NCBI RefSeq assembly: GCF_018977255.1
Contig: NW_024704743.1
Location: 5,458,001-5,522,000 of the forward strand
Direction: 5' to 3'
Origin: Callorhinchus milii
Lineage: Eukaryota
DNA length: 64,000 bases
Shown in pieces: positions 1-64,000 of this stretch. A program made the translations under genes and the position numbers. The stretch's first letter is position 1. Every line of letters starts with the position of its first letter. The notes under the pieces were generated by a model. It had not been told where the DNA came from. It did no database searches and saw nothing but the letters and a program-made list of their open reading frames with translations.

Positions 1-69
1 GTAAATTCATGGCCTGCTCTCACAGAATGATTGAAAGCAGCTACAGGTGGCACTCTTGACTCATACTTG

Positions 70-626
70 TGGAATCCTGGCTAGAGTGCTCGCCTCACAA
101 GTGAGAGGTCTTAGATTCGATTCCTGGGCATTCCCGAAACCTTAGGCAAGTTTCACGACTCCACACGCCTCTGTTTACCGAGCAGTAAGTAGGAACCTAG
201 TATTAGTCGATTGGGGAATTGCTTTTCCGGGGATAATAATCCCTTCTAGAAAAAAAATTATTTTGTCACCAATCCATGACTATGGGACACTGCTGTGCGC
301 AATTTTCTGTCGTGTCTCGTTATAAAATATACAATCAATTAACTTTACTGTAGATTCTGTGAAGTGCTTTGAGACGTCTCGAAGATGTGATAAAACGTTA
401 TATCAAATGCAAGGATTATTATAAGGATTAATATTATTATATGTAGTAGGGTATAATAATAATAAATTGATCACTTCAATCCACAGCTGTTTGTGGGACA
501 CTGCTGTGTGCAATTGGCTGCCACAAAATATACAGTCAATTCACTTTGCAGTATATTTTGTGAAGTGCTTTGAGACGTCTCGAAGACGTGATAAGGTGCT
601 ATATCAAATGCAAGGATTATTATTAC
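70..626 (+). mobile_element. Older, longer Deu-SINE subfamily (70-423) followed by a tandem 3' half copy (about 452-626)
   Basis: tRNA head plus an extra approximately 60-bp segment (ctgtttacc...gtaagtaggaacc..ttagtcgattgg), Deu core and gagacgtctcgaagacgtgataagg tail. Related copies at about 27130-27480(-), 28505-28805(-), 19900-20095(-) and 47705-47955(+). Confidence 0.85.
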
Positions 627-760
627 AGTAAAATTCCCTGTTCAACAGCTTCCATTCAAGTGCCTTTCATATAAAAGTAACAAAGATGTTATTAAAAATC
701 AAGTGAATATTATGCACTCAAACGTTGCAGCTAATTTGGACCAGCAATATCTTACAATGA

Positions 761-975
761 GGCTCAAAATTCTTCTAAATCTAACCTGTAAGGCAATTTT
801 GCCATGTGAATTTATAATCATAGAGAATTGTGTAAACTTCTTAAATTCAGTTTTAACTTAAAGCCAGTACTTCTTATAAATTATGGAAAACCGACTTCCA
901 AAGTAAGATTGAAGTAAGCAGTTTCCATGATCTTAAATCTGCTCTTCCAGCTTACACCACGTGGAATTTTAGGCC
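761..975. mobile_element. Small non-autonomous DNA transposon (PIF/Harbinger-like)
   Basis: TIRs ggctcaaaattc / gaattttaggcc, flanked by tga / taa (TWA-like TSD). Related ends at about 21078 and 30891-30906. Confidence 0.45.
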
Positions 976-2429
976 TAAGTTGGGTCCTAAAAGGCAGCAA
1001 GGGGAAAAACTGCCCACTTTTCCTTGAAGTACCAGCAGATCTTAACGTTCACCTGAATCACAAGGCAGATATGCTAAATGCTAAATATCTCACTTGAAGC
1101 AATGATGATTATTTGGGGAATAATAAATCTGAATTTAATATGCTTTAAGATTTAATTTAATATTCGTACCCCCACACCCCCTTGATTTGAATCTCCACCT
1201 CAAGTGCAGGCAATTCACTGTCCAGCAGCTTGGGACGTTCTCTCGACATGAAAGGTGCTCTATAAATGCAATTTGTTGTTGTTGCTGGTTTCAATGCCTG
1301 CTCCAGAATACTATTTGCACTACTGTAGACTTTAAAATCAGCTTTTGGGAATAATTATCCTTACATTTAATATAGCATCTTATCGTGTGGCTGAGGCACT
1401 TCACAGAATATATTGTAAAGTGGATTGCCTGTGTATGTTGTGGTCGAAACACGGAAGCCAACTGCGCACAGCATTTATTATTATTATGATGAATATATAG
1501 AGTACTCATATGGCATTATATTCTAACTAAAGAAATCTGTACCATCAAATGCTTTAATGGTACAATAAATGTGATGAATTCAGAATTAAAATATGCTGAA
1601 ATTATTTCCACTCAAATGAAAATAAAATAAAATGTGAGACATTTAGTAAAAAGGGAGCAATTTTTTTTGCATCCAAATATTTTGCATGGTTGGAATTTTT
1701 TTTTAAAAATGTTTTGGGCAGGGTCATAGTGCAACTTCTAGTATCATATTGTGTAATTGCAAGACATCCAAGTCTACATAGATGCTATTTAACTCTGTTT
1801 AATTGAGTTTGTTTGTAAACTTAAATAATTCATTCAGTGAAAGTAGAAGAATAGCTTTGTAATTTATTTATGAAGTGAGAAACACATCAAACAGATTGTT
1901 GTAAGAAAGCAAGCCCTGTTTATTCTGGCAGTTGGTGTAGCCTTTTATTATGCTGGATGTTAAAATGAATGCACTCAGTTGCATTTCCAGACGTGCGAGG
2001 GGTAGGTCACCTCACGGAAACAAAGGCAGAATCAATCATGAAACATGACAAGAGTACAAACCAAACTGAGAATTATTGTTATTAACCCACACTTCAGAAG
2101 ATATATGTGCTGGATTTAAATACTGCTTCCTCTCCCACCGTGTCTGTTACACACAGAAACACTGCCTCAGGTTGCTTATATCAGGATGGTGCAACCTTTC
2201 GGCTGACGCGGGCCGGATTCCGTATTTGAGAAAGGTCTGTGGGCCACATCCAGCCCACAACCATTTCCAACATTTCAACTTCTGCTCCCTCCCTCCCCGG
2301 TGAATGTCCTCCCAGGGCAGCGACAGGAGCTGTCGGCTGGGAGGACGTGGCGCAGAGAGTGGAAATAATACCAGCCGTTACTGCAGTCTGTCAGGAAGGC
2401 AAGCGGGTCTCTTATCAACCACGCATCCT

Positions 2430-2931
2430 TAGCAACAACCGTGCAGATGGTGAACCATGCGGCTGATTGGGAGAGAGAGGAATTGAGAGGGGAGAGAGTG
2501 GTGTGTGGGGGAGAGAGAATCGGGGGAGATGGGATGAGAGGAGAGTGAGGAAGTGGTCAGAGAGGGGGGACAGTGATGGGGGGACAGAGATGGGGGGACA
2601 GAGGGGGAGTGGGATACTCTCCCCTTTTCTCCACTCTCTCTCCACACACTCTCTCAATTACTCTCTCACAACACTTCTCACACCATTTCACCCTGTTTCT
2701 TCCCTTTCACACTCCACCTGCCCCCACCTTCTCTCTCCCTTTCTCTCTCCTTCTCCCTCACATTCACTCTCCTCCATCACATTCACTCTCTCCTCCCCTC
2801 AAGACTCTCTCCCCATCCCTCTCTCTCCCTCCCCGCCTCTCTCTCCGTCCACCCCATCTCTCCCCCTCATCTCAATCCCCCTCTCTCCCAATCAGTCACG
2901 GGCTCCACTATCTGCACGGCGGTTGTTGTTA
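2430..2931. repeat. Foldback element: approximately 55-bp complex inverted termini around a purine-rich then pyrimidine-rich interior
   Basis: tagcaacaaccgtgcagatggtgaaccatgcggctgattgggagagag at 2430 vs its reverse complement ending at 2931; TA at both ends. Confidence 0.7.
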
Positions 2932-5519
2932 TTGTTATGTATGTATAGCCTGGATCCAAGTATCAAGTGTGAACGGTTATTAAAAAAACAACAGAAACAT
3001 TTCTTTTGCAGAGGGAATTACTCTCTGCTGCACAAGATCACAGGATGAAAGTTCCTGCCTACCTTATCTTAGCCCACATGTCACTACAGTGCAGCGAGCA
3101 CGAATTCACAAGGCTTTCCAACTTTTTGTCCACCAAAATTAAACAAACCCCATTAGCTTTGTTTGTCAAAGTGTTTGCAAAACGCCTATTTTTGGAGTTG
3201 AAGGTCGTTTGTAGAAGTTAAAATGAGCTATTGTCGTGTCTCTGTGGTTATGTTTGTTTAAAGCTGCTGCAGTAGCTGGAGAGCCATCTGTTCTTGTATT
3301 GTGCATGAGGTTGTGGGTTAGAGGAGACCAAAGAAACTGTTTCATGTACTGCCTTATTGTGGTTTCCTGGGAGTGTGGGTTCGCTAGTGAGCAATTGATA
3401 GTGGTGGAAAGAGGGGGTGGCTCTACCAGAGTGGTCCAACAGTTGGCCCGCGGGCACCATCCGGCCGGAGGGTGATTTTATCAGGCACGCAACCATTTCT
3501 AACATTAGAAAGTCTGCTCCCTTCCATAGTGAACATCCTCCCAGGATAGTGGCAGGAGCCAAAGGTTGGGGGAACACAGCATACAGAGTGGAAATAATAC
3601 CAGCCATTACTGCAGTCTGTCAGGAAGGCAAGCGCGTCTCTTACCAACCGTGTCCTTAGACGAAGATGGCTGTGTTAGAGCACTCTCTCTTGTACTAGGT
3701 GAGTTATTTCACCTTTTGTCCTTCAAGTGAGGAGGGGCGGTATCACTGTCCCATGATCTTGCACACACACCTGGCACATTCCTCAGGGTGCTTCTTAAGA
3801 ACATAGGAACAGGAGTAGGTACAGGAGTGGGACGTGAAAGACGCTATATAAATGTAATTTGTTGTTGTAGGTGGTTCTTCCACCACTTTCTCCTCCTTCC
3901 CCCACTCTGTTGGTAAATATCCCTTTACGAATGACGTTAAAAGGACATTCCATAGAAGTGAATACCAAGTTCCAGTGGGTGGTTTGACACTGGAATCTGA
4001 AGCCTATCAATTATTAGAAAACCTTTTACTTCATTACCCTTTTGGGATGTGAAGGACAAGACAGGACTCGGGACTGATGAGATATTGTGCAGAACCAGAT
4101 TTTTTTTGCCAAGATTTATTACATAGAACGTTACAACAGAGAAACAAACCATTGAGCCCAATTATTCCATAGTAGCCTCCACCCTTCCTAATCACCTCAA
4201 CCAGATCTTTTATTCCCTTCTCACTCATGTATACAACAATCTATGTAAATGTAATCTTACATATATTACTGCTTTCCACTTTAACCACAGATTCTGGATT
4301 GGCATATGAACTGATTCCATCTGTATGCAGACAGTTGTCCTTTAAGATGCCAGGCATGACAGTGAGCGTATTCCTTCTCAGGCTACCAGATCTGCAAGGA
4401 AGCCAGACTGGCTGGGCCAGGGATGTATTGATGAACATTAAAATGTGAAAGGACATGAAAAACAGAAATAGGCAAACAGCTACTCCTTCCCTGCAGTCTG
4501 TTATATTCACTGCATAAAAATCAAGGGACACAATGCACTCAATTCCTTCCTCAACAACCTGAGTGCCGCAAAATCAGGTCAGGGACTCTTACAAGTTTTT
4601 AAGTACTGTATTTACAAACTTCAGTGTGATTTAGATAGGTCACCAGGCTTTCCTAGCAAATTACAGATGTGACTAACACTACAGTATTTAGTGCCCCCAC
4701 CCTCTGAAACTCCATCCCGCAATCCCTCTACCTCCCTTCTGTAGCCAGCATCAGTAGCGGCCAGGACATAAGCAGGGTAGTGCAAATATAAACCCAACTC
4801 CAGTAAAACACACGGCACAATGGGCAAAGCAAACACATTCTGAAACATCAGACAGTCAGGCTAACCAGCTGCCAATGGTGGCAATGAAGTGCAACCATGA
4901 GAAGTGCCCACCTTGAACAGTGCCCATGTAGTGACACAGTCCATTCAGTGTGAAGGAACATTTGGCAATCCAGTCAGAATTTTTAAAATTGAGAAATAGA
5001 TGAGAGATTGACCAATTTACTCAACTCCTAAATGCTGCATCAGCCTCAGGGAGGCTAAAGTCTGGATTTTTAAAACAAAAATCAATACGGTAATAAGGTT
5101 GCTTCATTAACTTACTAAGAAACAAAGAACTTGTATTTTTAGTGCACCTTTATGTCATCATGTCTCACAGTGATTATTGTCAAGTATAGTGATTCTGTAA
5201 GTGAATGTGGCAGCCATTTACATATAGAAAGGTCCCACAAACAGCCATAACAGTTATAATTTGTATTTCATATTGTGTCAATTAACATTGAAACCTTTCA
5301 AACACTCTACAAGTAATTGCTGTAAAGTTTAGCAACTGTGTAGGGATAGCAATTTCCCAAAATAGCCAAGAGTAACTAATTTATCGGGAGTATTATTGGG
5401 CAGAATACCGGGAAAAACTCGCTTCTCTTTTCGAATAGCCTCATGGGATCTTTAACAGCCACCTAAAAAGATAGAAAGCATCTTGGTTTAATGTCTCTTC
5501 AAAGCACCCATGATAACTC

Positions 5520-5895
5520 AATGCTCTCCAGTACTGGAGCTGGCTCTGGCCTGCTTCATGACCCCTACTTCGCCCGCCCCACCATTGGCGGGCGGGTCTT
5601 CAGCCACTCTGCCCCCACCCTCTGAAACTCCATCCCGCAATCCCTCTACCTCCCTTCTGTAACCAGGCGTGGCAGCAATTTGCAACGACCTGCAAATAGC
5701 TATGAAGTGAATGACTAATTTATCTGAAGGGCTGTTCCCAGGACAGTAGAAAATCCCCCTTGCCTCCTTCAAGACCCATCTCAAGACCCTCCTCTTCAAC
5801 CATGCCTTCGGTCACCCTCCCCGATCCAGACCTCCAGCCTGGGTCCAGCAACTTGGGATGTCCTCCTGACGTGAAAGGCACTATATTTTGTTGTT
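5520..5895 (+). mobile_element. L2 3' end fragment carrying an approximately 97-bp inserted segment
   Basis: Matches the L2 3' UTR/tail seen at 17760-18075 apart from an insert at about 5655-5752. Confidence 0.8.
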
Positions 5896-8800
5896 GAAGT
5901 GTCCGTGTGAAGTCCCAAGTGAACAATTAATTTATCTAGAGGATTGTTTGTTAGATAACATATTGTTTGTAAGATTAGAACATTAATTTTAAATTAATCT
6001 AAATACTATACAGTGTATAAATATTAAGAAGCGAATGATTAATGAACTTCAATAAATAGAAATCTAGTGGCAGTTTAGTTTGGATTGATACAATTTTAAG
6101 GTAAAACATATTCTGGAAAGACGAGATCAAACCGTTGAAGGACCTTCTGTATCCGAACTGCTCTTTTGATCTTGACAGTTTAGTTTATAGAATGCCTACT
6201 GATGCATGTATGTTTACTGAATATGAAGAGACTTAACAGTTCAATGGGGAAGTGTCTCCCAAAACACAACGAGCCTCTCTTCTCAATCAGCTAACCTGTT
6301 CATGTACATAACATGAAATTTCTAGTCAGCTTTCTGTAGCTAGGCGTGGCAGCAATTTGCAACGACCTGCAAATAGCTATGAAGTGAATGACTAATTTAT
6401 CTGAAGGGCTGTTCCCCAGGACAGTAGAAAAACTCCCTTCTCCGTTTGAATGGAATCATGAGATCATACAGAATGCAGTGCTCCTTCAATACTGCATCAG
6501 AAGTCAACCACGAGTATGAGCTCAAATTCTGACGTAGGATTTGAATTCACAACCTCCTGACCCAGAAGTGAGTGCACCACCAAAATTAGACTTCCTCATC
6601 CACATACTGCAACTGGAAAGAACAGATGTCCCTACCGACTGACAGAGTGAGAGGATTGTTATAGCATGGATCAGACTAGCCTTGGCTTCTAGCTTAATAA
6701 ATCATGGGAACTTTGGTACAAAGCAGCCGTAAGGACATCCGTTTCTGCAGAGCCAGGTGTATGTTACTCCTGTTTTAGTGTGCAACTAAAAGACCTTTGC
6801 AAGTTTAAAAAAGTTGTGCCTCTGTTTTGGTGTATTGCTGGTATCCTTGGAGACTATGTTAAGTGAAAGATTAATGGCAGCATGTAGAGCTCTCTTCCTG
6901 CTGCTTTAAAAGAAATAGTGAAGCATCAAGTCCCACAAATTCTAGGCCATCCTGGTTTTGGTTGAGTAATATTGTAAAAGTGCTGTTTAGTGCATAGCTT
7001 ATATAGTGTTTAAGATATAATGAAAAGGAAAAAAAAAGCATTGTTTATAGCGAATTATCATATCAAAAAAATCTAAAAAGTTCTTTGCATATAATTACGT
7101 CATGCTGTTTTAGGAGGTTTGCGGAGCAGTCATTTCATACGAACAAACAGGAGGTATATGACCAAGTAATCGGATACCAGGAAAACTCTTCTCATTTCAA
7201 CAGAATAGCATCATGGGATAATAATCATGGTAATAAAAATAATCCTTGCATTTGGTATAGCACTGTATCATGTTGGAAGGACGTCTCAAAGCGCTTCACA
7301 GGATTTGCTGGAGTGACTGGAATAGACAAATGTGGCAGCACAATTGTGCACAGCAATGTCCCACACACATCCATGAAGTGAATCACCAATTTTATTAGGG
7401 GGAATTCTTGCTCAGGGCAATCAGAGAAATTTCCTTCACTTTTCAAATAGTGCCATGGGATCTTTAATATTCACAGGCAGATGGGACTTTGATTTAACGT
7501 ATCATCTGAAGTACGGCAGCTCCAACAATGTAATCCCCCCCAGAAAACCTCAAAAGGCTGGTCGAGCCAGTTCTCCGTCTTCATTGCCAATGAAAGCCCT
7601 TTGCTGCTTCTTCAGCTGCTTAATGTAATAATAAACCTTTCATTTGATATAAGGCCTTATCACGTCACACAGACGTCTTAAAGAACTTTCCACAGTATAG
7701 TGTAAAGTGGCTTAACTGTATTTTGTAGGCAAAACTGGCAGCCAGTTGCGCACAGCAATGTCCCATAAATAGCCATGGATTGAGTGATCAATTTTATTTG
7801 GGAGAACTGGGAGAAACTCCCTTCTCTTTTCGAATAGTGCCATGGGATCTTTTAGGTCCACCTGAACAGGCAGGGGGAACTTCAAACATAACATGACATG
7901 TAGTAGCAGGAGGAGGCCATTTGGCCCTTCGAGCCTGCCCCGCCATTCAATCATGGCTGATCTTCTAATCTAACTCCAGCTAATAACCTGACCCTGCCTT
8001 ATCCCCATATCCCTTAATCCCTTTTGCAATAAGAAATGTATCTATCTCAGTCTTGAATATGTTCAAGGACTGAGGGTCAATAGCCCTTTGGAGTAGTGAG
8101 TTCCATACATTCACCACCCTTTGAGTGACATCTCATTTGAAGAATGGCATCTCCAGCAATGCAACACACCCCCAGCACTGCATTGGAGTTTCAGCTTAGA
8201 CTACGCAAGTTCAAGTCCAAATGTGGTAGCACAGACATGAGTCCTACCAACTGAACCAGGGAAACACACAAATCTATTCCTCATTATCATTATTTCTCAT
8301 TAACATTAAGTATACATTATTACAATGAGTTGCACCTTATGAATCCTGGAGGCAGGGAGACCAGGGAGAAGGACAATAGTTTATAATGTGCACAGTGGCC
8401 ACACAGACAAATCAAATATACAGACAAACCACTTGTTCTTTCCACCAAATATCCGCACTGAATCCTATCTTACAACTTTGGTAGCATCAATTTCCTATGC
8501 TAAATTTGTCACATTGGCTGTGAAGAGAAGCACAAGCTGTTAAGAAGTGTGAATGGCCTGGTGCCTCTGTGTTGCCGCAGTCATTGCTGATAACAAGAAA
8601 CAGGCTCAAAAAAAATTAAAACCTGCTCAGTAGTTGCAGGACTGCAAACTTTGGGCATCTGCTTCCTACTTTCTGCTTGGACTCCCATTCAACAACAACA
8701 AATTGGATGTATATAACACCTTTTATGTCGGTAGGATATCAAAAGGTGCTGGGATGTCCATGATGTGATCCTTTATAAGTGCAAGTAGTTTCAATCCAAA

Positions 8801-10099
8801 TTACAATAACTAGCAAGTCATCTTGTTGCTTATGAGTCATTGATGATGCAGATTAGCTGCTGTGTTTGCCTGTAACATTCAGTTCCATCACTTCATGTAC
8901 ACTTTACAGCAACTCCTGGGAAGTAGTTTGAGAAGTTCTCCCAACACAAAAGGCACAATATCAAATACAAGGTTTTTTTTATATTTTTAGATCAATTATA
9001 CAGTATTCTCCAAAGTGCCTCAATATGTTTATTTTTACATAATAGGTGGTATATAAATGCAAGTTATTATAATAATTGATATTTTCGAGCTATTAAATTA
9101 ATTCATTGAGGTGACAAAATGCAATGAGAGGAATATGTAAATATATAGGACAGGATTCTGTCAGGCTATTGCTTCTAAGCCATTGTGTGTCGTTTCTCAA
9201 ACATTTTAAATTATGCAAACGACCAGGAAGCTGGAAAACCTTCTAGGCCACAGAAAGCTAGAGGATACTGAAATATACTGTGCCACAGAAAGCTGGAGGA
9301 TACTGAAATATCATGTCACCTAGTCAGGCTGTGGCCGCCCTGCCAGGATCACAGAACAGAAGGGAAGCTGGGGAATAGAATAGGGAGGAAGGAAAGGAAT
9401 GGGTGGAGACCCATTTGGAGTATAAACACTAGCATGGGCTGGTTGGAGCGAGTGGCCTGTTTCTGTGCTGTATATTCTTTGTAAATCTTTGTAAACTGCC
9501 GAATAGACTTAAAACCTATTTAATGTGATAGCTGCCTGGAAGTTGGGGCAATTATTCAGGAGTGGTTTGCTTTTGCAATAGAATTATGACACAGTGCATT
9601 TTAATATTCATTGCCTGAAATCAGCCCAGATCGATGGGATGACATTCTTCACTTTGAGGTCATCTCAACTCAAGTTTTGTGTGGGCATCAGCTGCTCAAA
9701 ACAGGCCTCAGTTCAGCACTAATATTTAGAGTATTTCAATCAACGATCCCACAAGTATTATTGCTTTGATGAAGAAACTAACCTATCTTAAGTTAATAGT
9801 TAGTGCAAGGTATGGGCGATTGGTGGATCACTTTGAAACATCTCAATGACGTGATAAGGCGCTATACCAAATGCAAGGATTATTATTATTATTGGTGTAC
9901 CTGATGAGGAAGAATGTAATGCTGGCTCCAACTACAAGAAAGACATTTTTCCTGGATTACTGAGTAGGTATAAGGAACACTTAGTGTAGCAGTAAGCCAC
10001 GTATACCTGAAGATCACAGGTTCAATCCTATTCTCTGTTAGCTGATCTCAATTTAGAGGATATTAAGCGCTCCGGGATGCTTAACCATCCAGGCCGCCG

Positions 10100-10930
10100 A
10101 GACCCCGGGATGCAGTGAGAGACAATGGCAGATCCAGGCAATGTTGTGAAGGTGGAGAAAGGTGGAGCAGGTCATGGCACGGATGTAGGGGATGAAAGAC
10201 AGTTGAGGGTTGAACAGGACGCCAAGGTTCGGTATTGGCTCCGTGAGGTATTTAATACATCCATGAAGGGTGATGTTGTCAGCGCCCAAGGTATGGATAC
10301 GTGAAGTGAGCGAAGCAGGAGGGTCTCGGTCTTGTTGACAATCAACTCGAGAAAGTTAGCTCTCATCCAGGACTTGATTGACGGATGGGCAGTCTGTGAG
10401 GACAGCAGCGGTCCTGGAGTCGAGGGTGGAGGTGGAGAGTAAAGTTGGGTGTAGATGATGTCACCAAGAGGGAGCATGTAAATGTTGAAAAGGAAGGGCC
10501 CAAGAACAGAGCTTGAGGGGCGCCACATGTGACGGTGTAGGCGCTAGAGGAGAAGCCATTAGTGAAGACAAAGTGGAGACAGTGGGAGAGGTAGGATTTG
10601 AACCAGGAAAGGGCAGGTCTGTGAAGGAGCTGAGAGAAGAAAGCGGTGGTGGAGGACGGTCAATGGTGTCGAAGGCAGCAGAGGTTGAGGAGGACAAGGA
10701 GGCAGAGAGAGCCCTGGTCACAGATGGACAGAATATTGTTAGTGATTTTGACCAGGCCTGGAGGGGTTCATAGAGGGAGTGGAGGGAGAAGAAAGAGCGA
10801 AGCTGGGACCCAACGACTCATTCCAGGGCCTTGGAGAGGTGGAGATGGGGTGATAGCTGGAGAGTAGTGATGGGTCCAGGGAAGGTTATTTGAGGATGGG
10901 GTGAAGACAGCTGTTTATAGAGGTCCGCTT
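10100..10930 (-). mobile_element. Degenerate L2 RT fragment
   Basis: SAAFDTID, SVLGPFLFNIYMLPLGDII, NLGVLFNPQLSF across frameshifted ORFs. Confidence 0.85.
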
Positions 10931-12850
10931 CTGAGAATAACTGTGGTGAATATGAACTGAAATCATGATGGATTATAATATAGAACCCACCCCCCAACTC
11001 TCCTTCCAAACCTTCCCCAAAAGTGTTATTCGGAAGGCAGAGTGGGTCATGGCATGCATCTGGGGTAGAAAGGATAGTTGAGGGTCAAACAAGACACCAA
11101 GGTTCTGGATTAGCTCAGTGAGGTGGAGTGGGCATCCTCGGATGGTGATGCTGTCAGCGCCTGAGGTGTGGAGGTACTGACAGGAGCCAATCAGGAGGTT
11201 ATCTATTTCAGATTATCTATAGTTCAGAATGTTACATCGTGTACAATATTAACGTTAGCTCCGCTTATTGAAATAAAACGTATTTGAAATCCAAACTGAT
11301 CATGGAAAGGGGGGAAGAGACAGAAGAGGTGGAAAGCTAATGTACTTTTGGGCAGGGTTAGAAAAGAATATGAATGGCAATTGGGGTAAGGAAAATTCTG
11401 ATTATCAGTGTTGAGTTCATGCTTTAAATGGCCCACTTGGAAACTCCATACCAGATCAATTGGCAACTGTAGCATTATACCTAAAGTTCAGCGTTGGCAT
11501 GTTTTTCATTTGACTCACAATCAGGCTGCCCTCCAAAAACATGTTAGCTCTCATGTTCTCGTGTTCCCGTCTGGGAAGGAGATTTCATTTGAAGGTAGTG
11601 GGAAAACGCTGGATGTTGGATTATGAGAGGGGGCGGGTGACTGAGGTCAATCACCAGATAAAAAGCCTCGCCACCTGCTCGGTTTCTTACGTTGTCCATC
11701 TGCTGTGTAGATCAATAGAGCTTGAGCGGCTTCCAGCTGGCATGGGCTTGAGTATTACTCTAGGTTCTAATTGTAACGTGTGAACTGACTGTGGCCAATG
11801 CTTAGTTTCAAAGGATGTTTTACTCCAATCTCAGTACATTCATGAAAAATAAGGCTGATCTCAGATTACTGTATCAAATATAAATTGCATCATCGCTGCT
11901 ACTACTCCCACAAATAAAATCATAATCCTTGCATTTGATATAGCGCATTTCACGCCAGGTGCACATCTCAAAACACTTGATAGGATTTACTGCCTACAGA
12001 GCAATGTTACACCATGTACAATATTAACGTTATCCCTGCTTATTGAAATAAAATGTGTTTGTAACCCAAACTGATAATGGTGAGGGGGTGGGTGGGGGGG
12101 GAAAGAGGACAGAAGAGGTCAAAAGTTAATGGATTTTTGATAGTGGTATAGGCAAACATTTGCATTCAGCAATGTCGTACAACCAATCATGAAATGAATG
12201 ACCAATATTATCTAAGGAATTGTTGATCAGGATACCAGGAGAAACTCTTCTCTCTTTTCCAGTAGTATCATGGGATCTTTAACATCCACTTGCACAGGCA
12301 GATGCGACCTTGGTTTAATATCTCATACAAAGGACGGCACCTACAACAAAAACTTACTTATTTAGTACCCTTCACATATGGTCTCGGAACGCTTACCTAC
12401 AACAATGCACAACTCCCTCAGCACCACATTGGAGTGTTAGCCTTGAGTAGACTGGTGCTACAAACTGAGCCAAGCTGACACCTCCAACTGATCCAAGATG
12501 ACTCTTGCTAACAATTTAATCTTTCTTGTGTCCAACTATCAGTAAATTCCTGTAATGCAGGAAGTAATTCCTCTCACAAATGAAAACGGTTAAATTTTGG
12601 TTGAGCCGGAACTTATGAATGGCTGGCAAGGAAGTCATTGGAGAAGTCATGTCTGTTGGTAATAAAGGCGTGGACAACGATTTTGGCTGCATTGTATGCA
12701 AGATGGAGATGAAACTTGCGATGTGGAAAAGATGAAGAAAAATGTTGTTGGTCAGAGACTGCATGTTAGGAAAGAAAGATGAGGTCAAAAAGAACACCAA
12801 AGTTGTTCATTAGCTTAGTGAGGTGGAGAGAGCAGCCAGAAAGATTGAGG

Positions 12851-13713
12851 TGCGACGGTTCTCACCCCTTGTGTTTCCCGCAAAGTGTTTCCCGTGTGTT
12901 CAATCCATCCCTGGGAGTGCAAGTTCCCTATTCAAAGATTTAACTTCACTAATGAGAGTCAACACGACAACAGGTATTACTTTGCTTTATAATTATAGCA
13001 AATCAAAGCTTCTATCAGAATCCTTCGCATTAAACAAACTGTGACGTAGGCTCAACCTGTGTATGTAAATCCCCTCCCTCCTGATTTAAACAGAGACTTG
13101 AGAAGCGCGATTAGGAAAGCTCAACAGTATTTTATTGGTGTTTCAGAAACAACCCTATGCCTTACTTAACTGCCCATTAAATCTGGAAATGCAATGTTAT
13201 CCCTAACACACTATACTATACAGCCTTTTAACACGTTAGTAAACAACAGAAAAAACCAATCTTGACCCAGAGGAGTCTTTGTCAAGTCAGGCACTGTGAT
13301 GAAAAACAAGGTGAATAGTGACCACAAGTCATTTAGACTTGCTCCTTTTAAGGGCATTAAGCCTATCCCCTTTCGGAAAGTATCTATCAATACCTTTTCC
13401 CAGCCAAAACAAACAAAATGTATTGCAGTAGCTCTGCCCTCTGGATCCTTCCAATCCTCTTTTTTCCACCAAATTGCTGCTAAATCTAGACTTGATGTCA
13501 CCAAAACGGTATTTACCTTTAAATAAAATACCGTCTATGGATTTTAAATCGTTCTTAAAGCTATACTCCGTAGTGGCATAATTGCGTATGCGCGAGTTTT
13601 CCAATAGCGCAAACATCAAACCTTCAATAGCACACAGGCTTACTGAAGCTTTCAACAATACATAGGCACAAATATATGTTTAAAAGGTTAATAATAATGG
13701 GGTGTCGGTAACA
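12851..13713. mobile_element. Solo LTR (about 863 bp) inserted in an old L2
   Basis: Termini TGCGAC...GTAACA, 4-bp TSD gagg/gaag. The flanks (12600-12850 and 13714-13900) are collinear pieces of one minus-strand L2 ORF2. Confidence 0.65.
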
Positions 13714-15170
13714 GAAGTAATCGGAAATAGAGGTAATAAGGTGTTGGCGGGATCTGAGGAGGATAACTTCCATTTTGTCAACATTGAGCTGAAGGAAGTT
13801 TAGGCTCTGTAAGAACTTCATTGGACATAGGATCAAGGTTGAAAGTAGAAAGGTTATATTTGGGTTTCATCAAAAACATGGAAATTTACACTATACCCAC
13901 TGTATTTGCTGACATACAGTCACCACTTTTGACAGCAACATTCATGAATCGTTTGGAGATGTTTCAGTTTGATTAGGCGCAATGAACAATGCCCCCAACA
14001 CAAAAAACATTACAATTTTCAAATATTAAAACACTGCATTCTGGAAAAGGATGAAAAGAGGCAGATACATCACATTGCAAGAACAAAACTGTCTCCAATA
14101 TACAGAGGAAAGTTTTATTCTGTTGCCACAACAATATACTGATCGGTCAATTCAAAAGCTGGTTACTTCAACTTCCCTGACCAAGAAAGCAACTACTGGA
14201 GCAGTACAAATTTGTTAAGACATGACACAATGCAACACATGTGTAATTACATTGTATTCTTTGTGGGTAGTCATATGAAGGCAATAATTACTCTATAGGA
14301 TACAATGCACATGATGAAAGGAGTGACAAGTGTGAACTTCAAGTGTGGTGTGTAAGGAGATTAGATACTGACAGGCAGACTGTTGCACTGAAGCGAGCTC
14401 TCTGTACAATTACAAGTCTCTAAGCAGCACAATGCATTAAGACCCAGAAACATACGTTATCTATAGCGAACTGGGGATTTATTAATCCTACTTATTCACA
14501 GTCACTGTAATAATGAGTTGCATCCATCAGTGTTATCTTTCTGAATGCAGAATATCTGAAAATGTCAATATGTAGGTTGAGTGCAGTTGCATGCAACTCC
14601 CCAAATCTTTAAATGTGCAAACATGAATTGGATTGAATGGTTGGATGGAGCGGAAGTGATCAATGTCCTTACTACCCAGAAACATCCAGAACAGCCTCCT
14701 ACAACAATGCAACTGGCAGAGAATTTGGATAGTGATACACAAACATATGTGAGGATGGCTCAGAACAACAGGTATCAATATCAAGACATGAGGATCTCAA
14801 TTAAACACCATCAGAATCAGAAAGCTGATCCCTGGTATTTATTACAGGCTTGTTAGCTTGTGACATATATCGTGGTAACATTTGTGTCCACAATAAAGCA
14901 ATTCAAATGCAAGTAAAGACAATACAGTAATTTCAATATCAGGATAATGAAAGCTGGACTGTGACAAGGCTTATCGGAAGGCTCTCGGCACCTTGTAGAA
15001 TCAGAGAATGAGTAATGCAGTAGTTGTTATAGGACTTTCAGAGGTGCTCCACGAGAACCTTGTGGTGAATGTTGGAATAGCAGAGGATGTTGTGCACTGG
15101 ATAATAGAATGACTAAACAATAGGAAACCAAAGGTCACAAGTCATGATGACCAATGGTTGTTCTAATTGG

Positions 15171-15394
15171 TATAAACACAGAAGTCACTGGGAACACCCA
15201 GTACATCAGGAAGGATCCATGGAGAGAGGAAAATGAGTTAATGTTCCAGGTCAATGACCATTCGTCAGACCTTTCGTTCTGACGAAAGGTCATTGACCTG
15301 AAACGTTAACTCCATGGATGCTGCTTGACCTGCTGTGTGTTCCCAACGACTTCTGTGTTTATTCCAGATTTCCAGCATCTGAGGTACGTTATCT
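15171..15394. mobile_element. Non-autonomous Penelope-like retroelement, inverted-repeat structure, two hammerhead motifs
   Basis: Arms of about 95 bp (15174-15269 and 15278-15360) are reverse complements. Perfect 14-bp TSD gttgttctaattgg (15157-15170 / 15395-15408). Inserted in an old CR1 RT remnant. Confidence 0.75.
15276..15310 (+). ncRNA. Minimal type I hammerhead ribozyme motif (PLE type), intact core
   Basis: GUU-CUGACGA-A-AGGUC(AUU)GACCU-GAAA-CG-UU-AAC: stem I GUU/AAC, core CUGANGA, 5-bp stem II, GAAA, palindromic ACGU helix III. Predicted cleavage after 15307. Confidence 0.7.
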
Positions 15395-15574
15395 GTTGTT
15401 CTAATTGGACCAATTGAAACCTGCAGAGTTACCCAAGGATCAGTCCAGGAACTTCTGCTCACAGCATTCTTGAATAACATAAATAAAGATATTGAAAGTA
15501 CAATGTCTAAGTTTGCAACAAATTGGTCAGAGAGGAGGGCATTTGGAAGATGTGAGCTTGAGTCAGTTGGTAAC

Positions 15575-15950
15575 CCACTTATCCCTAAGCAGAGAGCAGT
15601 AATTGAATTTCTCACAGCTCAGGGGATTTTGCAGATTGGGATTCACCATTGTATTATGAAAGTATACGGATACTTATATGTTGATGCGAGTACGGTAAAA
15701 CGCTGGGTAAATCACGTGAAAAGTGGAGAACCTAAACTTAAAATAGGTCCAGCAACAGCTGTTACTGAAGAGAATACACAGAAAGTTGATGAACTGATCT
15801 GCAAAAATCGACACATCACTCAGCATAAATTGAGTGAGAGTCTCGGTGCACCATAGAGGTGATTATTGATAACCTTGGTTAATCTAAAGTTCATGCTTGG
15901 TGGGTTCCACGAATGTTAACTGTGTTTCACAAGGAAGCCAGAGAGGCCAT
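15575..15950 (+). mobile_element. Mariner-family transposase N-terminal remnant
   Basis: KQRAVIEFL....IH..IMKVYG..YVDASTVKRWV....GE...GPATAVTEENTQKVDELI..NRHIT, then after stops KVHAWWVPRMLT (mariner WVPHEL linker motif). Confidence 0.85.
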
Positions 15951-17469
15951 TGGCATTATTTTACTGTAATACAACAACAACTTACAGTGAAATCCTGTGA
16001 AGCATACCAAGACATTTTGATGATGTGATAAGATGCTATATTGCATGCAAGGATTATTTTATTACGTTATAAAGATGATTAGTTTCAGACTGCAAAGCCT
16101 CAGAAAGGCGAAAGAATGTGCTATTCTATTTTCATAGCATTCGTAGGTTGGAAAATAAATTAAAAATTCTCATGTGGAGCATCTTCAATTGGGATTGCTG
16201 AATAGCAATGAAGAAAACATAGCCTATTTTCCCCAGGCAGCACGTTGACAAGTGATTTAATTGAGTGCGGATGGGAGAGGGAGGAGAAGAGAAACCGCGG
16301 CATGGATTGCTGAATAGCAATCAGTAGGGGGAATGCTAGCTAAAAAAGTTACCAGGGATTAAACCTGTAATTGTTCACATTGAACAACTTCTGAATGGTA
16401 TTGAAGTGCTCTTTATATTCATTCCTAAGTACTGTAATTACACATTAAAATACTCTTCTGCAGAATACTTAACCAAATAGAAATTACTACAAAATGTCTT
16501 CATAGAACAGTGTTTAATTCCCAGAGTGGTTTATTCTGATGGTGAAAGTATTGGAGTCAGGAGATCTCACGCAAAATGCAAAAGTAGTGCTTTTGAATTA
16601 AATTGACACATGAGAGCATAAGATCTAGCAAGATATCCAGCAATGACTTGCACTTTTACGCACCTTTCACATAGGATAAGTACTTTACCAAGACAACGGG
16701 GGTCTGGGCCAAAGGGTCTTTTTCATCCCAACTGTTCTTGTGAGTCATCAGCGCCTTGGGACGTCCTCCCGACGTGAAAGGCGCTCTATAAATGCAATCT
16801 TGTTGTTGTTGTTGGGGGGCGGGAGGGGGAATTAATTCCAAAAGTATTATTTAGGCAATGGCTAGCTCTGAAACAGCATTTTTTGCTTTACTTAGGAGCA
16901 CAAGCAGACTGGGTGGAAGAGGTAGAATCCCAGGCAAGCATGATCCCATTTTTACCTAATGTTTATTCAGTAGGCATCTGATAGAGGCTGTCAGTTACAA
17001 ATAGAATCCAATAATTTGCTTTTATAACTCTGTGTTAAAAGCATTCTGTGTTAACAGCAATAGAACTACAAATGTAAATCACGGGTCTGGGGAAAGGGCA
17101 GGGAAATGGGACTGAATGGATTGCCAGTACAGACACAATGGGCTGAATAGGCTTCTTTTGTGCTTTAATGTCAATGGTTCTATGGTTCTAAATGTGCAAT
17201 ATTTTTTAAGAGAGACAGGGATCGAAAATGCAGGATCATTGTTATTATTGCTATTATTATTATCATCATCATCATTATTGCTATTATTACTATTATTGTT
17301 CCGTCACAATCCCTTTCCAGATGAGTTGGAATAGAGATGCCATGGATCAATGTGACCCACACAATATTTACTGATCAGGCTGTAAACATTGCATTTTAAC
17401 TCCCATTGTCCATTCAGTGCAAAAACATATGCAAATAGGCGGGTCAGCAGCTCTACAATGTACATCACC

Positions 17470-18075
17470 GATGTGCTCATACACGTATTCATAACATTGA
17501 GGCTTGACTATGCAAACTCCTTGCTTGTCGGCCTCCCCAACTCCTCCCTTCTTAAGCTGCAGATCATCCAGAACTCTTGCAGTCCGTGTCCTCTCCCGCA
17601 CCAGGCTCTGTGACCCTCCTATCCTCGCCCGGCTGCACTGGCTTCCCATCACAGAGGATACAATTCAAGATCCTGATCCGCACCTTCAAAGCCCTCCATA
17701 GCCTTGCTCCCTCCCTACCTCAGTGACTTCCTGACCCCCAACCATCCTGCTCGCTCTCTCTGCTCAGCGGGCTCCGACCTGCTTCACGTCCCCTGCCTCG
17801 CCTGCCCCACCATTGGTGGCCGGGCTTTCTACCACTCTGCCCCCACCCTCTAGAACTCCATCCCACAGTCCCTCCGCCTCGCGCCCTCCCTTGCCTCCTT
17901 CAAGACCCTCATCTTCGACCATGCTTTTGATCACCCTGCTCCCGCCTCTGCCATCCAACCTCCCCAATCCCGACCTCCAGCTCGGGTCCGAAACACTGAC
18001 TTTACAGCACCTTGGAATGTCCTCCCGACGTGAAAAACGCTATACAAATGTAACTTTGTTATTGTTGTTGTTGTT
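17470..18075 (+). mobile_element. L2 3' end
   Basis: RLDYANSLLVGLP...LQIIQN, PILARLHWLP, then tail cctcccgacgtgaaa...(TTG)n. Confidence 0.88.
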
Positions 18076-20334
18076 CTGTCAATCAAAAACACATGAGCAC
18101 AGAAAGTCATTTCACAATATATACACACATAACCTACAAGCTCAAAAGAGTTCATCAGAAGAGTCACATGTTTCAATGGTGTCACGGAGTGACTGCTTTT
18201 AAACTCAACAGCTGGGAGGGGGGAAGAAAGTGTAAAGGGCATTTATATCTGCATTAAGTTGTAGTTCTGGATTCTTTCCCGTAGGCTATACATAGCAATT
18301 TCTGAAGAGTTTCCTACACAGAAGTAAAAGTAAAAAAAAGGTATTCTATCTTGAATGTGCCTTAATCTGAGTGAGGCCTCACTCTATGGTAGTAAGGCGA
18401 AAAGAGTAACTTGAGAAAATTATGAATCACTGTAAGAGATCCCTTATTCTTCAGCACATTCTAAATTATCCACACGCCATCGCCTCTACATTGTGCAGTT
18501 TCACTTTATTCTATATTTAGCTCTGTATGTTCATCAAAAAATAAATGAGTGGTCCCTGCTACAACTGAAAACTTTACCATTGCAGATATCCGGATAATGA
18601 GAAGCCAGGCCGGTTCCATTAAAGCAATGTAAATGATCACGCCATTTTTTTGAAAGTCAGTGCAGAAAAACACTCCTGAATTGCTTTTAAAAGGCAAGTG
18701 AACAGAAACGTTTAAGAACGTTAGTCATTTGCTACAGCACTTGAATTCATTTTTAAAAAATATTTCAAAAGTAGTCTGTTGCCATGGCATTTGTGAGTCA
18801 TAACACAGTTAAGGGTATGAAGCTTCAATGGCCAGCTCTTTATGCAGTAAATGGAGCAATATTTTTTTTTAAATGGTAAAACATTAGATAGTATTCATTT
18901 GGATTAGGGAGCGGAGGAAAAGAGGGAGAGAATGCAGCTGCCTACAGTACCCAAGATCTTTTAATATAATTATATAAATATAATTTCAATGACTTGTGTT
19001 TTGCTGTGCATTATTGTCCTATCTTTCCCTGTATGAGATCCTGTATTTCCTTCACTGCACCTCCTCAAAAGCGGGTCATTTCACAGTCACTATTTTTCTT
19101 CATGGACAAATGGTACTCTTTTCAGTAATGTACTCCTGTTTCTGGGGGCTACAGAAACAGAGCGGAACTTCTGTCCACAGCACTCTATATATATTTCATG
19201 GTAATCCCCTGCCAAAACAAAACGTCGTGAAGTCAGTGCTAAATATGTGATCCCACATGCATTTAGGTCCTGCGTCACTCAGCAGGATTAACCTTTGACC
19301 TTCATTACATCCTTTATACTATGCTCAAAGACCCTCTCAAATAAAGGTTACAGGTTAGAAACCTTTTCAAAACAAGACTTACCTTACAAAAAAAAAGCCA
19401 TGTAACTGTCAAGTGGTCCAAGATGCCGCCCCATGCGAAGGGCAAATTGTTGTACACATCAATTGTTATATAAATGCAAGTTTTTGGATACGTCAAATTG
19501 ACTCAGCCGTAGCACATGCGCCTTGGGATCAGATGATTGCATTCAATAATTCCTCATCGGGACATAAGCTTGCAGTCCAGGCTAACACTCCAGGGCACTA
19601 CCCAAGGGTGCAGTATTGTCAGAGGTATTGTCTTTGAATGAGGCTTTAAACTACTCAAGTGGACACTTAAGAACCATGACACTATTTGAAAAGAGAAAGG
19701 AATCTGTCCCAGTAAACTTGGCAATAACACTCCAAATCAGCTGGTCATTTACTTAATATATCTTTATGGGATTTTGCCAGGAGAATCTCCCTTCTATTTT
19801 CGAATGGTGCCATGGGATTTATAATATCCACCTGAACTGGCAGATGGGACCTCAGTTTAATGTCTCAGCCGAAGGATGGTATGTATAAAATAACGACACT
19901 CAACGTTTTTGTTTTTTTGAAGGATTATCCCCGGATAAGTGATCCGCCAATCAACTAACAACTGGGTTCCTACTTACTACCAGGTAAAAACAGAGGCGAG
20001 TGGAGTAAGGAAAACTTGCCCAACCTGCCAGGAATCAAACTCAGGTCTCTCATTCGTGAGGTGAGTGCTCTAACCACTGAGCTACAGGACTCAAACTCTA
20101 CTGTAATCTTTTAGTTTATTTTAGAAATTAGACAGACTGTTTTGGGAACTCTAGAAATTTCTTCTATGACCCCTTGTTTTTTGAAGACATTAAAAAAGAA
20201 TAACGTATTCAGCAATGTTCTATGAATAAAATGCTTTCACTGACATGATCAAAGCATCAGCTCCCAGGGTGGACTGAAACTTGCTAGTGATGTGATCTGG
20301 AGAAATTGAAAATCGACTGCTACAGCCCATAAAC

Positions 20335-20870
20335 ATTACAACAACAACAAGATTTCATTGACAGAGTGCCTTTCACGTCAGGAGGACCCGAGCAGGGGAG
20401 AAATGGTGAGGGGAGGGAAGGGAGGGAGCGAGGAGAGGGTAGAGAGTCGAGAGGGGAGCTGAAGGCTCGGTCAAAGAGAAAGGTCTTCAGTCCGGCCTTG
20501 AAGGAGGAAAGGGAGGAAGCGGCGAAGGCACTGGGGGATGGAGTTCCAGAGCCTCGGGGCTGAGAGGCTGAAGGCCCGACCACCGATGGTAGAGCGGGGG
20601 ATGTGGAGCAGACCGGAGCCAGAGGAACGGAGGGTACGGGCAGGTAAGTAGGGGAATAGTAGGTCAGAGAGGTAGGAGGGTGCGAGGCCGTGAATGGCCT
20701 TGTAGGTGAGGATGAGGATCTTGAATTCGATCCTCTGGGGGATGGGGAGCCAGTGGAGGCGAGCGAGGGTGGGAGTGATGTGGTCGCGAAGCCTGGTGCG
20801 GGACAGTACACGAGCTGCAGAGTTCTGAATGACCTGCAGCTTGTGGAGGGAGGTGCCGCGAAGGCCGGCG
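20335..20870 (-). mobile_element. L2 3' end
   Basis: LQVIQNSAARVL...HITPTLARLHWLPIPQRIEFKIL...GGRAFS..APRLWN; (CAA)n tail. Confidence 0.9.
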
Positions 20871-21320
20871 AGGAGAGATAATAAAACATCAAATAGCATC
20901 ATTAGAATTCCACAAACTGGAAACAGCTGGGACACAAACCAACATTACCAAAGTGCTTTTTATTTAAAGGAAACGTCTCAAAGCGCTTTGCAGAAGGTGA
21001 TTCATGAGAAACAAAGTGAACGTTATGTTGGCATCTTTGGCAGCTAATTTGTGCCAACGTGCTACACAATAAACAGGAGCCCAAATTTCCACCCAGTCGT
21101 GGCCCATACAACCATTTTGCCTTAAAATGTATGATTGTGCAGAAATGTGGAAAAACATCAATGGCATTTTAATTTGGAAATTGTTTTCCTGCAGTTCTTA
21201 AAAAGAACACGGTTCCAATTTAAGAATTTTCCACAATTATGTGCAATCTTAAAGTTTGAGTTTGGATGAAAAGGGACACAGGGAAACTTTGCATGCTCCA
21301 GCCTACAACTAGCAGGAGGG

Positions 21321-21652
21321 AATAATAATAATAATAATAATAATAATCCTTGCATTTGATATAGCGCTTTTCACGTCGGGAGGACGTCCCAAAGCGCTTC
21401 ACAGAATATACTGTAAAGTGAATTGACTGTATATTTGTGGGCGAACGCGGCAGCTAATTGCGCACAGCAATGTCCCACAAACAGTCGTGGATTGAAAATG
21501 ACCAATTTATTATTGGTTTTGGTTTTGGAGGGATTATTATTAGGCTCTGTGTGGAGTGAGGAAACTTGCCCAAGGTCTCGCCCTGCCTGGAATTGAACTC
21601 AGGTCTCTCACTTGCAAAGCAAGTGCTCTAACCACTGAGCTACAGGACTCCA
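21321..21652 (-). mobile_element. Young tRNA(Ala-TGC-like)-headed Deu-domain SINE with L2-type tail
   Basis: Head tggagtcctgtagctcagtggttagagc (A box), ttgcaag loop, gagttcaattcc (B box). Deu core tgtgggacattgctgtgcgcaattagctgccgcgtt; tail ending in (TTA)n. Confidence 0.9.
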
Positions 21653-21816
21653 CGGAATGGAACAAAGAGAAGAAAGAATGAATGACAAAGCTCAAACATA
21701 TTATTATTTGAAATACTTGCATTTAATATAGCACCTTTCACTCCAGGAGGAGGTCCCAAAGCACATTATAGGATTTACTATGAAGTAGAGAAATTATGTC
21801 TTTGTAAAGCACATTG

Positions 21817-22136
21817 TGGAGTCCTGTAGCTCAGTGGTTAGAGCACTCACTTTGCAAGTGAGAGACCTGAGTTCAATTCCAGGCAGAGGGCGAAACCTTG
21901 GGCAAGTTTCCTTACTCCACACACAGCCTCATAATAATCCCTCCAAAAAAACAAAACAATAATAAATTGGTCATTTTCAATCTACGACTGTTTGTGGGAC
22001 ATTGCTGTGCGCAATTGGTTGCCGCGTTCGCCCACAAATATACAGTCAATTCGCTTTACCGTGTGTTCTGCGAAGCACTTTGGGATGTCCTCCCGACGTG
22101 AAAAGCGCTATATCAAATGCAAGGATTATTATTATT
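21817..22136 (+). mobile_element. Young Deu-domain SINE, full length
   Basis: Near-identical in reverse complement to 21321-21652. Confidence 0.9.
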
Positions 22137-22139
22137 TTT

Positions 22140-22460
22140 TGCGCATAACAATATCCCACAGACGGACAAGAAAAGAATGACCAATTTTATTTGGGAAATT
22201 ATTAGCTAGGACATCGGGAGAAACTCTCTTCTCTTTGAATTGTGCATTGGGTTCTCTAACATCCACTTGAACCAGCAGACAAGACCTCGATTTAACGTCT
22301 CATCCGAAAAGCTGCACCTTCCACATTGCAACATGTCCCCAGTACTGCACTGGATTGTCGTCTTAAACAATGTAAATTTCTGTCCCGAAGTGGGGCTTGA
22401 ACCCCAAACCTTCTGACTCGTGAGGCTAGAGTGCAGCCAAGTGAGCGAGACTGACACAGC
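22140..22460 (-). mobile_element. Ancient SacSINE1/AmnSINE-like Deu-SINE (different tRNA head, full Deu domain)
   Basis: ttttcggatgagacgttaaatcgaggtc..gtctgc..ttcaagtggatgt..agaa.ccaatgcac is the 5' Deu-domain pattern. Many similar fragments, e.g. 7220-7540, 27900-28180, 33670-34000. Confidence 0.7.
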
Positions 22461-25175
22461 ACAGTCTTGATCTACAGATTACATTATGGTAGACAAGAGT
22501 TTTCAGCTGAAGATGAATTTAGCAGCTCAAGGAAACACTACAGAAAATACAATCTTTCTCCTGAAAGACCAGAAAATGAGGAGATTTAAAAAGAATTCTG
22601 AAAAGGATTGCCACAACAGAGTTTTGTAAAGTATTGAAATGCTGTGGAATTAAGGACAGAATAGAGCAGCTAAAATTTAGGACACTCGCAAGCAGTAACC
22701 TCATTTAATTCACCTTGAATTAAACAGCACGGCTTTTGTTCTGAGGCTGAAGGATTGCTTTTGAATTAAGAATCAAAACTTTATTCAGCACTGCTACACA
22801 AAATACTGTGAGTATCTAAAGAGTATAAATTTAACGTAATCACACAAGGAATTAAATAATTAAAGCTTAGAAAACATTTCTTTACACAGAGCACGGTGAC
22901 AACGTATACATCGATTATTTTAAAAGGGAATTGAATAGATTCTTGAAGAGGTGGTTTATTAACAAGTATAGGGAGCGAGCATGAGAGTAAGATTAGCTTA
23001 GGTGGCTCATGTGGAGAAAACACCAGCACACAACAGCACAGACTTGATGGGTTTCTGTGCTGTGACAATCTATAACACACCCTGGTGCGGGCTTGAGCTA
23101 GCCAATTGAATGGCACTTGAGATCATGAGTGTCTGCTGCTCTGCCAAGCCTCGCCCAAAAGACGGTTCAAGGTAATGAGTTCAGGGCACACCTTCCTGCA
23201 GCTTGAAATCCTCAATTGGCAGCAAGAATTCTATTACTCACAGCCCACAGTCCAATATGTCAGAAGAGTGAGAGAATGTTAAAGCAAAGGAACAGACCAT
23301 CAAGCCTGCGCCTGTGTTTTTCTTTTGATGAACCACTTAATCTAATCCCATTCTCCTGCTCGTTTCCTGGACCATTTAATATTCCTCTTTTTCAAGCATC
23401 AATGCCATTCCATTTTAAATGATGGACCAAATGGCCTTTTACTATGTGGTAATAATAATAATCTTTGCATATGATAAAGCTTCAATAAAATATCTGTGAA
23501 TTTATGGACTCTGCTTCAGCAGAGAATCCCACAATCCAAAATTACCATTTTTTCTTACCTCCCTAAAGTATAATAATAATTCTTATATTTGACATAGCAC
23601 TTTATTGTGTTGTCGAGATGACTTAAAGCATTTAACAGGAATTACTAAAAGATAATGATTGTGTATTTTGTAGCTGGACGTGGCTGCCAATTTGCACAGA
23701 GCAGTGTCCCACTATGACCAATGACCATTTTTTTCTGGGGGAATGTTGGCTAGGACACCTGGAGAAACTCCCTTCTTTTTTGAATAGTACCATGGGATAT
23801 TTAATGTCCAACTAAATAGGTAGACAAGCAGATTGGATACTTTTGTTGCATCAATCAAGATGTATAACTTTTCAGAGGTAATAATCCCTCCCCCAAAAAT
23901 TTATAATAATTTGGTGATTCAATCCACAATGCGGGACCCTGCTGCGTGAAATTGGCTGCTGCGTTTTGCCCACAAAATACACAGTAAACCCACTTTAAAA
24001 TACATTCTGTGAAGCGCTGTGTGACTTCTCAACGATGTGATAAGTCGCTATATCAAAGGCAAGTATTATATTACCGTATTTAATTCCAGTAAAGAGACAC
24101 TAAACCACCCATACACAGTAGGCAATCAAGGGAGTCATACGGAGGGTTGGAAGTGTAGAAATCTATCAGCTAATCAGTAAAACCAGCAATTGGAATCACC
24201 GATCAATGCTTGCCAGAGGAATGTGACTAATCACTTACAGAAACATTCTTTGTATGCTCTGAGATATTACACTGCAACTGAGGTGTGCTCAAGTCAGAAA
24301 TACCAGGGCCTGTATGGGAAGAAAGCAAGTCAGTTACACCATCGATAGTGTAGTCCCACCTCAAGTACAAAACAATCATGGAAACCCAATAATGAGAAAA
24401 TATATCCAATTTGGACTATGTATGTCCCTTGCTTGGGATCTTTACTTCACCATAACTATTTTATTAAACTGCTGCAATGCTCCCATTTGTAGTCAAGCTT
24501 TCAGCCATATGCCCTCTTCTTTTAGAACTCTCTCCCAAATTCCTTTGCCTTGCATTCTCTCACACCATACTCAAAACACCTTTTCACTTTGCATTCAAAA
24601 CTCTGTTAAAATGTAGCTTTTTGAACGTCCCTTTGGTTAACACCCTCAAACACCCCTTTCTTTCCTCCCATCTTGGTAATCCCAATCATCATCAGAAGTG
24701 CCTCAAAATGTTAATCGCACATAAAGATTGCTATATAAATACTGATTCCTGCCGTTGTTTAGATAAAGCAGTCAAGGGAAGGTGACTTCAGCGAAAGAAG
24801 TTTTTACTGTGTTGAGCAGATCATGGGATACGATCCTGAAATTAACTGTGCTGGGACTCAAAGTATGCCTCCTTCATTGGCCAACTTGATACAGCGTTGT
24901 GTAATGTGTGGCACTGTTTTTGGAATTGGCTTTGGTTTACACTATGTCGGCAGACAGCTGCAGCGGAAGCTGTGAGCCGCCTCGTAGATCAGAGACTTAG
25001 GATCACAAGGAAACCATTCTCTTTCTGAAAATAGTCTGGACAATGGTTTATCTTGATTTTCTAAGAATCCGAATTAGCCGTTTCCACTAAACACAGTGTC
25101 AGTTTGGTTCAGTTTGAAGTGTACTCGCCTCTGGCTTAGTTTGCGAGCCTCATATAATGAGTTGGGTCACATTAG

Positions 25176-25321
25176 AAAATAAAAGCAGAAGTCGCTGGGA
25201 ACACTCAGCAGGTCAGGCAGCATCTATGGAGAAAGGAAACTGAGTCAACGTTTCGGGTCCACGACCTTTCTTCAGAATTGTCTTTGTTTTCAGATTTCCA
25301 GCATCTGTAGTATTTTGTGCT
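25176..25321. mobile_element. Second copy of the hammerhead-bearing Penelope-like element (one motif on - strand, 25242-25279)
   Basis: Same arm sequence (cagaagtcgctgggaacactcagcaggtcaggcagcatctatggag...). 14-bp TSD ttgggtca(c/t)attag at 25162-25175 / 25322-25335. Minus strand reads CUGAAGA-A-AGGUC(GUG)GACCC-GAAACGUU. Confidence 0.7.
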
Positions 25322-28214
25322 TTGGGTCATATTAGGCTTGTGTAGAGCTGAGGCTATGCTGCAATCAACAGCAAGGTCTTTGGATGAGTTGCTAAACACA
25401 CCTTCTGTCTGCTGCTTTTGTGGACAGTAACGATCCAATGAAACAATTGTAAAGAAATGCGAGGAGAACTCTATGTGCTGTTCGCAACCCTAAGCCTAAC
25501 CCTCATCCAAATTCCCCCAAAACAAACAGATTGAATCAATCATTCACATCATCACTGTTTGTGAAATAACGCAGTCACAGATTAGCTACCAAGTTTACTT
25601 TCAAAATAGCTACCAGACTTCAAAGTAACCCACTGCGCAACTTGTTCTGAGTCACCAGTGTGATGAGGCAGTCCGTCAAATGCACCTATTATTATCGACA
25701 ATCTATTCTCTCACATTACAGGAGTGCAGATTCCCAGAACACCGTGGGGGGAAATACTGGGCTGAGTGCAGCATTGTTCTGGATTATATTCTAACGATTG
25801 CCTGTTGTATAAACAGCAGAGTAAACGAATGACGCTGATTTGCATGTGGGGGTGGGAAGAGAAATCAAATTGTGTTATAAAACCAATTTTTTAAAAATAA
25901 AATTACCGTAAATTTAGTGTTTCCTTTAGCATACAATATCCTTTCAATCCTATATTATGTAGGCAATTTAGTAACTAAGCAACATCTCACCAGAGCAGAG
26001 AAGGTTAGGGGATGGCCTGCCAGAGGAATGATAGGTTGGGAACGGTTGTGGAGGGATTAACAGTAATGGATTATTTGAACTGCATAACGTGTTAGAAACA
26101 AGATAGCATAAATTTAAGATAATCGCAAAGAGAATTAAAGAGATTAGAAAATGTCTTTAGTGATAGTCTTTTGGATGATAAGCTCTCGCTTGCTCAGCTT
26201 TCTTTTACCTCTAAAATCTCTCGCCTCTGCCACTACCTCTCTTACCGCCAGAGTTACCGAGATCGTTCACACCTTCATCAATCTCGTCTATACTACTCAA
26301 ATGCCCTGCTCGCTGGACTCCACAGCGTCTCCCTACACAAGCTGTAGACCATCCAGAACTCTATTCTCTCCCACATCAGACTCCGTAAACCCACCATCCC
26401 AATCCTTGCTCGACTCCATTGGCTCCCCATTTCCCAGATCAAATTCAAGATCCTTGTTCTCGTTTTTAAATCCCTCTACAGCCTCACCCCATCCCACCTG
26501 TGATGTTCTGCAAACCTACCACCACGCTGTTCCCTCTGCTCAGAAAGTACCATGCTGCTCCATATCCCCCCACCCAACCCGCCCCACCTGGACACATTTT
26601 CAGCCATTCTGCCACCACTATCCTCTATCCCAGAGTTGCTCTGCCTCGCACTCTCCCCGCCTTTAAAATCCATCTTAAGAACTTTGGTTTTGACAGCGCT
26701 TTTAGTCACTCTATCCCCCCTCCTTTCTCAACTTTCCCTGAGCTTACGTTCCCAGCTGTGAAGCACTAAGGAAATTAGATGCTTCGCTGTGCTTACAGTT
26801 TGGTCAAAAACTGGTTCAAACAGAACCGGTTTCTCGAGTGTTCCTGTGCCAGCAGGTGTGTTCTTGCATTGCAGGAACACACCCGTTTACTTTGCAGATG
26901 GAACCCAGGCCACAAGCAGCTAACATAGAAATATATAGAAGTAATATAGAAACAACTGCACATGTGCAAGCTCGTCATTGGTTTCTGTCACAAACTGAAC
27001 CTTTTTGTTTTGGCTCACGGACCATTCTCAATCTCCAGAGAACGCTAGCAATTCAGATTGTCTCCAGCCAGCATTCTCCTATCTTTCTATATCAGATGCT
27101 GGTGCCTCTGAAAATCAGTGCCACCTACTTTATAATAATAATCCTTGCATTTAATATTGCATTATCACATTGTTGAGACATCTCAAAGTGTTTCACAGAA
27201 TATATACTGTAAAGTGAATCGACTATATATTTTGTGGGCGAACGCGGCAGCCAATTGCGCACAGCAGTGTCCTACAACAGTCATGGATTGAGTGAACAAA
27301 TTATTTATTTATTTTTGAGGGGATTATTATCCCAGGAAAGCAATCCTCCAATTGACTAACAACCGGGATTCTACTTACTACTAGGTAAATAGAGGCATGT
27401 GTAGTAAGGAAATTTGCTGAAGTTTTCGCCCTAAGGTTCTCTCGCTTGTAAGACGAGCGCTCCAACCACTAAGCTACAGACTTTATCTGCCCTCAAAGAC
27501 AACACAGTTAGAGGCAGTTCTATTCATCAGAAGAGATTCAGGAAGAGACCCATTCAAACATTCTTTCAACTGTGACAACTTTTACTTGTATTGCAGGATG
27601 AACATCTAAAATGCTTGGAAACAATGGTGAGGTAAATTACCAAGCAGGGAGGGAAGATGGGGAGTTGAGAGAGGCACATACCTGCCAACTTAACCTGAAA
27701 GTTACCAAACAATTCAAAGTATCTTGCCGTTCAGTGACTGTTCAACTTGTGGAATGCAGGAATTTATTTTTAACTGAACTAATATTTCTTGACCGTTTTT
27801 TGGCCATTTTTCTCACCATCCAAAGGCATTTTACTCATCTTCCCCTCTACTGATTTCACTTTTACTTGGGCTTCTCACTCTCCAGTATCTCCTGCTGTCC
27901 TTTGGATGAAACGTTAAACCGAGGCCCAAGCTGCCTGTTCTGGTGCATGTTAAAGATCACATTGCACTAATCAAAAAGAGAAGGGAGTTTCTCCTGGTGT
28001 CTTGGCTAACAATCATGCAGATAAAACTGGTCATTCACTTCATGACTATTTGTGGGGCATTGCTGTGCGTTTGTCTACTAAAATACAACCATTACACTTT
28101 ACAGTAAATCCCGCAACGTGTTTTGAGACGTTTCAACAATTTATGAGGATGCTGTGTCAAAAGCAAGCATTATTACTATTACAAAGTAGGTGACCATATG
28201 TGAGCTACTTGACT

Positions 28215-28440
28215 CTGGGGGGATGGAAGAGAAGAAATCACAGCTGACCCCAATCCTAACTAAAGTGCACACATGCACATATTGTCTGGTTAGAGATCAG
28301 GAGCAGAATCCTGTCCGATTTCCTTCCTCCTACTGATCCTGGGGCACCTAACTGCTACTACAGCTCAGATCAGGCAACACAGAGGGATTCAAACCTGGTC
28401 TGTATAGCCTACTACTGAAACTTAACTCACTGGGCTGAGG
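28215..28440 (-). mobile_element. LF-SINE-like element
   Basis: Minus strand: gctatacagaccaggttt.aatccctctgtg...ctgatctgagc...ggaaatcggacaggattctgctcctgatc.ctaaccag...tgtgcatgtgtg...ggattggggtcagctgtgat, in the same block order as the LF-SINE consensus as I recall it. A shorter head fragment lies at about 9985-10050(+). Confidence 0.6.
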
Positions 28441-29574
28441 AGGGAACTTCATTTTCTTAAATAACGTCCTTTGGAGAAATGTTGAGGAAGGGAAAGGAGT
28501 CAAGATAATAATAAATAATAATAATACTTGCATTTGATATAGCGCCTTATCATGTCTTTGAGACATCTCAAAGCCGTGTCTCATAAACAGTCGTGCATTG
28601 AATGACCAATATTTGTTTCTTGAAAGAATTATTACCCCCAGGAAAGCATTCCTCCAATCGACTAACAACCGGGTTCCTACTTACTGCTAGGTAAACAGAG
28701 GCATGTGGAGCAAGAAAACTTGCCGAATGTTTCGCCCTGCAGGGAATCAAACCCATGTCTCTCGCTTGCTAGGTGAGTGCTCTAACCTCTGAGCTACAGG
28801 ACTGCTGTACAGGATGTAAATCAAATCAACAGTGCACGACTTATGTGTACACCAAATTACTGGATGTCTGTGTATCTACATGGGCCTCTGAAGAAGAAAT
28901 TGGATGTGGAAATAAAATCCTGGCAGAAAAAAAATCTTAGTACCGTGAGGAAGCACTGACAGGAGCCAAGTAGGAGGGCCTCTGTCTTGTTGAGATTCAA
29001 CTGGAGAAATTTGGCTCTTTTCCAGGACTTATAATAATCCTTGCTTTAGATATAGCGCATTATCATGTAATTGCAACATCTCAAAGCACTTTATAGAATA
29101 TATTGTAAAGTGGATTGACTGTATTTTGTGGGTGAATCTTGTGCGAAGTTGAGCCCAGGGGTGTGTATGCTGAAGATGTGATCCAATTGCTCTGAGCAGC
29201 TATCAGCAATTGCACACATAGGGCTTTCCCACTGATGCAAAAGTCAGTCTGGCAAAATCAAGTCCAATAATAGTCCTTTGATTGAATTAAGAGTCAGAAA
29301 GAGATACGTTCAGAAAGAGAGAGGCAGGGAGAAAGACTCCGAGAGATAGACACAAACACTAAGGACACACGGGTGGGAAAAGCTGTTTGGTGCTACTGTG
29401 ACAATAAAAGTACCGTTGGAATTTTTTTGGTTAATTTGTATCTTGTATGATTATATCCAATTATCTGCACTTTCTGCTTATCCACAAATTAGTAAATAGT
29501 TTGGAGGTTAAGTCAACTGGACCTAAGTTGCAAATAACTACTAGCATTTGACTGTCTAATAGTTCCTCTCTCCA

Positions 29575-30100
29575 TTGGCTCCAGATCATCCTGAACTCTG
29601 CAGCCTGTGTCCTCTCCCACACCGGCTTCGCGACCCTATTACCCCCAGCCACACCTGACTCCACTGGCGTCCCATCACATGGAGGATACAGTTCAAGATC
29701 CTGCTCCTCACTTTCAAACCCCTCCATGACCTTATTCCCCCCTACCTCTGTGATCTTCTAACCCCCTACCAACCTGCCACTCCCTCTGCACAGCAGTCTC
29801 CAGCTTTCTTCACGATCCCCACCTCACCCACCATTGGCGGGTGGGCCTTCTATCACACTGCCCCCATTCTCTGGAATACCATCCCGCAGTCCCTCTGCCT
29901 TCCTCCCTCCCTTGCCTCCTCCAAGACCTGACACAAGACCCTCCTCTTTGACCGTGCCTTTGTTCACCTTCCTTCCCCCCTTGCACTCCACCCTCCCCGA
30001 TCCCAATCCCAAGCTTGGGTCCAAAGCACTAATTGTCCAGCGCCTTGCGACGTCCACCCAACGTGAAAGGCTCTATACAAATGTAATTTTGTTGTTGTTG
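29575..30100 (+). mobile_element. L2 3' end
   Basis: Same 3' sequence and (TTG)n tail as the other L2 copies. Older L2 remnants also at about 26200-26770(+), 32240-32980(-), 45820-46150(-), 59512-59790(-), 61685-61880(-) and 62860-63135(+). Confidence 0.85.
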
Positions 30101-31259
30101 TTCTGGAAAGTCCTTTTAAGTATTGAAAGTCTTTATCATTTTATTGAATTTAAATGGTGTATATTTTAAAACCATATTTGCACAACAACTTAATTTACGT
30201 GCTGCGTATTAGTACTTTACATCATCACAAAGATTGCTGGAATCGGAGATTAACTACACTGTAAATCCACAAAAACAGAAGTCTCTCCAGGAGTCACTCT
30301 CTGCAGAACTAACCACCCAGGGGAAGATTTAACCTCTGACACAGTTAGTTTGTACTCACATGATAGTTATTTTTAAGACTAAACCTGCTGAAGCACAATC
30401 TGAACAATGACTGTTTGAAAGCAACACATATACACAATGTATATATATATATACACATGTACACACATCATACAGAACTCTGAAATGTGGACTCTTTCCT
30501 CCCGTTGCTCTCTTCCTCACATAACAAAGAACTAAAACAAAAAACATGCTTTAGAAACCCAACTAACTTGATCTTTGCTTCATTCTGGTACTATGTCATC
30601 TGTTCACTGGTTAGCATCTGTGTTTAATAATCTCTGGATGCAATTCAGTCATTGCTGAATCAGAATTCTGAAATTTCACCTGGTCCTGGTCTGTAAAACA
30701 ATTTTATCTTAAAATTTAAGAACCAAATTAAACATCTAAGACTGCACAGAATTATGAAAGAAATATAATCTTCACTTGGAAGCCAGTTCTTTTTAAGAAC
30801 CAGCTACTAACTAAATTAAGACTCAATTTAAGTATTACCCACTATTTTGCATAAGCGATCTTAGATTTTATGTCAAAATGGTTTTACGTGGTGGAATTTT
30901 GGGCCTCAGATTTTTCAATGACTTTATTATTGCTCAGTTCGCTCGTTTGTACGTTTGTAAACTGCCTTTCACATCAGGAGAAACTCCCTAAGCACCCCAG
31001 GGCTTCAGTCTGCGTTTACATAAGTATTTGTACAATACAAATAACACTTGCAGAATATATTATAACATAAGTAAAATATATTTCTTTTATATTTTATGTT
31101 AATGTGCCTACTTTCCCACCCCCACCCCCCAGCTTAGCATTGTACTCCGCCACTGTCACAAGCTCGAGGACACTAGCATGTGTAAGGGGTACTATATAAA
31201 TGCAAATTGTTGTTTGGTTTATTCTGAGATGACTCGAGGCAAAAAAACACTGCTCTGGG

Positions 31260-31610
31260 AAAACATCCCACAAGTTTGTGTCTATTACTCCCCACGAGCC
31301 AGTAAGGAGAGACAGAGAGTAATAAGGCAGATCAATTCATGGCTAAGGTATTGGTGTAGGGAATCAGTCCTTAGGTTCCTCAGACAGTGGGGCACCTTTT
31401 GGATTAGGGGACACCTATGCAGACTAGATGGGTTCCACCTGAACAGAAGGGGGTGGAGGTGTTGGCAGACAGGATAGATGGTATGATTAGGGATTGTTTA
31501 AATTAGATTACAAAGGTGGTAGTCGTAGATGTAAGAGAGCTCCTGAACCGATCAGGTGAAACCTTAAAATATACCAATGGAAGCATAAACCAAAGTATAA
31601 CAAGTCCAAC
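31260..31610 (+). mobile_element. CR1 ORF1 (SGNH esterase-like) C-terminal remnant and ORF2 start
   Basis: IRQINSWLRYWCRE..LRFL..WGTFW....L...DGFHLNRRG, followed by LKYTNGSI (cf. CR1 ORF2 start LKCLYTNARS). Confidence 0.75.
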
Positions 31611-31629
31611 CCCATTGGTGGGAGATACG

Positions 31630-31892
31630 GACCACACAAGGGGGGTGGGGCAACACAGGGGGAGGCAACATGGGCGGGGAAACACAGGAGGGGCGGGGCA
31701 ACACGGGGGGACAACAAAGGGGGGCGGGGCAACACGGGGGGGGGAACAACACAGGGTGGGCAGGGCAACACGGGGGGTCAACACAGGGGGGCAGGGCAAT
31801 ATGGGGGGAGGCACCACGGGGGGGGTGGGGCACCATGAGGGGGGGGCACCATAAAGCAGGGCAACACAGGGAGGCGGGGCAACACAAGGGAT
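31630..31892 (+). repeat. G-rich minisatellite (about 18-nt ggggcaacacgggggg unit)
   Basis: More than 12 degenerate tandem units. Confidence 0.9.
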
Positions 31893-34800
31893 GTTAATAC
31901 TTTCTCTATCACCCATGTTAATCAGGCAGTTACATGCCTATAACCGTCAACTCCTTTTTTCAACAATGATTGATCCAGCTCCCTTTTAAAAATCACAGCT
32001 GACCCAGATGACCTACTTTACTAGGAGGTTGTTCCCCAAATCTACAGCTCGAGGTAGAGGATTTATAGCGACCTTCTGTACTGCTGCCAAGTGTGGAAAA
32101 TGTAGAGAGCTCAGAGCATAGCTAAAAGTATGAGAAGATGCGGTTGTTTTCCTATCAGAAATGTAAGAAAAGTGAAATATAAAGAAAGCACTGGAGCTTA
32201 ATAAGGGTTCTTGTTCTCGTCCCCAAGTAGTTGACAATGGCAGAGTCTAACACTGAGCCAGGGAAGAGGGAGGGGGAAGGTGACCGTATGCATGATCAAA
32301 AAGGAAGGAGTTTAGATGGGACTTGAAGGTGGGGAAGGAGGCAGCAGAAGGAGGGATTGAGGGAGAGAGTTCCAGAGTTTTGGGGCGTAGTGGCTGAGGG
32401 CACAGTCACTGATGGTGGAGCAGAGGGTCAAGGGACAACAGGAGGCTGGGGCCAGCAGAGTGGAGCCAGGGGGTGATGAAGTGGGGGTAAGCAGATTGGA
32501 TAGGTAGGGAGGTGCGAGCTACATGAAGGTATTTGAAAACGAGTGAGAATCTTGAAATCGATCCATTCAGTAATTGGGAGACAGTGGAGTCTGACAAGGA
32601 TGGTGTAATGGGGGAGTGGAGTTTTCTAAGGATGAGTATCTGGGCAGCGGAGTTTTGAATTAATCTAATTTTGTATATGGTGGAGCTAGGGAGACCAGTG
32701 AGGAGGGCATTGGGATAGGGAAGTGACGAAGGTGTGGAAGAGGATTTTGACTGCATTGGCTGTGAGGTATGGATGGAGGCTTGTGACCAAGGTGGAAAAA
32801 AGCGGTCCTGGTCAGGGAACGGATGTGGATAAAAAGGAAAGCTGGGGATTGAACCTGAAGCCTAAGTTGCGCACGGGTTCGGTGAGTTTGAGGGAGAGCC
32901 TGGGAGGTTGAGGAGTTCAGACTCACAGGAGAGAAGACGTTGACAGGAGCCAAAGAGTATGGCTTCTGTCATGCTGACATTCAGCTACAAGAACCAAAAC
33001 CATTTTCAAAGGTCAGGGGGTTTCCATAGTAATGGCAATGTATGTATGTCTTAGGTATGCTGAAAGCCCAAATTCTCAAAGTGTACAAGAGGTTATAATA
33101 ATAATAATCCTTGCATTTGATATAGCGCTTTTCACGTCTTCTTGACGTCCCAAAGCGCTTCACAGAACATAGCTTAGACAAATGGAACAGTAGGGTGACC
33201 ACTTGGATACATTAAGTGGAAAGCCCAAAAGGTTATACGCATACTCTTATGAAGTGCTGATGAAACAACACTTGAAGTATTCTTTCCATTTCAGTTATAC
33301 AGAGACCACAGAGACACTGGAAATGGTGCAAAAAAAAGCAACAAGAATGCTAATGAAATAGCTCGACAAGCCCAAATTCCACATTATTGACTGGAATGGC
33401 TTTCAGTTAAAGCCTCCAAACAAGCGACTGAAATAAACGGATCAGAATCTTTGTGTGGATAACAAATAACTTCTTTATTGAGAGTATCACAAGCAAGTAT
33501 AACTTTTTGTTAAAAAAGTAAATTTTAAACTGATGAATGTGAAAATATGTGCAGAATTGGCTCAGATCAGTAGAGAAAAATGCAGGTAAGGTTTTCAAGC
33601 CAGTAATTTCCACTCCTTTCTCTGGATCAGAGGTGTGTGTGTTCAAGTGCTCAATTAGGAAATTGGAGCTAAAGGCTGACACTCCAGTTCAGTGCCAGGG
33701 GTTGCTGTATTGTCGGCAGATGATGTTCTTCTGATGAAACATTAAATTAAGGTCTCGTCTGTCTGTTTAGGTGATGTGAAAGAATCCATAATGCTATTCT
33801 AAAAGAGGAGTTTCTCCTGGCGTCCTGACCAACAATCCCCCAGTTAAATTTGCTCATTCACCTCCTGGCTGTTTGTGGCACTATGTGCAAAATAGCTGCT
33901 GCATTTGCCCATAAATACCAGTCACTAAACTAAAACATTGAGAAGCACTTGAGACATTGCAATGTGATAAGTTTCATATTCAATGAAAGGATTATTATTT
34001 ACTGAAGCATAAGATTCATTTACAACTAACTGAAAGGTTCACATGATTTTGTTTTTTGAATCACTTCGCTGATACTAATTGTTTAGCTACACTTGGCAAA
34101 TGCAGCAAATCTTCCCAGTGCGTGCTCATAATAATTCTATTCATTCTGTTACAAACCCACAAAGAAAAATTCTCTACACCTAGAGCAGAATGACCCCAAA
34201 AGAAATGAAGGATATTAAAATTATATATTGTGAAATATGAACCGTTAGTCGGGAGCAAAACTGAGTCTCGGATTGTACACTGGGCATGTCACTGCAAGGC
34301 ATTTCCTCCACCTCATTGATTAGCTGCTCTCAACTGAGATGCCATCTCCTCACTGCACACGAGACCATCTACTCTAAACAGAATTAAGTCTACAAAAAGG
34401 AGTGGAAGTGACCCACAAACCAATAATGTACAGAGGAAACACTCTTTTTAAAGATTATTTCAGGCTAATAAGGAAACAAGCTGAACTAATAATAATCCTT
34501 GGTATAGCTCCTTTCACATCAGGAGGGCATCTCAAAGCGCTTTAGAGAATATACTGTAATATAAGTGCAGTGGCTATATGTTTTGTGGGCAAACACTGCA
34601 GCCAATTTGTGCACAGCAATGCCCCACAAACTGTCATGGGGTGAATGATTAATTTTATATTGAGACCAGGATATCAGAAAAAACTCCCTTCTCTTTTCGA
34701 ACAGTACCATTAACGTCCACCTTGATTGAATTAGTTATGAAGACAGACCTTGATTGAATTAGTTTTGCATTGAAATCTTATTTCAATACATTTTAGAACA

Positions 34801-36249
34801 ATTTCCTCTCTCGCACACTCAGTAGCCAATTAAGTTTTGTGGCTTTTAAATGTTCGAGGGCTGTAGGATGTCCTCCCAGGATGAAAGGCACTATATAAAT
34901 ATAAATACTGTATGTATTCTACAGTACTGTATCGTAAACATTATATGACAGATTTGAAAACTGGACCCAAATGTGCAGCCTAACCCGACTATATTTGGAA
35001 ATCTGGTGCTCTTTTCCACTTTGCCATAATTGGTATCAATTCCTTTCTTGTTAATAAATTGAAGCAGGAAAACTGGTCATCTTCAAAGAATGCAATGATT
35101 TCCACTGCCTAGAAACCTTGGCCCTAACTTTCCCAGACTCTACGTTCATTTTGGGAGAATTTGAATTAATTCAAACCATGTTCCGGGTGAGGTGAAAGGG
35201 AACAATAGAGTTAATTTCAGGGCAAAATAAGGCAAGCTGCCAATTTCAAAACTGCTGAAATCCAGCAGGTCCATGTCTTGTAGTATTTTTCCTATAATGC
35301 TTAAGTGAGCAATCTGATTTTTTTTCTGGACAATAAGTGGTTTTATAAGTGCTGATATAGACCATAATGAGGGCAGATATCTCATGACTTTGACCATCCT
35401 GGTTGAAGACGAGAAAAACAATGATTTGGAGAAACCATAGTGATTATCCCATAACTTATCGCATTACCAGCAAAGGTATCTCTGAGTGCCCACATACACC
35501 AGGCATTACTCTTAAGCATTAAGCTGCCCACAAGGAGAAATGAGGATTTGCTGCTGGCAACCTGCTTTCAATCACCTGTCCCCCTCCACCCCACCAATTC
35601 AATCTCCTACATAGCTCAGACTCCCATTCTGTCTTTGCAAATGCTATACGGCATTCTCCCACGTGAAAGTTTCTACACACGTGTAAATTCAGAGCAGATT
35701 GTTAGACTACCGAAATGTAGTGCAAGATGCAACTGAAACAGCCACCCTGCCCCTGGCACAAACATGGAAATTCCGAAATGCCAGCAATTCTTGGGATGGA
35801 TGACAGCCCAGCCATGACTCCCACACAATATATGGGGTTAGCTATCCTCATCGAGTCTAGTGATCTTTGTAACTGAAAGAATCTCTGCACTCGGTTGAAA
35901 AGGCTACAGTAGCCTATCACTGTGCAAAAATGAGGCTTCCAGAAACCTTAAGTTCATAAAGGAGGCCAGTTTGATTTCCAGCTCTTCATGAAATTTACTT
36001 AATTTTGAATCAGTTAAAACCCCAATAACCATACCAATTTTTGCAGTCTCAATTCACATAACTGACAAAACTAATTGTAAATTCTACTTATAATATAATT
36101 CATACAATACGGTTTACAGTTACTTTGTGCCTTTCATGTTAGGAGGGTGTCTCAAAGCACTTTACACAGCTGCTGGGAACTCAAGGGGGCGTGGGGGAAA
36201 GATGACTGAAAACACAATCAAAGAGGCAAGTCTTGAAGTGGGCAGCAAG

Positions 36250-38230
36250 GAAGTATACTATGTGTAATGTATAGACCAACAAATAGTGGGAAGGAGATGA
36301 ATGAGCAAATCTACAAGCAAATTTCAGAAAGATGTAAAACCATTAGAGTAGTGATAATGGGGCATTTCAATTATCCTAACTATTATCCTATGAACTAGAG
36401 AAAAAACAGTATAAAGGGCAAGGGTTAAGGTTAGGGCAAGGAGGGGGAAGAATTTCTGAAATGTGTGCAGGAGATCTTTTTTGATCAGTATGTTTCAGCC
36501 CAACGAGGAAGGAAGTAATGCTGGATCTAGTTCTGGGGAATGAAGAGGGGCAAGAGGAACGTGTTTCAGTGGAAGAGCATCTGGATAAGAGTGATCACAA
36601 CATCATTAGATTTAGAGTATTTATGGAAAGGATGAGGAACAATCAAAAGTGAAGATACTCAATTGGAAGAGGGCTAATTTCAGTGATTTGAAAAGGGATC
36701 TAGCCATCGTGGACTGGAAAGAAAGATTGGTAGGTAAAACAGTAAATGAGGAATGGGAAGCCTTCAAGGAGGAGATAGTTCGGGGACAGAACAAATACAT
36801 TCCTACGAAGGGGAAAGGTAGGGCATCAAAAACTCCCTGGATGACTAAAGAAATTAAAATGAAACAGAAAAAGGAGGCTTATGATAAATGTCAGGTCAAA
36901 AATATAGAAGATAATAAAGGACAACCAACATGGATTTGTTAAAGGCAAATCATGTCTGACAAACTTGATAAAGAGTATTTTGACGAAGTAACGGAGAGGA
37001 TGGATGAAGGTAGTGAATTGATGTAGTATTTTGAGATTTTCAAAAGGCATTTGATAAAGTGCCACATAATAGACTTGTTATCAAAATTGAAGCACATGAT
37101 ATTAAAGGGACAGTGGCAGCATGGATACAGAATTGTCTGGGAGACAGAAAGCAGAGAGTAGTGGTGAACGGTTGTTTTTTGACTGGTGGTGTCCCCCAGG
37201 GTTCGGTATTAGGACCACTGCTCTTTTTAATCTATATAAATGACCTGGAACTGGGTGTAGGGAGCACAATTTCAAAGTTTGCAGATGATACAAAGCTAGG
37301 AAAAGTAGTAAACTGTGAGGAAAATAGTAGCAGACTGCAGGAAGACTTAAGACAGACTGGTGAAATGGGTAGAAACATGGCAGATTAAGTTAATGCGGAG
37401 AAATGCAAAGTGATGCATTTTGAGAGGAAGAATGAGACGAGGCAATGAAAGCTAGATGGTACAATCTTAAAGGGGGTACAGCAGCAGAGATAAGCAAATC
37501 TTTGAAGGTGGCAAGACAGATAGATAAAGCTGTTAAAAAACATACAGGATCCTTGGCTTTATAAATAGGGGCATAGAATATAAAAATAAGGAGGTTATGA
37601 TGAACCTTTATAAAAGACTAGTTAGGTCTCAGCTACAGTACTATGTTCAATTCTGGGCACCACACTTTAGAAAGGGTGTCAAGGTCTTGGAGATGGTGCA
37701 AAGGAGGTTCATCAGGATGGTACCAGGAATGAGGGACTTCAGTTATGTGGAGACGAGAGAAGCTGGGATTGTTCTCCTTGTAGGAGAAATGGTTAAGGGG
37801 AGATTCAATAGAGGTGTTCAAAATTATGAAAGGTTTTGATAAAGTGAATAGGGAGAAACTGTTTCCACTGGCGGGGGGTTGGTAACCAGGGGACACAGAT
37901 TTAAGAGAGTGGTCAAAAGAACCAGAGAGGAGATGAGGAGAAATTTTTCAGACAGTGAATTTTCAAATCTGGAATGCATTACCTGAAAGAGTGGTGGAAG
38001 CAGATTTGATAACAGCAACAATAACAACAAAATTACATTTGTGTAGCGTCTTTCACATCGGGAACAACTTTCAAGAGAGAAGTGGATAGATATTTGGGGA
38101 GGACAAATTTGCAAGGCTATGGCGAGAGAACGGGGGATTGAGATTAATTTGGATAGCTCTTTAAATAGCTGGCACGGGCACAATGAGCCGAATGGCCTCC
38201 TTCTGTGCTGTATAATACTATGATTCTATG
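36250..38230 (+). mobile_element. CR1 LINE, degenerate ORF2 with internal deletion and 3' tail
   Basis: Remnant motifs MG.FNYP, LDLVL, SDHNIIRF, KQRVVVNG, GVPQGSVLGPLLFLIYINDL, ISKFADDTKLG, QFWAPHF, LEMVQRRF. Tail gaatggcctccttctgtgctgta...atgattctatg. Confidence 0.92.
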
Positions 38231-41200
38231 AAGTAAGGAGGGAATCGGGATGCAGTCCAAAGACAGAAGTGGGGAGAATGGCTGAAAGCATACAAGTCGA
38301 TGGCCGGGTTACTCTTTTACAATGTTATAGTAATGCGATAACAATTATAGCACAGCCTAACCCTTTCCAGCTCAAGGCAATAGCAAACACAATAAGGTGC
38401 ACTGAGACTCAATCGAGCCCAGTATGAGAAATAGGACATACAGCATTGATGTGGATTTTATTATGACTACAGAATAAACCCTTTGTCCAGGTCACTCACA
38501 TGAACTAGCTGGTGACATTTACAAATGTAAGTGTGCCCAAATAACAGCAGCCCTGGCAGGGAAGGCTGAATACTCTGCTTGTGGAAATTAAGCAAACATA
38601 ATGAGACAAATTGCCAAAAATGTGGATTAAGCCATGTTAATATCTCCTCAGAAGAGCTTTTCAGTTGCATCTTATAAACTTTTCTATCATCCAAGATGCC
38701 AAACTTCCACAGCTCACTGACCACTTATGCATTTCCTGGTGGCATCAGGAACGAGACATTTGTAATAACTTGACATTTGTGATATCGCTCAGTTACTCTG
38801 AATCTGATTATCTCCCAACTGCAGAGATGTCCAAAACATCTGCACAATACTTCACAATAGCACTGATGTGGATTTTATTATAACTACAGAGTAGACCCTT
38901 TGTCCACGTCACTTGTATGAACTACAACTGTGCAGCATTTCTAACCTAGCTGGTGAAGAGTGCAAGATTACGGATGAGTATTTGGTACGTCCTCCGATGG
39001 AAAAGGGGTTATATTAAATGTAAAGGTTATTTTTGTTGTTATTACTACCATAAGTGACGCAGCAACATACAGCAACACTTTATATACCCTTTCTTTGGAA
39101 TTTCATCTGCATTATTTACCAACTGTGGGTATCACAACCAGACTCTCACTCAATCAGAACTCGTGATTTATAAACTAGAATCCTATTATAAAATATTGTG
39201 TCGTCCTGTCTCAGTTCGTAGCTGAGCCTCTGAGAAGTTTGTGGGTTCAAGCCCCGCGACAAAACTTTGAACCCATATTTTCGGCTGACACTCCAATACA
39301 GTCCTGATGCCCTCCACCCCTCCTGATCCCAACCTGCTGCTCGGATCCAAATCCCTGACTGTCCAGTGCATTTTGAGACATTTTGACATGATGATGCACA
39401 ATACCAAATGCAAGGATTATTATTATAAATAATCCTTACATTTGATGCCAAGGGCCAAAATGTCAAAACATCTCATAGTGTTTCATGGATAATTCCTGTT
39501 TAGTATAGTGATTGTGTGTTTGCACTTCACAGTATATTCTGTGAAGTGCTTTGAGATGTCTCAAAGACATGATATCTTAAATGCAAGGATTATTATTATA
39601 ATGCACCATCCAGTCTAACAATAATCCTTGCATTTGATGTTGTGTTGCGACTTTGATATTGGTATGATTCTCAAAACACTTAATAGAATTCATTGTAAAG
39701 TGTAGTGACTGTATTTTGTATGCGACTGCCTACAAATTTACACAGCAAAGTACCTCAAAGAGCAATGAAGTGAATGACCATTTTATCTGTGGGATTGTTA
39801 GCCAGGGCAGAAAGAGAAATCCCCTTCTCTTTTTGGATGTTAAATGGGATGTTTAGTGTCAAATCTGATTAGTTAGACAGGATTCTCAGTTTAATGACTC
39901 ATCTGATAATTCTCCAGCACTGCAGTGTCAGCTATACTGAAACCTCAAAGCATTAAAAGAACACGTTTTAGGAAAATAGATCACTAAAGGAAGAGCATCA
40001 TCATTGAGCATTTTTAGGTTCTGCTGTGAAGTATGAACTTTCCACATGGTCTTAGCCTTAAGACCAAATTCTTAAATTGTAAGTGTGTACAGAATTGTGG
40101 AAATTCCTTAAATTCCTTCTTAATTTTGAAGCTTGTGCTTTTGTTCAATACTGCACTCAGCGCAAAAGAGAGATGGAATCTTTTTGTTTCAGCTTCAGAG
40201 GATTTTGTCCTGCAGCAAAACAAACTAAGTCTCCAGTTTAAGAACAATTTTTTTTGAATACCCATTTTCAGTTCAGTCACTTAAACATTTCAAATTCGAA
40301 GCGCTTCGAGAAGCAACAGTTTGATAAAAGTGTCACAAATGAGAGATTGGTTTTATTCCAGTCACATTCAGATCAGTGAAAATCACAAGACAAACACATC
40401 GAAAAAGTTAGTTGCTGCCACTCATTTGAATTTCAAAAAGTACCTTCTATCAAATATCTAAATAGATCGTAGTCAGAGTACCCTAATTCTTGCAGACACC
40501 ATAAAAACATTCCAGAGAACCGTCAGAAGTGCCGGAACCACAAATGCTGCATTTTGCAATATGTGATCCGATCACCCGGTCACCAGGATAGCTTTTGAGG
40601 AGCACAAACCGGTGTAACAGATGTCGACATTGGCTCCACCCCAAACCTGCCCTTAAGTTTAGGAGGAGGGGGGCGAGGAGGTGTGGAAATCTGACAGTGC
40701 TAATTTTCACACGCTCTCAGCTGTCGACTCTCCACGCTCAGCTACCAACAGGCAATCGTCGAGAATGAGGCTTTTACAATTTGTGACACTCCTCGGGGGG
40801 GGGGAGGGGTTGAATCCGTTTCACAGCAACCTGCCAACCAGCTGCCAAACGCATGGCAAGCGTGGTTTGCAGAACAGAGAGCGTGGTTCAAGTTGATGTT
40901 CCTGCAAAAACAGATACGGTACTGTGTATTGCAAATGAATGAATGAATGAATGGATGAATGAATGGATGAATGAATGCTGCCCCACTGCAAAAGTGGGAA
41001 GTATAATGAGTACAGTACGACAGCTAAAAATTTACAGCGTTCGAAGTTTGCTTTTCCAACACCCACAGCAAAGAGAGCGCTGAGTGCTGATAGCACAAGG
41101 CTGGACTGGTCCACCTTGAGCAGGAACACGCTTTCTCGGAACACTTCAGGCACTGCGAAAACAAACTCCTGCACTTCCTGATCATCTGCAGCGGACGGGC

Positions 41201-41270
41201 ATTTTGCGCCGATAATGAACGACACACAGAACGGCTGTATCTCCGGGGAGCGATCCTGAATCAAATCACC

Positions 41271-41412
41271 GTCAGTCCCTCGCTCGACGGGTCAGTCAGA
41301 CCCTCGCTCGACGGGTCAGTCAGACCCTCGCTCGACGGGTCAGTCAGACCCTCGCTCGACGAGTGAGTCAGTCCCTCACTCCACGAGTGAGTCAGTCCCT
41401 CACTCAACGGGT
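41271..41412. repeat. 24-bp minisatellite (gtcagtcagaccctcgctcgacgg), about 6 units
   Basis: Direct tandem units visible; gives the SSEGLTDP pseudo-repeat in the ORF track. Confidence 0.92.
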
Positions 41413-41571
41413 CAATCAGTTGGTCTCTCACTCTATGAGTCACTCAACCAGTCGGTCCCTCAGGCAGTCAGTCAGTCAGTCAGTCCCTCAATCAAAGACA
41501 GGAGTGAATTAGTGAGATGTCAGATTGACGGTGAAACTCGAGTTAACAATCGCCGGCACCGCCATGAACTT

Positions 41572-41890
41572 CCCCCCCACCCACACAGCCAGACACCCAC
41601 ACAGCCACACACCCCCCCACCCACTCACACACACACACAGCCAGACACCCACCCAGACACCCACCCACCCACACAGCCACACACCCCCCCACCCACTCAC
41701 ACACACAGCCAGACACCCACCCAGACACCCACACACCCACACAGCCACACACCCCCCCACCCACTCACACACACACACAGCCAGACACCCACCCACACAG
41801 CCAGACACCCACCCACCCACACAGCCACACACCCCCCACCCACCCACTCACACACACAGCCAGACACCCACCCACCCACACAGCCACCAC
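41572..41890. repeat. CA-rich complex minisatellite
   Basis: Repeated cacagccagacacccac / cacagccacacacccccccacccactcacac blocks. Confidence 0.92.
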
Positions 41891-42039
41891 TGGACCGGCG
41901 GCCCACCTGGCGGCAGCTGAAAGGTTCCCTTCTCCTGTGCTGAGCAGCCTGGGGTGGGGGCGGTGGTAATAAGAGAGCAGCAAAGCGACACCTCAACGCC
42001 TACTCCCTCTCCCTCTCTCCCCCCCTCCCCCTCTCCCTC

Positions 42040-42915
42040 CCTCACTCACTCACCCAGGACGGCAGGTCCGAGCTCTTGATCTCCTCTCGGAAGGTGTCTT
42101 CATGCTCCAGGAAGGCCAGTGCCCGGGACAGGCGCGAGCGCTTGTTGCCCCGGTTCCTCTGCCACCAGAAGAAGAAGAAGAGGCCGACCAGCACCCAGCT
42201 GAAGCTCAGGCCCAAGTAGCCCAGCGCGTAGACCGGGAAGATGATGACAAAAGTCTTGGCGAACTGCAGCAGGATGCCGGCCACGTCCACGCTGATCAGC
42301 TGCTGCGGCGGCTGCTGCTGCTGCTTGGAGTGCTGCTGCGGCTTCGGGATGGCTCCTTCATCCACCACGCTGGCCTGGCGCTTCCTGGCGGCGGCGGCGG
42401 CGGCGGCAGAGGCGCCCGGTTCCTCGGTGACGGTTGGCGCCGCGGCCGTTGGTCCCTGGACGCTCATCGCGCGCTCTCTCGCTCTCTCTCTCCGTGTGTG
42501 TGTGCGCGCGCGCGAGTGTGTGTGTGTGTGTCTCGTGCGGGTGGGCTGTCTGTCAGGTGGTGGGAGAGGGGGGGGGAAGAGGAGGAGGAGGAGGAGGCGC
42601 CGCTCGCGCGCGCGCTCTGTCCTCAGTCCCCCTCAACTCGCGACCTCTTTCTTCCTCCTTCGCTCGCGCTCTCCTCTCGCGCTCGCGCTCAACCCCCGAT
42701 CCTCGCGCTCATCCCGCCCGCCCGCTCCAGCCTCGCTCGCCAACCAGCCGGCCAGCACCTCGCTCCTGACGTCTCACGTCACGTTCCCTCCACCCCCCAC
42801 TCCGCTTTGACGTCGGACGTCACTGACCTCCGCCCACTCCGACGTCAGAGGTTAATGCCCCTCTCTGACGTCACATCGTTCATAAGCCACACACTCCCCC
42901 CTCTCTGACATCATC
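42040..42915 (-). promoter_or_regulatory. CpG island / ESYT2 promoter and 5' UTR
   Basis: Very GC- and CpG-rich against a CpG-depleted background, with many CGCG runs, (GA)n/(CA)n/(CG)n tracts upstream of the ATG and a perfect CRE TGACGTCA at 42866-42873. Confidence 0.85.
42054..42467 (-). CDS. ESYT2: Extended synaptotagmin-2, first coding exon (138 codons; N-terminal tail plus ER membrane hairpin)
   Basis: Translation ...LISVDVAGILLQFAKTFVIIFPVYALGYLGLSFSWVLVGLFFFFWWQRNRGNKRSRLSRALAFLEHED...SDLPSW matches the ESYT2 signature (PVYALGYLGLSFSWVL...RALA.LE.E...DLP.W). The exon ends in phase 0 at TGG|GTGAGT, where vertebrate ESYT2 exon 1 ends before VHFPD. ATG has G at -3 and lies in a CpG island. 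Confidence 0.93.
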
Positions 42916-42917
42916 AT

Positions 42918-42953
42918 CAACAACAACAACAACAACAAACAACAACAACAACA
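42918..42953. repeat. (CAA)n microsatellite between the promoter and the L2
   Basis: caacaacaac... about 11 units with one slip. Confidence 0.9.
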
Positions 42954-42959
42954 ATCACA

Positions 42960-45271
42960 GCACCGTGACCCCTGCCCTACAGCGGCTTGAGAGAGCGTTG
43001 ACATCGTGGCCTTAACGGAAACCCGGCTCACCCCGGGCCACACCTTCCCCCTCACGGAGGCCACACCACCCGGCGACACCTCCCACCACATCCCTCGCCC
43101 CAACCGCCCTGGCGGTGGTGTAGCCCTTATCTCAAGGGCACCACTTGCCCTATCCCCCTACTCCTCCGGCTCGTTCCCCTCTTTCGAGCACCTCAGCCTC
43201 TCCCACCCCTCCCATCTCTCACTCAAAATCCTCCTCCTCTACCTCTCCCACCTTCATCTCCGACATTTCTACCCTCCTAACATCTCTCTGCCTCTGCTCT
43301 GATCGCCTCATCATTTTGGGCGACTTCAACCTGCACTTCACCCCCTCCTGCTCCACCTCCTCGGACTTCTCCTCCCTCCTCTCCTCGCTCAACCTCTCCC
43401 TCACTTCAACTCCGCCACTCACGTTCACGGCCACCCACTCGATTTGCTGATCACCCCGGCCTCAGTGTCTTGGATGTCACCATTACCGATAAGGCCATCT
43501 CCGATCACCACTTCATCTCCTTCACCACCTTCACCCCCTCCCCACCTCCACCAGACCCACCACCATCTTCTACCGCCCCTGGAAGAAGTTACTCCCACAC
43601 TCTCTAACCGCTGCCTTGGAGTCCTCTGAACTCTCCCTCTGGCCTTCATCCCTCACTGACCCCTCTTCTGCTCTCACCCTCCTCTACAACACCCTCTCCT
43701 CCACACTCGACACTTGCCCCCATCACCTTCTGTACTGTCTCTTACTCTCGCTCCTCCCCCTGGTTCACCACCCACCTCCGCTCACTGAAGAGCCAGGTGC
43801 GGGCCGCTGAACGCACCTGCCTCAAATCTGGCCTAACGGTCCACCGGCAAATCTGGCTGGACCTCCTCAAAATCTACCGCTCCACTCTAGCCTCGGCCAA
43901 GTCGTCCTTCTACTACAGGATAATCCTGGAGGCGAAGAAGAACCCCAGGCTTCTGTTCTCCACCACATCCCGACTCCTCCGTCCACCCCGCATAGGTCAT
44001 CTCCACCAACCTTCACTGCGAGGAGATGCTGGATTTCCTTGAATCCAAAATCAAGGGAATCCACTCCACGGTCACTGCCCCTCCAACTTCCACCCACCCC
44101 CCACCCCTTCCTCCCACACTCCGACTCCTACCCTCCCTTACACATCTTCAAACCCGTTTCCCCACCCTCTGTCACCAACCTCATCCTGTCCTTGAAACCC
44201 ATCCCCACTCCACTCCTTATCTCCCAGCTCCACCTCCTTGCCCCACTTCTCACAGACACCATTAACCTGTCCCTCTCCTCTGGCTCTGTTCCCATTCCCC
44301 TCAAAACTGCCACCATCACTCTAAAAATAAAAAAACCCTCCCTTGATGCGTCACAGCTATCAAGCTACCGGCCCATCTCCAACCTTCCCTTCCTGTCCAA
44401 GGTTCTCGAAAGAGTCGTCGCCTCCCAGCTGCGCTCTTTCCTCTCCACCCGTTCACTTTTTGAACCCCTCCAGTTGGGTTTCTGTGCTGCCCATAGCACG
44501 GAAACCGCCCTGGTCAAGGGCACTAATGACATCTTGACCATCTGCGACCAGGGCTCCCTCTGCCTCCTCGTCCTCCTCGACCTATCGGCCGCATTCGATA
44601 CGGTCGACCACTCTATCCTCCTCCACCGCTTGTCCTCCCACCTCAACCTTCAAGGCCCTGTCCTTGAGTGGTTTAGGTCCTACCTCTCCCACCGTCTTCA
44701 TTTTGTCTCCGCTAACGGCTTTTCCTCCAGCCCCCGCACTGTCTCGTGCGGCATCCCTCAGGGCTCTGTCCTCGGTCCCCTCCTCTTCACCCTCTATATG
44801 CTCCCCCTGTGGTGACATCATCCGCAGACATGGGGTTAACGTCCACATGTATTCGGATGACACCCAACTCTACCTTTCCTCCTCTACCCTCAATTCCACG
44901 ACCACCGATGTCCTGACAGCCTGCCTGTCCGACATCGAGTCCTGGACGAGAGACAACTTTCTTCAGCTCAACGTGCGCAAAACTAAGGCCCTCCTGATTG
45001 GCTCACATCAGCGCCTCCGCACCTCAGGCGCTGACAGCATCAGCATCCAAGGCTGCTTCCTCCCTTTCCTCCTTCAAGGCCGGTCTCAAGACCTTCCTCT
45101 TCAACCGTGCCTTCACCTCCCCTCTTGACTCTCTACCCCCTCCTCGCTCCCTCCCTTCCCTCCCCTCACCCTGACCATTTCCCCCCTGCTCGGTTCCTGA
45201 CCCAACTGTCCAGCGCCTTGGACGTCCTCCCGACGTGAAAGACGCTCTATAAATGCAATCTTATTGTTGTT
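42960..45271 (+). mobile_element. L2-clade LINE, 5'-truncated and frameshifted ORF2 (APE + RT) with internal deletion and 3' tail
   Basis: APE motifs DIVALTET, GGGVALI, IILGDFNLH. RT motifs SYRPISNLPFLSKVLERVV, HSTETAL, LLDLSAAFDTVDH, GIPQGSVLGPLLF, HMYSDDTQLY, LQLN..KT. Jumps to the 3' UTR at about 45055 and ends gacgtcctcccgacgtgaaa...(TTG)n. Confidence 0.93.
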
Positions 45272-45501
45272 GAGCGAGGCCATGGAGGGCTTTGAAAGTG
45301 AGGACCAAGGTCTTGAACTGTATCCTCTGTGATGGAGAGCCAATGGAGTCAGGCGAGGGTGGAGGTGATAGGGTCGTGGAGTCTGAGGCAAGGGAGGACA
45401 TGGGATGTTAAAGCTCCCCCCACCCCGTCCCAGATGTCAGATGTCAATGCACCCCTCATGTCAGACGTGAATTTTCCCCCTGACGTAGACATTAATGCCC
45501 C

Positions 45502-45677
45502 AATAAAACCAAAATGCTGCAGATGCTGGAAATCTGAAACCAAAACAGAAGTCGCTGGGAACACTCAGCAGGTCAGGCAGCATCTATGGAGAAAGGAAAG
45601 TGGGTAAACGTTTTTGTTCCATGACCCTTCGTCAGAACTCCTGGCGCTCTGATGAAGGATCATGGACTCGAAACGTT
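45502..45677. mobile_element. Third copy of the hammerhead-bearing Penelope-like element
   Basis: Same arm. Back-to-back motifs: - strand degenerate, + strand CUGAUGA-A-GGAUC(AUG)GACUC-GAAACGUU at 45649-45677. 14-bp TSD gacattaatgcccc / gatattactgcccc (12/14) at 45488-45501 / 45678-45691. Confidence 0.7.
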
Positions 45678-48600
45678 GATATTACTGCCCCCTCTGACAG
45701 CAGATGGCAGGGGAGGGAGGGTTGAAATTGGCGCGAGCCTTATTTCAATGACTCCTAGCACCAGGGAATGCTCACTCGCTTCCTCGAAGGATGCATCCTG
45801 CCCACCTAATTACTTACTTAACAACAACAACTTGCATTTATATAGCGCCCCTCATGCATGGTAGCATCCCAGAGCGCTTGACAATACCCCGAGCTGGGGT
45901 GGAGGGGTAGGTGACTGTAGGCACGGTTGAATACGAAGGTCTTCAGGCGTGACCTGAAAAAGGGAAGGAACGGGCAAAGCGGAGGGATAGAGGAAGAATA
46001 TCCCAGAGTTTCGGGGCATAGTGGCTGGAAGTGCGGCTACCAATGGTGGAACAGAGAGCACGGGGGACACGCAGGAGGCTGGAGCCAGTCAAGTGCAGGC
46101 AGCGAATTGTGGGTTGGAGGGGTAAGCAGGTCGGAGAGGTAGGGAGATGCCAGCTGGAAGCAGGCTAAAATTAAACACCCCGAAACGAATGACAGTCATT
46201 TGACACTGACAGAGAAATCCCTGTCATGTAATTTGATGTATTTTTGGGGGGGGGGTCATCAGGATGTCTGACAAGTGGAAATACTTACATCCTTACACCA
46301 AACCAGCTACAGGTGGAAATTTCCCTTTGTCTGGAATTGAGAAACTTAATGTAAGTTAATAATTTTTAAAATCCTTGTATTCGTGAGCCAGGAACACACC
46401 TGACGGGACATTATTGTTACAATGTCAGGAATGCTCCCAGTGGATTGCAAACAATCTGGATTTTGTATTTTTATGAGGATGGTGAAGTTGAGAGGCCATC
46501 GGAGGAGTTTAGTTTAGGGTTAGGATACGCGATTCTTGCTAACAGGTAGTGTGAGAGGACACGGACTAAGTCCCATTCTCTGGTGAAAGGCTCTGGGAAC
46601 AACCCACTTTAAAATTAATGATGACATTAGTTGGAAGGAGACCTGCCTCCCTATTGAGAATCGGCCCTTAAATCCCTCATCTAATTTAAAAGAACTTCGA
46701 AGTACGCTATTGTCGACCTCGTCCCCTTCCCTCCGAATTCAATATTAATCACATCAAAAATGGATGTGGATGTACAGGAGCCTGACCCTCTCCCACCTTA
46801 TTATTATTATTATTATTTTATACCATCGTAACTGATTTTAGTTCCCAGTATCTGAGTACATGATGGCTATTTGAAAAGAGAAAGGAGTTTCTCCACTATC
46901 CTGGCCAACAATCTTCCAGATAAAAAAAAACTTCACTTCATGACTATTTGTGGGACATTGCTGTGCCAAACTGGCTGCCACAATACACTTTACAGTCTAA
47001 CCTGTGAAGCGCTTTGAGACACCCTCCAGACATGAAATATATCAAATGCAAGTATTATTAGTTTATTAATAATACTAATAACCTGTTGACTATTCATTAA
47101 CACCTGAAATTAAATTTATGGTAATTTAATAATTAATTCTTAATCAGTTTTATAATATCTCTCTGAAAATGCTTTCAGATGTCTAAAACAAATCAACTGT
47201 TTCTCTCAGGAAAGCCTACCAGGACAATCTTAATATGGAGCAATGTATCCCTGCTCCACTTGGCTGGCATTGCACTGTGTGTTTTACAGGTGAAAAACTC
47301 CAGGAATGTCATCAGGGAAACGGTATGACATTTAAAAAGAAACAGAAAGAGGCCAGCTCTAAGAATGAGGCCAAGTTATTTTTACTGAAAAGGAGCCTTA
47401 TTTTTCACCCTGTGAATGTATTCAATGAGCATCAATTGGTGCAAAGTGGATTGCCAGCAAAACTCAAGTTGTTTTATTCTTAGATCAAATTACTCAAGTC
47501 GCTCAATTTCCAACCTTTGAGCTAAGATATTTGTCTTTTTCAGTTACCTGACATACCTGACTGAGCTCGTAGTCAAGGCTGACACTCCAGTACCGTACTG
47601 TACTAGGGAAGCACTATTAGAGGCTTCAGCTTTAGGAAGAGACATTAATCAGAGAGTCTAGAATTAAGTATGTTGTATATTTAATTTAAGTTAATTTAAC
47701 TTACTGGCACTATGTAGGAACCCGATTGTTAGTCAATTGGTGGATCGGTTTTCGGAGGTAATAATCCCTCTAAAAAATAAAAATAATAATTTGATCACTT
47801 AATCCATGACTGTTTGTGTGATACTGCTGTGCGCAATTGGTTGCTGAATTTCGTCCACAAAATGCACTTTACAGTATATTCTGTGAAACGCTTTAAGACC
47901 TTTCAACGACATGATAAGGCGCTATATCAAACGCAAGGATTATTATTATTATTATTCACCATTACTCAGGTAGTGTTCCAGGGGCTCCAGAACCGGGCAA
48001 ATTCTTAAATACAATCTTAATTTAGAAGCCGTTTTCCTGCAAGTTTTTTTTGAAGAACCGCAGAAAATGACTTTGTAGTTCTGACTGAATTCAATAAATT
48101 GCCTAATTCCAGGCATACTGAACTGCTACATAAATAGATTAGATTTAGATCTAGGTGGAACTTCTTTCCGTGGATAGTATTTCTAGTGGAGGTTCGATTT
48201 GCAATTTTTGAGTTTCTCTCAATCCGCAGTCTGTTTGAAAGACAGAATGCTTTTACATTCCTGAATTTCTCCAGCACTCTCCCTCAATGCCCAGTCCTCT
48301 CTTTGCAGATAGCTCACATTTCCAACTGCTGATTGTCTTCCTATTTTAGCATGGATTCGATAAAGAATTCTGGCATCAAAAATAATAGAACAAACCATTT
48401 TACGTTTTACACAGCTTTAATAATCAATCACATCCAAAATAGTCGGGTGAAAAGTGCATCCTGAGAATTAAGACTGGTGATAATTTTAATTCCGCCTTGT
48501 CGATTATCAATTTATTGACTGATTCGTGGTTGTGTCAAAGCTAACCACAGGAATTTACTGAGCATTTGCAGGCAAATGCGGCAGCTCAATTAGTGCAAAG

Positions 48601-50824
48601 CAATGACCCACAAACAGCCATGAAATGAATGACCGATTTTATCTGGGAGATAGGAAAGTTTTGGAGGGTCTATAGGGAGTTTGGGAGGAACTCTTCATGC
48701 AGAGAGTGGTGAGAATATGGAAATCACTGCTGGAAGCTGTTGTTCAAGCAAAAAACACCACCGTGTTTAAGAGAAAACCGGATGCTTAGATGAGGGAGAT
48801 GGGAAAAGAGGAGAGGGAGAATAGGAGGGGGAGAATAGGAGGGGTGTGGCCAATGTGGAGTATAAACCCCAGCAGGCGACTAGTTGGGCTGGATGGCCTG
48901 TTTGCAAGCCATATTACTTTGTATAACTCCATGTAATTCTATATTTGATATCCAAAACACAGTTTTCTTGCTTTATGAAACTCAACGCATTCCTTGTAAA
49001 GCTGTCATACTCTCACCACGTTGTTATTCAGATTGTTAAGTGGCTTTACATGATTACCAGTCTTTATTGAGTAGGATGCAGCTATGCTTTCTTTGGGGCG
49101 CTGATTTATAGTTACTTCAGACTGAATGGTTTCACATTTTCCTTAAATACTGTTTTGTGGTTACAGGGCAAGCGTCTTTGGTGCAGTTCTGATGGTGGGA
49201 ACTGAGTTTCCATTATTCCAGTGGTTACCACCATGAAATGTGCTGTTATAAACCAGGTTCATACAGATACCATACCGGTTGAAGTCAGATTCCAACTGAA
49301 TTAGATCACCGGCATCTTCATGCACAAGTTGCATGTGCTCTGGTCAGACTATACTGAGAATACCTGTATAAAAATAATAATTCTTGCCTTTGATATAGTG
49401 CATTTCACTTCAGGAAGATCTCTCAAAACGCACCATAAGATTTACTGTAATGTGTTGTGACTGTGACTTTGTATGTGAATGCAGCACCCAGTTGCACAAA
49501 CAGCCAGAAAGTGAATGATAATAATGATCCTTACATTTTGGTATAGCCATCTTGCACTTCAGGAGATGTCTGAAAGCACTTCACAGAATATACTATATAG
49601 TGCAGCAACTGTGAATTGAATCCAGGTCTCTCGCTTGCGAGGCGAGTGCTCTGATCACCGAGGACTCCACAAACACTAGAAGATAATCCCTTCTCATTTT
49701 GAATAGTGCCATGGGATCACCATAAAAAATTTTTTTTGATCAGCTGGGTGACTGACACATGTGGAAACCCATCACCATGCTTAAAAGTATCCAAACTGAG
49801 AGCCAAAGGGGACCCAGAATGTGCGTTGGGGTAAATGCTGGAGTCTTAACTACCTAAAACCACGTAGCTTGCCATTGATATTACTGTCCAGCAAGCATTC
49901 CCACTGCTTATCCAACGAGGCCCACCCAACCTGTTAGGGCTTTGGCTTAGTAGTAGGAGATGAGTAGTATGACTTTTTGATCCAAGTAATTGGTCTGCCC
50001 CTCCAGGTCTTGCCGATGAGCCAGACAGCTTGTGCTGTCATCAGCAGTGCCCTGGAATACTGTGGACCCGCCCGGCCCAATTCTAACATTCCATGCCAGG
50101 CATGTCACCTTGGAGCCAGTTCAGCTCCAAGGAGACCCTGCTTACCTATATAGGAGGATAAAAACATATATAAGATGCTAAATAGGATAGAGAAGTAACT
50201 AATACTTTCCACTATGCCAAGGCTGCAGCACAAGAGGAACAAATACATTATTATGAGGGGCAGACACTAGGGAGTATTTCTTTACATAGAGGATAAAGTC
50301 TGGAACAGCTTTCCAGCAAGGGTAGTTGATTTCAAGACACATGACATTTGAGAAACAGCTTGATGTTCATAATGGGAAAGCGTAAGGGTGTGTATTCTGG
50401 AAAGATTAGATCAAATGGATCTCAAGAGCCTCCTTCATCCAAACCTAAGCACATAGTTCCAGACCATGGAATATGTAAGTCCGCAAGAAGCAGCCTTGAA
50501 AATCTCTGTTGTGCTAGATAACCAGCAAGTTTCAGGGCATCTTTCACTGATGATGATCCAGCAACGTTCAATGCGTATCCTCAGGAACAACTCATACAAC
50601 AAGGCTTCCCATGAAAAGTGTCTGATAGGGACAAACTTTGACACAGACCCAATGCAGGTATGTATTTTAGCTCCAACGATAAACTGTGTTCAGGGCCTTC
50701 ATATACACAGCAATAAAGGTAAATGGTGCACCTCACTGCCATATGTATCTGGTGGTGTGTAGGAAAGGAGTCACACCTTTTTCTTACTGCTGCCTAAGGC
50801 CCTTCTAAGAACATAGGAACATAA

Positions 50825-51137
50825 TGGAGTCCTGTAGCTCAGTGGTTAGAGCACTCGCTTTGCAAGTGAGAGACCTGAGTTCAATTCCAGACAGGGCGAA
50901 ACCTTGGGCATGTTTCCTTATTCCACACGCCTAATAATAATCCCTCCAAAACAAAAAACAAAACAATAATAAATTGGTCATTTTCAATCCACGACTGTTT
51001 GTGGGACATTGCTGTGCGCAATTGGCTGCGGCACTCGCCCACAAATATACAGTCAATTCACTTTACAGTGTGTTCTGTGAAGCACTTTGGGACGTCCTCC
51101 CGACGTGAAAAGCGCTATATCAAATGCAAGGATTATA
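50825..51137 (+). mobile_element. Young Deu-domain SINE, full length
   Basis: Same sequence as 21817-22136. A 5'-truncated copy lies at about 57640-57925(+). Confidence 0.9.
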
Positions 51138-51314
51138 GGATTATAGGAATTGCTAGACAAGAAAAGACCAAGGTCCATCTAGGCCGCCATGTATTATCCT
51201 GATCATTGCATGCTGCAATAATGGAGATGTTGATAGCAATTAATTCTGTATGGATTAGTCTAGCGTCACAGTGGAAAGCTTTGGGAACCTTAGATCCAAA
51301 GTTGCCTACTTCTT

Positions 51315-52530
51315 CAAACAACAACAACAACAAGATTACATTTGTATAGTGTATTTCACACCGAGCTGGGGTCAGGGGGGAGAGGGGAGGGGAAGGGGGG
51401 TGACCAATGGCATGGTCGAAGAGGAGGGTTTTGAGGCGGGACTTGAAGGAGGTTAAGGAGGGGATGAGGTGGAGTGATTCGGGGATGAAATTCCAGAGGT
51501 TGGGGGTAGAGTGGCTGAAGCTTCTCCCACCAATGGTGGGGCGGGTGGGTCGGGGGACATGGAGTAGGCCGGAGCCGGCAGAGCGGAGGGAGCGGGCGGG
51601 TTGGTAGGGGGTTAGGAGGTCACAGAGATAGGGTGGGGCGAGGCCATGGAGGGCTTTGTAGGTGAGGACCAGGATTTTGAATTGGATCCTCTGAAGAATA
51701 GAGAGTCAATGGAGTTGGGCGAGAATGGGGGAGATGGGGTCATGGAGTTTGGTGCGGGAGAGGACACGGGCTGCAGAGTTCTGGATTATCTGCAGCCTGT
51801 GGAGGGAGGAGTTGGGAAGGCCGACAAGCAGAGCGTTTGCATAGTCGAGCTTGGAGGTGATGAAGGCATGAACAAGAGTTTCAGTGGCCTGAGGGGTGAG
51901 GTAGTGGCAGAGTCGGGCGATGTTACGGAGGTGAAGGAAGCAGAGCGGGTCATGGTTTGGATGTGGGGAAGAAAAGACAGTTGAGGGTCGAACAAGACAC
52001 CTCGGTTCCTGACTGGCTGGTGAGTTGTAGTGTGCAACCATGGAGGTTGATGTTGCCAGAGCCTGAGGTGCAGAGGCGCTGGCGCGAGCCAATCAGGAGG
52101 GCCTCAGTCTTGTTCACATTCAACTGTAGGAAGGTTGCACTCATCCAGGACTTGATGTCCGACAGCCAGTCTGTCAGGACAGCAGTGGTCCTGGAGTTGA
52201 GGGTGGAGGCAGAAAGAGAGAGTTGGATGTCATCTGCATACATATGGAAGTTGACCTCATGTCTCCGGATGATGTCACCAAGAGGGAGCATGTAGATATT
52301 AAAGAGGAGAGGGCCAAGGACAGAGCCCTGAGGGATGCCAGATGTGACAGTGGAGGGGCCAAAGGAGAAACCGTTAGAGACAACAAAGTGGAGACAGTGA
52401 GAAAGATAGGAATCGAACCAGGCAAGGGCAGGTCCGCGAAGATTAAGTAAGGAGGAGAGGTAGTGTATGAAGATGGAGTGGTCAACAGTATCGAAGGAGG
52501 CAGAGAGGTCGAGGAGGACACATACTACAC
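51315..52530 (-). mobile_element. L2 LINE 3' portion (RT to tail)
   Basis: ORF 51950-52558 has LLDLSASFDTVDH, GIPQGSVLGPLLFNIYM, MYADDIQL, LQLNVNKTE. Downstream ETLVHAFITSKLDYANALL; (CAA)n tail at about 51317. Confidence 0.92.
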
Positions 52531-53760
52531 TTGTCATCTCATTCTTCAGGGATGACAAGGGTCCTGCAGTGCAGAGTAAACCCAGAGTTTGGATAAAACC
52601 TGGATAAAAATGTGTTGCTCTTGGTTTTTTAGATTCCTGCGCTTGTGCTTGATGTATTCAGGGACAGTATCCTGGCTCCAGAAGTCTCAGACCGCTTCAG
52701 AACTGATTCTAGTTCAACTGGTTGTGAAAGTTACCCTGGTGTATGCATGAGGCACAAATGTGTTGTTGGCGCTTTTTCAACTTGCAAAGAACAGTCAGTG
52801 ATTGTTCCAGGAAACTTCTTACAGCTGAGTCAGCAGGACAGGTTCTTTAGCACACTGAGATGCTAATCATGCAAGTTGTTGTTGTTGTTGTTGATGTAGA
52901 TGTGTAAGAGAATATTACAGGTAGTTTATTTGAAACGTGCACTCGGTTGTTTCTTTTCATTCGGTCTGTTCACTCCTCCCTTCCCCCCATCTCCAAGTCC
53001 TCCGCTGCAGCAGAATTACCTAATAGTAATCCTTGCATTTGATATAGCACCTGATCACGTTGTCGAGCTGTCTTAAAGCACTTCACAAGATGTAAAATCT
53101 GGTCATTATGTACTTGTTAAGAAAAGTGCAGCGGACAATTTGCACACAGCAATATCCCACAAGGATAGGACATTGACAGGAGTGATGTTGTCCTGACACT
53201 TTCAAGCAATAAGCTGCTCAGTCCTGATAATTACGTACTTCGGGACAGGAATACTGTTGCCAGATAGAATTATGTCATGAAACAGATCCACTTGAGTCTT
53301 GGCTGGCATTAGTGGACCATATGTGCATTCTTTCCTGCCAATGTTTCTACTATCTTGAAAACATTTTCTGAATCACTGGATCTGGGGTTAGTATAGTTTT
53401 ACCTCTTTCCCTTCCTCTCTCTTTTCCCTGTAAGTCCCCTGCCCCCTCTCCCCCCTCTGTGCTGTCTCCTCTAGCCCCTGCTGTCTCTAGGCATGCGGGC
53501 TGACTCTACCCTGCTTTGCCTCCAGTCTCGTCGTGCGCATTTTGGCTGCCGCCCCCAACCTGAGCTGCATTCCCCCAAAATGCCTCCATCCCTCTCCCCT
53601 ACCCCGCGACAATCCTGCTCTGTCCTCCTCTCCCTCCGTCCTCCTCACCTCCTATCCCCACTTGACCATTCTCACAGCCTACCTCTGTTCCAATCTGGGA
53701 ATCCTCTGTCGAGCTCACTGTGGCAAGTGACTATTCTCCTGGGGGGTGGAGGGGGTAGGG

Positions 53761-54560
53761 TAGGTAAGCAGGGAGCTGAGCCGGAAGTTCAATGAGTGGT
53801 GGGATCAGTTACTAAGCACCCCAATTAATTTTGTTTGGTCAGCCTGATGTCTTACACATGAGGAAATCCATCACCGTGCTTAAGACTATCCAAACCAAAC
53901 TAGGAATTTCATGCATCCCACCTACACTTGCAAATTCCAGATATTTTTATTGGAATAAAATGCACACTCTCTCCCTGGAGGGACGCATCCTGCTTACCTA
54001 ATTCCGCAAAATACTAGGAGTAGGTTGGCAACAGCCAAGGCTTGGGGACCCCAAAGTGTGCATTGGGGTAACTGCTGGAGATTAACCAATTTAGTAGGAG
54101 GTTGGGAGTGGGGGGGGGAAGGGCCTCCAGTGCAGCCAGGTTTCAAGGATATGTTAAACATCTTAATGTTGCTAATTTTAATGAATATATTAGTTGGCAT
54201 GGCAGGTGTTAACAATTTTGAACCTCTGCAGTCTAAATTCAATTCTGCATTCCAAAATCCTGCCTCGATATTGATTGCTCTGTTTTGTTGTGGTTTAACT
54301 GCGGACTTTATGATACGGGCCTGCCCTCTAGCGGCTGGCTTCTATACCAATTTCTCAGGTCGGAAGGTATTCTCTGCTGCTCAATGTCTCCCAGTATCAA
54401 GATCAAGCTTGAGTCTCATCTGACAGGATTGGATTAGCCTAGCCCCAGATAACCCTTTAGAGCTTTGGCTTGGAGGGTAAACTGAAACTGAGTGGGATGA
54501 TGCCCTGCCCCCAGTGACTGGTCTGCCCTTCCGAGTCCTGCCGATGAGCTGCGCCAATAG
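53761..54560. mobile_element. Unclassified interspersed repeat (other pieces at 49735-50148, 56915-57110 and 61530-61680 on -)
   Basis: Shared blocks cctgcttacctaattc..tatta.g...gttggcaa.agccaagg..tggggacccc, ttagggctttggctt and tggtctgccc.tcc...tc.tgccgatgagc. Confidence 0.6.
54321..54335 (-). promoter_or_regulatory. CTCF core motif
   Basis: Minus strand GCCGCTAGAGGGCAG vs consensus CCASYAGRKGGCRS. Confidence 0.5.
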
Positions 54561-56015
54561 GAAATCACAGCCGCACTTTTTCCGCAGAATCCTCTGCAAA
54601 CCTGTACAAACACAGTATGCCGGGTTCCAGGCCCCTGAGCGCTATTTGCTCGCTGCTGCTACTGTGGGTGTAGCGGCTCCGGTCGCATGTGCCCAGCACG
54701 GGGAGTGTTGGGATCCTGGAAGTGGCGTGAGCGGGAAATTGGCTTTGCCTGCTAGCTAGTGATCTGTGATAGAAATACCAGCTGCGGGACACTACTGTGG
54801 TCTAGTTGTTCGACACCCGGCCTAAAGTGTGCTTCTGCGACAAATTTTTGGTAAGTGGCTGTACTATTCAAATTAACATTTTTAGTATTTTAAACGTAAC
54901 TAGGGTGGTGGCAGACTGGCTGAAGGCCCGGGTCGAAGCAGGGGATGTGAAGCAGGTCAGAGCCCATTGAGTGGAGGGAACGGGCAGGTTGGTAAGGAGG
55001 TTTCCGTGCCTTCAGCTCCCCTCTCGACTCTCTTCCCCCTCCTCGCTCCCTCCCTTCCCTCCCCTCACCCTGACCATTTCCCCCCTCCTCGCTCCCTCCC
55101 TTCCTCCCTCACCCTGACCATTTCCCCCCTGCTCGGGTCATGACCCAACTGTGCAGCGCCTTGGGACGTCCTCCTGACGTGAAAGGCGCTTTATAAATGG
55201 AATCTTGTTGTTGTTGTTGTTTCAGAGGTAGTGGGGAGCAAGGCCATGGAGGGCTTTGAAAGTGAGGACCAGGATCCTGAGTTGTATCCTTTGTGTGATG
55301 GGAAGCCAGTCGGGCGAGGATGGGAGTAATAAAGTTGCAGAGCCTGGTGAGGGAGAGCATCTATGGTCAGCTCATCTATGGTCTCTCTCTCTCTTTCTTT
55401 ATTTCTTCAGAAGACAAAACCTCAAACATACGTCTAAAATCACCAATATTTCAAATCAACTTATTAGCCGAGTTTCTGATGTTTCAATATTAAAATATCA
55501 GAACACAACCACCTCTCTATTTAGATTTGATTTGAGTGGCCCGTTTCTAATACAACTCTTGATGAGGTGACGAGCTATGTGACTCTTCACTGATGCTCCT
55601 TTACTAGCAGATATTGTTATGGGTGCTAAAACCCCTGCAATTACACTGTCAATTCAATTGTCTGTAGGTCTTCTACAAATAGACTGAGCTATCAAGCAGA
55701 ATGATAATATTTTAGGAACATATAAAACATAATAACAATGCTTCCAAATCTTGCCTAGAAATCCACAATTACTACGCTTTACAGCAATTATTTGTGAATC
55801 ACTAAGGTGTACCAATTACTATTGCAATATAAATGCAATAGCCTTATCTTACCTTTGAAACATCTCAAATATATTATAGTCTCAAAAAAATTGGTATTTT
55901 TCCTGTGCAATGACACCTTAAAAACTGGGTATCTGTGACTAAGAAACACAAAGCCATCTTAAGGTAAAATTCTGCAACTACAGCGAAGAAACACAAACAA
56001 ATGCACCTGTAAAAG

Positions 56016-56094
56016 TAGTGCCATCTCGCGGCAGAATGGGATAACTGCACTAAGATACCCTGCACCACCTTCTGGAAAAGTGAAGCACTTGCAC
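56016..56094 (-). promoter_or_regulatory. Two tandem CTCF motifs with upstream (U/M2) modules
   Basis: Minus strand TGCAG-N13-CCGCGAGATGGCACTA and TGCAA-N13-CCAGAAGGTGGTGCAG, 44 bp apart. Confidence 0.55.
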
Positions 56095-57998
56095 AGAACA
56101 AAAAATGTGTCTTTGAGACGTCTCGACGACGTGATAAGGCGCTATATCAAATGCAATTATGTTGAGCTCCAGAAGATTTGTTACAACAATTTAGCAGAAT
56201 GCTCCCATAAGCATCGCTCCTTGACTTATAGCTACAATACCTACTGTTCTAGTGGTGAGTATTTTGCACTTTCTCTACTGCGGCATAGGTTCAATTCCTG
56301 GTCAGGGGATTTGTTTGAAATTAAAACCTATAGGAGCTTTTGTACCGGCCTAGCTCATAGTCTAGGCCATGGTAGTCCAATTGGCTCCCCACGTTTCCTG
56401 TGGCTCACCCAGACAACCCGTGTATGTTATGTTATGCTTCTGGAAGGGAAACATTAACATATTGCTTATGCAGCCCGTGGACATTTCTCAAATAGGGCAT
56501 CCGGCCCTCGACAGCCAAAAGGTTGGAGCCAGCTGGTCTAGGCTGAGACCCCAGTGCAATGCTGGGGTGCACCGTATTTTTTGAGTTACCGTCCTTCAGA
56601 TGAAGTGTTAAATTTCGGGCCCACCTGCCTGTTCAGGTGTTAAAGATCCAATGACACTGTTCAGTAAAGAGCTTTGAGAAGAATCAATGATGTTATAAGG
56701 CGTTGTAACAAATGCAAAGATTATTATTATTCTTGTCAAGTAATCTTACTAACATTCAGTCGTTCGAGTTACCCAAGACTGCATCCGATGCTATTTCAGA
56801 AGAGAAAATGAGAAAAATGGAACTGAAAATATGGATGATAATAATCATATTTCCTGAACGATCTTCTCTCAGTACTCAGATAAGGCATTTGCTCTCTAGT
56901 GCTTTCATTCTCAGCACTCTATCTCTGCTTACCTAATTCCGGGAAGTATTAGGTGCAGGTTGGAAAGAGCCAAGGCCTGTGTGCGTTGGGATACTGGTGG
57001 AGTCTAACCAGCTAAACTCACATAGCTTAGCGTTGATATTGCTGTCTGACCACCCTACCCGTTAGGGCTTTGGCTTGCAGGGTTAACAGGAACTGAGAGG
57101 GATGACTGTGCTCAGTGCGAATAAGACACCATAGGGATTGTGATCATTTTACTCTATTGAATGTAACGGACACCAAGTCTATTTGAATGTTTACAATAGA
57201 AGCAATTAGTCAATATTCAGAATGTATGTGACACCTTTTTATGTGCATTAGGCAACAACACTGGATTAATGTGAAGTAACAAAAGTCAGAAGGAATTCAA
57301 ATACAGTGAAAGGCAGTCCAAAAGTTGCAGTTGTTTCTCATCTGAAGCGGGTTTCAGCGTGTTCAAAGCATCAGGGAGATTCCATAACAAATCGATCTCC
57401 GAGTCAGATTTCTGTTGTGTGTAAACTAATAAGGGTAGTCATCTGTGAGGATGCTTAAAAAGCCAGGTGGGGGTTACACTGCTAATTACACAATTTAATC
57501 AACCCAGTCAGCGTTCGGAACTCTTTCAATGTTAATACAAATTGGCAGCAACAACAACGTTCAATTATTGACAGGTACTTCAGTCGCAAGCTTGTGTTTC
57601 ATATGTGCCAGCAACAAATGGGTTGGTAACCTGGCATTTTATGTGGAGAGACCTGAGTTCAATTCCAGGCAGGGCGAAACCTTGGGCAAGTTTCCTTCCT
57701 CCACACGCCTAATAATAATCCCTCCAAAAAAACAAAAACAATAATTAAATTGGTCATTTTCAATCCATGACTGTTTGTGGGACATTGCTGTGCGCAATTG
57801 GCTGCCGCGTTCGCCCACAAATATACAGTCAACTCACTTTACAGTATATTCTGTGAAGCGCTTTGGAACGTCCTCCCGACGTGAAAAGCGCTATATCAAA
57901 TGCAAGGATTATTATTACTATTATAATTACATAGAGTGTTATAGTGCAGAAATGGGCCATTCGACCCAACTGGTGCTTGATGGGGTTTATATTCGACA

Positions 57999-58460
57999 TG
58001 TAGGGGTTACTTAAATTTGTGACCCTACAGTGAAGTAAGAGCCAAAACAAATTCTTCAATCAATTGATATTTATTGATACAAATTAATAAGGTTACAATC
58101 AGTTAATCAATCAAGTAATGCGTACATATATTTAGCACAATTCACAGCAAGTAAAGTTGGCAGGAGCAATATTGTGGAAGAGGTGGAGGAAGAACCAACT
58201 GACAAAGGTATCTTTTGAGTCAGATAGTCTCCTCTTGTCACTGATATCCATAGTTGTCAACAGCCCCCTCGCCTTTATCAAAGTTCCATCAGTTTGTTTC
58301 AAACAAGTCTGAGTACCATAGATTTAGCGTTAACAACGATGATGTCGAAACTTTGTTTTGTAAACATGCTTCCCAACTCTTTTTCCATTTATTTGGCCTT
58401 CATACATAAGTTAAGTTTTTGGTCAACTTAAGACAACTCAGAATTCTGGGATTGCTTACA
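57999..58460 (-). mobile_element. Solo LTR (462 bp) inserted in a CR1 3' tail
   Basis: Termini TGTA...TACA, perfect 4-bp TSD gaca (57995-57998 / 58461-58464). Minus-strand AATAAA near 58070. Confidence 0.75.
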
Positions 58461-61400
58461 GACACAAGCCTCCATTCCTCCCAAACCCCTCTGTTCCCTT
58501 CTACCTCATGGTTTCATCAAGCCTCCTATTAAATACATTGATACTTTTTGCTTAAACCATAGATTTTAGCAGGGAGTGCCACATTCTTTTCACCCTCTGC
58601 ATAAAGAAGTTCTTTCTTTTAGATCAGCTAATTAATTTCTTATATTTACACCCTATTTGTTTTGAACTCATAAGCAAAGTTCATGATTTATTTGAATTGA
58701 TGCAATTTAATTTTTAATTTATTTTTACTGAATCCTGTTTAACAAATCCCTGAAATACGATCCTTGCAAAGGGCAATTTCAGGACAGTGGCCCGGAAGTA
58801 ATTTTTTTTGCTCAGCAGATAATTAACGTCTAAAATAGGTTGCCAGGAATGGTGGTTGAGGCCAGGATGCTGGATGCATTGAAAAAACAGCTTGGTTCTG
58901 TGATAGGAGGACAATAGGGTGAATGTTCTGGAAGGATGAGATCAAATGTACCAAATGGCCTTCTTCATTCACTTTAAACAACTTTTGAGACACAAATAGA
59001 TAATTATTTAGGAAAGACAAGTTTACAGAGCTATGGGGAGAGAATGGGATTGATCTTGATAGCTCTTTTCAAACACGATGGGCCTCCTTCTGTGCTGTAT
59101 AATTTTATGATTCTATGATTCATCCAACCAATTTTGTCATCTTGTGAATAATTTAACAAAGGACGTTGACTTATTGAGTTACTGGCAAGCATTATAGCGT
59201 TTTGTTGTTTGTAAATTGAAAGCCTGTTTTCTTTCAGGATCTATGTACCTGTCACAAATTGGGAGAAACCAAAGGGGAAAAAATTGTTGCAGGTAAAATT
59301 GGTATAAATTGTCCCACTGTTTGTGGGACATTGCTGTGCACAGTCACTACATTTAAGACGAAATCCTGTGAAGCGCTTTGAGACGTCTTCCCAATGTGAA
59401 AGGTGCTAAATCAAATGCAAGAATTATTATTATTAAGATAAGTTATTGTCTATAGATAACCACAGAAATCTTCATCGTCTTCAGGCTGCATCAAATGGAC
59501 AACTCTTGATGACAACAACAACAACAAATTAAATGTGTATAGCGCCTTTCACGTCGGGAGTGTGTCCCAAGGGGCTGGACAGTCAGGGATCTGGAACTGA
59601 GCTGGGTATTGGGGACAGGAGAGATGGAGGGTAGGGGTCGGAGGGTGACTGAAGGCGCGGTCAAAGAGGAGGGTCTTGAGATGGACCTTGGAGGAAGCAA
59701 GGGATGGGGCAAGGGGAAGGGACTGTGGAATTCCAAAAGGCGGGAACAAAGAGGCTGAATTTTCGACTGCCGATGCCACTACCCAGCCCCCATGAAATAG
59801 CCCGTTGGCAATCACTGTCTGGCTCACACATCATAGCTTCTTGGACTTTTACCAGAGGGATATTATCCCAGTTAGTTTCCACAAAGGAGTCAATGCCTTT
59901 GTGTGAGGCAGGGAGGAAATTGAAAGCAGAATAAAGAGAATCAAAAAAAAATGGTGGGTCTTGATTTCTTTTAACTTTAATTCCAGCCATATCTATCCAG
60001 GAGATTCCTGGTGCACTGATTTTCTACTGTCCCATATCACAGAGGTGCAGGTTTGTTCTCACAGTTCTGAGGAGTATTAGTTCTTGGTCTTATCTTCCCG
60101 ACAGGGGAAAGAAAGTTGGCCTGATTCCTCAGTGTGTCACCAACACTAGCTGTAGAGTGGCAGGGCAGCATACAAGGCTAGTGGTGCCCGGCATGGGTGT
60201 ACCCGCATTATAATACAGTTCAATATATATTCCTGATATGAGGACATCTCACAGTGCTTTATACAACTGACTGGGCACCTGATATGAAGAAGGTTGGAAG
60301 CGGAGGGCTTAAGAGGGAGTGGTGACAAGAGGAGATAATAAAACAACGTTCTATTGCAGTTTATGGATCCATATTGACAACAAGATACATTTCTGGTCCA
60401 AAGTTATTTTTATACTATGCAAGCAACTGTAAGCTGTAGATAGTAATACTAAAATGAATGGAAGCAAGAATAAGCGCACAGAGAGATATATAACTGTTAT
60501 TTCAGAGGCTAAGCATAGGCCTGGAGTTAATCTGGACGCTATAAATAAACAATAAATAAATAATCCTTGCATTTGATAGAGCGCCTTATCTCGTCTCAAA
60601 GCGTTTCACAGAATATATTGTAAAGTGCAGTGACTATACATTTTGTGGGAGAAACGCGGCAGCCAATTGCGCACAGCAGTGTCCCACAGACAGTCTTGGA
60701 TTTGATATGATGTGTTAATGAAAATTATCCCCAGGATACAGGTTTTGGATGCAATGAATTCTCACTTAATATGCATTTATTTTTAAATGCTTAATCTCAG
60801 CAGGCTTTAATGTTGAAAATTGGATGATAGTATCACTAGATGGCATCATTTAACTGTAGTCAGAGTGCTAACACACAGCTGGAATCAACTTTGTGCATTC
60901 ACTGGTTTGCTTTTCCACAAATATGTCCATTTTAAAGGTTCAGCTTGAAATCTAATACTGATTTGATAATACAGGTATTGCTCTAGATCATTTGCTTCAA
61001 TGAATAACCGTGCAGAGTGACAATCATCATTAATAAATTCTATAATAACAATAATAATAAACCTTGCATTTGTTACAGTGACTTTCACATCCGGAAGATG
61101 TTCCAAAGTACTTCAAAGGATTTACCGGAAAGTGCAGTGACTGTGTGTTGTGGGCAAACACAGCAGCCAATTTTTACAGCGGGATGACTACTTAATCTGA
61201 CAGGATTTAATGTAAAGTGTAATGACTGTGTATTTATAGGTGAGTGCAGCAGCAATGTCCCACAAATATACATGAAATAAAGGAGCAATTTTGGCCAACC
61301 TGGGGGTTTTTGGACAGGACATCAGGAGAAACTCCCTTCTCTTTTCAAGTACCATGAGATCTTAAATGTCCACCTGGACAGGCTGACAGGACCTTGATTG

Positions 61401-64000
61401 ACCTTGATTGACTCATTCAAAGGAAATCTTTGCATGTTGAAGTAAATTGTTGCATGTTTCCATTCCTGCATGATTTCCCCTCATTTCGTAGCTTGAAGAT
61501 TTTCATTCTGATGCTGGTGGTTGCGCTCAATAGTCAGCGAATATAGTTTTAGTTTGTTAAACTTCAGCAGCACCCGAACACACCTTGGGGTCCCGAGTCT
61601 TGGCTATTGCCAAACTGTGCGTAATACTCTTCAGAATTAGGTAAGCAGGGTGACTCCCTCCTGGGAGAGAGTACACGTTCCAAACAACAACAAATTACAT
61701 TTGTTTAGCGCCTTTCACGTCAGGAGAACGTCCCAAAGTGCTGGAAAGTAAGGTATTTGGGCCTTAGCTGGGGGTTGGGGACAGAAGGGATGGAAGCTAT
61801 GGGTAGGAGGGTGACCGAAGGCATGGTAGAACAGGAGGATCTTGAGACGGACCACGAAGGAGGCAAGGGATAGAGCGAGGGATAGGTCTTTCTGGGAAAA
61901 GGGAAATGTCCACGTGTAGGTGGCATACATATCTGATTGGGATATTCTTAAGTGCTAGGTTTCCAAATAAACCCAGCTAACCTCATAAAATGTATGCATG
62001 ATCTCCACTTCCCAGTTTTGAAGGAAAGGAGCATTAAACAGGTGCCAATGTTTACAAGTCATGTCCTCTTGCTTCCTACTTTTGCCTAGTTCAGAACAGT
62101 CCCTAGCTGATGGGGTGGGGTGGGGGCGGGTTAGTCTTGAAATGGGCATTTTTGTGCCCATCAAGGAAGGCAAATAAATTCCTACTTCAGTTCCAGTGTC
62201 AGTGGAGGCCAAAGGCATCAAAACTCCACTGGGCACAGATAGAATTGGGCAATAATGAAATGACAACTACACAGAAATATATGGCGAATTGTTTGGGTTC
62301 TATGTTATTAAGCATGTAAGAAGTTGACTTGGCCATGGATATAGCTCAACGTGTTAGTCCTTACATTAATAGTGAGGTGCCAGTCTCCTTTTAGGAGCTA
62401 TTTATAGTTCCTGAGGAAACTAAGCACTTAGGCATTTCAAGTTCATTGTGTGAGCTCTCCAGATGATGAATATTTAATGTAATTACCAACACTATTTAAT
62501 TTATTGAAATGTTTAAGTGGCTGTAGAATAAATGAGATGGCAACCAGATTACAGAATCCATTATTGGGTATATTTATTCAAGCACGGAAAGAAAATAAAT
62601 GGATATGTGTGCCTAAAGATGAACGTCTGTAAATTAGTTATGGTGTCACCTGAATGCATCATGTGTAACTTACAGGAGTCAGATTTCACTGTGCTTTTGT
62701 GTGAACCAATGTGTTCGGCAGTGGAGTGTATCCAGTATTAGCTCTACAGCAGCTAACTTGCTTTCTGCAGAAACTGTCAATGCATTGCATTCTCCCTATT
62801 TGCTTCTCTTTAATAAAAAAAAACCTTCCACTTGGAGATTCACTGCCACTGTTATTCTGGCGTTTTGTGCTCGTCCCTCGCACCCTCCGCCCCATCGTCG
62901 GAGGTCTCGCTTTCAGCCACTCCGCCCCGAAACTCTGGAAAACTCTCCCTCAATCCCTTCGCCCTGCCCCCTCTCTCCCCTTTTTCAAGTCCTGCCTGAA
63001 AACTTTTCTCTTTGACTGTACTGACGGATACCTCCCCCCCCACCGGCTTGCAGTCAGGTTCCGCCACTGTTAATCATTCTTGAGATGCAACCCTGCATGG
63101 AGGGCGCTGGATAAGTGCAAGTTGTTGTTGTTGATGTGTAGATTTTAAGTGCTCCAACCTTGTGGACAATTGTTTGGACTACAAAAATAATAATAATAAT
63201 AATGTACCTTGGATTTGATATAGCGCGTTACCACATCTTCGAGACATCTTTGAGAAAATAATTCCTGATGGTTAAAAAAAGAGGCTGCAGCACCTTAAAT
63301 AAAAAAAAGTTTTGTTTTTGTTTGTTATTCTGCAATTGTTAAGACGGGAGACTTGAAGCAGGGCGAAGGGAGATAATGTAGTGAACAGTATATTATTGAT
63401 ATTTTGGGGGTCTCTTAAGCAATTGTTAAAGCCAGAAGCTCAATGTAATTTCTTGTGATTCAATTGAACACTGCTTTTCATCACTGTTGATACTGTTTTG
63501 CTTATAATGGGGGAGGAGAGAATGCTTTATTCCCTGATACCCTCCAAAGATTTGCTACCACGCTGAACACAGCTTTGCACCCTTTTCTCTAATCCCTTCA
63601 ATCACTTGCCTCTGAGCTAATCTGATAAAACCTCAGTTAACATGAAACGTAATGATTTAATTTGACTATTTTGCATATACTATAAATATGGTTGTACCAT
63701 GCCAGCAATGCTTCTTGTGTGCTTATTTGTAATTTAATCAATTGACTGAATGATACCTGGACTAATGTGAAACCAATGGGGTTGTCTCAGAGATCTTAAA
63801 GTAGAAATGAACAACGTGCCCTGCTTAAAATAAGGAATACACAACACCTTATCTTTGAATTATTTGTTTTTTGTTCCAACTCCTGGTGTTGTTAAGAATG
63901 GCTTTAACTATTTGTCTTGCTTAGGTATACGTTACGTGCAATTAAAGAGAACAGCATCTTCTCACATCTGCAACTCTGTCCAGTTGTTTCCACTCAATAT

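Follow-up and report, generated by a model that had tools for sequence, protein, structure and literature searches.

Three short inserts in the 64-kb window (the whole stretch of Callorhinchus milii DNA that was analysed) are probably short copies, in most cases arranged head to head, of the pseudo-LTR (pLTR) belonging to a decayed Penelope-like element (PLE) of the RT/GIY-YIG type, made at insertion by priming on both target strands. In themselves, they are ordinary PLE debris carrying a published ribozyme motif, and their value lies in the end-point data they provide on integration.

The inserts, the ESYT2 locus and the hammerhead motifs

Alignment bore out the three related inserts proposed by an earlier sequence-only reading, located at nt 15171–15394, 25176–25321 and 45502–45677 (copies 1, 2 and 3) and showing a mutual identity of 73–91% across the aligned stretches. 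No fourth family copy was found in the 64-kb window, apart from a few matches of 13–29 nt with E values of at least 0.085. The direct repeats proposed to flank the inserts were retrieved at all three (14/14, 13/14 and 12/14 identical positions), with chance probabilities, 625 boundary choices being allowed, of 3e-6, 1e-4 and 2e-3 for copies 1, 2 and 3, respectively. When aligned to longer relatives, each insert turned out to consist of two arms, unequal and placed head to head, that represent the same sequence. The inverted arrangement previously seen in two copies was therefore right for those two but not limited to them, since copy 2 is head-to-head as well.

Positions on the arm are numbered from C3 of the hammerhead (position 0). 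Copy 1 lies between a 14-bp target site duplication (TSD) at nt 15157–15170 and its identical repeat at nt 15395–15408 (14/14). Its inverted pLTR arm (nt 15171–15269, minus strand) runs from an outer end at site E1 (≈+97) to an inner end at −1 and has a mutated core, while the direct arm (nt 15276–15394, plus strand) spans from −3 to site E2, the end of the tail (≈+131), with a 13-nt internal deletion immediately past stem I. The filler at the junction (nt 15270–15275), together with the next two bases, is the reverse complement of arm positions +3 to +10. Copy 2, with TSDs at nt 25162–25175 and 25322–25335 (13/14), consists of an inverted arm (nt 25176–25277, minus strand, E1 at ≈+97 to −2, C3 at nt 25275) and of a short direct arm of ≈39 nt (nt 25283–25321, plus strand, ≈+92 to E2 at ≈+131) that is essentially tail. 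Copy 3, with TSDs at nt 45488–45501 and 45678–45691 (12/14), has a tail-bearing inverted arm (nt 45502–45639, minus strand, E2 at +131 to −4, C3 at nt 45635) and a short direct arm (nt 45648–45677, plus strand, −1 to +28). The latter terminates where the hammerhead is predicted to cut (at +28, or at +30 if the TSD is taken as 12 bp), which is the end expected for the copy of a 5′ cleavage product; none of the 60 direct arms selected by an intact core had its 3′ end at +28, and the end in copy 3 may be a deletion.

By protein search, the minus-strand segment nt 42467–42051 was 100% identical to extended synaptotagmin-2 of Callorhinchus milii and corresponds to the first coding exon of ESYT2 (nt 42051–42467), which PDB and Pfam searches did not identify; further ESYT2 exons are placed just left of the window. 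Copies 1 and 2 fall within the first coding intron of ESYT2, which lies on the minus strand, and copy 3 is ≈3 kb upstream of the first coding exon. For window positions 14000–17000, no RNA data set was listed as containing matching sequence. The window also holds seven tRNA-like Rfam matches (nt 71–135, 20020–20091, 21578–21649, 21824–21886, 27409–27483, 28732–28803 and 50828–50899), alike where shown and likely representing heads of a tRNA-derived SINE, and LINE reverse transcriptase fragments in long stop-free frames (nt 20471–20944, 43811–45128 and 51133–52657), which we take to be L2/CR1-like.

Five hammerhead motifs were recognised in the three inserts, and the sole intact one, a minimal type I hammerhead, resides in the direct arm of copy 1 (nt 15276–15310, plus strand), antisense to the ESYT2 pre-mRNA. 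The letters previously read there (core, stems and ACGU palindrome) were confirmed, with C3 at nt 15279, an extra A after A9, a stem I of 3 bp (GUU/AAC) and a stem II of 5 bp (nt 15287–15291/15295–15299); cleavage is predicted after nt 15307. The minus motif of copy 1 is damaged (A13 changed, U-U at 10.1–11.1), the minus motif of copy 2 keeps the core letters with an A-C at 10.1–11.1, the base of stem II, and just 2 bp of stem I, the minus motif of copy 3 has lost G12 and stem II, and its plus motif is without the 3′ strand of stem I. The Rfam search of the window gave no match to a hammerhead family at E ≤ 10, as expected because the motifs are minimal. Two weak miRNA matches over copy 1, far below their cut-offs, reflect its hairpin.

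Folded as a whole, the 224-nt copy 1 is predicted to form a hairpin of −117.8 kcal/mol, with the hammerhead fold lying 28 kcal/mol above it, so that the core is predicted to be buried. In the lone arm, stem II is predicted with P ≈ 0.9 and stem I is weak (0.03–0.26); neither is predicted in the whole element. A dimer of the back-to-back motifs through helix III is impossible, the motifs being on opposite strands. Two arm RNAs could pair through the palindrome, yet the optimal co-fold is another duplex (−27.9 kcal/mol, versus −13.5 kcal/mol for stems II and III alone). Motifs of this kind are reported as inactive in the monomer and of low activity in the dimer (PMC4209133). In all three inserts the ribozyme is predicted to be inactive, i.e., a passenger in these stubs.

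Genome-wide, a core pattern admitting both subfamilies matched exactly at 930 sites (reversed control, 0), the pair 10.1–11.1 being G-C in 536, A-U in 220, A-C in 24 and, by subtraction, G-U in 150. Covariation in stem II amounts to one compensatory change, G-C/A-U at 10.1–11.1, splitting the two subfamilies and counting as one event; the G-U forms likely result from CpG decay.

The parental element and its abundance

The arm is the pLTR of an old and decayed autonomous PLE with a RT/GIY-YIG ORF. An arm search of the same genome (992 Mb) yielded 2,872 first-look candidates, 40 of which were scored; upstream sequence was common to 3 of 30 arm loci and in one continued into a GIY-YIG C-terminus. 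In 29 of 30 endonuclease (EN) loci, including the query's own locus, the arm followed the GIY-YIG end and lay on the same strand, and the order RT-EN-arm was collinear in 17 of 24 long loci, among which L095, L097 and L100 carried an inverted arm upstream. At the opposite end, pLTR, tail and ORF N-terminus follow each other unbroken in L274, L281 and L292, i.e., in 3 of the 30 loci found with the 5′ part of the ORF. Because it adjoins the GIY-YIG end and continues into the ORF, the arm is the PLE's own pLTR. The Penelope origin claimed from sequence inspection is upheld by these three sets of loci, and the autonomous PLE sharing the same pLTR was indeed retrieved, with all scored copies decayed. 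In L274, L281 and L292 an ATG at ≈+50 opens a frame across E1 and the tail, which is in frame with the following ORF part in L292 only; two more acceptor-like signals occur in these loci, at ≈+101 and ahead of a second ATG.

The RT-EN piece of L095 retrieved 188 relatives, shark and ray proteins first. Its best matches (56–63% identity) are in sharks and rays, with the exception of one unnamed ENA protein (45%), and many relatives are labelled RVT_1 or GIY-YIG (Pfam). Pfam search of the piece itself gave RVT_1 (E 5e-4) and GIY-YIG (E 0.012), both weak and below the curated cut-offs. Among the 150 copies scored of 335 candidates, the longest open frame was 542 aa and every copy was broken. A CX4CxxC linker precedes the endonuclease; a linker search matched in 18 of 54 loci, 15 of them with three cysteines (two of these being one locus twice), and a CX2-5CxxC linker was present in 7/7 homologues inspected. 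Such a linker between RT and EN marks Neptune and Nematis (PMC8557442). Judging by the linker, the element would belong to the Neptune/Nematis type. Between the two, our tentative choice, based on motifs and on the description of Neptune and Poseidon as the widespread vertebrate groups (bioRxiv 10.64898/2026.07.22.740005), is Neptune. The features of EN+ PLEs present here comprise an RT-then-GIY-YIG ORF, a pLTR continuing to the 5′ end of the ORF, a one-sided tail and a hammerhead in the pLTR. Sequence related to the EN part of L281 (L281:2000-2700) was also seen in contigs of runs guessed to be RNA, one of which (799 nt, depth 63) has an 18-nt in-frame insertion; these contigs possibly derive from a second, better-preserved PLE family.

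Exact motif counts, to be read as lower bounds on abundance and with reversed controls giving 0, were the above 930 for the ribozyme core, 1,925 for a 23-mer near E1 and 3,313 for a subfamily-B 18-mer. The 18-mer was exact in 16 of 40 B arms, implying ≈8,000 B arms. In a sample of 40 regularly spaced 10-kb stretches, 2 insertions were counted, corresponding to ≈5,000 genome-wide (95% range 600–18,000), and the window with the adjoining 60 kb contained 5. On these sequence counts, the copy number would be of the order of 10^4. Six near-identical copies, L007-L012 (G000:C21:5.71-5.78 Mb), have flanks 97–99% identical and would, by this resemblance, be a segmental or tandem gene duplication and not separate insertions.

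End points and mode of insertion

End points were read in a pooled sample of 144 loci, obtained from 60 loci selected by an intact core and 88 selected by the 23-mer (148 minus 4 duplicates). The 23-mer set derives from 90 of the first 100 matches listed, from which L182 and L185 were dropped as partner arms. An inverted pair was present in 62 loci and a single arm was detected in 82. The 3′ ends fall at two sites ≈34 nt apart, E1 (≈+95 to +101) and E2 (≈+131). The inverted copies comprised 51 E1+E2 pairs, 1 E1+E1, 0 E2+E2 and 10 with an unclassed end, so that 51 of the 52 classed copies use one site per arm (p ≈ 1e-14), while single-arm copies end at E1 in 39/82 and at E2 in 39/82.

A TSD score of at least 10 was reached by 31/62 inverted and 10/82 single-arm copies (Fisher p 8e-7); as a control, 2/300 flank swaps scored that high. 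In the inverted copies, TSD length ranged from 10 to 17, with a median of 14 and exactly 14 in 11/31, hence the long 14-bp TSD formerly deemed constant holds as a centre and not as a constant. The true stagger is probably ≈1 nt below the apparent TSD. Microhomology at the priming ends averaged 1.03 nt per run (40 usable ends of 62) against 0.50 after shuffling; since a TSD edge offers two chance runs and the shuffle includes just one of them, the fair expectation is ≈1.0, and no excess is claimed. Many inverted copies have a junction filler of 5–58 nt.

In the reading we favour, the PLE endonuclease would nick both target strands ≈13–14 bp apart. Within the RNA, reverse transcription would start at E1 from one nick and at E2 from the other, and the two cDNAs would then be linked in head-to-head fashion, leaving small overlaps or fillers at the junction. 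Taken jointly, the nicking of both strands, the use of E1 and E2 one per nick and the head-to-head joining seem to us somewhat more likely than not. In vitro, a PLE protein nicks and extends both strands, uncleaved RNA is its main substrate and reverse transcription starts at two internal sites flanking the tail (PMC11167929). The templates would also here be mostly uncleaved element RNA, because only 1/100 arms breaks at +29 (by eye), with the RT running off the likely 5′ end of the RNA. A 5′-proximal copy of E1/E2 would yield run-off cDNAs of 100–135 nt, i.e., the stubs, and a 3′ copy in read-through RNA would yield the long copies; for this division of roles we see the case as evenly balanced. 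None of the full-length copies has its 5′ end at −3, the observed starts being −46, −115 and +25, which implies that long copies need read-through or tandem templates. Against twin priming, a TSD is found in only 10/82 non-inverted copies, which the model accounts for only if repair resolved their second end, and the start sites differ in composition, E1/E2 being U-rich on the sense strand and those of PMC11167929 AC-rich.

At the other end of the arms, 49 of the 66 that reach +2 in the E1-selected sample (74%) stop between −8 and +2, with the mode at −3 (19 arms); in the life table of 5′ ends, from which L205 was left out, the background rate per 11-nt bin was 0.05–0.16 in seven downstream and 0–0.18 in four upstream bins. 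The stop coincides with the first pair of hammerhead stem I, within CCAGTTC at −6 to 0. Instead of a transcription start, it might reflect RT stalling at a protein-bound 3′ splice site, or trimming by a 5′ exonuclease down to a protected hammerhead, an explanation that we regard as a serious contender though of somewhat less than even probability. It would account for the coincidence with stem I and for the full-length copies running past −3, and is consistent with the composition of L105, where −250 to −6 is 75% pyrimidine and ends in CAG at −5 to −3. Moreover, the 5′ side of helix I is where an intron terminates in Drosophila virilis Penelope (PMC4209133). On the contrary, no common exon sequence was found upstream of −3, so that a spliced template is not seen and was discarded as a candidate. 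The motif CCAGTTC also fits the initiator consensus, YYANWYY. In the same direction, the promoter of D. virilis Penelope is internal and lacks a TATA box (PMC2377424). Counting against the reading we favour, no excess of a cap-derived G was seen before the −3 ends (G in 12/39); a G precedes 12/16 of the −4 ends, mostly as TG, and was rejected as a trace of the cap since fold-back on stem I explains TG as well.

Hammerhead cleavage was likewise rejected as the source of the 5′ ends. By eye, 1 break at +29 and 2 near +27 occur in the first 100 subfamily-B arms listed, and the 7/123 ends clustering at +26/27 sit on the AACGTT palindrome. In one arm of that hundred (L371, G000:C1:12346284) the inverted arm stops at +29, one base past the predicted cut, and abuts a short piece restarting at +29, forming a local palindrome.

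The inverted arm could also arise from a single cDNA that folds back and primes itself, the tail being left by endonuclease resolution, or from an antisense template, as proposed in PMC3846280; we hold this to be unlikely. Fold-back likewise predicts E1+E2 pairs, and a few junctions are perfect palindromes or show stem I/AACGTT microhomology; in addition, a TG lengthening the complementarity of stem I is present in 9/16 arms that end at −4. The comparison of arm lengths speaks both ways. The tail, present on the E2 arm alone, belongs to the longer or about equal arm in 26/51 copies, as fold-back would have it (E2 arm longer in 11/51, arms within 15 nt in 15/51). In the other 25/51 the tail-bearing E2 arm falls short of the E1 arm by 15 nt or more on the 5′ side, so that each arm has sequence absent from the other and, barring a later one-sided deletion, neither can be a fold-back copy of its partner. 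In the E1-selected subset, the E1-longer, E2-longer and similar classes number 15, 6 and 6 of 27. Deletions inside the hairpins after insertion could account for some of the asymmetry. The fillers of 5–58 nt at many junctions and the non-inverted copies, among which E1 and E2 are equally frequent as end points (39 each of 82), are also at odds with fold-back.

A still less probable explanation, to which we give little credit, is the one of the sequence-only reading, namely a discrete non-autonomous and non-coding element, retrozyme- or SINE-like, transcribed whole and mobilised in trans by a PLE protein. In its favour, 78/85 loci picked by the motif near E1 span at most 270 bp and most copies start at one point; furthermore, mobilisation in trans driven by the pLTR (PMC3846280) and tandem retrozymes derived from PLE pLTRs (bioRxiv 10.64898/2026.07.22.740005) have been reported. 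Yet the junction geometries of the inverted copies are distinct in 62/62 cases, the window copies are not tandem arrays, and the inverted form would fold as the −117.8 kcal/mol hairpin. Nor do the short copies form a clade. With 80 short and 49 long arms, the tree required 38 label changes against 39.3 when shuffled (181/500 shuffles as low), at a low resolution of 101 columns and 8 well-supported branches, and both subfamilies mix short and long copies (43/25 and 37/24). Copy lengths grade from ≈60 nt to several kb. A fixed unit at unrelated sites with a lineage of its own, as in a SINE, was not found, the tree being poorly resolved. Together with the arm being the PLE's own pLTR, the differing junctions and the missing clade argue against the discrete family. 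Each short insert likely arose anew at insertion instead of deriving from another short element. Solo pLTRs may have supplied short transcripts as templates in trans.

Finally, a DNA-transposon MITE that happened to carry hammerhead-like letters in its terminal inverted repeats would share the hairpin anatomy and the high copy number but can practically be dismissed, given that the repeat is part of an RT/GIY-YIG element, the arms are unequal, variable and 5′-truncated, with a single arm detected in 82/144 loci, and the TSD is 10–17 bp, not short and fixed. The preference for target-primed insertion over a MITE, already expressed on the sequence, is sustained by the RT-EN parent, the unequal arms and the 10–17-bp TSD.

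As to insertion sites, a hotspot was noticed, in that one 14-bp site of an abundant repeat recurred at the boundary in 7/144 loci with at most 1 mismatch (1.4 expected) and in 13/144 with at most 3 (≈4.5 expected), in both orientations. The loci include L121, L129, L160, L163, L164, L165, L184 and L231, and unoccupied look-alike sites occur in the window at nt 540, 21409, 27205, 28093, 47863, 51057 and 57833.

Significance and comparison with known systems

Thousands of short and readable insertions in one genome provide testable rules for PLE integration: each strand uses a single start site, neither arm is copied from its partner, the stagger is close to 14 bp and the 5′ ends halt abruptly at stem I. 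For the origin of inverted pLTRs and tails in PLEs, self-priming was proposed in 2013 and two RT start sites were described in vitro in 2024 (PMC11167929). Extending the two-strand reading, one RNP might allot its two RT start sites strictly one per nicked strand (≈13–14-bp stagger), on an RNA that begins at the first hammerhead pair and whose 5′ start sites mass-produce ORF-less insertions. We advance this tentatively, as a combination just short of evenly balanced. If true, it would settle the choice between self-priming and twin priming for PLE inverted repeats and would mean that the template starts with the ribozyme. In practice, stubs of this kind are open to being mistaken for MITEs, microRNA hairpins or new ribozyme retroelements. 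Papers describing such stubs in chondrichthyans, the 5′ stop or PLE twin priming did not turn up in the literature searched, and the family may already be catalogued in Repbase or Dfam.

Minimal pLTR hammerheads, opposite-strand pairs, inverted pLTRs, one-sided tails and TSDs are published PLE features. The motifs described here share with the published minimal PLE hammerheads the type I core, the extra nucleotide after A9, the palindromic 15.2–16.2 and the short helix I, as well as the occurrence of many solitary copies and of opposite-strand pairs 100–700 bp apart. They differ in having a stem II of 5 bp and, in subfamily A, A10.1-U11.1 where G-C is usual; the accessible part of that work makes no mention of chondrichthyans.

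Non-LTR retrozymes (bioRxiv 10.64898/2026.07.22.740005; see also PMC7761336) are likewise small and non-coding, carry a type I hammerhead and derive from PLE pLTRs. They are, however, head-to-tail arrays of a fixed unit, whereas the copies described here are single or head-to-head, variable in length and each with its own junction; a tandem fixed unit was seen neither in the three window copies nor at the 62 inverted junctions.

The Poseidon element PAc of Anolis carolinensis (Frangieh et al. 2024, PMC11167929) has, as here, two internal end points flanking a tail that continues into the ORF, uncleaved RNA as the apparent template and no excess of homology between target and RNA. PAc belongs to the Penelope/Poseidon clade, is active in vitro and has AC-rich start sites. 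The element described here differs in its Neptune/Nematis zinc linker and in its U-rich end sites, and none of its scored copies has an intact ORF.

With respect to Pen2a_Av of the rotifer Adineta (PMC3846280; scheme in the legend of Fig. 2 of PMC8557442), most insertions here are ORF-less and mostly of at most 270 bp, the TSD has a median of 14 instead of the 8–10 bp of the rotifer examples, and the 5′ stop at stem I is sharp, a feature not described in the accessible parts of those sources. In other respects the two correspond: both have head-to-head inverted pLTRs with a one-sided tail (30–40 bp in Adineta, ≈34 nt here), both are heavily truncated at the 5′ end, and in both a TSD accompanies the inverted copies and is often absent otherwise.
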